A stretch of 64,000 nt of DNA from a virus, in IMG/VR virus record IMGVR_UViG_3300019889_000011. One strand, 5' to 3'. Position numbers and translations under genes: made by a program. Below, in pieces: positions 1 through 64,000 of the stretch. Every line of letters begins with the position of its first letter. Position 1 is the stretch's first letter. The notes below the pieces were generated by a model. That model was not told where the DNA came from, did not search any database, and saw only the letters and a list, made by a program, of their open reading frames with translations.

Positions 1-851
1 TGATTGCAGAGGGACAGCGCAGCGGTCAAATGCAAACTGCTGGAGATAACGCTGGCGCACATCGAGGAAAACAAAGGTCGTCGTGTGGCACGACTACCTT
101 ACGCGACTTCGGTATATCACGCGACCAGTCCTCGCGGTGGCAAAGGCTCGCGGAGATACCGAAGAAAGAGTTTGACGAGGCACTTATTGCAGATGACGTA
201 CCGACGACTATCGGGGTGATGCGAACCATTGCAATTGCACATAAGAACGCCCACCGCGAGTCGGTTGCCAAGCAAGCATCGGATACCTGCACGACATCAG
301 ACCTCTCCCAGCTCGCCGGGAGAGAATTCGGAACCATCTATGCGGACCCGCCGTGGCTCTATGGCAATCAGGGCACGCGCGCATCCACCGGCAACCACTA
401 CGGCGGCATGACCGTTGATGAGATCTGCGCGCTCCCGGTCGAGGCCACGGCCTCCGCAAACGCGCACCTGCATCTCTGGACGACGAACGCGTTTCTTTTC
501 GATGCGAAGCGCGTCATGGAGGCGTGGGGCTTCGAGTATAGAAGCTGCTTCGTCTGGGTAAAGCCGCAGATGGGCATTGGCAACTACTGGCGTGTCTCCC
601 ACGAGTTCATGCTCCTTGGCGTTCGCGGTTCGGCATTGTCATTCAACAACCATTCACTCATGAGCTGGGGCCAGTTCGACCGGACGAAGCACAGCGCCAA
701 GCCGGAGGCCATCAGGGCGCAGATCGAAAGCGCCAGCCCCGGCCCCTATCTTGAGCTGTTTGGAAGAAGACCGGCAACCGGGTGGACCGTCTGGGGCAAC
801 GAGATCAAGCTCTCCATGTTCGATCAGGATTTGCAGGAGGTCGTCGCATGA
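1..851 (+). CDS. DNA N6-adenine methyltransferase, MT-A70 family (5' end lies upstream of the window)
   Basis: Motif IYADPPWLY (DPPW catalytic motif of MT-A70/Dam-like MTases). The frame is open from position 3. The N-terminal segment is duplicated at 57745-58128. Confidence 0.7.
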   Translation, partial: IAEGQRSGQMQTAGDNAGAHRGKQRSSCGTTTLRDFGISRDQSSRWQRLAEIPKKEFDEALIADDVPTTIGVMRTIAIAHKNAHRESVAKQASDTCTTSDLSQLAGREFGTIYADPPWLYGNQGTRASTGNHYGGMTVDEICALPVEATASANAHLHLWTTNAFLFDAKRVMEAWGFEYRSCFVWVKPQMGIGNYWRVSHEFMLLGVRGSALSFNNHSLMSWGQFDRTKHSAKPEAIRAQIESASPGPYLELFGRRPATGWTVWGNEIKLSMFDQDLQEVVA

Positions 852-1384
852 GCCAGTACTCATGGGAGCAAACGCTTGCAGTTGAACGCCGAGGCAACGA
901 CGTGCTGGATGCCGTGTTTGGCGCTGAGCACATCATCGTCAAGGCAACACATGCTCACCAGAGACAGAAGATTGATCGCTTTCACATCGACAAAAAAGAT
1001 GGCCGGTTGGTCTTCCGAGTCGACTACAAGGTCGATATAAAGGCCGGTGAGACTGACAATCTCGCGCTGGAAGAAGTGTCTGTGAAGAAGAACGGTAAGG
1101 TCATCCACAGAGGCTGGATTCACACCACCATCGCCGACATTGTCGTCTTCTACGTGCCTGATCGCGAGTTTGCATATGTTCTGGAAATCCCGGCGCTCAG
1201 GGAGTGCTGGCCGAATATCCAGGCGAGATTTGTTTTGCGGACCACATCGACCCTTCGCGATGGTGACAAATATGAGACCGACTTCTATGCGGTTCCAATC
1301 GCATGGCTTCGTCAGAATCACCTGATCCTAAAGGAAATTACGGTAATCGACAGCCAGATGAGACTCGCGCTGAGGCGTGCGTAA
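848..1384 (+). CDS. Hypothetical protein, translationally coupled to the MTase (ATGA overlap); possible nuclease partner
   Basis: ORF with ATG at 848 overlapping the upstream stop. No recognisable motif; an R-like partner is speculation only. Confidence 0.45.
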   Translation: MSQYSWEQTLAVERRGNDVLDAVFGAEHIIVKATHAHQRQKIDRFHIDKKDGRLVFRVDYKVDIKAGETDNLALEEVSVKKNGKVIHRGWIHTTIADIVVFYVPDREFAYVLEIPALRECWPNIQARFVLRTTSTLRDGDKYETDFYAVPIAWLRQNHLILKEITVIDSQMRLALRRA

Positions 1385-1417
1385 TGAATATTTTTAGCTC
1401 CGAAGAAAAGAGACTCT

Positions 1418-2566
1418 ATGAGTGACCAAGACCTGATAGTGCTTCCGCAGCAATCCGATGCGTCTGACGCCATCCCGCCGCTAAGCCAGTCCATGTATGA
1501 GTCGATGGCCTGCCCTGCCAGCTATCAGGCGCAGTACGTGCATGGCATCTTCTCTCCGGCGAACATCTACAGCGAACTCGGCCAGGAGGTGCACCGCTGC
1601 ATGTCCCTCTACGCCGAGCACCTGAAGGATATCGACCGCGAGGAGGATTGGGTCTTCTTCGAACGAACGCTGGCCACCTTCACCGAAGAAGCACAGAAGA
1701 TCCTCCGTGGCGTGATCGGCTCGATAATCTTCAATCCCCAAGCCATCCTCAGCACCGAGTTGCGCTTCACCGACTATGAAGATGGCGCAGGCACGCCCGA
1801 CCTGATCACGATGGAGACTTCGGTCGACGCGACGATCTGGGATTACAAGAATTACTTTGAGATGATCGAGGCCGACACCTTCCAGTCGAAGCTCTACCCT
1901 CTGCTGCTTTTCCGCCACAATCCCAATCTGGAAACGGTGCGATTCGTTCTAGTGTTTATGCGCTATGGCCGGACGCGGGAGGTCACGTGGACGCGTGACC
2001 ACGTGCCGTATCTGGAGAAGGTCCTATCAGATGCCCGCGTGCGGCAGAAGGCCATCCATGAGACGCCCGGGCTGGCACGCGCTATCCCCGGCAAGGCGTG
2101 CGACTATTGCCCGCTGTTGCGCACGATGCGGTGTCAGGTGAATGCGTGGAACCCATACGCCACGATGACCACCTCAGATCGCCTGCGTTACATCCTGTTT
2201 CTGCGCGCTGCGCTCAAGGGCAGTACGGAGATTGTCCGCAGCGCAGCGCGATTTGAGCCGGTCACGACGCAGGACGATAACGGCAAGGTCTACGAAGCCA
2301 GCTTCGTTCCAACAGAGAAGCGCACATTGCCGCTGCTCCCGACACTGACTGTGTTGCAGCAACACTTCGACGAATCCGGCGAAGACCTGTCACTCAAGGC
2401 CAACGTGTCGAAGACGTCGCTCGCCAGCCTGCGCCACGCCAAGAAGCGCGTTCTGCTCGATCAGGCGCTCACGGATATCGAGCTGGTGAAGGAGACGACC
2501 AGCTTCAAAATCACCAAAGCCAACCCGGAACAACCGGATGAGGCATACGGCGACAGCGAGAGATGA
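1418..2566 (+). CDS. PD-(D/E)xK nuclease, Cas4/RecB-like, with C-terminal Cys cluster
   Basis: GTPDLITME...IWDYK (D..E.K arrangement) and CDYCPLLRTMRC cysteine cluster. The following gene is tightly linked. Confidence 0.45.
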   Translation: MSDQDLIVLPQQSDASDAIPPLSQSMYESMACPASYQAQYVHGIFSPANIYSELGQEVHRCMSLYAEHLKDIDREEDWVFFERTLATFTEEAQKILRGVIGSIIFNPQAILSTELRFTDYEDGAGTPDLITMETSVDATIWDYKNYFEMIEADTFQSKLYPLLLFRHNPNLETVRFVLVFMRYGRTREVTWTRDHVPYLEKVLSDARVRQKAIHETPGLARAIPGKACDYCPLLRTMRCQVNAWNPYATMTTSDRLRYILFLRAALKGSTEIVRSAARFEPVTTQDDNGKVYEASFVPTEKRTLPLLPTLTVLQQHFDESGEDLSLKANVSKTSLASLRHAKKRVLLDQALTDIELVKETTSFKITKANPEQPDEAYGDSER

Positions 2567-2576
2567 GGAGCGAACG

Positions 2577-4322
2577 ATGAAGATCAACCGGGTCATATTG
2601 AAGCACATCCGCAGCCACAGCCATACCGTCATCCCGTTCGAGCGCGTCAGCTTCATTCGCGGCAAGAATAAGTCCGGCAAGACAACGGTCGCGATGGCGA
2701 TAGAGATGGTGCTGGCTGGCCGCTGCGCGGTCACCGATGAAGCTGGCAAGGGCTATGAGGAAGTCATTCAGGTGGGCCAACAGACGGGCACTGTGATCCT
2801 TGAGTGCGACACCGTCACTATCACCCTGACGCTCGACCGCAGCACCGGACGCACGCTCAAGGTACAGACCGGCGTCGGCACTACGAACGAACGAATCATG
2901 CTTGGCAAACAGGCTCAGGAGTGGATCGCCGAGAATATCGGCACCCCGGACGTAATCAACGCGACGCTCAATGCGTGGCGCTTCATGAGGCTGAGCGAGA
3001 ACGAGCAGGCATCGTTGCTGGCTCGCGTGCTTCTGCCGGCAAAATTGGAGCTTGAACCGGAGGTCAACAAGTGGCTTGCTGGCAGCAGATTATCCGTCGT
3101 CGAACGTCCTTCCTTGTTCGCAACCATCGAGGCAACCTACAAGGCTATCGCCGCTGCCCGTACCGACGTCAATCGCAAGCTGCGCGACCTGAAGGCCATC
3201 GTCGAGCCGGAGCCGACCGACGTTAGCGACAACGGCACGGTGGCCGCAGAGCTGGCCGGGAAACGTCGTGCCCTCGATGAGGAGATTGAAAGCATCGCCC
3301 GTCCTCTGACTTCGCTCCGCGAGAAGTTGTTGAACGATGAGACACGCAAGGCGCTCGAACTCAATGCACAGCTGCGAGAGCGACAGCCGCAGATACGCCT
3401 CACACTGATCGCCGAGCGTGACAACCTTGCGCGGATCGAGGATACGCTCAGCCATGCTGACGACGCCGTGTGTCCCACCTGCAAAGCGAAGCTGACACCG
3501 GAGGCGAGCAAAGCGTTTTTCGCTCCCTTCCGCGCGCGGGAGACCGAATCGAAGGCAACAATCACGCGACTGGAGAAGGAGTTGAAGTCATCCATCGACG
3601 CGGAGGTCGGCTCCAAGCAGCTGGCGGTCGACACTTCCAACCGGCAGGTGGTTCGTGACGCCGAGGGCCAGCTTGGACGATTGCGCGACCGGCTCGACTC
3701 TCTCAGCACTACCGACACCCTCGTCGCGAAGGCAGCGTTCGAAGCCAAGCACGCGGCATACGAAAAGCAAGTGAAGGAGCGCGAGCGCGCAGAGGTTCAA
3801 CTCGCCGAACTCGAAAAGCTGCTCGTGTTCTTCGGTCCTCGTGGCATCAAGGCAAAGCTAATCGCGGAGCGCCTGGACCTGTTCACGGAACACGTCAACG
3901 GCGTGCTCGACCAATGGGGATACTCGCTGGGCTTCACCATCGAGCCGTATTCGCTGCGCATCACGGAGACCGACCCAGAGACCGGCTTCGTTGGCCCGAT
4001 GCTCAGTCCCAACCAACTGAGCGCCTCTGAGTCATACCGGCTCGGCATTGCCTTCAGCATGGCGATTGCCTACTGGACCAACCTGCGTCTGCTCGTCGCA
4101 GACGGCGCGGACATTCTCGACAAGGACGACAAGTGGACGCTTGCGCAGGCGTTCCTGCAATCGGATCTGGAGCAGGCCATCATGACGTCGACCGGCATCG
4201 CAGGCACGTTTGAAGCGGCGGGCACGGCGTTCTACACACTATCGAAGTCCAACGGTGTCACAGCGCTCGAAGTGGACGCGGTTACGCCGATGGCTGAGGA
4301 GGTGGTGACCACATGCCGGTGA
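2577..4322 (+). CDS. SMC/Rad50/SbcC-like ATPase with zinc hook
   Basis: Walker A GKNKSGKT at the N-terminus, long coiled-coil middle with a CPTCKAKL CxxC hook, and a C-terminal LLVADGADILD Walker B / D-loop region. SD GAGGAG lies upstream of ATG 2577. Confidence 0.7.
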   Translation: MKINRVILKHIRSHSHTVIPFERVSFIRGKNKSGKTTVAMAIEMVLAGRCAVTDEAGKGYEEVIQVGQQTGTVILECDTVTITLTLDRSTGRTLKVQTGVGTTNERIMLGKQAQEWIAENIGTPDVINATLNAWRFMRLSENEQASLLARVLLPAKLELEPEVNKWLAGSRLSVVERPSLFATIEATYKAIAAARTDVNRKLRDLKAIVEPEPTDVSDNGTVAAELAGKRRALDEEIESIARPLTSLREKLLNDETRKALELNAQLRERQPQIRLTLIAERDNLARIEDTLSHADDAVCPTCKAKLTPEASKAFFAPFRARETESKATITRLEKELKSSIDAEVGSKQLAVDTSNRQVVRDAEGQLGRLRDRLDSLSTTDTLVAKAAFEAKHAAYEKQVKERERAEVQLAELEKLLVFFGPRGIKAKLIAERLDLFTEHVNGVLDQWGYSLGFTIEPYSLRITETDPETGFVGPMLSPNQLSASESYRLGIAFSMAIAYWTNLRLLVADGADILDKDDKWTLAQAFLQSDLEQAIMTSTGIAGTFEAAGTAFYTLSKSNGVTALEVDAVTPMAEEVVTTCR

Positions 4323-4906
4323 GCACATCGCTCCGCTTCGAGATCTTCGCTAGAGATGGATTTGTCTGCCAATACTGCGGCCATCGCCCGCCCGACGTCG
4401 TGCTCGAAGTCGACCACGTGCACCCCGTATCCAAAGGCGGGACAGATGATTCGATCAACCTCATTACAGCGTGCTTCGGTTGCAACCGAGGTAAGGCCGC
4501 AAAGGTACTCTCGAATATTGCGCCACGACCGGACGCGGACCTTGCTTACCTTCGGGAGGCTCAGATTGCCGCAGAAATGAAGCGGTTCTTGAAGACGCAA
4601 CGAGAGGCCAATAAGCAAATCGAGCTTGTCTGCCAGCACTTTCGCGAACGGTGGAGATTCTATCTTATGGAGCCGCCGCCGGACCCCGTGAAGCTCACGT
4701 TTTGGGTCAAGCGGTATGGTCCCGACGAGCTGGAAATATCTATCACGCGAGCCGGTGCAGCCTACCGTGTCGGTCGTTTCTACAACTCATACGACGCAAT
4801 CAGATACGTCGGAGGGATTCTGAAGTCCCGCGACAATGGCGGCGAACTACCACCAAAAACACCTCAACAACCACCTGTGCAGCCCGCAGCCTTCGATGAG
4901 TTCTGA
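4313..4906 (+). CDS. HNH endonuclease
   Basis: CQYCG...EVDHVHPVSKGG...NLITACFGCN (HNH motif with CxxC pairs). It overlaps the upstream ATPase gene by 10 nt (coupled). Confidence 0.75.
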   Translation: MPVSTSLRFEIFARDGFVCQYCGHRPPDVVLEVDHVHPVSKGGTDDSINLITACFGCNRGKAAKVLSNIAPRPDADLAYLREAQIAAEMKRFLKTQREANKQIELVCQHFRERWRFYLMEPPPDPVKLTFWVKRYGPDELEISITRAGAAYRVGRFYNSYDAIRYVGGILKSRDNGGELPPKTPQQPPVQPAAFDEF

Positions 4907-5753
4907 CATGGCCGCTCTTCCCTACATGCAGCTTTACGTGGCCGAGTATCTAGCCGATACGACGCACCTGAATGCTGCTCAGCACGGAGCCTACCTCCTC
5001 CTGCTGATGAACTACTGGCAACGCGGAAAGCCGCTCAGCAACGCCGACGGTCGTCTAGCGTTCGTTGCACGAATGTCACCGCAAGAGTGGGAGGAAAACC
5101 GCACCGTGATCGCAGAGTTTTTCGACGTGCAAGCTGATGAATGGATACATCATAGGGTCGAACGGGACCTTCAATTTGTCACGGAGAAATCCGGCAAAGC
5201 GAGTGCCGCTGGTAAAGCGAGTGCAGCTGCCAGATTCAACGCTCGTTCAACACCCGTTGAACAGCCGCTGAAAGAACGTTCAACCATTAAGACTTTAACA
5301 GAAGAGATTAAGACTTTAAAAGAAAGTACAAAAGCAAAGTCTATTGTGCCTACGGCACTGTCGACGGGAACCGTCGACGATCCCCCGACCTTGCTTGGGC
5401 TAGATCCTTTTGAGCCGAAGCGCACCCCAAATGAGTACGCGGTGTACTGGAACTCTCACCGAGGAACATTGCCAGCCGTCGATGTACCACTGGTCGAGAG
5501 CCGCGCTCAGAAACTCAAAGTGCGGATTCATCAAGGGCTGACGCCAGAAAAATTCCGGGAGGTGATCAGAAAAGTTCATGCGACCCCTTTCTGTCTAGGC
5601 GACAACGACCGCAGCTGGCGGGTGACGTTGGACTTCCTGATCGCCAATGACAAAAACATTTCCAAAATCCTGAAGGGTGACTACGACCGCGCTGCGAAGC
5701 CGAAGCCGGTCCGCGTCGCCATGAACAGCAACTTTAGGGAGCAGGCGCGATGA
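4896..5753 (+). CDS. YdaU/DUF1376-family phage replication-associated protein
   Basis: N-terminus LPYMQLYVAEYLADTTHLNAAQHGAYLLLLMNYWQRGKPL matches the DUF1376 signature. It sits directly upstream of the DnaB gene. Confidence 0.6.
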   Translation: MSSDMAALPYMQLYVAEYLADTTHLNAAQHGAYLLLLMNYWQRGKPLSNADGRLAFVARMSPQEWEENRTVIAEFFDVQADEWIHHRVERDLQFVTEKSGKASAAGKASAAARFNARSTPVEQPLKERSTIKTLTEEIKTLKESTKAKSIVPTALSTGTVDDPPTLLGLDPFEPKRTPNEYAVYWNSHRGTLPAVDVPLVESRAQKLKVRIHQGLTPEKFREVIRKVHATPFCLGDNDRSWRVTLDFLIANDKNISKILKGDYDRAAKPKPVRVAMNSNFREQAR

Positions 5754-7165
5754 AACAGCTTGACCATGAACGGTACATAAGCCCGGTCGACAACTACGGA
5801 ACCGAGATGACGGTGCTTGGCGCGATTCTGGTGGATAGCCACGCATACGACGAAGCAGAGTCGATCACATACAACGACTTCGGACTCAGCTCACACCGGA
5901 CCATCTTCGGGAGGATGGCCGCGATGATTTCCGATGGCAAGGTCGTCGACATCGTCACGCTGTCCGAGGAGATGCGCAAGCACCGCGAGCTTGACGCTGT
6001 CGGCGGCGTTCCCTATCTCGCCTCCCTTAGCGAAGGGCTGCCGCGTCGCCTATCCATCGAGTCGTATGTGCGGATCGTGAAGGACAGGTCGCAACGCCGG
6101 TCCCTGATGAAGCTGTGCGACCACACCGTGACGCTGGCCGAAGACGAGAGCATCGGCACCGACGAGCTGCTGACTGACACCGACATGCGGCTCATGGAGA
6201 TCAGCGCAGAGAACGAGGCGGTCCACACGGTGACGCTGGCTCAGGCGTCCGACCGGGAGTTCGAGAAGATCATCGCGGAGCGGGACTCGAACAAGAGCTT
6301 CATCGGCATCCCCACCGGCCTCGATGTGCTTGACGCCAATGTCGGAGGCTGGGTGGAGGGCGAGCTGGCCGTCATTGCCGGGAAGCCGGGGCAGGGGAAG
6401 TCGTCGGCGCTGATCCAGACCCTTGTGCAGTGCGGCATGGATCGCGTTCCGGCACACATCTTCTCGCCGGAGATGACCAAAGGCCAGATACTGCGCCGCG
6501 TTTGGGCTGCCGTGGCGTCGCTGCCGTTCCACCTGCTCACACACCCCACCTTCCTGCACAGCGCCGACGTGGGGCGTTTACGCGAAGCAATGGCCGAGGT
6601 GTCGGGTTGGCCGCTGGTGATCGACGACGACAGCAACATCACCCCCAGCCAGCTCATCTCACGCGCGCGCATCTCCAAGCGGCGAAACGGCACGCGGCTG
6701 TTCGGCGTCGACTACCTGCAAAAGATGCACTTCCTGTCGAAGCCGGAACACCGCCACATCGAGGTCAGCGATGCCGCCGTCAAGCTGGCCAACCTTGCGA
6801 AGAAGGAACACGTCGCGGTGGTGGCGCTGAGTTCGCTGACGGACAAGGGTGGCAGGGCAAGGAACGCGCCGCCGACGTTGGGCGACCTGCGCCAGTCCGG
6901 GGATATCCAGTACGAAGCGTCGACTGTGGTCTTCATCCACCGCGAGTCAGAAGAGTCGACCGAGCAGATCAAAGACGACGGCTGGATGATCATCCCCAAG
7001 CAGCGCAACGGCAAGACCGGCCAGTTCGAAGTCCGGTACAACGAGCGGCTGATGTTTGAGGCGGGGAGCCAGCAGCGGACGTTCTCGGAACAAGCGCCGC
7101 GACCCACCCCAAAGCCGCGAGCCGTGCAGTATGCAATGCCACACAAAAACGACGTTTTCGATTGA
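5750..7165 (+). CDS. dnaB: Replicative DNA helicase DnaB
   Basis: N-terminal DnaB domain, then GIPTGLDVLD...AGKPGQGKSS Walker A and a RecA-like C-terminal region (DYLQKM, SSLTDKGG). Confidence 0.85.
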   Translation: MKQLDHERYISPVDNYGTEMTVLGAILVDSHAYDEAESITYNDFGLSSHRTIFGRMAAMISDGKVVDIVTLSEEMRKHRELDAVGGVPYLASLSEGLPRRLSIESYVRIVKDRSQRRSLMKLCDHTVTLAEDESIGTDELLTDTDMRLMEISAENEAVHTVTLAQASDREFEKIIAERDSNKSFIGIPTGLDVLDANVGGWVEGELAVIAGKPGQGKSSALIQTLVQCGMDRVPAHIFSPEMTKGQILRRVWAAVASLPFHLLTHPTFLHSADVGRLREAMAEVSGWPLVIDDDSNITPSQLISRARISKRRNGTRLFGVDYLQKMHFLSKPEHRHIEVSDAAVKLANLAKKEHVAVVALSSLTDKGGRARNAPPTLGDLRQSGDIQYEASTVVFIHRESEESTEQIKDDGWMIIPKQRNGKTGQFEVRYNERLMFEAGSQQRTFSEQAPRPTPKPRAVQYAMPHKNDVFD

Positions 7166-7343
7166 TCAGCAAAGCGGGGTCCAGAGATGGCAGAGATGCA
7201 GAGCATTGAACAGGTGATACGAGCGACGGCGGAAGAGTTCGGGCACTGCCCCGGCTGGACCAAGCTGCTCGCAGATGCACTGACGGAGCTGTACACGACG
7301 CGCCGCAAGTTATCAACGGAAGAGCAACCAACGGAGGATACCA

Positions 7344-7571
7344 ATGAACCAGCCCACCATCACGCAATCTAGCGCAGAGCCAACAGTGGAGAGCCTCACC
7401 AAGCGGATAGATGTCCTCGAAAGTTTCATCCTTGATTGGATGACGAAAATTACGGCCCTCCAGCGCGACATGCTTAACACCGCCCGAGATTCCAATAACA
7501 ATGTGTTGCGAATCCTTGACCTCATGGAGGGCACGCTCGATGCCCAACCCAAATCTCCGCGACTGATGTGA
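7344..7571 (+). CDS. Small coiled-coil hypothetical protein
   Basis: ORF only. Confidence 0.3.
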   Translation: MNQPTITQSSAEPTVESLTKRIDVLESFILDWMTKITALQRDMLNTARDSNNNVLRILDLMEGTLDAQPKSPRLM

Positions 7572-7575
7572 CGAC

Positions 7576-7758
7576 ATGAATGCTCCACAGGTCTACCTCT
7601 ATCGCTGGAACCGAATGGGCCGCAAAGGTCAGCGCTGCATTGTGCTGTGTCGCGGATCGATGAATAGCTGCATGGTGCGCTTCGAAGATGGCCATGAGGC
7701 TGTGACCAGTCGGAACGCACTCGCGGAGGCCAAGCATCAGGGAGGCGACGATGGATGA
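7576..7758 (+). CDS. Small hypothetical protein
   Basis: ORF only. Confidence 0.25.
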   Translation: MNAPQVYLYRWNRMGRKGQRCIVLCRGSMNSCMVRFEDGHEAVTSRNALAEAKHQGGDDG

Positions 7759-7853
7759 GTTGAAGGTCGTCTTCGTGTTTGTGATCGTCGTCCTGTTCAT
7801 CTACTTGTTCCGCAATCCCAAAGGGTAAGGGTACTCGACAAAGAAGGTTCTCA

Positions 7854-8540
7854 ATGGCGTCGCATTCGAAAAGCAAACGAACGGACCGGGAGTTCAGCAC
7901 GAACTGCCGAACGTCAAACACTCTCGAACCGGATGGACGGGTGAATTTTATGAAAACGGAACAAGATAAACGCGCAGCTGTACTTCGCGGAAAGGAAGGA
8001 CGACGACTAAATCAGCACCCGGCATACGTGACAGCGACACACCTTATAAATTGTCAGAGCCCTTATGACCCATCCGATAGAACACTTTACGCGACGGCGA
8101 ATAATCGCCAAAACCTCCATGATCGCGATGCGCGGATCTCAACCCCGGTAATCACAATATTGGCGGCGACTATGACCATTGAAGAGATGAATGCACTCCT
8201 TCGGCAATCGAACTCGGAAGTAGACGAATCAGTCAGGGCCCTCAACGCAGCTTGGAACAAGGTCAGTGCGATGAAAGAGCTTCTGATCCCCGAGCTACTC
8301 AACATAACAAAACAAATCCAGCAGTCACGCATGACGACCGAACGCGAGATGAACTCCACACTGGAGTGGCTAAAAACTGTGCGTCAGTTCTTTCTGGAGA
8401 AAGACTATGACGCAGAGATGGCGAGGATGCATTCGTTCATCTCCCTCTGTAAAGACATTCAGGCGCTCAAGGATGCCGGTACGCTCGATGCGGTCGCGGA
8501 CCTAGCAATCAAGCTGGCGGTGCAGGAGGTGGCGTCATGA
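7854..8540 (+). CDS. Hypothetical protein in AT-rich segment (start uncertain)
   Basis: ORF in a region of conspicuously lower GC than its surroundings. No motif recognised. Confidence 0.35.
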   Translation: MASHSKSKRTDREFSTNCRTSNTLEPDGRVNFMKTEQDKRAAVLRGKEGRRLNQHPAYVTATHLINCQSPYDPSDRTLYATANNRQNLHDRDARISTPVITILAATMTIEEMNALLRQSNSEVDESVRALNAAWNKVSAMKELLIPELLNITKQIQQSRMTTEREMNSTLEWLKTVRQFFLEKDYDAEMARMHSFISLCKDIQALKDAGTLDAVADLAIKLAVQEVAS

Positions 8541-8605
8541 AAGGTCGCGCATTGAGACGTGCATTGATAACGAGCGATGCAATCCGCATAAATTCAGAGG
8601 TGCCG

Positions 8606-9292
8606 ATGATAACTGACACGACTGAGCTTATCTCTCCTGACGACGCAAAGGAGATGCTCAAGCGAAACGCGGCTAATCGACCTGTGAACTGGAACAAAGT
8701 CGATGAGTTCGCACAAATTATGCGACGTGGAGAATGGCAACTCCATCCGCAAGGAATCATCCTTGACCCGAATGGCAACATTCTCACTGGCCAGACTCGG
8801 TTATGGGCTATCGTTCACTCCGGTGTATCGATCTACATGCGAGTGAGTCGCGGGAGTCCAGCCGAGACCGCATTCGTAATAGACAGGGGGAGACCACAGT
8901 CTTCGCGCGACCTGTCTACACGTCGAACCGAACGCAAGCACAGTCCCATTGAGGCCAGCATTGCGCGGTGCATCTGCGTGCTCAGGGGACAGCAAAAGCC
9001 TTCCGTCGACGAGATCGCTGAGGTGATCGTAGAGAAGAACACCATCCTCTCAAACGTCTTGAAGCAGTGCGCAGGCGCAAAGAAAGATAAAGCGATGCTC
9101 ATGATCCTTGGCGCAATCGCTGAAACTTGCACCGACGTAGAAGGTGCGTCCTCACTAGCAAAGAAGTCCCGAATTTTTGCTGACCAGTTGGAGCGCGCGC
9201 TCCTCCCTTACTCCGTACAGTCATGCTGGGGCCGAGGCGTTAGCTTCGGGATGGCTATGCAGAAGGCACAGGAAACAATACAGCGGACATGA
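8606..9292 (+). CDS. ParB/Srx-like nuclease-domain protein
   Basis: HPQGIILDPNGNILTGQTRLWAIVHSG resembles the ParB N-terminal GxxR/DGxHR region. An SD-like AGAGG lies upstream of ATG 8606. Confidence 0.5.
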   Translation: MITDTTELISPDDAKEMLKRNAANRPVNWNKVDEFAQIMRRGEWQLHPQGIILDPNGNILTGQTRLWAIVHSGVSIYMRVSRGSPAETAFVIDRGRPQSSRDLSTRRTERKHSPIEASIARCICVLRGQQKPSVDEIAEVIVEKNTILSNVLKQCAGAKKDKAMLMILGAIAETCTDVEGASSLAKKSRIFADQLERALLPYSVQSCWGRGVSFGMAMQKAQETIQRT

Positions 9293-9807
9293 TCACCCTC
9301 AAACAATTCAACGACAGCACCAGCCTCAAGCGTCGCCACATGGCCGAACGACTGAAGGAGAAGGTGTGGAAGAGCGGAAAGCGTGAAGGCAAGGTACGAC
9401 GCGCGAAACGCGAACTGCCATTCACTTTGCAAGAGTTCCGCGCATGGGTCATGGAGCGCATGGGACTTGGGGCGAAGCGCTGCTTCTACTGTCCGCGTCC
9501 CATCGATTGCCTCAGCTTCGAGCCAGACCACTACATGCCGCTGGAGCTTGGCGGCGGTGTTGGCCTCGACAACCTCGTCGACTGTTGTGAGGACTGCAAC
9601 CGGCTGAAGGGCGCGATGCCACCTGATGATTTCATTCTGCTAATGGCGTTCATGGATACAAACATCTCTGCGGCGGGCCGCAACGATATCAAAAAGCGGC
9701 TGCGGGCTGGCGCGATGGGAATACGTCAGCGTCACTTTCCCGGAGAGAAGAAGCCACCGCAGCGAGTCGAGCCGGTCGCTGCGACCAAGGAACTGGACTT
9801 TTTCTAA
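9289..9807 (+). CDS. HNH endonuclease
   Basis: CFYCP...EPDHYMPLELGG...NLVDCCEDCNRLKG. Confidence 0.7.
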   Translation: MITLKQFNDSTSLKRRHMAERLKEKVWKSGKREGKVRRAKRELPFTLQEFRAWVMERMGLGAKRCFYCPRPIDCLSFEPDHYMPLELGGGVGLDNLVDCCEDCNRLKGAMPPDDFILLMAFMDTNISAAGRNDIKKRLRAGAMGIRQRHFPGEKKPPQRVEPVAATKELDFF

Positions 9808-10001
9808 GGAGAATTACCGATGGATTTAGTCGTCAGCAAGCTTGAGATGGAGTGGGTTTTGACTAGCCTCGAACGAGGCGCTCCGATGAGTTTGTGTATC
9901 ACCAAGCATCACGTTGATGGAACGAAGGCCGAGCTACTTCTTAGCGAAGCTGAGACGACCATCCTGTCTCAACTCATCACAACCAGAAAGGACAAAGCAA
10001 C

Positions 10002-18242: not shown

Positions 18243-18804
18243 CCTATTCGACGATCCAAATCTTCAGTCCTACCTCACGCGCGCCGAAAGAGAGATGCTT
18301 CCAATGATGGAAAAATCAGCCATTGCGATCACGCTGGTGACCGGCTCAGTTGATGTAAAAATATGCCTCGAAATTGGTGCCGCCATCATGCTCGACAAGC
18401 CCATCATCGCAGTGATCTCCGAAGGCGCAAAAGTGCCGGCGAATCTGAAGCGAGTCGCCAACGTGATCGTCGAAGGCAACATGAAGGATGCGGCTACGCT
18501 CGCGAAACTTCAACAAGCTATATCGAACATAATGGCGCAGGATCCGCGCGCCCCGAAGTACTGGCAGCATGAGACCACCGGCGTCTTATACCCGGTCGTC
18601 ATGGCATATCTGACCGGCAAGGATATGAACGCTGAGCAGGTAGCCACTATGCGCGCCTATCTTCGGCAGTGGATTCAATCGCCGGTATGGTATGGCGGTG
18701 AGGAGCTGCGCAAGCTACGGGCCAGCATCGACGTGATCCAGACACGCGATGACATCGAGGCTTGGCTGTGTGCGGCGCTCGATGAAGGGTTCGATCCGCT
18801 ATGA
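18232..18804 (+). CDS. Hypothetical protein
   Basis: ORF with ATG at 18232. A weak resemblance to a Rossmann-like nucleoside-transferase fold is not supported further. Confidence 0.35.
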   Translation: MKSDLFDDPNLQSYLTRAEREMLPMMEKSAIAITLVTGSVDVKICLEIGAAIMLDKPIIAVISEGAKVPANLKRVANVIVEGNMKDAATLAKLQQAISNIMAQDPRAPKYWQHETTGVLYPVVMAYLTGKDMNAEQVATMRAYLRQWIQSPVWYGGEELRKLRASIDVIQTRDDIEAWLCAALDEGFDPL

Positions 18805-18968
18805 CCATGTATCAACTCACGATCTGCACCGATATATTCCTCTTCGTGTCGCTAGTCTTCAATCTCCTCACTCTGTTGTCGACCCGGAGGACGCGACGAA
18901 TCCTGAAAGAAATAATCGAACTGCGGCAAAAGCAAGAGGACCTGCTTCGAAGTCGGGGTCTGATATGA
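18801..18968 (+). CDS. Small TM protein (55 aa) in AT-richer segment
   Basis: Hydrophobic ICTDIFLFVSLVFNLLTLL followed by RRTRR. Confidence 0.3.
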   Translation: MTMYQLTICTDIFLFVSLVFNLLTLLSTRRTRRILKEIIELRQKQEDLLRSRGLI

Positions 18969-19633
18969 ATTGCAGCCGCCCTCCACTTCCTGTTTTGCTA
19001 CATGCTTTGAGGCCGGTCGTGCGTCAGGCCATGCTCAAAGAGTTCACGCCGGACTGCTGCATCGCGACGTGCCGCGTGCTGCATCAGGTCTTCGAGAGCT
19101 TCGGCTATTACGCAGACGCGGTTCCAGTGGACGTCTACATCTTCAATGCGCCGATGGCCGCGTTACTGAGGGACGGCGTAGAGATCCCAACGGACGACCC
19201 TGTTGCACGGAGAAAGCTGTTTGACGCGACTGGTGCATGGGGCGTCGGCATCACGCGATTGAGCGCGGACGTTGGCGCGCCCGTCGTCGGCGGGAGATAC
19301 GGTGGCCATCTGGTGCTGCGAGTCATGAACACGCTGATCGACGCTTCGCTGCAACAGGCCGACCGGCCTCAGTACGGTATCGCCCTCCCATCGCTGATTG
19401 CGTTCTCCCCAGACGTGCAAGCCTTCTTCACGCAGAAGCGAACGGGCGATAAGCGTTGCGGCATTTCGGTAAACCGCTGCGAGATCATCTACCAGCGCAT
19501 GAAGGACTACAGCTTTCGTCGATCACCCGACTGGCTGCGAAGCGGCTCACCATATACCGATGTGATTCGTAGCATCGTCATGCAGGCTGAGAACCGGTTG
19601 AACCACCACGCGGAGGAGAGAGCCTATGGCTGA
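18965..19633 (+). CDS. Hypothetical protein
   Basis: ORF only. Confidence 0.35.
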   Translation: MNCSRPPLPVLLHALRPVVRQAMLKEFTPDCCIATCRVLHQVFESFGYYADAVPVDVYIFNAPMAALLRDGVEIPTDDPVARRKLFDATGAWGVGITRLSADVGAPVVGGRYGGHLVLRVMNTLIDASLQQADRPQYGIALPSLIAFSPDVQAFFTQKRTGDKRCGISVNRCEIIYQRMKDYSFRRSPDWLRSGSPYTDVIRSIVMQAENRLNHHAEERAYG

Positions 19634-19940
19634 TTTTTGGGTGAATGGAATTGTGTCGAACGTAGACGGTCTGCCAAAGATTCAACTCTCAAACGAGAAC
19701 GGTATCTTCGCGCAGCTCTCGATGGGCGAAGCCCGGAGCATCGCGCACAACATCATGCTAATGGCTGCGCGAACAGAGGCCGACGCGCTGATATTGAACT
19801 TTTGCAGGAAGCTAGATTCGGGCGAACGAGGCGATCAGATGGCGGCTGTCATGATGCAGGAGTTCCGAGACTTCCGCGCCAAGATAGACGACGAGATTGT
19901 GGAGTCTGGCTACGACAAGCCACCCGGAGAGGAGCAGTGA
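19626..19940 (+). CDS. Hypothetical protein
   Basis: ORF only. Confidence 0.3.
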   Translation: MADFWVNGIVSNVDGLPKIQLSNENGIFAQLSMGEARSIAHNIMLMAARTEADALILNFCRKLDSGERGDQMAAVMMQEFRDFRAKIDDEIVESGYDKPPGEEQ

Positions 19941-20263
19941 TGCAGGTGACATGGTTTGGGAAGCAGTATGACGCTCCAATCTACTACGACACGACACAGG
20001 CACCGACGCCGGTCGACGTTGCGTGCATGTATTGCGACGAGCTGATCCTGATGGGAGAGGACGGCTTCTTGGATAGTGGCTCCAACCCGTTTCATCGCGA
20101 GTGCTGGGTGAGGATGCTTATCGGTTCTGTCGCACATCAGCGCCACCTCTGCACCTGCTATATGCCCGAGGGTGCCGCGCAACCACACGAGCCGGAGGGC
20201 TTGAGCCGACGACAGACCGCGAAGCTCGCCGTGGCCTACCACGAAGGCACAATCGAGGATTAG
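19940..20263 (+). CDS. Hypothetical Cys/His-containing protein
   Basis: ORF; coupled to the upstream gene. Confidence 0.3.
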   Translation: MQVTWFGKQYDAPIYYDTTQAPTPVDVACMYCDELILMGEDGFLDSGSNPFHRECWVRMLIGSVAHQRHLCTCYMPEGAAQPHEPEGLSRRQTAKLAVAYHEGTIED

Positions 20264-20277
20264 GAGAGGGAGAAGGG

Positions 20278-20604
20278 ATGCAATCACTGATTGTTGCACC
20301 GCATAACGGCAAGTCGGTTGTCATTGTCGTCTTTCATGGCGACGCTCTGGACCGCATGAGCAAGAGCGATCCCGCCATTGTCGAGGGAGTCTTTCTCGCC
20401 CAGCTACGGCGGCTCCCTGCTGCCAACGACACCGTGTATCTACCGCTCACAGATTTCATGTTTTGCTATGAACCGGATCAGGAAGCGTTCGAATCCAAAT
20501 GCCGGGAACTACGCGACCCCAAAGCGATTCTGCAATGGCTTGGCCGGGGATGGGAGAATCGACCGGAGGAGCGCGACACAGTCATCAAGGGCACCGATAT
20601 CTAG
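20278..20604 (+). CDS. Hypothetical protein
   Basis: SD GGAGAGGGAGAAGGG upstream of ATG. Confidence 0.35.
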   Translation: MQSLIVAPHNGKSVVIVVFHGDALDRMSKSDPAIVEGVFLAQLRRLPAANDTVYLPLTDFMFCYEPDQEAFESKCRELRDPKAILQWLGRGWENRPEERDTVIKGTDI

Positions 20605-20657
20605 CCGAAGTGCTATGGTGTCCCACACAGCGGCAACCAGCGCGCAGGAGAAACTAC

Positions 20658-21236
20658 ATGGCAACGCTCTATAGAGCAGACGGAACCATCGAAACAATTC
20701 AACCAGCCAATGGCATCAACTTCAGCCTCGGGGAGTTGCAGACGCTCGTCGGCGGCTACATCGAGATCGTTCGCACGAAGGACGGTCAATTTTTAGTCTG
20801 CGACGAAAACGGCAAGGTCAGCGAGCAGCCCAAACACATCAACCTTCTGGCGACGCACATGTATCGGTACGGCGCGCACGATCCAATCGTCGGCGACGCG
20901 CTGGTTGGAACTCTCCTTGAGGTCGACGGGCCACCGGATGTGGAAGAGGAGGAGTTGACCGAGCTGCAATACACGGTGCCTGTGAAGGGTGAGAGTTTCC
21001 GTCTCTACATCTTTGGCGATGACGGTATGCACTCAGGTGGTCAATGGTTCCGGCGAATGCCGGTCTATCCCGACGAGGAGATCACGGTCCACGAGGCCAA
21101 GACTCGCGCAGAGGCTGCGATCGCGGCTGGCTCTGAGATCCGCATCACCGATGGCGGCGACATGCTGGTCTACCACTTCAAGGGCGGCAAGCAGCTGTAT
21201 CCGGCTGGCACGGCAGACGTGTGGGAGGCCATGTGA
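20658..21236 (+). CDS. DUF3846-like protein
   Basis: N-terminus MATLYRADGTIETIQPANGINFSLGELQTLVGGYIEIV resembles the DUF3846 signature common in phage and plasmid accessory genes. Confidence 0.4.
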   Translation: MATLYRADGTIETIQPANGINFSLGELQTLVGGYIEIVRTKDGQFLVCDENGKVSEQPKHINLLATHMYRYGAHDPIVGDALVGTLLEVDGPPDVEEEELTELQYTVPVKGESFRLYIFGDDGMHSGGQWFRRMPVYPDEEITVHEAKTRAEAAIAAGSEIRITDGGDMLVYHFKGGKQLYPAGTADVWEAM

Positions 21237-21435
21237 GCATAAGGGCGCGCGATCTAATTGGTCGCAAGATCATCGCTGTAGACCTGCGCAGGTTTCATAC
21301 CGGTAGGCACGACGCTCCGTGGTCCACCGACCCCATCCTTACTTTGGACAATGGGCGCAAGCTCTACTTCTCCACTCAAGAGACAGAGGTCGGTGAATAT
21401 GGCGTCGAACTCTGTCTTACAGATCGGAATTCCAA

Positions 21436-22023
21436 ATGACCGGGATGCAAGAGCGCATGATCGCCCACATGCAAGGGATGAAGGCGCTCAGGGAAACCAT
21501 GAAGATCTCCGACCAGTTCGTCTACAAGGGCATCGAGCACTTCCTGCTGGAACACGGCAGGTGGTACGAGGTGACGCCGTGGCGCGGTAAGTATAAGCAG
21601 GGCGCTCCCAAGAACTGCTTCGCCAACGCCATGCTGCTTGGCGCGCAGAAGGGTTTGCGCTATGTCGAAGGTCTCGCATTTGCGGACATAAAGATCGAAC
21701 TGCCCATCCACCACGGCTGGAACATCGATGAGCACGACAACGTGATCGACAACACGTGGCTCAATACCGGGCTGGTCTACTTCGGTGTCGAGTTTTCCGT
21801 TGGACGAGCAGATGACGCGATCTGGAACGGCGACAGCACAGTGCTCGACGACTACCGGCGCAGGCATCCGCTGTTTCGCGAGCCATGGCGCGGGGAGGAC
21901 TATTCGCTCAAGTGGGAGGAAAGCGAAGGACTCAGGCTCTTGCGGCGTATGGACAAGGGCGAGTCCCCAAAGCGGCTTCTCGGCGAGGTCGAGCAACTGA
22001 GAAAGGAACACGCGGGGAAATGA
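21436..22023 (+). CDS. Hypothetical protein
   Basis: ORF only. Confidence 0.35.
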   Translation: MTGMQERMIAHMQGMKALRETMKISDQFVYKGIEHFLLEHGRWYEVTPWRGKYKQGAPKNCFANAMLLGAQKGLRYVEGLAFADIKIELPIHHGWNIDEHDNVIDNTWLNTGLVYFGVEFSVGRADDAIWNGDSTVLDDYRRRHPLFREPWRGEDYSLKWEESEGLRLLRRMDKGESPKRLLGEVEQLRKEHAGK

Positions 22024-22559
22024 CGAACGTTGATATCAGCACACTCATGCAGCTTGAAATGGCCGCAGCCATCGAGCAGAAGCGAAAGCTCGGGACGGGT
22101 GACGACAATTTCAGGATGAGCATCAAAATCGTCGGTCCCGGAGGATCGGTTGCAGATGTTCCGCTGCAATGGTCGAGCATGCAGGACAAGTATCTGAAAA
22201 TGGGAATCCTCTCGCATCTCTGTGAACACGTGTCGGCGGTGGCTGCCGTAGTTACATCGGACGTTCGCCGTCTGAACTCGAAGGCGTTCTGCTCGCGCTT
22301 CAAGCTCGACTATGCCGACAGCGCGATGTTCAAAAAGGAATACGACCGGATCATGGCCGACTACAACCACGAGATGGTCAACCTGCCGCGTGAGACGTGG
22401 GAGGAATCATTGTTTGTCGTTGCATACGGACCCCGCACGAAAAAGATGCTGGTGGCTCCCTATGCGGTGGTTGGCGGTGGCTTCATGTTTGAACGGCCAG
22501 AATTCGCAAACGAGGATGCGGAACTGGAGGTCGGGTTGATACCGGCTTGGTGGGTTTGA
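22020..22559 (+). CDS. Hypothetical protein
   Basis: ORF only. Confidence 0.35.
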   Translation: MTNVDISTLMQLEMAAAIEQKRKLGTGDDNFRMSIKIVGPGGSVADVPLQWSSMQDKYLKMGILSHLCEHVSAVAAVVTSDVRRLNSKAFCSRFKLDYADSAMFKKEYDRIMADYNHEMVNLPRETWEESLFVVAYGPRTKKMLVAPYAVVGGGFMFERPEFANEDAELEVGLIPAWWV

Positions 22560-22642
22560 GGGTAGCCAACCGCGCCGACACGTGGCCGCTGGTGGCGCTC
22601 ACGCTGGAGGATGCGCCTAATTCCCCGCCCCACCAACGACGA

Positions 22643-22670
22643 CGCCCCCACGAGGCTGTGGGGGCGTTTG
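22643..22670 (+). terminator. Rho-independent terminator at end of plus-strand early arm
   Basis: CGCCCCCAC-GAGGCT-GTGGGGGCG hairpin followed by TTTG. Confidence 0.5.
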
Positions 22671-22702
22671 GCTGTCTGCTTCAGGGTTCGGGCGGGATTA
22701 GT

Positions 22703-23080
22703 TCACAGTTCGCCCGCGACCAAGTGAAGCTCTGTTTTCGTGTGTCCTTTTTGGTCTTGGACCTGTACCATCAGGCCGCCGTAACCAGTGCCTATGCGAT
22801 AGGCCTGAAACTCCATGCCGACGGTCAGATCGATATTGCGTGCGTTGGTTGCTGGTGCCGCCGTGACGATCAGCGTTATCCTTCGGAGGTTGGGGTTGGA
22901 GTTCTCGGGGTCGAGCATCTCGACCGTCACTGTAGGAATACGGTCGCCCCTGAGCCCCCTCGTATAGCCGCTTTCGACCACCTTGCCACCCATCCAAATA
23001 TGGTCGGCAGCGCGAAGGCTCGACACGGCGAACAGCGTGAACAGCAGAGTTGCAATCGTGGAACTGAGTAGCTTCTTCAT
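22703..23080 (-). CDS. Secreted small protein (signal peptide), moron candidate
   Basis: MKKLLSSTIATLLFTLFAVSSLRAAD signal peptide. The conserved leader motif precedes ATG 23080. Confidence 0.5.
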   Translation of the reverse strand: MKKLLSSTIATLLFTLFAVSSLRAADHIWMGGKVVESGYTRGLRGDRIPTVTVEMLDPENSNPNLRRITLIVTAAPATNARNIDLTVGMEFQAYRIGTGYGGLMVQVQDQKGHTKTELHLVAGEL

Positions 23081-23298
23081 TTTGAATCTCCTGCGGCGGG
23101 TGCCGCTGTGACTGGTGCCGGTTTCGATGTGCAATACGGTGTGTGGGCGCGTAACTCACGAGCGCCGAACGACCGTTCGCAATATGGGCACGGACGCTCT
23201 ACCTTCGGGCGCGATGGCACCTCTGCCCGTTTGCGCCTCAGCCACTCCAGCGCATAGGGCTCAAGCTCCTCGGTGGTGAACTTCTCCAGCGACTTCAT
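23077..23298 (-). CDS. C2HC zinc-finger protein (single finger)
   Basis: CPYCERSFGARELRAHTPYC, the same finger type as the three repeats in 54767-55213. Confidence 0.45.
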   Translation of the reverse strand: MKSLEKFTTEELEPYALEWLRRKRAEVPSRPKVERPCPYCERSFGARELRAHTPYCTSKPAPVTAAPAAGDSK

Positions 23299-23837
23299 CG
23301 CGCGCCGCCGACGGTCTCAGTCAGCCGCGCCAGCTTGACTACTTCGCCATGCAGTGCCGGGTGGCTCAGCCTTACCGTCCCCATGATTGCCAAGCCTTCG
23401 ATAAGGAACTTCATGCTCTTCCAGAGCACAGCGTCGACCGTGATTGTTGCTGCCTGCGCCTCTGTGGTGTCTGACTGCGTCATCGTGTTTCTCCCTGCGG
23501 TTGGTGCCGCTGTTGTTGTGCGTGCTTCTAACTTCGCTATGACTTCGTCTAGCTCGTCGAGCGCGTTACCGATAGCAGGTGCCGGAAGGTTCCAGCTGCT
23601 GACCGGTGCCGTCGCCAGCACGGTCTCTACAAGGTTCGCGACGACCCTTGCTTCAAGTGCTTGGATCGCTTCCTTTTTCGTGAAGCCGAGGACGCACTGT
23701 GAGAAGTGCTTTCCGCTGACCTGCTCATACCACCATCCATTCTCGGGGTCGCGGTAGATGGTGTGTTGCCGCTCGCCGATGGTTACGGTGTACTCGCCGG
23801 TGGTGCTGAAGTCTGCGTTGCGTTTCGTCGTCGTCAT
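23295..23837 (-). CDS. Hypothetical protein; may be two in-frame genes
   Basis: Continuous 180-aa ORF. The conserved leader motif occurs upstream of ATG 23837 and again in-frame upstream of internal Met 23483. Confidence 0.4.
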   Translation of the reverse strand: MTTTKRNADFSTTGEYTVTIGERQHTIYRDPENGWWYEQVSGKHFSQCVLGFTKKEAIQALEARVVANLVETVLATAPVSSWNLPAPAIGNALDELDEVIAKLEARTTTAAPTAGRNTMTQSDTTEAQAATITVDAVLWKSMKFLIEGLAIMGTVRLSHPALHGEVVKLARLTETVGGAR

Positions 23838-23877
23838 TGTGTTTCTCCTGCGGCTGGTGACCGCTTTGGGTTGAGGG

Positions 23878-24048
23878 TTAGTTTGCTAGGAAGGTCTTCG
23901 TTACGTGCCAGTCTTGCGCGTTGCCGGTGTTGTTGTCGTTGTAGACCCGCACCGTGTTCTCGATCACTTCGCATACCACGCCTGTCTCGCCGTATACGTT
24001 TCTAACTTTGTCGCCTGCTTTGAAGGTGGTCCGTGTCGTCGTGGTCAT
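23878..24048 (-). CDS. Small hypothetical protein (56 aa)
   Basis: Translated by hand as MTTTTRTTFKAGDKVRNVYGETGVVCEVIENTVRVYNDNNTGNAQDWHVTKTFLAN. The conserved leader precedes ATG 24048. Confidence 0.4.
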   Translation of the reverse strand: MTTTTRTTFKAGDKVRNVYGETGVVCEVIENTVRVYNDNNTGNAQDWHVTKTFLAN

Positions 24049-24316
24049 CGGTATGGCTCCTGCGGCTGGTAGCCGCTTGGTACGCTGTCCAGCGTAGACA
24101 CATTACTCTAACGTGTACAGTTCTATTTTCAGGAATCGACCGGGCCGGGAGGCGAACAAGAAATGTCGGCTTTTTGTGTTCGGGACATTCCGGGAGGGTT
24201 GGTATAGGCGGGGTCAGCGGGGGATGGCGGGTGGCCCTTGGCTCAGGATTGGCTGAACTTCGCGCCACGTTGCCCTGTGTGGCCTCGGCGCGCCCCGGGT
24301 GGGGGAAACGGGCGCG

Positions 24317-24388
24317 GTCAGGAACCCGGCGCGCCCACGGCCAACAGCGGCAATCCGTCAGGAACATGTCAGGAACCGCGTCAGGAAC
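24317..24388 (+). repeat. Arm-type direct repeats (4 x GTCAGGAAC), left of att core
   Basis: Copies at 24317, 24357, 24368 and 24380; the last three are spaced 11-12 bp apart. Confidence 0.55.
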
Positions 24389-24560
24389 CGGAAAAGAATT
24401 TATTGAATTTATGGACGCATAAGAAGCATTTTACTGGGCCAAAACGTGACGACGCGGAGCGTGTAAATCCTAACGTTTCAAAGAGTTGTGGCGTATCTCA
24501 TGGAAAAGAAAACACGTTAGCCTGTTTTTTGCTAAGTCTATGAAAACTCGTCGCAAGGTT

Positions 24561-24607
24561 GGCTACGAACCAGTAGGTCGGGTGTTCGAATCACTCCGGG
24601 CGCACCA
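24561..24607 (+). tRNA. 3' portion of tRNA-Arg(ACG): anticodon loop through CCA. This is the att core, with no 5' half present.
   Basis: GGCTACGAACC anticodon region (anticodon ACG), T-arm GGGTG-TTCGAAT-CACTC, acceptor 3' strand CGGGCGC, discriminator A, then CCA. Near-identical to the same segment of E. coli tRNA-Arg(ACG) as recalled from memory. No matching 5' acceptor strand (GCGCCCG) or D-arm is present upstream. Confidence 0.6.
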
Positions 24608-24677
24608 TACAAACCCCACAAAACACAATACTTAGAGGCTTCCGGCCCTTCCCCCAGAAAGGCCGAAAACCCCAAAT

Positions 24678-24746
24678 GTCAGGAACCGGTCAGCAACCGG
24701 GTTTCGGAAAAAGCAAGGTTCGCGGTAAGCAAACCGCGTCAGCAAC
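24678..24746 (+). repeat. Arm-type direct repeats (GTCAGGAAC, 2 x GTCAGCAAC), right of att core
   Basis: Copies at 24678, 24689 and 24738, in the same orientation as the left-arm copies. Confidence 0.5.
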
Positions 24747-24763
24747 CGCGAGGACTGGCCGGG

Positions 24764-26086
24764 TCATCGCCCCGCCTTGCCCTCGCCGTCCTGCCGGAAC
24801 ATCTTCTCCAGCTCCGCGACGTCCCTTTGCGCCGCCTCCTCAGCCGCTGAGCGCGCCGCCAGCACCTTGTGCCCGTCCGCGATGAAGGCTTCCATAGTGG
24901 ACGGAATGACGCTGCGCACCCCGGGCATGAAGTGCGAATACTTGTCCATCGTGGTCGCGATACGGGAGTGGCCCAGCTGCTCCTGCACCAGCTTGGGGTG
25001 GACCGCCGCCGCCAACTGCGCCGAGGCGAAGGCGTGGCGCAGGCTGTGCAGATGAATCGAGGCGGGCAAGCCAGCCGCCGCGCGCAGCTCGGCGAAGACG
25101 GAGGTCGTGGTATCGGGATGGAAGTTGTCGCCGTAGGTCGACGCGAACACAAAGTCCTGTTCGTTCCACCGCCCACCCGCCTTCGTCCGTTGCGCCCGCT
25201 GTAGCTCTGCCTGCTGGACCAGAGCGTCCAGAACCAACGGCGAGATTTCAATGTCCCGCCTCGACTTCGATCCGGTCTTGAGCGCAGCCATCCGCGACCC
25301 GGCCCCGGAGAAACGCTTGGTCGGTTGCACCTTGAGCCGTTTGACCCGTACCCTCTGGATTTCATTGCGCACGCTGATCCACCCTCCAGTCAGATCCACG
25401 TCCTGCCAGCGCAACGCCACCACCTCGCCGCGCCGCAGTCCCGACATCATGCTCACGATGATGAAGGTCCGCCACTTGCTATTTTCTATGCTGCGCAACA
25501 GGTGGGCGCTCTGCTCAGCGTTCAGGGGAACGAACTGCGCATGCTCTTCGCGCACCGCCTTGCCGTCGTTGGTCTTGACCAGCTTGGCGACGTTTCGTTC
25601 CAGCAGGCCATCGCGCACCGCCGATTCCAGCATGGTCGAGATGGTCTCGTGGATGGCCTTGATGGAGCGGCGGCTGTAAGGCTTGCCAAGCCTGCTGTTC
25701 ATCTCGCGCTTGTCGTTGAGCATCTTGCGGATGTGGTCTGGCCGCAGGTCGTTCAGCCGAACCTTTCCAATGGCCGGGATGATATGCAGCCGGGTCGGAC
25801 CCTCGTAGTACTCGAAGGTGTTCGGCTGGTCCTTGACCGCGACGATCTCGCGCAGCCAGCTGTCAGCATGCATCGCCACGGTCAACTTCGCTGGCGCAAC
25901 CGCAATTCCCTTCCGCGTGTTTTCATTCTGCTGATCGAGCCATCGCTTGGCGTCGCCTTTGAGTTCGCAGGTCTTCGACCTCCGATCCAGCTTGCCATCG
26001 GGCTTGCGACCCACAATTATCTCTGCGCGCCAACCGCGCCCCTCAACAAAAAATATGCTGCCTTCACCGTTTCCCCTTTTTCCCAT
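24764..26086 (-). CDS. int: Tyrosine site-specific integrase
   Basis: C-terminal catalytic region LHSLRHAFAS (HxLRH) ... LGHSRIATTMDKYSH (catalytic Tyr), with an N-terminal SAM-like/core-binding domain. Confidence 0.9.
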   Translation of the reverse strand: MGKRGNGEGSIFFVEGRGWRAEIIVGRKPDGKLDRRSKTCELKGDAKRWLDQQNENTRKGIAVAPAKLTVAMHADSWLREIVAVKDQPNTFEYYEGPTRLHIIPAIGKVRLNDLRPDHIRKMLNDKREMNSRLGKPYSRRSIKAIHETISTMLESAVRDGLLERNVAKLVKTNDGKAVREEHAQFVPLNAEQSAHLLRSIENSKWRTFIIVSMMSGLRRGEVVALRWQDVDLTGGWISVRNEIQRVRVKRLKVQPTKRFSGAGSRMAALKTGSKSRRDIEISPLVLDALVQQAELQRAQRTKAGGRWNEQDFVFASTYGDNFHPDTTTSVFAELRAAAGLPASIHLHSLRHAFASAQLAAAVHPKLVQEQLGHSRIATTMDKYSHFMPGVRSVIPSTMEAFIADGHKVLAARSAAEEAAQRDVAELEKMFRQDGEGKAGR

Positions 26087-26271
26087 GCTTCTATCCTTTC
26101 TAATGCTTCTTCAAAACTTTCCACATACTGAACGAAAAATCCGCTTCTGCCCTATGTCATATAAGTGACATTATGATAAGCAGTGGAAGCATAGCACGTA
26201 TAAGAAGCATTGGAGACATTGCAATCCTCCGTGCTCCCGTATTTAGGCCCCATGAAAGGAAGAGCTTTTCG

Positions 26272-26496
26272 ATGACCAGAAAGAAACCATCCACAGCAGT
26301 AGAAGCCCCGCCTGACGATGATCTTCTGCGCATGCGGGATGTGGCAGACATCCTCCATTGCAGCCTCGCGCATTGCTACAACCTCGCGAATAGTGGTCGG
26401 ATTCCAGCACTCCGCGAAGGAGGCATGATCCGCACACCACGCTCGCAACTCATGGCGTGGATCAAGAACAAATCTGTTGAGGTTCACGCAGCTTAG
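26272..26496 (+). CDS. xis: Excisionase / AlpA-like HTH DNA-binding protein
   Basis: LLRMRDVADILHCSLAHCYNLANSGRIPALREGGMIRTPRSQLMAWI is a typical excisionase-family HTH. It is divergent from int. Confidence 0.55.
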   Translation: MTRKKPSTAVEAPPDDDLLRMRDVADILHCSLAHCYNLANSGRIPALREGGMIRTPRSQLMAWIKNKSVEVHAA

Positions 26497-26736
26497 CAGT
26501 ACGGAAGGAACACAGATCTAGACAAGGAGGGTGGGACGATAATCAGAAGACCAGCGATTTTAGAAACTGAGCCAAACGCAGACGGCATGCCTGCACGACA
26601 TATATGCCGCAACGAGACGCTTCAATTTACAAACCCTTTTCCCAAGCCTGCTACAACCGGGGGAAGGCACGCGAGGAAGAACTAAAAGAAAGTTCCCCGA
26701 CGTGCCCCAGCCCCGCCCGCGATATCCCCCCGCCGC

Positions 26737-27249
26737 TTACTTCTTCAGCACCAAAACAATCGTGATCAGCGAACCGACGAGGCCCACCAGCCCCAGAAGG
26801 ATCACCCACCCTGCCTGCATTCCATCGGCCTTGCCCGAGGTTCGGTCCCTGTACGTCTGCATCGCATCCATCTGATCATTGATCAGCTTGGTATTCATGT
26901 CCACCTTGTCGTATAGCGCAAGAATAGCCCGGTCAAACTCTGGACGAGGAAGAAACGTTGCATTTTGATCCGTCAGCGTTCCGCGAAACTCGTTGACTGC
27001 ATCGAAACGCTTCTCTGATGCCAGCTCGGCTTTGATGACGGCACGCTCGGCGGCGCTCAGTGCTGCGGAGACCGCCTTCTCCTGTGCGTGGAACGCGGCC
27101 TCTATGGCCTTCTCCTGCGCGTGGAACTGTTGCTGGTAGGAGCGGTCGCGCTCGTCCATCACGCGCATGATCCACTGGTCAGCTGTGGAGACGGTCGACC
27201 CGGTGCCGGGTGTCTCGGTGGTGGCATTGCCAGTCGGATTGCTCATCAA
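26737..27249 (-). CDS. Tail-anchored coiled-coil membrane protein (C-terminal TM)
   Basis: FHAQEKA repeats and a C-terminal WVILLGLVGLVGSLITIVLVLKK. Function unknown. Confidence 0.4.
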   Translation of the reverse strand: MMSNPTGNATTETPGTGSTVSTADQWIMRVMDERDRSYQQQFHAQEKAIEAAFHAQEKAVSAALSAAERAVIKAELASEKRFDAVNEFRGTLTDQNATFLPRPEFDRAILALYDKVDMNTKLINDQMDAMQTYRDRTSGKADGMQAGWVILLGLVGLVGSLITIVLVLKK

Positions 27250-27662
27250 GTCCCAATCCTAAATTCGTCTTTCTTTGCTTGTCCGGCGACCTTTTGCGCC
27301 GAAAGGTCAATATTTAGTGCAGCAGCAGTGCTCTCCATCGCTGCGACTCGACCATCCATTTCGGCTATCTTGTCGTTGATCACGGTTTCCACGGTGGCTG
27401 CAATGGTGGTGGGGTCTTCGCCCGTGGACACATTCACCCACTCCCCTGTGCCATAGTCATCCATCAGTAGGATTTTGATGTATCTTTCACCGGGATAAAT
27501 CTGTTTGCGTACAACTTCTGTCATAACTTTAGCTCCCTGTTGGCATCTGGATTGTGCCCACAATGACATAAGCGTCGTTGAGTGCTTGAGTGAGAATGGT
27601 GAACCAACTGTAAGAGCCGAAGTCCAATGTGTTGACCACGACAGTAACGTTTTTGATGTCAA
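27246..27662 (-). CDS. Small hypothetical protein downstream of tail fiber (start uncertain)
   Basis: ORF only. Confidence 0.3.
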   Translation of the reverse strand: MTSKTLLSWSTHWTSALTVGSPFSLKHSTTLMSLWAQSRCQQGAKVMTEVVRKQIYPGERYIKILLMDDYGTGEWVNVSTGEDPTTIAATVETVINDKIAEMDGRVAAMESTAAALNIDLSAQKVAGQAKKDEFRIGT

Positions 27663-29892
27663 GCACGGATGAGGCAGGTACGTTCAGGATGGTTCCGGCT
27701 GAGAACATCCGCGTGCTGGCTCCCTGCCAAAATGTCCAATCTGTTCCCTCACCACCGGGGCCAAAAATCTCTAGTTCATACACGCCTGGAGCGCCATCAG
27801 GCCCGGGTGTATAGGTTCCCGTCTGGATGTGCGCGTTATTTGCTGTGTTCCTCGCAACGTTCGGGAGCAGGTCGGTCGAGCCAATATTACCGGCTGTGAC
27901 CACCGATGAGGACGTGATGCTCACGGTGTAGAGATCGATCTCAAGCCAAGCAGACACTGCACCGTTGGCACGTGCGGAGCGAATCCTGACGTCGTATTGG
28001 TCTCCGGCCACGATGTCGTTGATAAACGCGAAGTTCAGCAAAACGTCGACAGGAACGGCGCTGATCCATTGAGCGTCGCCGGATTTGCGGTATTGAATCT
28101 GAATCTGTTTGGTGAGAATGTCGAGTGGCGTATCCCACTCCACCCGAATGCGCGGCAGCACAGTGCCGTCGGGCTGAATCACTGCCGTCGACGCGCCGGA
28201 CGTCAGGCTCATGTTGGTCGGTGGCGCTGGCGTCAGTGTGGTCTGCGGAGCTGCTGGCACGTCGTAGACTGTCAACTCCTCGACGACGCTCCAGTCGTAG
28301 ATACTCGCCTGCGTCTCCTGAACGTCGAACGACAGCTGAAGACTCGGCGGCTCGTCTTCTCCGCTGCCTTCTTCGAGACTGAGAGTCGGCTTCACGACCT
28401 CTAGCACCTTGTTGGTCCAGCCAAGCTCAGGAAACGTCATCTGGAAGACGTCGGCTTCCTGCATGCCCCACGCCGCCAGATTCATATGCAGCGACCCTGA
28501 TCCCTGCGCGCGATTGCGCAAGAGAGTGATCTTCGCTACCCGTTGTGCCTGCGTAATGGACAGCACGCAACTATGGGAGAGGTCGAACGGTCGCTCGATC
28601 CCCAAGTCCTCGGTGAGGTACTGGTCCGCAGCGTAGCCGTGACGAACGTCAGCAGCGTACTGCGGATAGCTCGCGGGCTGGAAGCCGAACGGGAAGGTGT
28701 TCGCCATCGTGCCGTCGTAGTAGCCGTTCGAGTCGTAGAGGTTGCCGACCGTGTTGTAGGGATAGCTCGCGGCGATATACGTTCCGCTGACCCGGTTGAT
28801 GAGGTCACGCGCGGAGCGGTTTGGATTCCATTGCACAGGTCCGGTCAGAGCACGCTTGTCGAAGACATACGACGGACCTTGCCAGTATGCGGGCCAGATG
28901 TACCACTCGCCTCCGATGTAGCTCAATCGTCCGGCAGCGGCTGGCATCATGGTACTGAGCTGGTCACCCGGAGCGACACCTGAATCAAACGCCCAGTTGC
29001 AGGTGTAGCGCGACTCCGTTCCACCGATGCCGATTGGCACCTGCTCATCGCAGACGTTGGCCGCCGCGATCAGCTGCGCGACGTTGACGCCGCCCAAGTC
29101 GCCTAAGCCGAAGAGTGAGTTCTCTAAAACATCCGCGACGCACAGCGCCCAATTGTTCGTAAACTTCCGTGTTCCGGTGCGTGGATCGAGAATGTCGTTC
29201 TTGCCGCGCACAGTGAACTGGATCTCCGGCTCGCCGGGAAACAGGTTGGTATCGTACTGGACCTTCAGATAGACATACGTGCAGCCGCCAAGGTAGGGAG
29301 AACGGCCTCCAGAGGCAGACCAGATTGGATCGTTCGCGGTGAGACCGCCAATGACGTCACCGACCGCCTGATCGCCCCAGCGAGCCTCGCAGTAGACCTT
29401 GCCGCCAAAGTTATAGGTGTTGCCGCCCGGCCCGGTGTGGCTATTGTTGTCCGGGTTGCCGCCGAAGCCGACACCGTTGCGAACGGTCCAGCCCACTCCC
29501 GAGCCTTGGAAGTAGACCTTACGTCCATCGAGATACAGGCCGACGATGCTATCGCAGACGTGTCCCGCGAGGACGATGACATAGTTGAACTGGTCGTGGT
29601 GGCTGCCGGTCGTCGAGCGGTAGACTTCGACCCCGCCGACACGACGCTCTCCATAGATGATCTGCCGGTAGGCCGCTGACTGGCGCGTGGAGATGGTCAT
29701 TCCACGGTTGGCCGTCAACGCCTGTCCGATGGCGGCTGTTTCGAGGCCGATGCCGCCGATGACCATTGCGGACCACAACTTCAGGAACATTGGCGAAGCA
29801 AGCAGCGCCGGGTTGTAGAAGGCGAGAACGCCCATCCCAACCGCCGCGCCGAGCATAGCTGCGCCTTCGATAGCCTTGCTCATATCGCCCAA
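27529..29892 (-). CDS. Tail host-specificity / central fiber protein (lambda J / GTA g15-like)
   Basis: 787-aa protein, the last large gene of the tail module. Gly-rich beta-rich N-terminal region and FN3-like C-terminal segments. It follows an NlpC/P60-like gene as in GTA-type clusters. Confidence 0.6.
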   Translation of the reverse strand: MGDMSKAIEGAAMLGAAVGMGVLAFYNPALLASPMFLKLWSAMVIGGIGLETAAIGQALTANRGMTISTRQSAAYRQIIYGERRVGGVEVYRSTTGSHHDQFNYVIVLAGHVCDSIVGLYLDGRKVYFQGSGVGWTVRNGVGFGGNPDNNSHTGPGGNTYNFGGKVYCEARWGDQAVGDVIGGLTANDPIWSASGGRSPYLGGCTYVYLKVQYDTNLFPGEPEIQFTVRGKNDILDPRTGTRKFTNNWALCVADVLENSLFGLGDLGGVNVAQLIAAANVCDEQVPIGIGGTESRYTCNWAFDSGVAPGDQLSTMMPAAAGRLSYIGGEWYIWPAYWQGPSYVFDKRALTGPVQWNPNRSARDLINRVSGTYIAASYPYNTVGNLYDSNGYYDGTMANTFPFGFQPASYPQYAADVRHGYAADQYLTEDLGIERPFDLSHSCVLSITQAQRVAKITLLRNRAQGSGSLHMNLAAWGMQEADVFQMTFPELGWTNKVLEVVKPTLSLEEGSGEDEPPSLQLSFDVQETQASIYDWSVVEELTVYDVPAAPQTTLTPAPPTNMSLTSGASTAVIQPDGTVLPRIRVEWDTPLDILTKQIQIQYRKSGDAQWISAVPVDVLLNFAFINDIVAGDQYDVRIRSARANGAVSAWLEIDLYTVSITSSSVVTAGNIGSTDLLPNVARNTANNAHIQTGTYTPGPDGAPGVYELEIFGPGGEGTDWTFWQGASTRMFSAGTILNVPASSVLDIKNVTVVVNTLDFGSYSWFTILTQALNDAYVIVGTIQMPTGS

Positions 29893-30314
29893 GCCCTCTT
29901 GATTGCAGTAAGCGGCACGCGCTTCAATCCACCTTCACCGACGACGACGACGTGACGTCCGCTCAGGTGCACCACTCCGGCGATCAGCCGCGAGTCGTCT
30001 TCGACAACGACAAGGTCGCCACGCTTCGCCATCAGGGGAAATTCATGCTCGACCAGACCGTGCTTCGCGGCGCAGTAGCTTGCAGCGTCGGCAACCGTCG
30101 TTCCACCAGTCAGCGATGCGATCAGCGCAAAGGCCTTTTTTTCGGTGGTGTACTTGCCCCGGAAGTCTTCAGCGATGTCAACGCCGGTAATCGCCTCGAC
30201 CGCGTCCGCTGCGAACAGGGCGCAATCATTGGTGCCCCATGCGAACTCCATCGTGACGCGCGCGAGCAGGAAGTCGTCGAAGTGCTGTGTGTCCCAGTGG
30301 TCTTTACGCTGCAT
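29880..30314 (-). CDS. NlpC/P60-like tail-associated peptidase (GTA g14-like)
   Basis: About 144 aa with WGTNDCALFAADAVE (candidate catalytic Cys). Its position between the g13-like and J-like genes fits the GTA layout. Confidence 0.45.
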   Translation of the reverse strand: MQRKDHWDTQHFDDFLLARVTMEFAWGTNDCALFAADAVEAITGVDIAEDFRGKYTTEKKAFALIASLTGGTTVADAASYCAAKHGLVEHEFPLMAKRGDLVVVEDDSRLIAGVVHLSGRHVVVVGEGGLKRVPLTAIKRAWAI

Positions 30315-30317
30315 CGA

Positions 30318-30875
30318 TTACATCCCCCATCGCAGAGCCTGTGCGCTGAGTGCTTCAACCCAGTCGAAGCCGGAGTCATTTGGATGAGCGAGGTTCTGTT
30401 CGCCGGATGTGTAGCGCTTCTGCTGTGCCCGCTGAAGATCGAACATGCGCGTCTCTAGCGCCAAGGTGATGCTCACTTTATCTTTGTCGACGCTGATCGA
30501 CGGTTGATCGACGGTGCCGCGAAATATCCGGTATGGAGCGCCGACCATCGTGTTCGGAATCACTACAGCGCCGAACCATATCTGCGCCTGCGCACCGATC
30601 TGAATGTCGGTCATCGATTCCCCGAGATAGATCAGGTCGATGCCGCTCAGAGTGACAGAGGTCCCATTGGCTGTGACGTCCATCCCTCCGCTGATCGAGC
30701 CGATGCTCCCGAGCGTGCCAACGCCAAGAAACGTGTTGCCATTCCAGACCAGCGGACCGGCACCGCTCCACACGTAGCGAGTACCGGATTTGAACGTGAG
30801 GCTGACCAGCACGACGGGGCAGATTTGCGGCTTGGCCAACTCTGCGAGGAGCGTGACATTGACATTCCTGCTCAT
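30318..30875 (-). CDS. Tail hub-like protein (GTA g13 / DUF2163-like)
   Basis: Assigned by size and synteny in a GTA-like tail module; weak motif support. Confidence 0.35.
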   Translation of the reverse strand: MSRNVNVTLLAELAKPQICPVVLVSLTFKSGTRYVWSGAGPLVWNGNTFLGVGTLGSIGSISGGMDVTANGTSVTLSGIDLIYLGESMTDIQIGAQAQIWFGAVVIPNTMVGAPYRIFRGTVDQPSISVDKDKVSITLALETRMFDLQRAQQKRYTSGEQNLAHPNDSGFDWVEALSAQALRWGM

Positions 30876-31513
30876 CGATACTCCTGAATCTGAAAGGAAA
30901 TGCTGGAGTAGCGGGTCACGTCGGTCGACCATGTGCGCTTATTCGAAGCCAGACGGAAGAGACCCTTGGGAGAGTTGAGGATGATGGCCTGTCCGTCGGC
31001 GGGAGCCTCACGAAGCGATGGCCAGATGGCAATCGATGCCTTGCCAGCACCGTCGGAGTTGACGCGGTTGACGACCCGATGGAAGCGATAGCCGACCTGT
31101 ATGTAGTCGCCATCCATCAGCAGACCCCATGCATTGGCTGGCCAGCCGCGCGAGAGCAGAGCCTGCGCGCCAGTGACGTTTCCAGCGGTATCGACGACAG
31201 GGATGCCTTTGCCGCTTCCTCTCGGCGTTGGCTTCAGTGGGTCGCCAAGCTGAAACGGGTTCAACATGCCGCGCAGCTCCATCAGGAAGGCGATCCATCG
31301 GTCGGCCTGCGTCTGCGTCAATGGAGGTAGCGTCAGCGTCCCGGTCCACTGATCTGCACCGACCCACTGCTGAGCCTGCACCTGTCCAGTGAAGATCGAC
31401 GTCACGATTGCCACAGAGTCGGTAAACGAGAACTCGACCGAGCGCAGTCCCGGCGCACTTGGAAAAGAGACAAGGGACACGGCATTGCCGTTGAGTGTGA
31501 TTGGAGTTATCAA
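30872..31513 (-). CDS. Distal tail protein-like (GTA g12 / DUF2460-like)
   Basis: 213 aa. Synteny and general resemblance to phage-conserved TIGR02217-type proteins. Confidence 0.4.
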   Translation of the reverse strand: MITPITLNGNAVSLVSFPSAPGLRSVEFSFTDSVAIVTSIFTGQVQAQQWVGADQWTGTLTLPPLTQTQADRWIAFLMELRGMLNPFQLGDPLKPTPRGSGKGIPVVDTAGNVTGAQALLSRGWPANAWGLLMDGDYIQVGYRFHRVVNRVNSDGAGKASIAIWPSLREAPADGQAIILNSPKGLFRLASNKRTWSTDVTRYSSISFQIQEYR

Positions 31514-31561
31514 GGGAGTTTGTAGACCTATGGGGAAAGACAGCTTGTGGTAGATGGCTGA

Positions 31562-33718
31562 CTACATTTGCGCCAAGAGTCCAGCCTTTATGCACGGCGC
31601 AAGCATTTTGTTTGACCCGGTAGCTGTTGGGTGAACCGTATCAGCGAGAAGAGTTGTCGAGGTTAGCGAATTGACGCCGCTCACTAAAGACAAGTCCACC
31701 ACCGCCACGGCATATGACGCACACACAGCTTTGATAGCTGTAACCACGATGGGGTAATTCGTAACGGACAATCCTGCACTCTTATAGGGAATGACCCACA
31801 CGAGCCTTATAGACGGCTTCGCTTTCAGGAAACCCTCCACCGCTGCCCTGAGGTATCCGTAATAGGTTGTTGCCGTCGCCGCATCGGTGATAGCGCCAAG
31901 GTTAGACAGCAGCGTCGTATCGTTCGTTCCGAGGAAAACTGTCACGATATCGACGTTCGCGAGGACCTGAGCGAGCGTCTGTCCAGCGGTTGGCCAAGGT
32001 CCGGGCGAATTGATCTGCACGGCACCCACGGCAACGCTTCCATCCCCGGCAGCCTGCGGGAGAGTCGTGTTTATAATCCCGCCTGTCGATAGACCGTTGA
32101 CGGGATCGCCGGTCGCGATGGGGCTGCCCGACACCTGAAACATCTCGAAAATCTGATCGGCCCGTCGACCACCCCGAGCGTCTTGCGAGGGGATAGTCAC
32201 ACCAGTTGCCGCAACGATATTGGCCTGATAGAGACCGGACATCTTCGCCGTGATCGAGTCGCCCCACGGCATCCAATTTTTGCCCACGAGAGGCTTCGTA
32301 ACGGACGAGAGCTGATCGGACGTGACGTAGCCGAATGCCTTGAAGCTGGCCGGAAGAGTCGAGCCGTTCACGAGCATCACGGTCGATGGGACATACCACT
32401 GAGGACGGCCTGACGCAGACGCGGTTGCTATCCAGAAGCGAAACCACACCGCTCCGGCGGGTACAGGGATCGGCGTACCCGCCGCGACAGGAGCATCGAT
32501 CGTTGCAAGCGGCGTCTTGTCGAGATTGTAAAAAATAGGTTTCGCACTAGTCGGAACCACGTCAACGATGATGTTGGACGTGATGAACGAAAGCCCCATC
32601 ACGTTGATATAAGCGGACGTCGAAAACGCCGGAGCAGCCGGGACAAGCTGGTCGCCTAGATTGAGGTAGCCCAACTGAATCGCTGTGAAATCGAATAGGT
32701 TGATAACGCTCGGGCTCAAAGCATCGAGAAGGGCGACAGCCGCATTCAGCGTGGCAGATTGTGAGATCGCAACCGACGAATTGAGAATGGTCGTATTGAC
32801 ATATCCGAACGCCTGATACGAAGAGGGCAAGGTTCCATAAGCCATCATCGCAGTGTTGACATCGACCAATGGCGTTATTCCAGACGCCGAGGTGACCGGC
32901 ATATAGAAACGCAACCAACCGGCTCCAGCCGGGATAGGGATAAGGGTGTTGGCCGGAGTGCTCGTGGTCGAATAGCAGTTGAGAAATGTTTGATCGCCAT
33001 TGTAGAAGCACAGACCAAAACCGGGTGCGCCCGTGCTGCCGTAAGCGATGATGTTGAGAATGATGTTGGCAATGCCCCCAACAGGGATGAACGCTGAGGT
33101 CTGAAAACCAGTCAACGCGCTTTGGACGGTTCCATCGGCCCTCAGTGCCCCGGTAACGGTTTTGCTTTTATCGAAGAGGTTGATTCCGTTCGGCGATATA
33201 GCCGCGACAGCCTTCGATGTAATCAACCCCAATGTGGCCACGGAGACATCTCCCGGAACACCTTTTAGAGACGCAATCCATTGCGCCTGTGTGCCGACGA
33301 AGCCGCCAGCAACCGCGATGGCGTATGCTGAGTCCCCTTGCGGCCCGTACTGCGTGAGCGCAAGAGATGCGAGGTTCGGGCTGTAGGTGTCGAAGTTCCA
33401 CGTGGTCCCTGATGGCTGCACACACCCGTACCCTGCGCCAAGAAGACTCTTACCGGTGACATTGTCGGTGACGGCGACGGAATAGCCGACGTTGATAGGA
33501 GTGGTCAACGTGGTATCGGCTAGCTGGATGGTGAACGCACCATTGACGACCGGCGCTGTAACCGGCATTGACATGACCTGACCGCCGCCACCAGCCTTGA
33601 ACGAGATCGGCCAACCCGCGTTGTTGACCGGGTAGAAGCTGATCGTCGCGTTCGCAACCAAAGCGCCGGACGGGTCCTTTAGAGCGGACGCAGAAACTTG
33701 AGTGAATCCAACTGGCAT
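31562..33718 (-). CDS. Tail spike/fiber with C-terminal SGNH (GDSL) hydrolase domain
   Basis: C-terminal WMPWGDSITAKM (GDS block I), later GTND and DTVHPT (DxxH). The N-terminal two-thirds contains an internal duplication (FGYVNT / FGYVTS modules). Confidence 0.6.
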   Translation of the reverse strand: MPVGFTQVSASALKDPSGALVANATISFYPVNNAGWPISFKAGGGGQVMSMPVTAPVVNGAFTIQLADTTLTTPINVGYSVAVTDNVTGKSLLGAGYGCVQPSGTTWNFDTYSPNLASLALTQYGPQGDSAYAIAVAGGFVGTQAQWIASLKGVPGDVSVATLGLITSKAVAAISPNGINLFDKSKTVTGALRADGTVQSALTGFQTSAFIPVGGIANIILNIIAYGSTGAPGFGLCFYNGDQTFLNCYSTTSTPANTLIPIPAGAGWLRFYMPVTSASGITPLVDVNTAMMAYGTLPSSYQAFGYVNTTILNSSVAISQSATLNAAVALLDALSPSVINLFDFTAIQLGYLNLGDQLVPAAPAFSTSAYINVMGLSFITSNIIVDVVPTSAKPIFYNLDKTPLATIDAPVAAGTPIPVPAGAVWFRFWIATASASGRPQWYVPSTVMLVNGSTLPASFKAFGYVTSDQLSSVTKPLVGKNWMPWGDSITAKMSGLYQANIVAATGVTIPSQDARGGRRADQIFEMFQVSGSPIATGDPVNGLSTGGIINTTLPQAAGDGSVAVGAVQINSPGPWPTAGQTLAQVLANVDIVTVFLGTNDTTLLSNLGAITDAATATTYYGYLRAAVEGFLKAKPSIRLVWVIPYKSAGLSVTNYPIVVTAIKAVCASYAVAVVDLSLVSGVNSLTSTTLLADTVHPTATGSNKMLAPCIKAGLLAQM

Positions 33719-33755
33719 AAGGCGCTCCCTTTGTGTGTGTAGTTACTGTGTTTGG

Positions 33756-36700
33756 TTAGCTGCGCATGGTCAGAGGCGATCTGCGCTTGCGCTCAAAGAC
33801 TGCTGCGGCTCCACCCGCCGCGATGCCGGGTGCCGCTAAGCGGATGCCGCGCTGCACTGCGGCCTCCATCGCTGCCGGGTCATTCGCACCCCGAGCGTCC
33901 ACATGAATGTGGGTGTCGCCAATGGATGAGGAACTGCCGCCGAGTTTGTTATTCGGGATGATCGAGCCGCGCGCGCCGCTCATGAACATCTCGGGTCCGC
34001 GTTCGCCGACCATATAAGCGCTGCCGGGCGAGACCGGCCCACCAGTAGCAAGGCCCGGAAGAAACACGCCAAGGAGAGAACCTAGAATATCGCTGGACCC
34101 AATGCCCGCTGCACCCGTTATAGCGCTCACGGCTTTATCGGTGTCTGCCTGCTTCACCCAGAAAGGATTTGACTGAGAGCCGTCCGGCGCAGTGCCGCCG
34201 ATGTTGATGCCGAGTGCGCCTCCGACCGCACTCAGGCCAGCCTGAAGGCCCTTCTGAACCGTTGACCTCACCATCTGCTTGCCAACATCCGCAAACATTT
34301 TGCCGAAGTCTGCGTTACCTCCGGTCACCAGTTCGGTGATGCTGTCACCGACCTTTTGGAACGCATTGTGCAGCGCTTCATAGACGATCAGGCCGGTCGA
34401 AATGGCCGACCGCTGCATATCGAGGAAGAACGCTGTCACGCCATCTGTGGCGCGTCCGCTGATCAGAAGGAGCTTGATGGTTTCATCGGTCTGCTGGTTG
34501 AGGATTTCCTGATTCTTGGCGACAACTTGAAGGTTCTCTGCATAGGTAAGCGTCCCGCCATTCAGGGTTCGCATTGCTTCTGCCGCCGCCTTCAATCTGT
34601 CCTTCGGCTCCTGAGCCTTATCCGCCGGGGACCGCAGTTCACGTGCGTCCTGTAATGCTCTCTGTAGTTTGTCCTCAGCAGAACTGTCGATCATGGCCTG
34701 CCGCTGCTTCAACAACGCTTCCCGTAGTTCAGTCACCTTCGTTGTTGCAATCTGTGTGTCGATGGCATACAACTTCGCGCTGAGCGCTGCATCGTCCTGA
34801 GCGTCAACCGATTTGAGTGTGGCATCTGTAATGAGGCGACGCGCTGCAAGGTCATACCCCATGCTGATGACGTTGTCATTGATGGTCTTCTCCTCCTTCG
34901 CCACCGACTCGGAGAAGATGTCCTGCGAACGAGTGAGGATCTGCGCGAGGGTTCCGCCCTTCGTGCGAAGCTCGTTCCACGCCTGCTGGATTGCGTTCTG
35001 ACGCATGACCGCATCTGCGCCCTGATTGGTCGCCTGCGTCATCATGTTGGTCTGGCTGATGCTGAGTGCTGTGGCGCGGGCAGAGTTTTGGATTAGATCA
35101 CCCAGAGCTTTCTGCGCACCGTCCTCTGAAATCGTGCTCTCTGTCGAGCGAATCAGCGCCTGTGTTTTCTGGTCGACGAGTGAGGCATAGTCCTTTGTTT
35201 TCGCGCCGGTCTGCTTGGCTATCTCCTGGCCAAGCTTCATGATCTCGTTGTTGGCCTTGTTCGCGGCAGTCACCTTGCGCTGCGCCTGCTCCTCCAGACC
35301 CGCAGCTGCCAGCGTCTGCTTCGATTCGCTTAGCCGCTCCTGTAGGTCTGCAAGGAACTTGTTTCTCGGGTCTTCCTTCTCCGTGCCAAGGCCAGAAGTA
35401 TCTGGACCAGCATCACCCTTCGGTGGAGGTGGTCCATGCGGCGGCGGCGGTGGTGCAGGAGTATCTTTCGCTATACGTTGCTTCTTTGCCTCGTCGAGTG
35501 CCTTGACCGCCCACTGCGGCGTCAACTTCCCGAGCACGCTCTGTATCCACTCGAACGCCGAGCTGAAGACGCTGGAGATGACCTTCGTGACCGCGTTGTC
35601 AGCGAAGAACCCTATCAGGCCGGTCCATAGCGACTTGATCATTCCGATGAACGCATTGAATTGTTTGCCGATCCCTGTCAGCGCCCAGCCCATTGCGATC
35701 CAAGCGGCATTCCATGTGTCGCGCAGCTTGTAGGTGGAGTCTCCGATGGAGAACGTCGAGTCGCGGAACTTATAGAGCACCAGTGCCAGTCCAGCGATTG
35801 CCGCAATAGCGATGGTGGCAGGGGCAGTGAGGACCGCCACTGCACCGCCCAAGACATAGCTCGCAGCTGCCGCGATACCTTCGCTCTGTGCCAGCAGCAG
35901 GACGAACTTCGATGAGTAGGAGATCCAAGCTGCGAAGGTCGAGAGTTGTGGAACGACTTTCCCGAGACCGGCGAAGCCTAACATCATCTTCGTGATGCCC
36001 TCGCCGATCTTGCCGATACTGCCGGATGTTGCGAGGTCCCCGATAATCGGAATGGCGATCTTGGCCACCTGTATCCCAGCCAGCGACGCAAGCGCAATCT
36101 TCAACAGGCCGATATGTGTGACGGCGAACTCGATGCTATCGCCGAGCACTTGGATTGCCCGCGTGACGCCTGCACCGAACGACTTTGCAAGGTCGGGGAT
36201 GTTGGCATTTCTCGCAATCTCGACGAGCCTCTCCAGGAGGCCATCAAGGGCCGGGAGGACTGCGCCAAGCAGCGAGTACCCGATCCCCTTGAGCATCAGG
36301 TTCAGCCTGTCGAGGTTGTCGTGCGCCTTCTCCGCGAGGTCAGTGGTCGACGTCCCCAGCACTAGCCCGAAGCGATGCGCCTCTTCAGTCACCTTCGCCT
36401 GCTCCTCACCGAGCTGGTTGAGAAGAGGAATGAGGGACGCGGCTCCCTTGCCGAAGAGTTGAACGACGAGTGCGGTCTTGCCGCCGGAGGTCGACATCTT
36501 CGAGAACTTTGCTGCCAACTCCTCCATGAGGAGGCCGGAGTCTTTGATCCTTCCGTTCGCGCCGATGGCACTGACGCCGACACGTTCGAAGATGCGCTGA
36601 AGGGCCACGTTGCCGTTCTGCGCCTTGAACGCTGACGCGCTCAGCTTGACCAGTCCCTTGCCCAACTCCTCCGTGCTGACGTTGCTGAGGCCAGCGGCAT

Positions 36701-36974
36701 AGCTGAGGACCGAAAGCGTCTCTGCCGTTGTACCGGCAGATGCAGCCATTTTGCCAAGCTCGTCCGCAGCGTCGATGGCGCTCTTGATGGTTGCTGTGGT
36801 CGCAGTCGCAATAGCGCCAGCCATTGCCACGCCGACCAGTGTGATCTTCTCCAGCGACCGTTTGATATCGTTCGCGGTCTTCGCGGACAGACTGCTCATC
36901 TTGTCCATCGACTTAGAAAACGAGGCTGTATTAGCCTTCAGATCGATGGTGAGAACACCGACAACGACGCTCAC
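33756..36974 (-). CDS. Tail tape measure protein
   Basis: 1072 aa, largely alpha-helical and Ala/Gly-rich with a central hydrophobic segment and a proline tract PPPPPHGPPPPKG. It lies downstream of the chaperone pair. Confidence 0.85.
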   Translation of the reverse strand: MSVVVGVLTIDLKANTASFSKSMDKMSSLSAKTANDIKRSLEKITLVGVAMAGAIATATTATIKSAIDAADELGKMAASAGTTAETLSVLSYAAGLSNVSTEELGKGLVKLSASAFKAQNGNVALQRIFERVGVSAIGANGRIKDSGLLMEELAAKFSKMSTSGGKTALVVQLFGKGAASLIPLLNQLGEEQAKVTEEAHRFGLVLGTSTTDLAEKAHDNLDRLNLMLKGIGYSLLGAVLPALDGLLERLVEIARNANIPDLAKSFGAGVTRAIQVLGDSIEFAVTHIGLLKIALASLAGIQVAKIAIPIIGDLATSGSIGKIGEGITKMMLGFAGLGKVVPQLSTFAAWISYSSKFVLLLAQSEGIAAAASYVLGGAVAVLTAPATIAIAAIAGLALVLYKFRDSTFSIGDSTYKLRDTWNAAWIAMGWALTGIGKQFNAFIGMIKSLWTGLIGFFADNAVTKVISSVFSSAFEWIQSVLGKLTPQWAVKALDEAKKQRIAKDTPAPPPPPHGPPPPKGDAGPDTSGLGTEKEDPRNKFLADLQERLSESKQTLAAAGLEEQAQRKVTAANKANNEIMKLGQEIAKQTGAKTKDYASLVDQKTQALIRSTESTISEDGAQKALGDLIQNSARATALSISQTNMMTQATNQGADAVMRQNAIQQAWNELRTKGGTLAQILTRSQDIFSESVAKEEKTINDNVISMGYDLAARRLITDATLKSVDAQDDAALSAKLYAIDTQIATTKVTELREALLKQRQAMIDSSAEDKLQRALQDARELRSPADKAQEPKDRLKAAAEAMRTLNGGTLTYAENLQVVAKNQEILNQQTDETIKLLLISGRATDGVTAFFLDMQRSAISTGLIVYEALHNAFQKVGDSITELVTGGNADFGKMFADVGKQMVRSTVQKGLQAGLSAVGGALGINIGGTAPDGSQSNPFWVKQADTDKAVSAITGAAGIGSSDILGSLLGVFLPGLATGGPVSPGSAYMVGERGPEMFMSGARGSIIPNNKLGGSSSSIGDTHIHVDARGANDPAAMEAAVQRGIRLAAPGIAAGGAAAVFERKRRSPLTMRS

Positions 36975-37222
36975 GTTGTAGCCTCGCGACTCTTGGGAAC
37001 ATGCATAAATGCGGCCATAATGTCCTCGCCAGTGACTTGCCTGTCTGGTTCGGCAGGAAAGGGGTGCAACATGAAAAGCTCAGGCGCCAGCGGCTCCTTC
37101 GGTTTACAGAAGGAGAAGTTTGCCGAGGTTGAAGAGATGATGCCGACGAGTAGCTCCTCGCGCTGGAGCTGTTCGATCTGACGCTTGCGCAATTCATGCA
37201 ACATGCGCGGCGTTATCTCCAA
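36971..37222 (-). CDS. Tail assembly chaperone T-like ORF (possible frameshift product)
   Basis: Short ORF in a different frame directly after the G-like chaperone gene and before the tape measure. Confidence 0.35.
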   Translation of the reverse strand: MEITPRMLHELRKRQIEQLQREELLVGIISSTSANFSFCKPKEPLAPELFMLHPFPAEPDRQVTGEDIMAAFMHVPKSREATT

Positions 37223-37293
37223 CCAGTCGTCGTCGGTGAGGCGCAGTTCGTATCGTGCGATGGACCATGCTTCAGTCCATGTGAGAGGCGGCC

Positions 37294-37647
37294 TTAGTTG
37301 ACCGCCTTCGTAGGGTCTTTATCTTCCGCCACTTCTGGCATCGATGCGGCCCACGCCTTGAGCAGACCTTCCTGCACCAAGACGATGTTCTGCGGAGTGA
37401 TGAGGTCGCCAACCTCTTCGAGCGTGTAGACGGCACCCGCACGCCGAAGGCACAGATACAGCAAGGCTCGGACCAGCTTGGCCGAGGGGCGCATCAGGTT
37501 TGCTTCGCCCGTCAGCACGTTCAGGCCGGTCAGTTCCTCGCAGTCGATGAGAATGTTGTGGGTGACAACGAGCGGCCAGTCTCTCTCGTCGAGTCGTATC
37601 TGTACCTTCTGGATCAGTCGGTCGGCGATGTTCTTGCGTGGCGCCAT
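37294..37647 (-). CDS. Tail assembly chaperone (gpG-like)
   Basis: About 117-aa acidic protein between the major tail protein and the tape measure. Confidence 0.5.
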   Translation of the reverse strand: MAPRKNIADRLIQKVQIRLDERDWPLVVTHNILIDCEELTGLNVLTGEANLMRPSAKLVRALLYLCLRRAGAVYTLEEVGDLITPQNIVLVQEGLLKAWAASMPEVAEDKDPTKAVN

Positions 37648-37662
37648 AAGCTACTCTCCTGT

Positions 37663-38106
37663 TTAGACAACGGTTTCTGTTACGGCTCCGGCGATCTCCA
37701 TCGACAGCGTGAACTCGCCGAGGGTGCTGGGCTCGAACGGTCCAACGTCGTACTTCGAGATAAAGCCGACGCCGGTGAGTGTGTAGAGCTGCGTGCCCTT
37801 GTTGACCGGAGCCGTGATCTTGAACGGAAACACCGTGCGCCCCTGCGCAAGAGTGAGGATGGTGAGCTGAGAAGCGTCGCCAGTGAAGTTGCCGGTGATA
37901 TCGACCGTTCCGGGGCTGATGAGGCCGGGAAGCTTTTCCTCTGTCGCGTTCGGGCTTTGCAGGTGGGTGGCGTCGACGACCGGGATGGACGCGATGCTCG
38001 ACTTGATGGACTTGATTTCGGCCATCTGAGAATAAACAATGGGGCTGGCGGGGCTGCCTACAGAGAACGTGGACAGATATCCGATATTGGCTTTGGTTGC
38101 TGGCAT
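37663..38106 (-). CDS. Major tail protein (TP901-1 / GTA g9-like)
   Basis: 147-aa beta-rich protein with a good SD, immediately upstream of the chaperones. Confidence 0.65.
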   Translation of the reverse strand: MPATKANIGYLSTFSVGSPASPIVYSQMAEIKSIKSSIASIPVVDATHLQSPNATEEKLPGLISPGTVDITGNFTGDASQLTILTLAQGRTVFPFKITAPVNKGTQLYTLTGVGFISKYDVGPFEPSTLGEFTLSMEIAGAVTETVV

Positions 38107-38174
38107 GGTCTTGCTCTCCTTCGAAACGGTTGTGGGATTTAGGCGGCGTGATTTTTTTTAGCGGCGTGAAATTT

Positions 38175-38573
38175 TTAGCTGGTCGTAAACCAGAGCTGGT
38201 ACTCCAGCATTCGCCGGAACGAGCGGCTGTCCGGGTCGTAATAATCGATCATGTTGTTCTGGAAACAGCCATCGACGAAGACGTGGTCTGGGTCGGTCAA
38301 CGTTCCTCTGTAGCCGTTGAGCACCGCGTCGATGGCTTTGGCCAAGACAATTGAGTCGGCAGCTGTCTTCCCGTAACAGTCGATCTGAAGTCGCCGCATG
38401 AACAGGGACGACGACGCCTTGAGGTCATAGTTGGCCGTCTGCGAAACACCGAGATAGGTCCACGATGGCAGGGTCTGATCGTTGGGTAGCTGCGCGAAGA
38501 ACCCGCCAACCGGGGCAATCGCGGTCACTGCTGCATTGCCCTTGACTAAGAGGACAACACCGAGTTCGATCAT
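38175..38573 (-). CDS. DUF3168-like tail component (GTA g8-like)
   Basis: About 130 aa; assigned by position and general similarity. Confidence 0.45.
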   Translation of the reverse strand: MIELGVVLLVKGNAAVTAIAPVGGFFAQLPNDQTLPSWTYLGVSQTANYDLKASSSLFMRRLQIDCYGKTAADSIVLAKAIDAVLNGYRGTLTDPDHVFVDGCFQNNMIDYYDPDSRSFRRMLEYQLWFTTS

Positions 38574-39003
38574 GATTTGAGCGTGTCCACCGCTATGCGC
38601 ATGACGTCCGTAAACGCCGTCAGTGCCTGTTTGCTGCCCTCATCGAAGCCCGGTCGCATGAATGGTTGCGCGGGTCCGTGCAGGCCCATCTCAACGAGGA
38701 ATCCATAGACGCCCGGCGACTGCCTGCCTTCGGCGCTCTTATACTCCGGCCCGATGATGACGACGCCGGATTCTTCCTTGGGAGACAGCTTTACCTTCAT
38801 CACCAGCGAGTCGCGTAGTTCACCCGGTCGCTTCTGTAGCGTGCCCTTGAGCAGCACAGGAACCTTCGGCCTGATGGCGTCCAGCAGCACGTTGCCGCTG
38901 GCGACCAGACCCTTGCGCACGGCGCGCTTGGCGACCTTCTGACCGGCCTGCGCCAGCGCATCCTCCACGCCTTTCAATCCTTCGATATCGACGGTGATAT
39001 TCA
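38570..39003 (-). CDS. HK97 gp10-family head-tail joining protein
   Basis: MNITVDIEGLKGVEDALAQAG... is typical of the TIGR01725 family. The ORF-track extension upstream is antisense to the next gene. Confidence 0.5.
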
Positions 39004-39345
39004 TTGGCTGGTTCCGAGTGCAAGGCAGTTCAGGATGAGCACGATGTTGCGTTCGCCCGGGTTCTCGATGGACTGGATGAGGTAGCTTCCGTTCAGCGAG
39101 TCGACGCGCATGGTCGCCTTGATGTTTGGCTGCCAGTAAATCTTGAGAGTGAGGTAGAGCTGCGTCGTGTCCTGTCCCGACTTGATGACTTCTGCTCCCC
39201 TTACAGGTTCGATCTGCGCCCATGTCTTCAGGAGAGGTCTCCACTCTGTCGAGGTGCCGGATGCGTCTTCGACCGTGACGCTCTGATAAATCCACACCAC
39301 GTGGACCATCGCGCCGGGGTCGACCATTGGCCAAGGCTGCGGCAT
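39001..39345 (-). CDS. Head-tail adaptor / head closure protein
   Basis: About 114 aa with the GQDTTQLYLTLKIYWQP motif region typical of the SPP1 gp16 / HK97 gp9 class. Confidence 0.55.
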   Translation of the reverse strand: MPQPWPMVDPGAMVHVVWIYQSVTVEDASGTSTEWRPLLKTWAQIEPVRGAEVIKSGQDTTQLYLTLKIYWQPNIKATMRVDSLNGSYLIQSIENPGERNIVLILNCLALGTSQ

Positions 39346-39909
39346 CTATCGCGCCCTCACCAGCGAGCCATAGGTCAGGCACGAAGTCACGGTGTATGGA
39401 TATTCCGAAGCATCAGTCACTCCCTTTTCGAACGGAAGGCGGCTGTTGTACCAGTGGGAGATGAGAAGCTTCATGCCGACCTTCACGCGTGCTCCGGGGC
39501 CAAACCACCACGGATGATCGAGCAAATAGCCGCTGGTGAAGCGAATCAGGACCGCAGACGAAGGCCACGGCGTAAACGTTGGCCACGTGACGTTATATGG
39601 CGGCGTGATGATGCCGGTGCCCTTGGATGCATCGACGACATAGTCGGAAGATTTCATGACGGTCTGGTTGCCGTTTGAGTCGCGGTATTGCACGAGGTCG
39701 ACAGTGATGAGCGGAGCGCGCATGGCGACGCGATAGGACGGCCAGTAGTCATAGACCAAGTCCCACTGCTTGCGCACCAGATCGCGACCCTGCAAAATCT
39801 CAGCCTGTTCGCGCGCTGCCGTGATCAGCAAGCGCAGCTCAGCTTCGTCCTCTGCGTCGTAAACCGGCGAACGATCTGGAATCTTCAAGTAAGACTTGAT
39901 CTCTGTCAT
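39346..39909 (-). CDS. Head-tail connector (gp6-like) with C-terminal extension
   Basis: MTEIKSYLKIPDRSPVYDAEDEAELRLLITAAREQAEILQGR matches the Phage_connect_1 pattern. The start might instead be 40020. Confidence 0.5.
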   Translation of the reverse strand: MTEIKSYLKIPDRSPVYDAEDEAELRLLITAAREQAEILQGRDLVRKQWDLVYDYWPSYRVAMRAPLITVDLVQYRDSNGNQTVMKSSDYVVDASKGTGIITPPYNVTWPTFTPWPSSAVLIRFTSGYLLDHPWWFGPGARVKVGMKLLISHWYNSRLPFEKGVTDASEYPYTVTSCLTYGSLVRAR

Positions 39910-40016
39910 CGAGATCGGCTCGGTGAAGTACTGCTGCGGCGAAGTCTCGGTGAGGTTGATGCTCCCGTATGGGGTCAGACCCTCAATCGTGCCCGGGCTC
40001 ATGAATGGATATGTGC

Positions 40017-40358
40017 TCATAGGTTCACCAGCCGGACCGCAATACAGGCCCAGACAAATTTGCACGTGTAATGAATCGCCTGATCTTCGTAGAAGTTGAT
40101 CCAGCCTTCACACTTCGCGTAGTCGGTGAAGTAGTGAATGACTAACTCGGCCATCGCCAGCGATAGGCTGCCGGTGATGAGGAGGACCATGCCCATGTGA
40201 ATGAAGCAGTGCGCGAGCATAGCCTGCCACGCCGGGATGCCCTCGACCGGGTTCTTATGGTTCTTCGCTGAGGACAGGAACTGCCCTTGTAGTGGGTAGT
40301 CGCAGAGTGCATGACCAGCGCAAAGCATCATCAGCAAGTAGAGAAAACGGTGCAACAT
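40017..40358 (-). CDS. Small polytopic membrane protein adjacent to GT genes
   Basis: Three to four hydrophobic helices. A GtrA-like flippase role is possible but unproven. Confidence 0.4.
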   Translation of the reverse strand: MLHRFLYLLMMLCAGHALCDYPLQGQFLSSAKNHKNPVEGIPAWQAMLAHCFIHMGMVLLITGSLSLAMAELVIHYFTDYAKCEGWINFYEDQAIHYTCKFVWACIAVRLVNL

Positions 40359-41134
40359 CATAGCGGTCTCACCCGCAGAGGACCGGCCCACTTGAACACC
40401 GATTCACTCGGGAATAGATCGCCGACGACCATGTGGCGGTATCGGTCCTCGAAGTCGTTGTCCGGGTCGATGGAGTTGTACCAGTGGAACTTTCGAACCC
40501 GGTCCTCTTTGTGGAGATAGCCGTAGTGGAGCAACCGAACTGGGAGAGGGACAGCGTCATCCAGCAACTGCGCCGGTGCCGACGAGCAATGAAAGTTTCC
40601 GCCGTACTCCGTCCGCTTGAATGTCAGGTTTCTGTCGGTCAGACGGAAGAGCGACGGGCGACGGAACTCCTCATACCAGCGGTCGACGCGAATCTGATCC
40701 TCGCGGTCCCAGAGATAAACGACGTGCATGGTGCCTGCCGTCACTCGCCCCGCCATGATTACATCCGTGAGCGCCGGGACATCGCGGCTGTCGAGCGCCT
40801 CGTCACCATCGACCATCAGGCAGTAGTCGCCAATCTGCGCGCCAGCCTTCCACACTTCAGCCAGCAAAAAATCCTTGTCGCGAGCCTCGTGGATGCCTTC
40901 GAACGGCGACCGAATAACGGTGCAGTCCAAGTTCTCGCAGATGCTCACGGTGTCGTCGGTTGAGTGATCGTCGAACACGAAGATGCGCTCGCAGATCGGG
41001 TATATGGACCGGATGACGCGCTCGATCCACCGAGCCTCGTTCTTCACTCGCAGCATTCCGTATGTCATAAAGCTATGTTGTCCAGAGCTGAAACCCAGCC
41101 CACTTCTGAGTGAGTCGATTGTGGTAGAGCGCAT
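40358..41134 (-). CDS. GT-A fold glycosyltransferase (GT2-like)
   Basis: LRVKNEARWIERVIRSI...VFDDHSTDDT (DxD) ... MVDGDE. Start uncertain (41068 or 41134). Confidence 0.55.
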   Translation of the reverse strand: MRSTTIDSLRSGLGFSSGQHSFMTYGMLRVKNEARWIERVIRSIYPICERIFVFDDHSTDDTVSICENLDCTVIRSPFEGIHEARDKDFLLAEVWKAGAQIGDYCLMVDGDEALDSRDVPALTDVIMAGRVTAGTMHVVYLWDREDQIRVDRWYEEFRRPSLFRLTDRNLTFKRTEYGGNFHCSSAPAQLLDDAVPLPVRLLHYGYLHKEDRVRKFHWYNSIDPDNDFEDRYRHMVVGDLFPSESVFKWAGPLRVRPL

Positions 41135-41633
41135 GTTGTGCAGACCATTCACTCGATGGAAAGTTCGGCACGTGATTGGCGGCAGCATGCGGGACTATAA
41201 CCTTCATTCCTATCTGTCTCGCCTGCATGCATAGGTCTTCGACATGGCAATGAAACGAATCAAACCTATGCGAATCAAACTTCAATCTTGAATCTGTCGG
41301 AAAGAACACGCAGCAGCTGTCCACCGTGCTGACCTCTCCCGGATTGTGATGGCACCACCGGTACTGGCCTTCCCCCGAACGGCCAACGATGCCGCAAACA
41401 TTCCCCTTGGTAGCCTCTGTCCAGAAAGCCTCAAGCGCTCCATTGCGAAAAATCACGTCAGCATGAACTAAGCCGAAAACTTCTCTTGATGTCGAAAGGT
41501 GTTCGTTTCCGATAGACGCGAGCGCGCGGTTCGAACTGTTGACCACTAGGCGGACGTCCACTTCTTTAGAAATGTGGCTGAAGAAGCCGAAATCATCGCT
41601 GTTCGTCCCAACGACAACCATCGTCAGTCTCAT
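41073..41633 (-). CDS. Putative glycosyltransferase-like protein
   Basis: Sits inside the GT cluster. HADVIF and HCHVEDLC acidic/His motifs; weak. Confidence 0.35.
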   Translation of the reverse strand: MRLTMVVVGTNSDDFGFFSHISKEVDVRLVVNSSNRALASIGNEHLSTSREVFGLVHADVIFRNGALEAFWTEATKGNVCGIVGRSGEGQYRWCHHNPGEVSTVDSCCVFFPTDSRLKFDSHRFDSFHCHVEDLCMQARQIGMKVIVPHAAANHVPNFPSSEWSAQHALYHNRLTQKWAGFQLWTT

Positions 41634-42299
41634 TTAGAGAGGGTGCGCTCCATACTTTCTGACGAATATCTGGCGGTTCTCTTCAAAGGCTGCGGACGGA
41701 TACTGCTCGCCGCGAAACGTAGACTTCAACGAGGAATGGTCGACAAAGCAGTGGTCAAAAACGCCGATCTTCAACCCATGCTGCCGGACCCGCAGACAGT
41801 AAGAGTCGTCGTCATATCCGTACCCGGTGAACTCCTCGTCGAGCAGGCCAACCGTGTCGATGGTGCGTCTGGGGATGAGGACGCAGATGAAGCAGACCAT
41901 GCGCGGGACCTCGCGCAGTCCGATACCTTTCGGATGCTGATGCTCCTGTCCCGTCACGTCGGTGACTGCGGCGATGATCCCGAACTCAGGATGCTCGTCT
42001 GCCTGCCGCTGCATTGCGGTGAAGCCTCCCATCGTGCAAAGCATGGCATCGTCGTTCAACAGAATCACATCGTTATGCGCGGCTGCGGCGATTCCGACGT
42101 TGCAGTTCTGCGAATAGATGAAAGGGGTCTCTACCTCGCGCACGCGGTAGTGCCGGGAAGGTGGGATGAAGTGATTCTGACCGCTGCGGTCCCAGACCAC
42201 GATGATGTCGTCGTTGTAATCGTGGCGCTGAACCGCATCGACGCAGGGAGTGAGGTTCGATAGAGTGCGGCTGGGGATGATGACGGATAGTTGTCTCAT
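41634..42299 (-). CDS. Family-2 glycosyltransferase
   Basis: LSVIIPSR...LLNDD...YGYDDDSYCLR, the classic GT2 signature. Confidence 0.65.
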   Translation of the reverse strand: MRQLSVIIPSRTLSNLTPCVDAVQRHDYNDDIIVVWDRSGQNHFIPPSRHYRVREVETPFIYSQNCNVGIAAAAHNDVILLNDDAMLCTMGGFTAMQRQADEHPEFGIIAAVTDVTGQEHQHPKGIGLREVPRMVCFICVLIPRRTIDTVGLLDEEFTGYGYDDDSYCLRVRQHGLKIGVFDHCFVDHSSLKSTFRGEQYPSAAFEENRQIFVRKYGAHPL

Positions 42300-42940
42300 T
42301 GCTCTTCGGGAATGTGCTTCCAGTTGTCGCCCATCACGCGCGGGCTGGTGTTGCCGGGGTGGTTCGTTGCATACATCATCTTTCCGGCATCGACGCTGAT
42401 AAGCCGCCCTGCCGAAACTGCTACCGATACGAAGTCGTTATCCTCGCCGACGTTCTTCGCTTCAAACGGATGCGCCTGCCACCAGCTGCGCCGGTAGCAG
42501 AGCGATGTGCCAAGTGCATATCCCTTCGTGCCTTCGTACTTCCACCAGCGCTCGCCATCGGTAAAGGGCATCGAGTGGTATCCGCTGACGTCGTAGTTAC
42601 CCAACCGGTCTATCTGGTCGGCAAGTCGGCCAGGACCGCTCCAATCGTCGTCGTCCCAATGGCAGACCACATCTCCGGCTGCAAGGCTGCAACCAAAATT
42701 TCGCTTCTCGCCGATAGTGTGGACACCTGATACATGGACCAACCGTATGCGGTCATCATCAGGAACAAGATCACGAACGTCGTCTCCGTCTGCCAGAATC
42801 AGCAGTTCGCGGCGACTGTACGTCTGCTTCTGAAAGCACACTATCGCCTGCGGTAGCCACTTCCTCCGATTGCGTGTCAGGCACATGCACGTCACGAAAC
42901 GGACGTTCTGGGCGCACCTCTGGCGCTTCGGAAGGAACAA
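42296..42940 (-). CDS. Family-2 glycosyltransferase
   Basis: VTCMCLTRNRRKWLPQAI...ILADGDD...WDDDDW...GED. Confidence 0.6.
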   Translation of the reverse strand: MFLPKRQRCAQNVRFVTCMCLTRNRRKWLPQAIVCFQKQTYSRRELLILADGDDVRDLVPDDDRIRLVHVSGVHTIGEKRNFGCSLAAGDVVCHWDDDDWSGPGRLADQIDRLGNYDVSGYHSMPFTDGERWWKYEGTKGYALGTSLCYRRSWWQAHPFEAKNVGEDNDFVSVAVSAGRLISVDAGKMMYATNHPGNTSPRVMGDNWKHIPEEQ

Positions 42941-43097
42941 CTTGCTTGGTCTCGTAGACCACGGTCGGCGGCTCAGCCTTGTGTGCCAGATGGTTCGCCA
43001 CCAGCTGCTTGCCTATGTCGTCGCTGCACTCAAACTGATCGCCTGCGGCGACGGTGCCGTATACGCCCGTCAATTGTCGGTTTGCGATGAGCTTCAT
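42771..43097 (-). CDS. Small hypothetical protein at head of GT cluster (3' extent doubtful)
   Basis: ORF overlapping the GT2 start in another frame. Confidence 0.25.
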   Translation of the reverse strand: MKLIANRQLTGVYGTVAAGDQFECSDDIGKQLVANHLAHKAEPPTVVYETKQVVPSEAPEVRPERPFRDVHVPDTQSEEVATAGDSVLSEADVQSPRTADSGRRRRRS

Positions 43098-43162
43098 AGT
43101 TTCCTTCTGTTAGGCCAGCGTTACCCCTCACCCAGATCCGAGGTAACAACGCGCTAACTGCT

Positions 43163-43203
43163 CGAAAAAGAAGAGGTCACCGACCCTTGGCTGCGGTGAC
43201 CTC
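43163..43203 (-). terminator. Rho-independent terminator just downstream of major capsid gene
   Basis: GAGGTCACCG...CGGTGACCTC 10-bp stem. On the minus strand it is followed by TTCTTTTTCG. Confidence 0.5.
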
Positions 43204-43226
43204 TGTTTGGAAGTGAAGGCAACTGG

Positions 43227-44426
43227 TTAGGAGGCTGGCGACGAGTTGAACGCACCAGACACGAAACTTCCGGGACGAAGGACCACGAGCGCAAGCCGCT
43301 TTTCTGCACGAATGGCGACGAGGTTCTTCGTGAAGAAGTCAGAGTGCTCCGTCGAAATCTCGACCTGCATCTCCATGCGGTCGCGAATCTCAGCGGCTGC
43401 TGACTGGCCAGAGCCGACAAGGAAGGTGCCCGACACGACGCCGTTGGTCGGCACCGTGATCAAGTCCCAGATGGTCGGATTGCCCTGCGTTTGTGGATCA
43501 CCAAGGATGTAGCGTCCCAAGGTGTCCTTCGTGCGTCGGATGTTCCACCAGTCGCGCGGGTTGAGCGCCACGAAGGTGGGCTCGATCTCGTCGGCAATCT
43601 CAATCTGTTCGATTGCGGCACCGAGTTGATCGATCCGGGTGAAGCTGGACCCCAGCAGTGAGGCATTGAACGGAGTCGCCTGAGTGATCAAACCGTTCAA
43701 GTTCTCGCCGGTGTTGTCACCGCTCAGAAGCTGACGCTCCTCTTCGCGGTTGACATAGTACGGCATCGCCGAGCGCAGGAAGCCTTCGAGTTCAGTGAAG
43801 TCATCGAGCGCCTGCCGTGACGCCGGAATCCAGCTGGCAATCGTCTTCACCGCTGCGGTGGCAGTGGTAAAGGTGACTCCCGCTTCCGGCTTCTGGAGCG
43901 TTTCAGCAACCGGCGACGCGATGTTCGGCGGCTGGTTGACCTTGACGTAGTAGATCAGTCCGGCTGTCGTTGGTCGCGAAGAGAGCATGTCGCGGATGGT
44001 GAGCTTGCGACGTGCTTCCGGCACGATTCCCGGCATACGTTCGATCTCGACTACGCCAGCGGTTCCGGCACCGAGACCGGACAGCGTGACTGTGGTCTTG
44101 ACCTCCATCAGGTCCGATACCTGCTTACCGCTCAGGTTGATGATGGCGTGACCTTTCTTGTCGCGAACAAGGCGGCTAATATCCTCGTTCTCTTTCAGAT
44201 AGTCCAGCAACGATTTCTGTGTTTCTGGGCTGTTGCCGAGCCGCTGTACCAGCTTCAGTTCGAGCGCGTCGTACTGAGTCTGGAGCGCCTTGAGTTCGGT
44301 GACGGTGGTGGAGAGGACAGTGCCGTTATTCTTGGCTTCCTCGCTTGCCTTCTCAAAGTGGTTCTTGAGTTCGGCCTGTAGCGCCACGAGCTTTGCTTCG
44401 AGGGCTTTGGTGTCCTGATTTTCCAT
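43227..44426 (-). CDS. Major capsid protein, HK97 fold (with N-terminal delta domain)
   Basis: 399 aa with a coiled-coil N-terminus then the HK97-like core. Paralogous to 58907-60091. It follows the protease gene. Confidence 0.85.
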   Translation of the reverse strand: MENQDTKALEAKLVALQAELKNHFEKASEEAKNNGTVLSTTVTELKALQTQYDALELKLVQRLGNSPETQKSLLDYLKENEDISRLVRDKKGHAIINLSGKQVSDLMEVKTTVTLSGLGAGTAGVVEIERMPGIVPEARRKLTIRDMLSSRPTTAGLIYYVKVNQPPNIASPVAETLQKPEAGVTFTTATAAVKTIASWIPASRQALDDFTELEGFLRSAMPYYVNREEERQLLSGDNTGENLNGLITQATPFNASLLGSSFTRIDQLGAAIEQIEIADEIEPTFVALNPRDWWNIRRTKDTLGRYILGDPQTQGNPTIWDLITVPTNGVVSGTFLVGSGQSAAAEIRDRMEMQVEISTEHSDFFTKNLVAIRAEKRLALVVLRPGSFVSGAFNSSPAS

Positions 44427-44469
44427 GAGGGATGTTTACCTTTCGAGAATTTGGAATTTGGATCCGCGC

Positions 44470-45495
44470 CTAGTCCTTTGGCGGGATAAGCTTGATGATT
44501 TCGTCGAGGATTTTCTCTGCCGAGTGGGTGTTCTCCGGCTCAGGAATGATCGGCGCGGCTTTCGCTTCGGGAGTGTCGGCGGCCTTATCGTCTTCGTCAT
44601 CAGGGTCGTCGTCGGCTCCTTCCGGGAGAAGTGTGTCGAAAATGTCTTTGAGCTGCTTCACGTGATCGTGTGCAGCTTTCAATGTCGTCATGTTGGCGGC
44701 GCTGAACTCGCGGCCAGCCTTGCTCTCCATGAATGCTTGCAGGCTCTTAGTCACCAGCGCGAGAGCGTGCTCCTGCCGTCGCTCCTGCGACATCAGTTCC
44801 ATGTCGCCATATTGCTCAGTCAGGTATGCGAGATAGAGCGGGAGGTAAGCGAGAAAGGCATCTTTGAACTGGTCAATCGTGACTCCTGCTGCGGTTACCT
44901 TGTCGTCGATAGAGATGCCATCGGCCCACGTCAGGAAGCCGAGCGAGTTGAACAAAGCGCAGAACAATTGCGAACCGGCATCCATCAACTGAAGCTCGGT
45001 CAACTCCGCGTCGAAGGTATCCTTCCGCTCCTTGATTGCTTTGATGGCCGTGACCATTGCGGCCTCGTTCATAGGGAAGGTGACCACGCTGCCCTCCCAC
45101 AACCGCAGCTCCTTCAGGCGGCGGATTTTGCCGTCGACCGATTCTTTGATGGTGTCGTAGCCGATGGACAGTCCCTTGATGATGTGCGCCTTCAGCAGCA
45201 GATAGGCTTTCTGCGCGACCGGCAGGTCCAGCAGAAGCTGGCCCTTGACGCGGAGTGCGTCGGGACTATCGATCAGAGTCAGGGAGCCGATGGGTTCCTC
45301 GGTGTCATGCTGCCAGAGGAGCGGGACCGTGGAGCCGTGCTCCTGAATCGTCTTGGTGAACGCACCCGGCTCGATGAGGTCTTTGCCAAGGTCCACGTTG
45401 TTGTAGACCGCGAGCAGACCATCGAATGATCCGTCCTCGTTGATCGCTTTGATCTCGACCCGGAAGCTGCGCTTTACCTGTTTGATAGATGGCAT
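44470..45495 (-). CDS. Prohead protease fused to scaffold domain
   Basis: N-terminal HK97-type prohead protease (GLSIGY motif, as in the paralog at 58145-58894), then a helical acidic C-terminal scaffold-like region. Confidence 0.7.
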   Translation of the reverse strand: MPSIKQVKRSFRVEIKAINEDGSFDGLLAVYNNVDLGKDLIEPGAFTKTIQEHGSTVPLLWQHDTEEPIGSLTLIDSPDALRVKGQLLLDLPVAQKAYLLLKAHIIKGLSIGYDTIKESVDGKIRRLKELRLWEGSVVTFPMNEAAMVTAIKAIKERKDTFDAELTELQLMDAGSQLFCALFNSLGFLTWADGISIDDKVTAAGVTIDQFKDAFLAYLPLYLAYLTEQYGDMELMSQERRQEHALALVTKSLQAFMESKAGREFSAANMTTLKAAHDHVKQLKDIFDTLLPEGADDDPDDEDDKAADTPEAKAAPIIPEPENTHSAEKILDEIIKLIPPKD

Positions 45496-45525
45496 GACGA
45501 TTGTGTCCTCTCGCGTGTGTTTGCT

Positions 45526-46878
45526 TTACTCGCCGAGCCGCACGAGCGCGGTTTGCGTCGCTGGCTTGTCGCTGCCCGGTATGGTCTGCATGTTGAGTTG
45601 AATGTGGTGAGCGTCGCCACCTTGAATCGGGTCCCAGTTCTCCAGATCGCGAACCTCGTTGACGCTGGTGACCGCGTTCTGGAGCAGCGTCGCGTAGCCT
45701 GCGACCCGGCTCGCGAAGTCGCCACGAAGCAACGCGTCGAGATTGTGCCGAAAGAAGTAGCCTGCGGCCTTCTCCTCCGGCGTGAGCACGCATCGCCATA
45801 GCTCCTGCTCCCAACGGATGAGCCACGAAGAGAGCGTCAACTTCACAAACTGAAGTGCGAGCTGCTCGATGTTGGAGAAGGTCGCGCGTGACAGATCGCC
45901 GACGAGATGTGGCGACACGGAGAACCAGCGGCATATTTCGTTGATATCGAAGAGCCGGGTCTCAAGCATCTGCGCGTCGAGCGGGTTGATGCCGATCTGC
46001 TGGTATTTGGTCCCGTTCTCAAGGATGGGTGCCCGGTGCGGCTCCGAATAGGTCTTCTCCCAATCGGTGCGGAACTTATCGAAGTCCGTGTCGCTGGCGA
46101 ACTTCTTTTCCATGTTGAGGATGTACGGGACGCGACCGCCGTTCGCATAGAAGCGCGCGACGTGACGCTCGGCGGCAATCGCGGTCCCGATGGACTGCCG
46201 CGCCATGTGGATGACGGAGTATCCCTGCACACCGTCCGAACCCAACCCGCGAATGTGGAGGATGTCCTGCGGCTTGCCACGCTGCACGGTGAAGGTCTTG
46301 CTGCTGTTATTGCCGTCCTTCACGACGTAGACGAGCCGCTTCTCTCCAGTCTTCTCGCGGTCGACCATGACCTGCGATTGGTCGATGGGCTGAAGCTCAA
46401 TCGCCGTACCCGTACCACTGCGCCGGATGATCTGTGCATAGCCGTTGCCGTTGAGCACGCACTGGCTGGTGCGGGTCTCGCGGAAGGTCATCGCAGTCAT
46501 CTCGTCGTTGGGAGCGTTGTGTAGCGCGAGATTCATGGGATGGCTACTGGCAACCTCTTTCCCTGTCGCATTCTGCCGGAACATGCTCAGGGGAAGGAAG
46601 CCGACTGTTTCGCTGATCAGGCGGTTGCAGGCCCAGCAGACGGAATGGTTGAGCGCGGTGCTGACGCTCACTCTCTCACCCGACCACGCTGGCGAGCCGC
46701 TAGAGATCATGGCATAGATGCCCCTGTAGCCGTTCTCGCGATACCAGTCCGGGCTTTCCCCTATGCTGAAGGTGCTGACGTCCTTCTTTGCGAGATCGAG
46801 CGATACAGAGCGGTCATCGAAAGCGTCCCTGACGTTTCTGGCGGCGGTCTTCAATGCATCAGTGATTGCAGGAAACAC
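45526..46878 (-). CDS. Portal protein (HK97 family)
   Basis: 450 aa between the terminase and protease genes; composition and layout typical of Phage_portal. Confidence 0.7.
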   Translation of the reverse strand: MFPAITDALKTAARNVRDAFDDRSVSLDLAKKDVSTFSIGESPDWYRENGYRGIYAMISSGSPAWSGERVSVSTALNHSVCWACNRLISETVGFLPLSMFRQNATGKEVASSHPMNLALHNAPNDEMTAMTFRETRTSQCVLNGNGYAQIIRRSGTGTAIELQPIDQSQVMVDREKTGEKRLVYVVKDGNNSSKTFTVQRGKPQDILHIRGLGSDGVQGYSVIHMARQSIGTAIAAERHVARFYANGGRVPYILNMEKKFASDTDFDKFRTDWEKTYSEPHRAPILENGTKYQQIGINPLDAQMLETRLFDINEICRWFSVSPHLVGDLSRATFSNIEQLALQFVKLTLSSWLIRWEQELWRCVLTPEEKAAGYFFRHNLDALLRGDFASRVAGYATLLQNAVTSVNEVRDLENWDPIQGGDAHHIQLNMQTIPGSDKPATQTALVRLGE

Positions 46879-48566
46879 TAGTTGACGCTCCGCAGTCCGG
46901 TGTAAGTGATGGTCTGCGATTCGGCCACCAATGCGCGATTGAGAAGCGTGACTGTCGCCGCAATGCCGTCGATGCGCTTCGACGACTTGAGACGTTCCGG
47001 CTTAGTGGGTTGGCAGTTGTCTTTGCGGTCGTACTGCAATTGCAGACACGCCGCGTGCCAGTTGTAGACAGGGTTATTGCCGTGGCGAATCTTCTTGTCG
47101 AGATACTGAGACAGAATGAATTTTGTTGGGAAGCCAAGCTGCATAAAGTTCTGCTGCACCTCGACGGCGTCGATCCCTTCATCGATCAGCTCCATCGCTT
47201 CGGTACGGAAGTTGCAGCGGTCGAAGGCAAGCTCGCGAAGCTCGAACATCTCCCGGCCCCAGCGGATGCGGTCCTTCACGACGCGGAGGTCTATGGCGTT
47301 GCCGCTGGTCGCCGTGACGAAGCCGCGTCGAACCCAATCAGTGAACGGCAAGCGACAGATGCGCTCCAGCTCCGGGACTCTCTCCTCGGGTACGTAGAAG
47401 AATGGGAGGAAGGTCCACGCGTTGATAGCAGCAGACGGTTCGAAGCCGAACACGACAGCCGTGAAGTCGGTCGTCCATGAAGCGTCAACGCCAACCCAGC
47501 ACGGCTTGTCGAGCAGCCCCCACTTTCGAATCAACAGTTCCACGTCATATTCCGGCCATTCGCGCAGATCGACGTCGCCGCCGCACGCCTGCCATTTGGC
47601 CATGTCGATGATCGGATCTTGCTGCGTGGCAATCGGCATGTTCAGGTGGTAGCGGAGGTACTTGCTGCGCTGTGCTGGCTGTGCCAGCGCCTTGTCCATC
47701 TCGCGGACGATAGACGCATCCTTGAGGAAGCCGCCACGATCCTCGTGGCTCGGGTTGGCGGCAACGCGCGCCTCGCGAGACTTCCAATACTCCGGGTCCG
47801 CTTCGAGCTTCTTCTTGTCAGCCTCCCAGACAGCTGCGTAGAACCCGGGCGACGGCAAGGAGCCGTCGATGACCTTCTTCGCTACCTCATACTCCTGAAA
47901 CCAGAGCGGCGACTCATACTCCGCGCCTGCGGTAGTGATGGCCAGGTCGAGCGGCTCGTCGCGTGAAATCTGCCCCTTGGTCGTGACGTCGTAGAGCGTC
48001 TCTGCCTTTGAACTCTTCCAGCGGTGCATCTCATCGCGGATGAGCAGGCTGGGCCGGATGCCGTCCTGCACGTCGCCGTCAGCCGAGAGCACCTGATAGG
48101 TGCCGCCGCCGTCACGACGAACGATTCGCTTGGTGCTGGGAATCACCTTGAGACGAGCGCGCAGATCGGGATTGGCGCTGACCAGCATCGCCGCCGCTTT
48201 GAAGACGATGCCAGCCTGCTCCTTCGCCGCCGCTGCGCCGTAGGCTTCGGGATTCAACTCTGACTCCATGAGCATGTGATAGATGGGGAGGCCGCCCGTA
48301 AGGAACGACTTGCCGTTCTGTTTACCCGTCGAGATGTAGCCGCGTTGATACTGGCGCTTGCCGTCGTCCGCTTGCACCGTTCCGAAGATGTCGCGGAGCA
48401 CTTTGCGGTGCCAGTCGAGCAGACGATAGCCGAGCGGTGGATAGAGGATCTCCGAGTAGAAGCGTTCGACCTTGCACGCTTTGCACTGCGGTTTGCCGTT
48501 CTGCCGAGTCTCGCACCATGTGTCCGCATCGCAATAAGCGCAGGTGTTTGGCTTGTATTCAGCCAC
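46878..48566 (-). CDS. terL: Terminase large subunit
   Basis: Walker A GKQNGKS, an N-terminal Cys4 zinc ribbon, then an ATPase domain and a nuclease domain. Confidence 0.85.
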   Translation of the reverse strand: MAEYKPNTCAYCDADTWCETRQNGKPQCKACKVERFYSEILYPPLGYRLLDWHRKVLRDIFGTVQADDGKRQYQRGYISTGKQNGKSFLTGGLPIYHMLMESELNPEAYGAAAAKEQAGIVFKAAAMLVSANPDLRARLKVIPSTKRIVRRDGGGTYQVLSADGDVQDGIRPSLLIRDEMHRWKSSKAETLYDVTTKGQISRDEPLDLAITTAGAEYESPLWFQEYEVAKKVIDGSLPSPGFYAAVWEADKKKLEADPEYWKSREARVAANPSHEDRGGFLKDASIVREMDKALAQPAQRSKYLRYHLNMPIATQQDPIIDMAKWQACGGDVDLREWPEYDVELLIRKWGLLDKPCWVGVDASWTTDFTAVVFGFEPSAAINAWTFLPFFYVPEERVPELERICRLPFTDWVRRGFVTATSGNAIDLRVVKDRIRWGREMFELRELAFDRCNFRTEAMELIDEGIDAVEVQQNFMQLGFPTKFILSQYLDKKIRHGNNPVYNWHAACLQLQYDRKDNCQPTKPERLKSSKRIDGIAATVTLLNRALVAESQTITYTGLRSVN

Positions 48567-49071
48567 ACAGCTTCATCTCCAGCGCGTCCATAGCGCCGCC
48601 GTCCGCTGCGGCATCGATGCGTGTCCGCGACGATGGCGTGAGGCCGAACTCCCTGCGTTCGATGATGACGCGGGCTGCAAGGTGACCGACTGAGTTCATC
48701 GCCATGCGTCCGTTCTTCATCGTCAGCAGCATCATGATTTCGCCGTGCTGTAACCGCTTGCCCTGCGCCTTGGCCTCGCGCTTGATGGCGGCGGCCATGC
48801 TCCAGATGCCTTCATAAGCTGAGGCCAACATCGCCTCATCTTCCGCGAGCTGCCAGAGAGCGCGACGATCCACGCGGCGAAGGATTGCTGCGCTGGCCAT
48901 CTCGCAGACCATCTCGTCCCAGACAGCGCTTGCAGCGCGGCTGATCTTCTTCGGCTTCGATGGGATGCCGGGAGCGAACTGCGGCTCGTTCTCGTTGAGC
49001 GGACGGCGTGAAGGATTGCCTTCGATCCGGCGCAGTTCGGTTGGTTTTGGTGCTGGTCCTCTCAGGCCCAC
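48559..49071 (-). CDS. terS: Terminase small subunit, P27 family (GTG start)
   Basis: LRGPAPKPTELRRIEGNPSRRPLNENEP N-terminus with SD AAAGGA before GTG 49071. The upstream ORF-track extension is antisense to the DUF3489 gene. Confidence 0.65.
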   Translation of the reverse strand: MGLRGPAPKPTELRRIEGNPSRRPLNENEPQFAPGIPSKPKKISRAASAVWDEMVCEMASAAILRRVDRRALWQLAEDEAMLASAYEGIWSMAAAIKREAKAQGKRLQHGEIMMLLTMKNGRMAMNSVGHLAARVIIERREFGLTPSSRTRIDAAADGGAMDALEMKLCG

Positions 49072-49160
49072 GCTGATCCTTTGTAGCGCTTTGTCGCGAA
49101 TTGACTTGCAATCATGCCGGATCGGAGCGTTCCTCGTGATGGTTCCAAGGAGGAACGAAC

Positions 49161-49541
49161 ATGACCACCAAGCAGACCAAAGTCGCCACCGCCGCCAAGA
49201 AGTCCACCACCAAGAAGGCCACCACGAAGAACACGCCCAGCAAGACTGCTGCGGCCAAGCCCAAGGCCACGAAACCGGCCAGCGTTCGCGCACAGTCGCC
49301 CACCACGCCGCCCAAGGCAGCAACGGAGGGGAAACCTACCACCCCGCGCAAGGACGGCACCAAGGCTAAAGTCTTGGCGATGATCAGCCAGAAGGGTGGA
49401 GCCACCCTGCCGAAGATCATGGAAGCCACCGGCTGGCAGGCTCACAGCGTCCGTGGCCTGATGGCGACGCTGGGCAAGACGATGAAGATCGAGAGCCTGA
49501 AGAACGAGGCTGGCCAGCGCACGTATATTCATCACGCGTAG
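49161..49541 (+). CDS. Histone H1-like low-complexity protein with DUF3489-like C-terminal domain
   Basis: SD AGGAGG. K/T/A-rich N-terminus (KKSTTKKATTKNTPSKTAAAKPKATKPA), then KVLAMISQKGGATLPKIMEATGWQAHSVRGLMATLGK. Its orientation is opposite to the flanking genes. Confidence 0.5.
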   Translation: MTTKQTKVATAAKKSTTKKATTKNTPSKTAAAKPKATKPASVRAQSPTTPPKAATEGKPTTPRKDGTKAKVLAMISQKGGATLPKIMEATGWQAHSVRGLMATLGKTMKIESLKNEAGQRTYIHHA

Positions 49542-50803
49542 GTTCCAGTCTGTTCGGCAGAGGCGGCAGAGATGCCGCCTTCGCTCGTTCTGGCTGCTTT
49601 CAATTCCTCGAACGTCCTGCCGTCGCCGTCGAGCGTGGCCTGCTTGCCGGTGAAGGTCTGCCAGCGCGTGATGATGACGTCGCAGTAAGCCGGATCAATC
49701 TCCGTGGTACGGCATAGCCGCCCTTCCATCTCGCAGGCAATCAGCGTGGTTCCGGACCCGCCGAACGGGTCGAGGACCACGTCGCCGCCCTTGCTGCTGT
49801 TCGCAATTGGGTATGCCACCAGCGCAACTGGCTTCATCGTCGGGTGCTCTTGGCTTTGCGACGGTCGGTCGAAGTGCCAGAGCGTCGTCTGCTTCCGGTC
49901 CGAGTACCAGCGATGGGCTGCTGTCGCCTTCCAGCCGTACAACACAGGCTCGTGTTGCCACTGGTAGTCCGAACGTCCGAACACCATGGTCTGCTTCGCC
50001 CAGACGCAACACGCGGCCAGATAGAAGCCAGCCTCAAGGTACGCTTTGCGGAAGTTGAGACCCTCGGTATCGGCGTGGAAGATGTAGATGGATGCGCCGT
50101 CGCCCATCGCGTTGAACATGCACCGATAGGCGTTCAGCAGGAAGCCGTAGAAGTCGAGATCGTCTTTCTTGTCGTTCTCGATCTTCAGCGCCTTCTTTGT
50201 CTTGCCGGTGTAGTCGATGTTGTATGGCGGGTCCGTCACCACCAGCGCAGCCGAGCGTCCGTCCATCAGCCGGTCGACATCAGCCTGCTTCGTGGAATCG
50301 CCGCATAGCAGTCGGTGGTTGCCGAGCACCCAGAGGTCTCCAGCCTGCGTGACCGGCGTCGCGGGCACCGCTGGAACTTCGTCCGCGTCCGTGAGGCTGT
50401 CCGTAGACTTCGCCATCAACTCCGCAAGTTCGCTCTCGTCGAATCCGGTCAGGCTCATGTCCATGTCGAGCGCTCTCAGATCCAGCAGCTCCGCGCCGAG
50501 CAGAGCGGAATCCCAATCGGTCTCGTCGTGGCTTCGGTTATCCATGAGCCGGTATGCGCGAACCTGTGTCGGGTTGAGGTCGGTGGCGACGTGAACCGGC
50601 ACCGTCTCCGCGCCCATCCTCTTCGCTGCCAGCAGCCGCGCGTGACCGACGATGATAACGCCTTCGGTATCAACGACGATGGGTTGCCGCCAGCCGAACT
50701 CGCGAATGCTCGCAGCTACCTTGTCGACGGCGGCGTCGCTGATCTTTCGAGCGTTTTGCGGATACGGCGTGGGGCGGCCAATCGGCCAGGATTCAATGTT
50801 CAT
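49532..50803 (-). CDS. ParB-like nuclease domain fused to N6/N4 DNA methyltransferase
   Basis: N-terminal ParB-like region (QPIVVDTEGVIIVGHARLLAA), a central TDPPY motif, and a C-terminal AdoMet site VLDPFGGSGTT. Confidence 0.8.
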   Translation of the reverse strand: MNIESWPIGRPTPYPQNARKISDAAVDKVAASIREFGWRQPIVVDTEGVIIVGHARLLAAKRMGAETVPVHVATDLNPTQVRAYRLMDNRSHDETDWDSALLGAELLDLRALDMDMSLTGFDESELAELMAKSTDSLTDADEVPAVPATPVTQAGDLWVLGNHRLLCGDSTKQADVDRLMDGRSAALVVTDPPYNIDYTGKTKKALKIENDKKDDLDFYGFLLNAYRCMFNAMGDGASIYIFHADTEGLNFRKAYLEAGFYLAACCVWAKQTMVFGRSDYQWQHEPVLYGWKATAAHRWYSDRKQTTLWHFDRPSQSQEHPTMKPVALVAYPIANSSKGGDVVLDPFGGSGTTLIACEMEGRLCRTTEIDPAYCDVIITRWQTFTGKQATLDGDGRTFEELKAARTSEGGISAASAEQTGTYA

Positions 50804-50883
50804 GGAAAAATTCTGTAAACCTGCGAAACTTCACGGAAGAGGTGCGCGTGGTACGAAGCGCAAAGTGACAGGTATTTGATCCG

Positions 50884-50895
50884 CCCCCCTCCCCC
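50884..50895 (-). other. Conserved C-rich motif (cos/pac candidate) shared with 61080-61090
   Basis: CCCCCCTCCCC(C) lies 28 bp downstream of the HNH stop. The same motif lies between HNH2 and TerS2. Confidence 0.35.
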
Positions 50896-50922
50896 TCTGC
50901 CCTCTGGTGGCAAGGGCACGTC

Positions 50923-51390
50923 TCAGTCCAACCTGCTCCGTTTCGATTGAAGATTCGCATTCATTTCGCGCATCGTCTTGGCGCTGTGGCACTCGTTACA
51001 TCTGGTCTTGTAGTTGTCGAGGTCCAGCCGGAGGTCCGGTCTGTCTTGTATCGGTATGTCATGTTCGCCGTGGAGATGGCGTTGACCGAGGCGATAGCGG
51101 TCGCGAAGCTCTCTGAGGATGACGTCCGTTGACGGAGGGTCCAGTCCATAGAGCCGCGCGTCGCGGACGACAGACGGTTCAAAGCCGCAATCAACGCACC
51201 GCCATTCGTCGCGCTGGAAGCAAAGGATGCGCAGTCGTTGATGGTCCTCTGTGTAACCACGCTTCGATGGTGAGCCACGGTGTGAGTCATGTAGTCGTGT
51301 CTTCTTGCTTTGGCAGTCGGGACAACGCGGCCCACTCGCTGCTAGCTTGTTACAACCGGGAGTTGAACAGGACCGCTTCGGGAGCCTCAT
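50923..51390 (-). CDS. HNH endonuclease (terminase-associated)
   Basis: Cys4 zinc ribbon plus DHDIPIQDRPDL...NYKTRCNECH. Paralog of 61184-61621. Confidence 0.7.
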   Translation of the reverse strand: MRLPKRSCSTPGCNKLAASGPRCPDCQSKKTRLHDSHRGSPSKRGYTEDHQRLRILCFQRDEWRCVDCGFEPSVVRDARLYGLDPPSTDVILRELRDRYRLGQRHLHGEHDIPIQDRPDLRLDLDNYKTRCNECHSAKTMREMNANLQSKRSRLD

Positions 51391-51401
51391 ATGGTTCGGT
51401 G

Positions 51402-51683
51402 CTAACCCTTCGCTTGAATGGTGAGGTTCACGTTCTGGTAAGCGCCTGCTTTGGTGTTCCAATCGCTGAAGCCCATGTGACCATTGGCAGAGACGACCAC
51501 TGATCCATCTGGATCGAACGTATCCAGACACTGAACAATCGTTCCGTGAACCAGCCTCACCGTTTCCTTCTCACCTTCGTCCGCGAGACCAGCAGGCGCG
51601 TCTGACAAGGGATAAGAGAACTGGCGGTCAAGCTCCACCTTCACGTCTTCGATCTTGCCGCTTGCACTAACGCTCCAGCTCAT
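51402..51683 (-). CDS. Hypothetical protein
   Basis: ORF only. Confidence 0.3.
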   Translation of the reverse strand: MSWSVSASGKIEDVKVELDRQFSYPLSDAPAGLADEGEKETVRLVHGTIVQCLDTFDPDGSVVVSANGHMGFSDWNTKAGAYQNVNLTIQAKG

Positions 51684-51719
51684 AACTTCCTTCCTTCTCT
51701 CCCGCTTGGGAGGGGGTCT

Positions 51720-52061
51720 CTACTGTTCGTGCAGCTTGGACGGGTCGATGAGCTTCTGTGCGTCCGCGTCCGCGATGGCCACGTTGGTGATCATCTCGGT
51801 CAGCAGCTCAGCCCACTCGGTGAAGCGCGGGTCGATGGTCGTGTCGTTCTTCACTGCCGCAATGATGGGGAGCAGGTCTTGCAGAACGGTGACGGTCTCG
51901 TCCGATGCCGTGCCACGGTTGCGGAGGTCTTCGATGAGGCTCAGCACAGCAGGCGTCAGCCCGCTGACGAGGCTGGCGATGCTGGCGGGCACGTTGACAC
52001 CGAACGTACCGAGCAGGGCGGAGAGGAGAGTAAGTGCTAATCCGGGGAGCTGTTCAATCAT
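51720..52061 (-). CDS. Membrane protein with N-terminal TM (i-spanin candidate)
   Basis: N-terminal hydrophobic LALTLLSALLGTFGV then a helical body; adjacent to the lipoprotein and lysozyme genes. Confidence 0.3.
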   Translation of the reverse strand: MIEQLPGLALTLLSALLGTFGVNVPASIASLVSGLTPAVLSLIEDLRNRGTASDETVTVLQDLLPIIAAVKNDTTIDPRFTEWAELLTEMITNVAIADADAQKLIDPSKLHEQ

Positions 52062-52489
52062 GGCTTGACTCCAATCGTTTCAACAGGCGGGATAGGCGCA
52101 CCATCACTGAGCGCAGTGGTGTACTTCGATTGCATCGTGTCGTAGCTGCCCTTCAGAGCGTCGGCGTCGGCCTGCGTAGCAGCCGTGGCCTTGTGATAAG
52201 CGTCCCACAGACGATGTGTGGTGTTGTATGCCTGCGCGAGGCTGTCCATGCCGGTCACCATTGCGGGGGTTGGGTGGAAGCTTCCGTCCGCAACCTTGCC
52301 CTTGTAAGTTTCGAGCACGGCCTGAATGTCGCGGAGGCCGCGATATACCTGCGCGTCGAGCGCGCTAGTCTGGCCCGGGACAGGAGCGGTGACAGTCTGG
52401 TGAGTGGCGCAACCGGTCGTGCAGCCTGTCAGCAGTCCCATTGAGCCGACGACGAGTGCGATTGCGAGGATGATGCGCTTCATAATCAT
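52058..52489 (-). CDS. Lipoprotein (o-spanin candidate)
   Basis: MIMKRIILAIALVVGSMGLLTGC lipobox. Overlaps the lysozyme gene end by 4 nt. Confidence 0.4.
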   Translation of the reverse strand: MIMKRIILAIALVVGSMGLLTGCTTGCATHQTVTAPVPGQTSALDAQVYRGLRDIQAVLETYKGKVADGSFHPTPAMVTGMDSLAQAYNTTHRLWDAYHKATAATQADADALKGSYDTMQSKYTTALSDGAPIPPVETIGVKP

Positions 52490-53058
52490 GTTTGCTCCCT
52501 TGCAGTGTTGCCTGCCAAAAGAAACTGTTCCTTGGTCCACGCGTTCCGCTCCTCCGATGGACCGATACGGTGACACTCCAAGCTGGCTGCCTCCCATCGC
52601 TGGAGTTTGACCAGCTGACAGAACTTCGGGAAGTTCAGCCGCAGCTTCGTAACGCCGAGATTGAAACACATATCAATCAATGCGATCTTGGCCGGGGCCG
52701 GGTAATCGTGGAAGTCTGGGAAGAGCGACGCGAGGTCACTCACGCATTCCGACATCGTCTTCCGCAGGGCTTCGTCGATATCTTCATCCGCGAGCAGGAG
52801 TGAATCTGAACGCCGGTATGCCTTGGCGCTGTATCCCGGCGTCATCTGCTGGACGCGGGTGAACTCGGCGATGATCTCAGCATCGTCCGCGAACTCGGCG
52901 TTGGGACGACGGAAGCGATAGTCGAGCGCAGCTTCTGCGTTCGGGATCATCTCGCCGACGCCAACCGTTACCGTTGCCTGCTTGTTCGTGTCGAGATACA
53001 TCCAATGAATGCGGCCTTCAAAACTGGCGGTGGCTGCGACCGCATCATCGAGATACAT
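52486..53058 (-). CDS. Endolysin, T4-type lysozyme (GH24-like)
   Basis: SFEGRIHWMYLDTNKQATVTVGVGE parallels T4L [21 protein letters not shown] (catalytic Glu). ALIDMCFNLG...LQRWEAA parallels T4L ALINMVFQMG...QQKRWDEAA. Confidence 0.75.
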   Translation of the reverse strand: MYLDDAVAATASFEGRIHWMYLDTNKQATVTVGVGEMIPNAEAALDYRFRRPNAEFADDAEIIAEFTRVQQMTPGYSAKAYRRSDSLLLADEDIDEALRKTMSECVSDLASLFPDFHDYPAPAKIALIDMCFNLGVTKLRLNFPKFCQLVKLQRWEAASLECHRIGPSEERNAWTKEQFLLAGNTAREQT

Positions 53059-53062
53059 GGTT

Positions 53063-53470
53063 TTATTTGCCGTCCGTTGGTACGGGTGCGTCGCCTTGTC
53101 GGCGGTCCGTTGTCGCTTGCCTGCGGTCCTGCGTTGCTACACGCCTGTCCAGCATTCCTTGCAGATAACCGGCTGGCGGCGGTGCGATTAGCGCGCGATA
53201 CGCTGTGGTCTGGAACGCCCACTGCTCCACCCCACGCACAAGCGCGTGGTAGATGTTGACTGAAGTGAGGCCGCTGATGGTGAGCGTGCCCTGGCTCCAC
53301 GTCACAAAGATGCCGACGCCTGTCAGGAACGCGATGATGGCAGAAACCCAATAGTTGAGCGTCTCGGTCTCGACAGTAAGCCAAGGGAAGAATCGGCTCT
53401 TTTTCAGCCATTGCATGACGAAGCTGACGAGGATCGCCGTTGTCGCTTGTGCGCCTAGTTCGCTGCTCAT
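53063..53470 (-). CDS. Holin candidate
   Basis: Two to three TM helices (TTAILVSFVMQWL, WVSAIIAFLTGVGIFVTW) and a charged C-terminus, directly upstream of the lysozyme. Confidence 0.45.
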   Translation of the reverse strand: MSSELGAQATTAILVSFVMQWLKKSRFFPWLTVETETLNYWVSAIIAFLTGVGIFVTWSQGTLTISGLTSVNIYHALVRGVEQWAFQTTAYRALIAPPPAGYLQGMLDRRVATQDRRQATTDRRQGDAPVPTDGK

Positions 53471-53543
53471 TTGGAGTGGGGAGGGTGGTTGCAGTGAAAC
53501 TGGACCGGGCAGCCATGCAAAGGTCGCCCGGTCCGATCCGGGA

Positions 53544-53753
53544 CTAGAGAGGGCTGGTCTCCGTGTTGGCGGTGACCGCAGCTGCCAAGCTGTCCGAAGA
53601 TATCTTCAGCTGTTCAGAAAGGGCGGTGACTTCTGCGGCGGTGGGGCTGTCCGCAAGCTTCGCGGCGATGCCCTGAATGAGGGTGATAGCGGAAACCTCA
53701 ACCGAGGTGCTGGCTGCTACCTGTGCTTCGAGAGCGTCAAATTCTGTCGACAT
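53544..53753 (-). CDS. Small hypothetical protein
   Basis: ORF only. Confidence 0.3.
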   Translation of the reverse strand: MSTEFDALEAQVAASTSVEVSAITLIQGIAAKLADSPTAAEVTALSEQLKISSDSLAAAVTANTETSPL

Positions 53754-53773
53754 TTGGAGTTGTCTCCTGCGGG

Positions 53774-53986
53774 TTAGAGTTGCGTTGATGATTGGCCCTG
53801 CGCAATGACCTCACGCAACGACGTTTCTGATCTCTTCAATCGCGCTGTGAGCTGAGCAAGCTGTTCAGCGTCAACGGATCTCTGTGCAAGCAGTTCGATG
53901 ATGTGATCCAGCTTCGATACGACGGCGTGAAACTGTTCGCGGTCCAGCCCGATAGTGACATTGATTGAAGACTCCAAAGAAGCCAT
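53774..53986 (-). CDS. Small hypothetical protein
   Basis: ORF only. Confidence 0.3.
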   Translation of the reverse strand: MASLESSINVTIGLDREQFHAVVSKLDHIIELLAQRSVDAEQLAQLTARLKRSETSLREVIAQGQSSTQL

Positions 53987-54382
53987 TTATCCCCTTCTGT
54001 GTTGCCGGTGGGAAGACTTGTGACGCTTCAGACGTCGGCACGCAACCCGAGGCGCCTTCATGTCGCCAATCGTCGGCCAGATGCGGACTCGACGACGCGC
54101 CCACAGGATCTCGGAGACACAATCTGCGACTCCTGCGTTGGCGCGGCTATTGGCCGCTGTGAGGCTCGACTGGTCAAACTCCAGCCGAGCAAACACTTCA
54201 GAGGTTTCATGCTTCTGCTGGTCCCGATCGATCAGCCGGAAGGTGTGAGTGCTGGCCTTGATCGCGGAGAGTCGCTCCACAAGCCCGCGTTCGATGTAGC
54301 CGTCCATCTCCGCATAGGTCAGGTGTGCGATCACTTCGTTGTCTCGGTCCAGCAGCACCGCGCGCTTTGCCATGTGGTTCAT
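53987..54382 (-). CDS. First gene of late/leftward operon; basic C-terminal tail (regulator candidate)
   Basis: SD AAAAAGGAAA before the ATG. K/R/H-rich C-terminus. It faces the switch region. Confidence 0.4.
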   Translation of the reverse strand: MNHMAKRAVLLDRDNEVIAHLTYAEMDGYIERGLVERLSAIKASTHTFRLIDRDQQKHETSEVFARLEFDQSSLTAANSRANAGVADCVSEILWARRRVRIWPTIGDMKAPRVACRRLKRHKSSHRQHRRG

Positions 54383-54610
54383 TTTCCTTTTTAGGGTCAG
54401 CGAGGCCCATTGCTCTCGTCACCCGTGTCGCCGATGAGTGCAGCCTGTGGAAATTGCTGCGCGGTATTGACGTTCCCTCTTGACACTCACTCACAACGCC
54501 TAGCGATATGTTCAAGTAGATGCACTATACATCGCGCAAGTCGGAGATAACAACAAGTTACAAATCAAGCTATTTGCACCCAGCGAGTAGGCGTGTTAGT
54601 TTCTTCGAAT

Positions 54611-54637
54611 CCCCGCGAATGACGCGGGGTTTGTTTG
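54611..54637 (+). promoter_or_regulatory. Perfect palindrome CCCCGCG-AATGA-CGCGGGG + TTTGTTTG (terminator-like hairpin or operator)
   Basis: 7-bp inverted repeat with 5-nt spacer followed by a T-run on the plus strand. It lies in the divergent switch region with no plus-strand gene upstream. Confidence 0.4.
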
Positions 54638-54649
54638 TAAGTGCTCGAC

Positions 54650-54750
54650 CTGAGAAGCATTGGAACTATTAGTAAGTATTAGAAGTATTTGTAAGTATGA
54701 GAACGATAAGAACCATAAGAAATATAAGAAGCATTAGAGAGATTAGACAG
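54650..54750. repeat. AT-rich operator/iteron-like repeat array in switch region
   Basis: Repeated GTAAGTAT (x2), ATAAGAA (x3) and AGAAGCATT (x2) units. An ATAAGAAGCATT-type motif also occurs at 24419 and 26200. Confidence 0.45.
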
Positions 54751-54766
54751 AAAAGGAGTGGTCATC

Positions 54767-55213
54767 GTGGGAGCATCGACTGCCGTAATCGACCTGAGCC
54801 GAGTTCCATCGTCCGAGTTGGCGCGGGAGATGAGCCGCCGTTCGCTGCCCGGCCTTGCCGCTCGACGCGTCCTGAAGCCCTGCCAGTTCTGCAAACTGCC
54901 GTTCGGCGTGCGTGACATGCGCAAGCATCTCCACGTGTGCACGTTCAACCCGAACCGGTATGGCGAGCGCGGTGTCCGCGTTTCGAAGCCCTGCCGGTAT
55001 TGCTCCGAACCCATCGCCCGAGGCGAGCGCCGAACCCATACGCGGAACTGCGTTCAGAATCCGAACAAACAATATGCGCCTTGCAACTACTGCGGTGAGC
55101 CCATCGCCAGCGGAACACGACGCGAACACAAGGTCAGGTGCGCGAGCAATCCACGCAACCAGCCAAAGAAGACAGGGGTAAGGAACCGTGGACAGCGAGA
55201 CAATCACGCCTAG
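54767..55213 (+). CDS. C2HC zinc-finger protein (three repeats)
   Basis: CQFCKLPFGVRDMRKHLHVC, CRYCSEPIARGERRTHTRNC, CNYCGEPIASGTRREHKVRC. SD AAGGAG 8 nt before GTG 54767. Confidence 0.5.
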   Translation: MGASTAVIDLSRVPSSELAREMSRRSLPGLAARRVLKPCQFCKLPFGVRDMRKHLHVCTFNPNRYGERGVRVSKPCRYCSEPIARGERRTHTRNCVQNPNKQYAPCNYCGEPIASGTRREHKVRCASNPRNQPKKTGVRNRGQRDNHA

Positions 55214-56327
55214 TGGAGCAGGATCGAACCTTCAGATCATGGGTGAGGCCAACATTGCCAGCAGCGCAGCACGCGTGCAGGCCGAGACCGCCGCGTCGAT
55301 CACCGTGGCACAACGCTTCAAGCGCAGCGAGTCGCAGGTACGGCAAGACCTGTTGAATGCGGTGAAGGCATCGCCCCGGCTCGCGGAGAAGGCGGCATAC
55401 AGCTACCCGCGCGGCAAGCGGCAAGACCCGGTGACGAAGGAGTGGGTCGAGAACATCATCAGCGGCCCGTCAACCTACATTGCACGCGAGGCAGCGCGCG
55501 TGTGGGGGAATCTGGTCTATGGCACAGAGGTCATCCGCGAAGCCGATCACGAGCGGCAGATTCGCTCCTTCGCATGGGACATGCAAACCAACATGCGCTG
55601 TCTGGCTGAGGCGACCTTCAAGAAGCTGGTCCAGCGCAGCCGATGGGTGAAGAAACCCGGTGCCAAGGATGAGAAGGTCACCGAGTGGGTGGAGCCCGAT
55701 GAACGCGACCTGCGCGAGCTGAGCAACAAGTACGCTTCGATTGGTGAGCGCAACTGCATCCTGAAGATCGTGCCGTCGCACCTGATCGATGAAGTGCTGG
55801 AGACCGCGAAGCAGACGACTCGCGAGGATGCCGCCAAGCACCCCGAAGCGGTGAGAGCGAAGCTGGCCGATGCATTCCAGTCTGTCGGCATCTCCGTCGC
55901 ACAGATCGAAGAGTATCTCCGCCATCCCCTCAACCAGACGACGCCCGATGAGATGGCTGACCTGCGCGGCATCTTCACGTCGCTGCGCGAAGGGAACTCC
56001 GTCTGGGACGACTATCGGCACACAATGCTGCCGTCTGACGACGAGGTTGCGGAGATGCCGCAACTGCGTGAGCTGGCTAAGCGGCTCAAGTGGAATGAGG
56101 CCAAGCTCGCCAACGAGATCGGGCGCAACATCGATGACATCCCGAAGCTCCTCTCATTCATGAATGAGCAGGTAGCGAAGGTGAAGGCAACTCAACCCGC
56201 GTCATCGCCGGTCGAGTCATCGCCGCGATCTGACCACGCGGAGAAGCCGGAGCCAGAGGTCATCCCGCCAACGAACGCACAGCGCCGTCCTCGCCAGTCC
56301 GCGCCACCGCCTGCACGCGATTTCTAA
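55188..56327 (+). CDS. Hypothetical early protein (379 aa), Pro-rich C-terminus
   Basis: ORF, possibly with a GTG start. A role as a recombination or replication accessory protein is only a guess from position. Confidence 0.45.
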   Translation: MDSETITPSGAGSNLQIMGEANIASSAARVQAETAASITVAQRFKRSESQVRQDLLNAVKASPRLAEKAAYSYPRGKRQDPVTKEWVENIISGPSTYIAREAARVWGNLVYGTEVIREADHERQIRSFAWDMQTNMRCLAEATFKKLVQRSRWVKKPGAKDEKVTEWVEPDERDLRELSNKYASIGERNCILKIVPSHLIDEVLETAKQTTREDAAKHPEAVRAKLADAFQSVGISVAQIEEYLRHPLNQTTPDEMADLRGIFTSLREGNSVWDDYRHTMLPSDDEVAEMPQLRELAKRLKWNEAKLANEIGRNIDDIPKLLSFMNEQVAKVKATQPASSPVESSPRSDHAEKPEPEVIPPTNAQRRPRQSAPPPARDF

Positions 56328-56391
56328 ATACCTCCACGAAGATCCGACGAACTCAGGGCCAAGCGATGTCGGCCCGGAAAGGGCATGAACA

Positions 56392-56985
56392 GTGAAAACC
56401 GATGTCGTAGAGGAGATGAAACTGAAGTGGCCTGACGGTTGCGAGCGCACACGCATTCAGGATCGTAAGCCGCAAGGCTCATGGAAGTTTGGCACGGCTA
56501 AATATCGCGACGGTCTGGTTGCCGAACTTAGCCGCATGGGTGCAACCGCCATACTCATCTGCCGCGCTGAGAATGAGCGTCTGGACCCCGGCATCGCGGT
56601 GTGGTTCTCCTTGAAAAAGGAAGACTCTTCGTGGCAGCAGGGGTTGGGGATTGAGACTCCAGCGCCGACCCTCGATGAGATCGACGCGGCATTCCGATCC
56701 AAAGCTGCACGATGCCATCCCGACCGTTCCGATGGAGGGGATTCGGAACTCTTCAAACGTCTCAACGATTGGCGGAAGCAAGCAAAAGCGTGGGTGATGG
56801 GTACCCACGACCAGCGCCATGAATATGTGATGGCAATCGACCAGTACACCGAAGCGCGGCTCAATCTATGCGCGCTCAAACTTGCCTTCTCCTACATTCG
56901 CGGCCTTGAGCGAGTCGGTGCTCCGGCGATCCTCACCCAGACCCTCGGAGCGTTTCGAGCGAAGCTGACGGGAGGATCACAATGA
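56392..56985 (+). CDS. J-domain (DnaJ-like) protein
   Basis: LDEIDAAFRSKAARCHPDRSDGGDSELFKRLNDWRKQA contains the HPD tripeptide in the correct helix II-III context. Confidence 0.5.
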   Translation: MKTDVVEEMKLKWPDGCERTRIQDRKPQGSWKFGTAKYRDGLVAELSRMGATAILICRAENERLDPGIAVWFSLKKEDSSWQQGLGIETPAPTLDEIDAAFRSKAARCHPDRSDGGDSELFKRLNDWRKQAKAWVMGTHDQRHEYVMAIDQYTEARLNLCALKLAFSYIRGLERVGAPAILTQTLGAFRAKLTGGSQ

Positions 56986-57272
56986 TGACCCCGCAGCAGA
57001 GAGCAGCAAAGACTCGTGCGTTCAACCGTGCTGGGCAGAAGTTGTACGAAGAGGTATCAAAGCCTGCGCACGAGAAGGTTGAGCAAATTCTCAATCGACT
57101 CCTCTCAGCGGAGGACATCAGGCTACGGTATGTGGGCCCTTGGAGACTCAAGGGAGGGGTTACAGAAGCACGCCTGATGTCCATCGGATTCGGAGGTCTT
57201 CAATTTACCGTGCACGTCGACGGATACAGGACATTGAAAACATACGCTTCAAGCTTTTGGGAGGTGATCTGA
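56982..57272 (+). CDS. Hypothetical protein
   Basis: ORF only. Confidence 0.35.
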   Translation: MMTPQQRAAKTRAFNRAGQKLYEEVSKPAHEKVEQILNRLLSAEDIRLRYVGPWRLKGGVTEARLMSIGFGGLQFTVHVDGYRTLKTYASSFWEVI

Positions 57273-57739
57273 TGGGTCTATCAATTCTTAGTGCGCCTCA
57301 CGACCCCCGCCAGCAGATTGAGTCTTTGCAGCGGGAACTCAACGCGCGCAATCGCGAGCTTTCCGAATTGCAGGAACAGCTTCGCCAAGAGCAGCAGAAG
57401 ACGGCTTCCGTTGAACGGGGAGTCAGTCAACTGCGCGAAATTCTTGGGCCACTCTACGGCGGCCTAAGGATGGTGTTCGGAGAGATCGATTCGATGGGTG
57501 TCGCTGAGTCGGGGCCTACAACAAAGAACTCAGCAGCATGGGAGCAGTGGAAGACGCGCCTCGGAGGTGCAACGGCGCGCGCAATCGATGCCCTCATGGT
57601 GCACGGAGAGATGAATCAAACGCAGTTACGCATCATCCTCGGATGCGCGACCCGAACCGTGACCAACGTCGTCGCCGCACTCAACCAAGCAAAGTTGATT
57701 GACAAAAGAGACGGCAAAATTCGCCTCAAGGAACTCTAG
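57272..57739 (+). CDS. Coiled-coil protein with C-terminal winged-HTH
   Basis: HGEMNQTQLRIILGCATRTVTNVVAALNQAKLIDKRDGKIRL is wHTH-like (MarR-like). Confidence 0.45.
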   Translation: MGLSILSAPHDPRQQIESLQRELNARNRELSELQEQLRQEQQKTASVERGVSQLREILGPLYGGLRMVFGEIDSMGVAESGPTTKNSAAWEQWKTRLGGATARAIDALMVHGEMNQTQLRIILGCATRTVTNVVAALNQAKLIDKRDGKIRLKEL

Positions 57740-57744
57740 AAAGG

Positions 57745-58140
57745 TTGTTTGACCGCGTGAATGCAATGAACCTCGGCCTCGTGAAGTATGACGCAATGAT
57801 CCTCGCTATCGAAGCGTGCGAACGCATCGATGAAGTGAAAAGCATCATCGATAAGGCGCGTGCCCTCGAGGTCTATGCTGCGCAGGCCATGAATACGGAG
57901 GCAGAAGCCAAGGCGGCGCGTATACGTATCCGTGCCGAGCGGAAGACGGGTGAGTTGATTGCAGAGGGACAGCGCAGCGGTCAAATGCAAACTGCTGGAG
58001 ATAACGCTGGCGCACATCGAGGAAAACAAAGGTCGTCGTGTGGCACGACTACCTTACGCGACTTCGGTATATCACGCGACCAATCCTCGCAGTGGCAGAA
58101 GCTCGCAGAGATACCGAAGGACGATGGCAGGCAAGCCAGA
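57745..58140 (+). pseudogene. Truncated 5' fragment of the methyltransferase gene (copy of the gene running off the window start)
   Basis: 57956-58128 is near-identical to 1-172 (perfect for about 127 nt), then diverges into unrelated sequence. The downstream MT-A70 domain is absent. Confidence 0.5.
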
Positions 58141-58144
58141 GAGG

Positions 58145-58894
58145 TCAGCCGACGACGAGGGACCGCAACTCCTTCGAGAATTGTTGGAGTGCCTTCAGGT
58201 CCTCGGCGTCCTTCATCGCCTTTACGCTGCCTTCACAGTTGGCATCGACGCAATCGGGATTCGAGCAGTTCGCGCAATCGCCGTCGGTGCACTCGGGACA
58301 ATCGCACTCGCACAGCGCGTCCTTTTTGAGCAGAGCTTTCAAGCTGAGGTCGATGGCGCGGAGCTGGTCGAGATCGGCGGCGGTCACTTCCCCAGGTCGA
58401 AAGGTTCGGAGGACGTTTTCAATCTGGCCAAGTGTCTTTACCGTGGTGACGACGGCCCCCGGATTACAAGGCACGGCGCAAAGTGAGATCTCATGCAAGC
58501 GAACTTCCTTCAGTGTTCGAGTGCCGTCATCGTTGTATGAGATTTTGCCTTCGCCGTGTGGCAACGTGTAGCCGATGGATAACCCCCGAACGATTCCAGC
58601 TTTCATAAAAGCGTGCGCACGTTTAGCCCCTGCATCTTCCATGAGCAACGTCCCTTTGCAGACAAGGCCCTCGGTCGAGTCGGAGAGAAAAACGCTTCCG
58701 AGTGGTTCCAGTTGTGAGTGACACCAGAGCAAGGGAAGGCCCTTCCCCTGCATCTGAATCGCCTGTTTATATGCGCCCGGTGCGATGATGTCGCCCACGA
58801 GGTCAGCGGGTGCACCGTACGTCGAAGCCAGTCCGGTGAAGGTGCCCGAATCATCGAGCACCTTCACCTTCAGAGAGAAGTCACGCGTCTGCAT
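58145..58894 (-). CDS. Prohead protease (HK97 family), second copy, with Cys-rich C-terminus
   Basis: GLSIGY...LHEISLCAVPCNPGA protease motifs. C-terminal CECDCPECTDGDCANCSNPDCVDANC. Confidence 0.65.
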   Translation of the reverse strand: MQTRDFSLKVKVLDDSGTFTGLASTYGAPADLVGDIIAPGAYKQAIQMQGKGLPLLWCHSQLEPLGSVFLSDSTEGLVCKGTLLMEDAGAKRAHAFMKAGIVRGLSIGYTLPHGEGKISYNDDGTRTLKEVRLHEISLCAVPCNPGAVVTTVKTLGQIENVLRTFRPGEVTAADLDQLRAIDLSLKALLKKDALCECDCPECTDGDCANCSNPDCVDANCEGSVKAMKDAEDLKALQQFSKELRSLVVG

Positions 58895-58906
58895 TGGTTC
58901 CCCCGT

Positions 58907-60091
58907 TTACGCTGGCGACGATGTGAAGGTGCCTGTGAGGAACGACGCGGCTCTTTTGACCACCAAACACATGCGTTTCTCTGCGCGGCACGCTACGAGG
59001 TTCTTCGTAAAGTAATCTGCGTGCTCGGTGCTCACTTCATATTGAATTTCCATTCTGTCGCGAATCTCTGCCGCTGCCGGGTTGCCGCTGCCGACTAGAA
59101 AAGTTCCGGCGCTGATGCTGGTCGTCGGAATAACGAGCAGGTCGAACAGCATCGCGTTGGCCGTGGTCTGTGGGTCTCCGATCAAAAAACGGCCCAAGGT
59201 ATCCTTCGTCAACCGGATGTTCCACCAGTCGTTCGGGTTCAACACGATGAAGCTGGGAGTTAGTTCCTTGGCCGAGGTCAATTGCTGGACAGCACGACCG
59301 ACGATATCGATGCGGCTATAGCTGCCGGAACCTAGCAGCGACGGGTTGAATGGAGTGGCCTGCCCGAGGATGCCGTGGAGATTTTCTCCGGTGTTATCGC
59401 CGCCGAGAATTTGCTGTTCTTCGGCAAGATTTACATAAAACGTGAGGCTGGTTTCGAGGAAACTGGCGAGTTCCTCGAAGTCATCAAGAATATTTTTAGA
59501 GGCCGGAATCCAAGTCGCAATCGTCTTCACCCGCTCACTCGCAGAGGTGAACGCGAGCGCGTTCTCTGCCTTCGCCGCACCTTCCACTTGTGGCGATGCA
59601 ATCCCCAGAGGCGTACTCACGCGCACAAAATCGACCATGCCCATTGAGGTCGGTCGAGCTGTCAGCGCATCGCGCACGGTCAACTCTTGTCGAGGTTCGG
59701 CGGTGATGCCCCGGTCGCGATCGATCGGCAATACTCCGGTGGTCTGCGAGCCTTGCCCGGTCGACGTGATGACCGCTTTGCGCTGGAGGATCTGTTCGGC
59801 ATCCTTGCCGCTGAGCGTGATGATGGCGCTGCCGCGGCGGTCGTGAAGGAGACGCTGGAAGCCTTCGTGAGTCTTCAAATGTTCGACGAATCCAGGCGTC
59901 ATCGAGACGTTGCCGAGGCGGTCGTGATTTTGCAAATCCAAAGAATCGACCTGCGTTTGAATCGCCTTCTGCTGCGAAACGAGCGATTCGACGGACGATT
60001 TGATGCCGTCGAGGACTTCGACCACTGCTTTAGTTTCCATGGGGAGACAACTCCGTTGAACGGCTGGGATTTCGTCGGTGCTGGTCGGCAA
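58907..60091 (-). CDS. Major capsid protein, HK97 fold, second (paralogous) copy
   Basis: Collinear with 43227-44426 (shared blocks GDNTGENL, LNPNDWWNIR, TKDTLGR, AAAEIRDRME, EHADYFTKNLVA). Confidence 0.8.
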   Translation of the reverse strand: MPTSTDEIPAVQRSCLPMETKAVVEVLDGIKSSVESLVSQQKAIQTQVDSLDLQNHDRLGNVSMTPGFVEHLKTHEGFQRLLHDRRGSAIITLSGKDAEQILQRKAVITSTGQGSQTTGVLPIDRDRGITAEPRQELTVRDALTARPTSMGMVDFVRVSTPLGIASPQVEGAAKAENALAFTSASERVKTIATWIPASKNILDDFEELASFLETSLTFYVNLAEEQQILGGDNTGENLHGILGQATPFNPSLLGSGSYSRIDIVGRAVQQLTSAKELTPSFIVLNPNDWWNIRLTKDTLGRFLIGDPQTTANAMLFDLLVIPTTSISAGTFLVGSGNPAAAEIRDRMEIQYEVSTEHADYFTKNLVACRAEKRMCLVVKRAASFLTGTFTSSPA

Positions 60092-60093
60092 CC

Positions 60094-60315
60094 TTACGAG
60101 TCGAGCGAGTCAACTACGCCATGCGAACCCGGTGCGGGGTGCCTATGCCGTGTACTGGCTGTAGGCGACGCTGGAGTGTCATCTCGATTATCACTCATAT
60201 CGGCTTCCGGTGATTGCATGATGGCGTCGATTTTGACGATGGCCTGAACATCGACGCCGAGAGCGGCGGCCCGTCGCTTCAGTCGATTCCATCGCAGGAT
60301 GCGAACGCGATTCAT
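60094..60315 (-). CDS. Small hypothetical protein
   Basis: ORF only. Confidence 0.3.
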   Translation of the reverse strand: MNRVRILRWNRLKRRAAALGVDVQAIVKIDAIMQSPEADMSDNRDDTPASPTASTRHRHPAPGSHGVVDSLDS

Positions 60316-60554
60316 TGAACGATTCCCCCCGTCACCAGGCGAAGTTTCAAGTCTTCAATCTCCACCTGATGGCTCTCCATCAGCCGGGTCTGCAACGCGA
60401 CTTGCGTTTCGAGCTGGTCAATCCTTGCGGTCGCCTGTTCGTTCGCTACGACAAGCTGGTTGTGAGCAAGCTGCAGCGTCACAATTTCACGAATCACCTT
60501 GTCGAGGTCGTCATCGTTTTGCATGTTGCCTCCATTCTTTCGTTTCAAATTCAA
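60312..60554 (-). CDS. Small coiled-coil hypothetical protein
   Basis: ORF only. Confidence 0.3.
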   Translation of the reverse strand: MNLKRKNGGNMQNDDDLDKVIREIVTLQLAHNQLVVANEQATARIDQLETQVALQTRLMESHQVEIEDLKLRLVTGGIVQ

Positions 60555-60557
60555 ATT

Positions 60558-61058
60558 TCAATCGCCGCACAGCGCTCTCTCCAGCGGGTCGTCCATGCTG
60601 CCCGGAACGAAGGCACCCGTCGTCGTCGCGATCCGCGACCTTGAGGCAGGCGTCATGCCGAATTGCTGTAGCATCCGACTCACGATCTCGGCCTGCGCAT
60701 TGATGATTCCCAAGAGCGGTGACTGCATCAGGTAGCCGGTTTTCGTCTGCAACAAGAGCGTCGAGCGATTGCCTTTCGCCGATCTCACCATCAGGCTCTG
60801 AGCCTCAATCAAGGTTCCATACGCCTGACAAAGAATCGCCAGCGCTACCCCATCCGCTTCGCTCAGCACCCGCATCGAGAGCAGGAGTGGAACCAATCTT
60901 CTCCATTCCTTGCGAGCTATGGCGGTCAGGTGTTTCGGCATCTCTGGTGCTCCAATCAGTGGCGTCGGCTCGCGGTCATTCAACTTCTGGTGACCGCGAT
61001 TACCTTCGTAAATCCGCAGTGCAGTTGGTTTCGGTGGTGGTCCCGGCATGATATTCAC
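60558..61058 (-). CDS. terS: Terminase small subunit, P27 family, second copy
   Basis: MNIMPGPPPKPTALRIYEGNRGHQKLNDREP matches the P27 N-terminal signature. Confidence 0.7.
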   Translation of the reverse strand: MNIMPGPPPKPTALRIYEGNRGHQKLNDREPTPLIGAPEMPKHLTAIARKEWRRLVPLLLSMRVLSEADGVALAILCQAYGTLIEAQSLMVRSAKGNRSTLLLQTKTGYLMQSPLLGIINAQAEIVSRMLQQFGMTPASRSRIATTTGAFVPGSMDDPLERALCGD

Positions 61059-61079
61059 CTCAGCTACAGTCTGCGCCTA

Positions 61080-61090
61080 CCCCCCTCCCC
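61080..61090 (-). other. Conserved C-rich motif (cos/pac candidate), second copy
   Basis: CCCCCCTCCCC between HNH2 and TerS2. Confidence 0.35.
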
Positions 61091-61183
61091 TTATCCCTAG
61101 AAAATTCGCGGATAACGTGCACGTGTTCCGTAGAGCGATTGCTGTGGAGATCTAGACGGCCCTACACGTCATCCCTGCCTGTC

Positions 61184-61621
61184 TCATGCCTGCGGGAGCC
61201 GTGCGTTCAGTTCGCGCATCGTCTTGGCGCTGTGACACCGGCTGCATCGCGTCCGGTAGTTGTCGAGGTCGCGACGGAGGTCGGGCCGTTCCTCTACCGG
61301 CACGTCGTGGTCGCCGTGCAGATGCACATCTCCGCGTGTCCATCGTTCTTTCAACTCGGCAAGGATGACGCTGGTGGGTGGTTCATCGAGACCATAAGTT
61401 CTGGCATCGCGCACGACGTCCGGCTCGAAGCCGCAGTCGACGCAGCGCCATCCGTCGCGCTGAAAGCACTGAATGCGGAGCCGTTGATGAGTGGCGTCGT
61501 ATCCTTGCGCGTACGACGAGCCGCGCCGTTGACTCTGCTGCCGCTTGCATTCAGGGCAGCGCCCACCACCCTCGGTCAGCCTGCCACAGCCGTTCGAGCA
61601 GGAGCGCTTTGGAAGCCTCAT
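61184..61621 (-). CDS. HNH endonuclease (terminase-associated), second copy
   Basis: Same architecture and about half identity to 50923-51390 (CVDCGFEP, VVRDAR, YGLD, DNY.TRC..CHSAKTMRE). Confidence 0.7.
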   Translation of the reverse strand: MRLPKRSCSNGCGRLTEGGGRCPECKRQQSQRRGSSYAQGYDATHQRLRIQCFQRDGWRCVDCGFEPDVVRDARTYGLDEPPTSVILAELKERWTRGDVHLHGDHDVPVEERPDLRRDLDNYRTRCSRCHSAKTMRELNARLPQA

Positions 61622-61918
61622 ACGTTTCCTCCTTCGCAGTCATCGTTGATTCCCTTCGACCGCTCTCTACGATGGCCCGTAGTCGCGCGGAATGTCTCCT
61701 TCCTGCGTTCGCTACGATGCCTCTGGCGGGTCACTGTATCCACGTTGCACGCTCGCCGCGTCGCTGACGTCGGTACTCGGCGAACTTCCGTTCGAGTTCG
61801 TCGTTTGTGTACAACGCCCGGTAGTAGCTCCACGAGCGCATCAGCTCTGTTGCTTCACGTGACGGTAGCTTGGCGGCGGCATCTGCGACTCTTTGCTCAA
61901 TGGGGATGTGCGCTTTTT

Positions 61919-62278
61919 CTATTTGCATGCTTCCTCACTTTCATCGTCCTGTGCATTGGTCTTTTTAGCAGTACTGAGCATCGTTGTCGCATACTCGAAA
62001 GCCTGCGAGCGGTACGGTGCCCATGGAAGGATGCCCACCGAGTTCAGCATCTTCTCAATCGTGAACGGCGTGCCGCTTGCGACGGCAGTCTCTACGGCAC
62101 GCTCCACGAGCGCCTGCCAGAGCTTCTTTCGGCGGTCGTTACTCTGTGCGGTCTGTGCTTTCACTGCTGCATCATCTTCATCGAATGTAATCACGCAACA
62201 CCTCCGTGACGGATTGCGCCTGAAGCTGGTAGAGCAGACAGCCAGATGGCAAGCGCTGTACGCTGATCTGCCCTGCAC
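61919..62278 (-). CDS. Hypothetical protein (frame choice uncertain)
   Basis: Several overlapping ORFs here; this one has the most plausible composition. Confidence 0.25.
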   Translation of the reverse strand: MQGRSAYSACHLAVCSTSFRRNPSRRCCVITFDEDDAAVKAQTAQSNDRRKKLWQALVERAVETAVASGTPFTIEKMLNSVGILPWAPYRSQAFEYATTMLSTAKKTNAQDDESEEACK

Positions 62279-62495
62279 GGCGTCGCTGCTGTCTCTTCAT
62301 CGCTGCCTGCTTCGTTCTCTTCTCCTCGGCCAGCACCTCGGCCAGGTATGCAGGTGGGTAGTACTCGCGTGGGCTTTTCATATTTGAGGTTCCTCTCCTG
62401 TTGAACGGTGGATTCAGCTTTTAGAAACATCATCGCGATACGTCCCCAGAGCCGAAGGGCTGTGGGGCATGGAGTTACGGTTTGTTTTATTTCTT

Positions 62496-62568
62496 CCTTG
62501 ATAACCCTTGAGGATCATTGATAAATACCTTGAAAATACCCTTGATCCCGCATCGTCACCTTGATACC
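62496..62568. repeat. Iteron-like array of (C/A)(C/T)TTGA(T/A) repeats at helical-turn spacing
   Basis: CCTTGA/CATTGA copies at 62496, 62506, 62517, 62528, 62540 and 62559 in an AT-richer stretch just downstream of the 461-aa gene. Confidence 0.45.
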
Positions 62569-63941
62569 GCATCGCTGTTCCTATCCCGTTCAGCCAATTG
62601 GTCATAATCTTGTATCCATTCCGTCGCAACTTCCTCCATCTGCCGGAGCCAGCGCGCCGTCGCTTCGGTATGCGGACGGTACCGCAGGCGGTAAATATCC
62701 ACCATTTGCACTTGCGGCACAGTCTGCAAAACCGGGACCAGCACATTTTCATCCTCCGCCCCGTGATCGAGAATGATTTCGGCCAGCATTCGGCGAGCGG
62801 CGGCATTGGCCGCTACCGCAACGGCCCGCTCGAGCGGCTCGCCACCGCCATGCCACGCGATGCCAATGATGGGTTCGCTGCCTCTGTCCTCGTTCTCCAC
62901 AAGATGCGGGACGCGCTCGAGCAGGCCCATTTTGCTCAGAGTGTCAAACGCCTGCCAGAGACCGGTTTCCTTCGATTGATCAACCGATTGACGTTGCCAG
63001 AAGAATTCAGTGCATGCCTGACCGGGATAAACATAGGCACTGAGTAGATTGAAACCATAAACGAAACGGTTGCCGCAGTGGCCGTATTGTCTCCGTCGGT
63101 ATTGCACCTCCACTACCTTCCGACTTATACCTCCGTCATCCGCGAGGTTGTGCGCGTGGTACAGGTCGATGAGAAGCCGGAGAGCATCGAGGTTACGACA
63201 TTGACGCAGCCGCTTCACGGGTGATGGTTCACCATTATCCGTTCCGGTGACCAACGTATTTGGGAGCCAGATTAGATCGCTTCCAGCTTCGAGCCTCGGC
63301 GGTTCGACCTGAAAGGTGGTTCCGTTCTGCCAGAGCAATCCACGCATGACCAACTGTTTCGCCTCTTGCCTTGGGGATTTGGATCCCCTACCTTTTCGCC
63401 GGAAGGTGTTCATCACATATCGCTCGATATCGGAAATGCGCCGCCGGGCAGCATCGAGTACAGCATCGAAAGGTTGCAGTTCATAGACTGGTCGCCGCAT
63501 CGCCGTCGACTGAGCGACAGAGAGGAAGCCAGCTTCGATAAGTTGAGCAATCGCTGGCTTAGCCCGCTTCCAGGCGAGTCCGGTGTAATTCTGAATAGCA
63601 ACGGCGGACCACCTCGAAATGCGATTGCCTTTGCCGGTTCCTGCGCAGATGGTCAGATAGGCAACGGCCATGTTGATATCGTCCAATCCGCAGAGCAACT
63701 TCCATGTCCTTCGGTCTACGGTGAAGAAGCCAGCGCCGCGTGTTATCGTTGTTTCGCCCATGACATAAAACCTTGGCTCTACCGGCTTTGTCCCCGGCGG
63801 AGCTTTTCTATGCCTTGCATCGCGCTGCCGTAGCACGTTTGGCGCGCTCTTCCCGCTTGAGGGCTTTGGGGAGCGGCGCGGCAGGGATCGCAGGCGGGGT
63901 GGTGCTACGGGCTTCAACCCAGCTATCGACCTCGTGCTCAA
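62556..63941 (-). CDS. Large hypothetical protein (461 aa), replication-initiator candidate
   Basis: No motif I can name. Candidate status rests only on the adjacent iteron-like array. Confidence 0.35.
   Translation of the reverse strand: MSTRSIAGLKPVAPPRLRSLPRRSPKPSSGKSAPNVLRQRDARHRKAPPGTKPVEPRFYVMGETTITRGAGFFTVDRRTWKLLCGLDDINMAVAYLTICAGTGKGNRISRWSAVAIQNYTGLAWKRAKPAIAQLIEAGFLSVAQSTAMRRPVYELQPFDAVLDAARRRISDIERYVMNTFRRKGRGSKSPRQEAKQLVMRGLLWQNGTTFQVEPPRLEAGSDLIWLPNTLVTGTDNGEPSPVKRLRQCRNLDALRLLIDLYHAHNLADDGGISRKVVEVQYRRRQYGHCGNRFVYGFNLLSAYVYPGQACTEFFWQRQSVDQSKETGLWQAFDTLSKMGLLERVPHLVENEDRGSEPIIGIAWHGGGEPLERAVAVAANAAARRMLAEIILDHGAEDENVLVPVLQTVPQVQMVDIYRLRYRPHTEATARWLRQMEEVATEWIQDYDQLAERDRNSDAVSR

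Positions 63942-64000: not shown

Follow-up and report, generated by a model that had tools for sequence, protein, structure and literature searches.

Several groups of mobile elements provide a frame for the locus described here. The capsid-forming PICIs (cf-PICIs), for which the gene list of EcCIEDL933 is an example (PMC10690885), are set apart from other PICIs by their own TerL, portal and adaptor/connector proteins (PMC10085698). Classical PICIs (SaPIs and the EcCICFT073 type) are about 10 kb long, carry an integrase at one end and an AlpA-type regulator, integrate at fixed sites, redirect packaging with a TerS, and lack genes for portal, connector, tail and lysis (PMC10085698); those described reshape or redirect the capsid proteins of the helper. 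P4 makes small heads from the P2 capsid protein via Sid; it encodes a primase-helicase but lacks genes for capsid, protease, TerS and HNH (summarized in PMC10690885). Helper-embedded PICIs are inserted by their integrase in a late gene of the helper (PMC10111431). Lastly, the portal-less 'mini' HK97 entities are circular contigs of 5-12 kb that carry a gene for an HK97-fold, encapsulin-like capsid together with integrase/excisionase and Rep-like genes and are devoid of tail, terminase and packaging genes (bioRxiv 10.1101/2025.06.18.659913).

The DNA analyzed here is a 64,000-nucleotide stretch (the window) of the virus record IMGVR_UViG_3300019889_000011. We consider it likely, judging from the assembled sequences, that the window holds a complete circular phage, P, and most of a separate 9.6-kb integrative satellite, Q, linked at a 275-bp shared segment. 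On its gene content, Q appears to be a PICI-like satellite that falls between the classical PICIs and the capsid-forming PICIs. Like cf-PICIs such as EcCIEDL933, it has an integrase, AlpA, TerS, HNH and its own HK97-type capsid and prohead protease, and it lacks tail and lysis genes, which it must borrow from a helper (PMC10690885, PMC10085698). Unlike cf-PICIs, it has no TerL, portal or head-tail adaptor/connector, is smaller (9.6 kb), places the capsid gene before the protease gene, and belongs to an Acidobacteriota host. Q resembles the classical PICIs in size, in its integrase and att site (with relatives that lie between tRNA 3′-end repeats), in the position of AlpA next to the integrase, and in having a packaging-redirecting TerS without any gene for portal, connector, tail or lysis; it departs from them in bringing its own capsid and protease, and no primase-replicase domain was found in it. 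With P4 it shares a P4-type integrase, a tRNA-like attP, an AlpA-family protein, a length of about 10 kb and, probably, cos packaging by the helper terminase. In this contig Q is contiguous with its presumed helper, as are helper-embedded PICIs (PMC10111431); however, P and Q meet at 275 bp of homologous DNA within an early gene, the attP of Q targets a tRNA, and no integrase-mediated insertion in a helper prophage gene was found. Similar to the 'mini' HK97 entities, Q lacks portal and tail genes (bioRxiv 10.1101/2025.06.18.659913), but its capsid protein is an ordinary member of the Phage_capsid family, close to those of phages, and it carries a protease, TerS and HNH.

Phage P (1-57955), our candidate helper, is temperate and siphovirus-like. 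It encodes an integrase (24764-26086), a tape measure protein (33756-36974) and tail fibre proteins, and Pfam matches identify a complete head and packaging module on the minus strand at 43227-51531. This comprises an HNH (50923-51531), a ParB-N6/N4 methylase (49532-50803), TerS (48559-49323), TerL (46878-48566), portal (45526-46878), protease (44470-45495) and capsid (43227-44426), in the gene order of its phage-type relatives. P is a circle of 57,955 bp because independent contigs from other assemblies read position 57955 straight into position 1. A 16-kb contig (L001) runs unbroken from window position 51525 through 57955 into 1-9575, and another (L003) from 55517 through 57955 into 1-3407; in addition, a MEGAHIT contig of 57,962 bp (L002) has its first base at window position -13. 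Across the 57955/1 join, a 353-aa MT-A70 methyltransferase gene (PF05063; plus strand, 57745-57955 followed by 1-851) is called in both L001 and L003, with its 5′ part before the join and the MT-A70 domain matched by Pfam within 30-851. Viewed alone, the window presents part of a gene and, after it, a head module that is not complete; the sequence-only reading took this for one phage, broken off within its methyltransferase gene, joined to a third phage that is mosaic or defective and without portal and TerL. Such a fusion is very improbable, since P is complete with the methyltransferase gene intact on the closed circle, and the second module sits in a discrete 9.6-kb integrative element with an integrase, AlpA and its own attP. 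Moreover, the size, layout and absence of portal and TerL are kept in att-bounded copies from several genomes and in a circular contig, which random decay would not produce.

Q is approximately 9,606 bp long; from 58083 it takes up the rest of the window and continues for about 3.5 kb past it. A 9,613-bp contig from an NCBI MAG named Edaphobacter sp. (L008) is 100% identical to window positions 57942-64000, and a contig from the same sample as L002 (L009) is 100% identical to 57942-63951. Both stop 203 bp beyond the protease gene, and the opposite end of L008 leads back into the same methyltransferase fragment. That Q assembles alone in L008 and L009 indicates that it is a separate element. 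From the protease gene to the window end, its genes lie on the minus strand. The prohead serine protease (58145-58894, 249 aa; Peptidase_S78, E = 2.7e-19) is present in identical form on these two separate contigs. Next to it is an HK97-type major capsid protein gene (58907-60040, 377 aa as called, with the ORF extending to 60091), which matches Phage_capsid (E = 1e-32) with about 120 N-terminal residues outside the Pfam match; its relatives at 60-86% identity are mostly on contigs of 6.5-12 kb. The TerS gene (60558-61049, ORF to 61058; 163-166 aa) matches Terminase_4 (E = 3.3e-20), and the 145-aa HNH endonuclease (61184-61621) matches PF01844 (E = 1.2e-5). The suggestion of a second, paralogous head set was borne out by BLASTP comparison with the proteins of P, which gave identities of 41% for the protease (over 156 aa, the catalytic domain), 54% for the capsid, 32% for TerS and 64% for HNH.

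The remaining genes of Q are small or regulatory. Immediately upstream of the capsid gene is a conserved 73-aa protein (60094-60315) with homologues at the same position in L012, L094, L095, L098, L110 and L122, followed by a 70-aa ORF (60312-60524) called in L008 and L009; neither matched a family in Pfam, PHROG or PADLOC. Three small ORFs of 65, 91 and 67 aa (61731-62381), also called in L008 and L009, matched no family and have homologues in related elements. A 401-aa protein with several winged-helix domains (62556-63761) is possibly a replication initiator or regulator: it weakly resembles iteron-binding initiators and sits where a primase-replicase module would be. It has no primase or helicase domain, and no primase or replicase domain was found in Q. 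The window end cuts an AlpA-family regulator/excisionase gene (63808-64000; Phage_AlpA, E = 3e-15) that is complete at positions 3466-3747 of L008. Past that point L008 holds only attP, a P4-type tyrosine integrase (Arm-DNA-bind_3 and Phage_int_M) and two small genes, which rules out a portal or TerL gene just beyond the window. The head genes run HNH-TerS-x-x-capsid-protease with nothing further. The absence of portal and TerL from this set, recognized earlier and upheld here by Pfam and BLASTP, extends to the complete 9.6-kb element: TerL was not found by Pfam, PHROGs or phmmer with the TerL of P, no ORF matched a portal or head-tail adaptor/connector, and Q has no tail or lysis genes, its other ORFs giving no structural Pfam or PHROG match. 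Only the integrase and the winged-helix protein exceed 400 aa. An intact or defective HK97-like prophage was also considered for Q and was rejected, as there is no contiguous TerS-TerL-portal-protease-capsid order and there are no tail genes.

The attP lies between int and alpA in L008, where a 23-nt sequence mimicking the 3′ end of a tRNA-Ser gene is flanked by five TACCTAC repeats, a motif absent elsewhere in L008 and in the window. The int-attP-alpA junction is unbroken in L008 and L010, indicating that Q is in the excised form. Q is, on this evidence, the excised circular form of an integrative element. These observations also bear on whether Q could be a helper-embedded satellite that used its integrase to enter the P methyltransferase gene, the repeat then being the att site. 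The repeat is indeed located at the P/Q boundary, and embedded PICIs exist (PMC10111431). Nevertheless, this reading is highly improbable, as attP lies at a tRNA 3′-end mimic with arm-type repeats, its junction is intact, relatives integrate at tRNA genes, and a repeat of 275-446 bp with graded identity resembles homologous DNA and not an att core.

Base-by-base comparison showed that window positions 1-127 and 57956-58082 agree without a mismatch, the first mismatch being at offset 128; 33 of the next 40 nt match, and similarity is then gone. Self-comparison of the window gave a 96% match between 1-169 and 57956-58124 and no other long repeat. The repeat exists because the contig wraps round the P circle and re-reads 1-127. 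Its position had been given correctly, including the exact tract; its extent had not, because the start is clipped by the window start and the full segment exactly shared by P and Q measures 275 nt. This segment, S′ (57808-58082), is bounded by P/Q differences at 57807 and 58083. It is a graph node and the passage of the contig from P to Q, with the window following the P version to its left and the Q version to its right. S′ lies within a phage-derived patch in Q (57683-58128) that is identical to P at 118 of 125 positions on the left and 33 of 40 on the right. A second P-like patch (L008 264-463, 89.5% identical to window 56327-56128) is also present, and P-like DNA in Q totals about 0.65 kb. 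At 5-10% divergence, the probability of a mismatch-free run of 275 nt is below 1e-6. Exact identity of this length inside diverged homology marks a recent recombination and shows that P and Q had lately shared a cell.

The ORF that starts at 57745 had been thought to end at 58140; it reads on to a stop at 58329 and so overlaps the last part of the protease gene on the opposite strand. In Q, the patch provides the 5′ portion of a methyltransferase gene, open as far as 58329, and it represents Q-borne, phage-derived DNA instead of the stump of a broken P. Homologues of the methyltransferase N-terminal domain are present in accessory genes of the related satellites L110 and L101.

The way in which P and Q came to be joined on one contig was considered next to the assembly data. 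Every available assembly breaks or branches at the 275-bp segment. Contigs from three assemblies end at the points at which S′ would break a graph built with k=127 or k=141: for k=141 the expected ends are -13 and 57948, for k=127 the expected start is 1, and all three were observed. Contig ends at these points mean that the join is either an assembler path or a true cointegrate. We favor, as probable, two separate circles joined by an assembler walk through the shared repeat. De Bruijn assemblers would either halt at the shared segment or walk through it, and the source contig (about 67.5 kb) would be a walk through P, the shared segment and Q. The longest recorded contig with Q proteins is 67,536 bp, compared with an estimate of about 67,540 bp for this path. 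That length is also close to P plus Q, and it is possible, if rather doubtful, that the contig is correct and that homologous recombination at the 275-bp segment has fused P and Q into a cointegrate, about 67.6 kb long, which is a major species. Exact identity over 275 bp is ample for recombination, and the early region of P encodes a PD-(D/E)XK nuclease, an SbcC-like ATPase and a PHROG-3657 protein, so that P's own recombination genes would possibly promote the fusion. In that state the phage genome may carry the satellite with it in transfer or replication, and there are known cases of satellites lying inside helper prophages (PMC10111431). However, a walk through a figure-of-eight graph yields the same contig, and contigs from two other datasets (L001 and L003) circularize P across the segment. 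The MEGAHIT assembly keeps P whole and breaks Q at 63951, which argues against equal depth. A cointegrate of 67.6 kb would also be 117% of the P genome. For cos phages, 117% of the genome is probably too long to package.

A family of Q-like elements exists, as judged from genome comparisons. Three isolates of the family Acidobacteriaceae (Granulicella sp. S190, Acidobacteriaceae KBS 96 and Edaphobacter aggregans DSM 19364) and one MAG carry relatives of 9.3-10.2 kb between tRNA 3′-end repeats, and Tunturiibacter gelidiferens has one relative adjoining tRNA-Val. All of these have capsid then protease and are without portal or TerL, and head-tail adaptor/connector genes are likewise absent from relatives; the unusual order remarked upon earlier is therefore real and kept in relatives. 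The phage-type relatives all have the order TerL-portal-protease-capsid. Among IMG/VR relatives, 77 of 79 are not capsid-then-protease, and the phage order was seen wherever the upstream region is on the contig. In a neighbor-joining tree of capsids, satellite-type and phage-type proteins were not separated, which leaves a single origin of the satellite module unsupported.

Packaging signals were sought in the intergenic region between HNH and TerS (61059-61183, minus strand), a candidate cos site with local similarity to the P region downstream of HNH (50804-50922). It also resembles the equivalent regions of a phage-type and a satellite-type element that are both carried by KBS 96, each with the block downstream of HNH. 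In a shuffle test, the observed score was reached in 0 of 2000 shuffles for three of the four pairs and in 10 of 2000 for Q against L096. The sequence GGGGAGGGGGG occurs only at 50884-50894 (P) and 61080-61090 (Q). We propose this non-coding block, whose similarity is modest, as a candidate cos site common to P and Q. Furthermore, both elements are present in ERZ27268041 and in SRR7026474, although these samples are probably from one study and their joint presence is weak evidence, and both are in the excised form in the same samples. Taken together with the identities of HNH (64%) and capsid (54%), these data make P a candidate natural helper of Q. Alternatively, Q could be mobile and not a satellite of P, with another helper or as a portal-less 'mini' HK97 or plasmid-like entity whose shell could serve another purpose, the patch being a recombination scar. 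Metagenomes are reported to contain small HK97 elements that bear an integrase and lack portal, tail and terminase genes (bioRxiv 10.1101/2025.06.18.659913), the circular 9,566-bp relative L201 encodes a plasmid RepA_C but no integrase, and many relatives have no recognizable TerS or HNH. We nevertheless find this unlikely, because Q retains TerS and HNH, which make sense only with TerL and portal supplied in trans, and because of the exact 275-bp tract, the 64% identity of HNH, the shared block downstream of it and the joint excision.

A second module without portal and TerL must take both from a phage, and the earlier idea of a satellite-like cassette is supported in this respect. We predict that induction of a helper such as P would lead Q to excise, using its integrase and AlpA, and to replicate. 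The capsid and protease of Q would then form Q proheads, presumably smaller, around the helper portal. TerS and HNH of Q, acting with the helper TerL, would cut and package Q DNA at the helper-related cos, and the particle would be finished with helper connectors and tails.

In conclusion, we put at about even chances the combined proposal that Q and its relatives are an undescribed family of portal-less, shell-forming Acidobacteriota satellites, that P is the natural helper of Q, and that the two exchange DNA. If this is true, such satellites would encode the HK97 shell and the maturation protease themselves, with TerS and HNH in addition in some of them, and would have to fit the portal, TerL, connectors and tail of a helper. 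The Q family would then be placed between classical PICIs and capsid-forming PICIs.

Our analysis has shown that the direct repeat noticed by the sequence-only reading is real, but that it marks the wrap-around of a circular phage and a segment shared with a second element, not a truncation. Window positions 1-169 and 57956-58124 are 96% identical and formed the sole long repeat within the window in a repeat search. Positions 1-127 equal 57956-58082 base for base, mismatches start at offset 128, and the 40 nt after the exact 127-nt repeat contain 33 matches (33/40), with no similarity thereafter. An ORF opens at 57745 (+); over its first ~128 residues its product matches that of the gene interrupted by the window start, and the ORF extends to 58329, antisense to the neighbouring gene. 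Exact-protein look-ups and alignment to the window yielded two contigs that cross the supposed junction. In L001 (ERZ27267804, 16 kb) window 51525..57955 continues directly into 1..9575, and in L003 (Logan SRR7026477) 55517..57955 continues directly into 1..3407. An MT-A70 gene (353 aa) is called over the 57955/1 join (window 57745-57955 + 1-851), and a third contig, L002 (ERZ27268041; 57,962 bp), starts 13 nt ahead of window position 1. Based on the three contigs and the gene over the join, the phage, here called P, is a circle of 57,955 bp, or an equivalent permuted form, and the notion that it had been cut short in its methyltransferase gene is not supported. The repeat is mostly an assembly effect, in which a circular genome is read beyond its start and the walk then continues through the shared segment.

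Since P possesses a full head module together with an integrase (24764-26086), a tape measure and tail fibre proteins, we consider it a complete temperate siphovirus-like phage. Its head genes run from HNH (50923-51531) through ParB-methylase, TerS, TerL, portal and protease to capsid (43227-44426). P also encodes a full-length ribosomal protein S10 homologue (10761-11078 (+); PF00338, E 7e-34), whose gene adjoins that of a Band_7/SPFH protein (11816-12634). There are three HNH endonuclease genes (4313-4906, 9289-9807 and 50923-51531) and two DNA methyltransferases, a ParB_N-N6_N4 methylase (49532-50803) placed between HNH and TerS and the MT-A70 enzyme (57745-57955 + 1-851) at the circle junction. 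A 49-nt direct repeat (73% identical) lies directly upstream of the integrase gene (26172-26220) and at the start of the early region (54696-54744), and may be a regulatory or arm-type site.

The second head module was found on separate contigs. The protease protein of this element, Q, also occurs on L009 (6,010 bp), from the sample of L002, where Q thus co-occurs with P, and on L008, a 9,613-bp contig of the NCBI MAG GCA_035316445.1, named Edaphobacter sp. Both are 100% identical to the window (63951..57942 for L009 and 64000..57942 for L008). Past the window end, L008 carries the remainder of AlpA, a spacer of 495 bp, a P4-type integrase (domains Arm-DNA-bind_3, Phage_int_M and Phage_integrase) and two genes encoding 177 and 155 aa, and its far end is back in the methyltransferase 5' fragment (L008 1-265 vs window 57948..57683, 97.4%). 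The spacer between int and alpA includes a 23-nt sequence copying a tRNA 3' end, TTCGAATCCCTGTCTCTCCGCCA, which is close to the tRNA-Ser of E. aggregans; no full tRNA was found. Copies of TACCTAC flank the tRNA-like sequence, three on one side and two on the other, and the motif has no other occurrence in L008 or the 64-kb window. This combination of a tRNA-like core and flanking motifs is arranged as in an attP with arm sites, indicating that L008 and L010, another contig with Q, represent circular, excised Q. The second module has its own integrase, AlpA and attP, and its reading as a defective third phage to which a truncated one was fused is not supported. By its predicted genes, Q is an element separate from P that encodes a capsid shell and protease but no portal or large terminase.

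How P and Q came to be joined in one record can be explained by the assembly graph. The differences between L008 and the window nearest to the repeat are at 57807 (left) and 58083 (right), and 57808-58082 (275 bp) is therefore exactly common to P and Q. A k=141 graph predicts that P- and Q-specific unitigs end at 58082-140 = 57942 (= -13) and 57808+140 = 57948; these ends were seen in L002, L008 and L009, including the lengths of 57,955+7 and 9,606+7. For a k=127 graph, the P unitig is predicted to start at 127-126 = 1, the window start. The longest recorded contig carrying Q proteins is 67,536 bp, and by our own arithmetic a path from P through the shared segment to Q, ending at the segment's first 127-mer, would be ~67,540 bp. 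Taken together, the k-mer end positions and this contig indicate that the window is the first 64 kb of a figure-of-eight graph walk. Such a graph is expected equally from two circles sharing a repeat and from one cointegrate with two repeat copies. P closes on itself in two datasets, and in a MEGAHIT assembly Q is further broken and P unbroken. We favor separate circles for P and Q, with some reservation; that a cointegrate forms a substantial species seems rather unlikely. An asymmetric break in the Logan contig L006 was considered as evidence on whether cointegrates exist and dropped, because local graph bubbles explain it equally well. A 60-mer from the shared segment had no match in a scan of JGI metagenome contigs. 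For annotation, the lesson is that such a repeat should not be taken for a truncated prophage.

Homology to P in Q extends beyond the shared segment, spanning 57683-58128 (left flank 118/125, right flank 33/40). A second P-like patch in Q (200 nt, 89.5%) corresponds to the 3' end of the P gene for a 362-aa protein, and a distance of 1.36 kb separates the two patches in the P genome. At 5-10% divergence, the chance of a mismatch-free run of 275 nt is <1e-6. This indicates that the segment is a recent conversion tract and hence that P and Q recently shared a cell. The N-terminal domain of the methyltransferase (residues ~68-150) is also present in accessory genes of the relatives L110 (65%) and L101 (39%), and the fragment in Q may be something other than junk.

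Pfam searches confirmed the second set of head genes noticed by the sequence-only reading, namely protease (58145-58894), capsid (58907-60091), TerS (60558-61058) and HNH (61184-61621) of Q, all on the minus strand. Identity between the P and Q paralogues is 54% for the capsid, 41% for the protease domain, 32% for TerS and 64% for HNH. The 394-aa version of the Q capsid protein is absent from the records, in which gene callers chose a later start giving 377 aa. Approximately 120 N-terminal residues of this protein are outside the Pfam domain and, at a guess, may be an HK97-style delta domain. At its C-terminal end the Q protease has a cysteine-rich stretch, CECDCPECTDGDCANCSNPDCVDANC, which may bind metal and is absent from P's longer protease (341 aa). 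PADLOC gave no match for Q ORFs of unassigned function.

We predict that Q is mobilized with the aid of a helper such as P. Induction of the helper would lead to excision and replication of Q, whose capsid protein and protease would then form Q-specific proheads on the helper's portal. TerS and HNH of Q would act with the helper's TerL at a helper-like cos site, and helper connectors and tails would complete the particle. Judging by P4 and SaPI heads, a small shell would suit a 9.6-kb genome. Comparative evidence gives good support to the earlier suggestion of a satellite that would exploit the portal and terminase of the phage. A related non-coding block is present downstream of HNH in P (50804-50922), Q (61059-61183) and the phage and satellite of Acidobacteriaceae KBS 96. 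In 2000 shuffles, none reached the observed score in three of four comparisons, and 10/2000 did so for Q vs L096, a KBS 96 locus. The G-run GGGGAGGGGGG is confined to the regions downstream of the two HNH genes; it was dropped as the basis for a cos site since it is not in homologous columns of the alignment, and the idea consequently rests on the wider block, which weakly suggests a candidate cos site. The KBS 96 scaffold KB906767.1 has a phage-type prophage (HNH-TerS-TerL-portal-protease-capsid) as well as a satellite-type element (L096, L104), with a similar non-coding block directly upstream of TerS in both; the two are a possible helper-satellite pair.

A capsid-alignment scan of one genome per species returned 28 loci in two layouts: phage-type (TerS-TerL-portal-protease-capsid) and satellite-type, with capsid then protease and neither portal nor TerL within 10 kb. 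The latter occurs in Tunturiibacter gelidiferens X5P2, Granulicella sp. S190, Acidobacteriaceae KBS 96 and KBS 89, Edaphobacter aggregans DSM 19364 and several MAGs, with a remnant in Terriglobus albidus. Four of these elements lie between a tRNA gene and a second copy of the final 25 nt of that gene, with sizes of 9.5 kb (tRNA-Asn), 10.2 kb (tRNA-Glu), 9.3 kb (tRNA-Lys) and 9.8 kb (tRNA-Ser), and in T. gelidiferens a Q-like integrase adjoins tRNA-Val. Their other genes encode HTH excisionase-like and HTH_36/DnaD-like proteins, an MmeI-type restriction-modification enzyme, a Phd antitoxin and an integrase. Defense-type cargo of related satellites, which follows the protease gene or is close to the integrase, includes an MmeI-type enzyme of 968 aa (L095 7536-10442), a Phd antitoxin (L101 8816-9241) and a PIN/Phd pair (L201 1909-2540). 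The relative L201 is circular (9,566 bp) and has RepA_C and toxin-antitoxin genes without an integrase. The chromosomal metagenome contig L012 carries int, HTH, a 404-aa homologue, capsid and protease; no att repeats were found for it.

The Q capsid as a single query had no matches in IMG/VR, and alignment A2 matched little other than true phages there. Capsid precedes protease in 2/79 IMG/VR relatives (L122 and L142), and the remainder have phage order wherever the upstream region is on the contig. Contigs with close capsid homologues (60-86%) are mostly no longer than 6.5-12 kb. L122 (IMGVR_UViG_3300036802_000310, 16 kb, viral) has two capsid-protease pairs in opposite orientation (1-1600 and 9971-11890) and could be two head-to-head satellites or an inverted assembly artefact. 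In Xanthobacter sp. DSM 24535 (L112), a second protease-capsid pair (8982-10867) lies ~3 kb past a full TerS-TerL-portal-protease-capsid module (638-6166). Two alphaproteobacterial loci, L116 and L118, have an integrase upstream of a protease-capsid pair, L118 also has AlpA, and portal and TerL were not detected beside the pair in either. Similar capsid-bearing satellites may exist beyond Acidobacteriota. Capsid phylogeny had been put forward as a pointer to the donor lineage; satellite-type capsids did not form one clade in an NJ tree, and we therefore infer neither a single origin nor a donor lineage for them.

The 401-aa winged-helix protein of Q retrieved 90 homologues in 80 loci. It was rejected as a marker of the satellite family because capsid and protease accompany only its closest homologue, on L012; the contexts of L011 and L013 added nothing further. 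Homologues are common in soil and peat metagenomes (L014-L093), no capsid gene was detected in these 80 loci, and where flanks were examined (L013 and L065) the homologue adjoins an integrase. It is a core protein, as yet uncharacterised, of integrative elements in general and does not mark Q-type satellites.

Compared with known satellites, Q appears, from its gene content, to be a PICI-like satellite between PICI and cf-PICI. The cf-PICIs encode capsid, protease, portal, connectors, TerS, TerL and HNH (PMC10690885) and are set apart from PICIs by TerL and a head-tail adaptor and connector (PMC10085698), all of which Q lacks. Classical PICIs have an integrase, regulator, primase-replicase, capsid-morphogenesis gene and TerS, without portal, connector or tail genes. 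Q fits this frame apart from two points: no replication protein could be assigned, and in place of a remodelling factor it supplies a complete capsid protein and protease. Helper-embedded PICIs (PMC10111431) do not apply to Q since its attP targets a tRNA. Q also differs from portal-less mini HK97 entities, whose capsid proteins are encapsulin-like and which lack packaging genes (bioRxiv 10.1101/2025.06.18.659913).

In conclusion, P and Q are a candidate helper-satellite pair from Acidobacteriota, which are abundant soil bacteria, and Q is probably an undescribed satellite type, exposed together with its candidate helper. Acidobacteriota are not among the satellite hosts named in PMC10085698. 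Cultured carriers (E. aggregans DSM 19364, Granulicella sp. S190, T. gelidiferens X5P2 and KBS 96) make the idea testable. If this is confirmed, the shell of the satellite would need to form on a portal from another element, a point relevant to how capsid-forming satellites evolved from, or into, simpler ones. Further, based on the MmeI-type restriction system and toxin-antitoxin genes of its relatives, these satellites may also move defense genes among soil bacteria.
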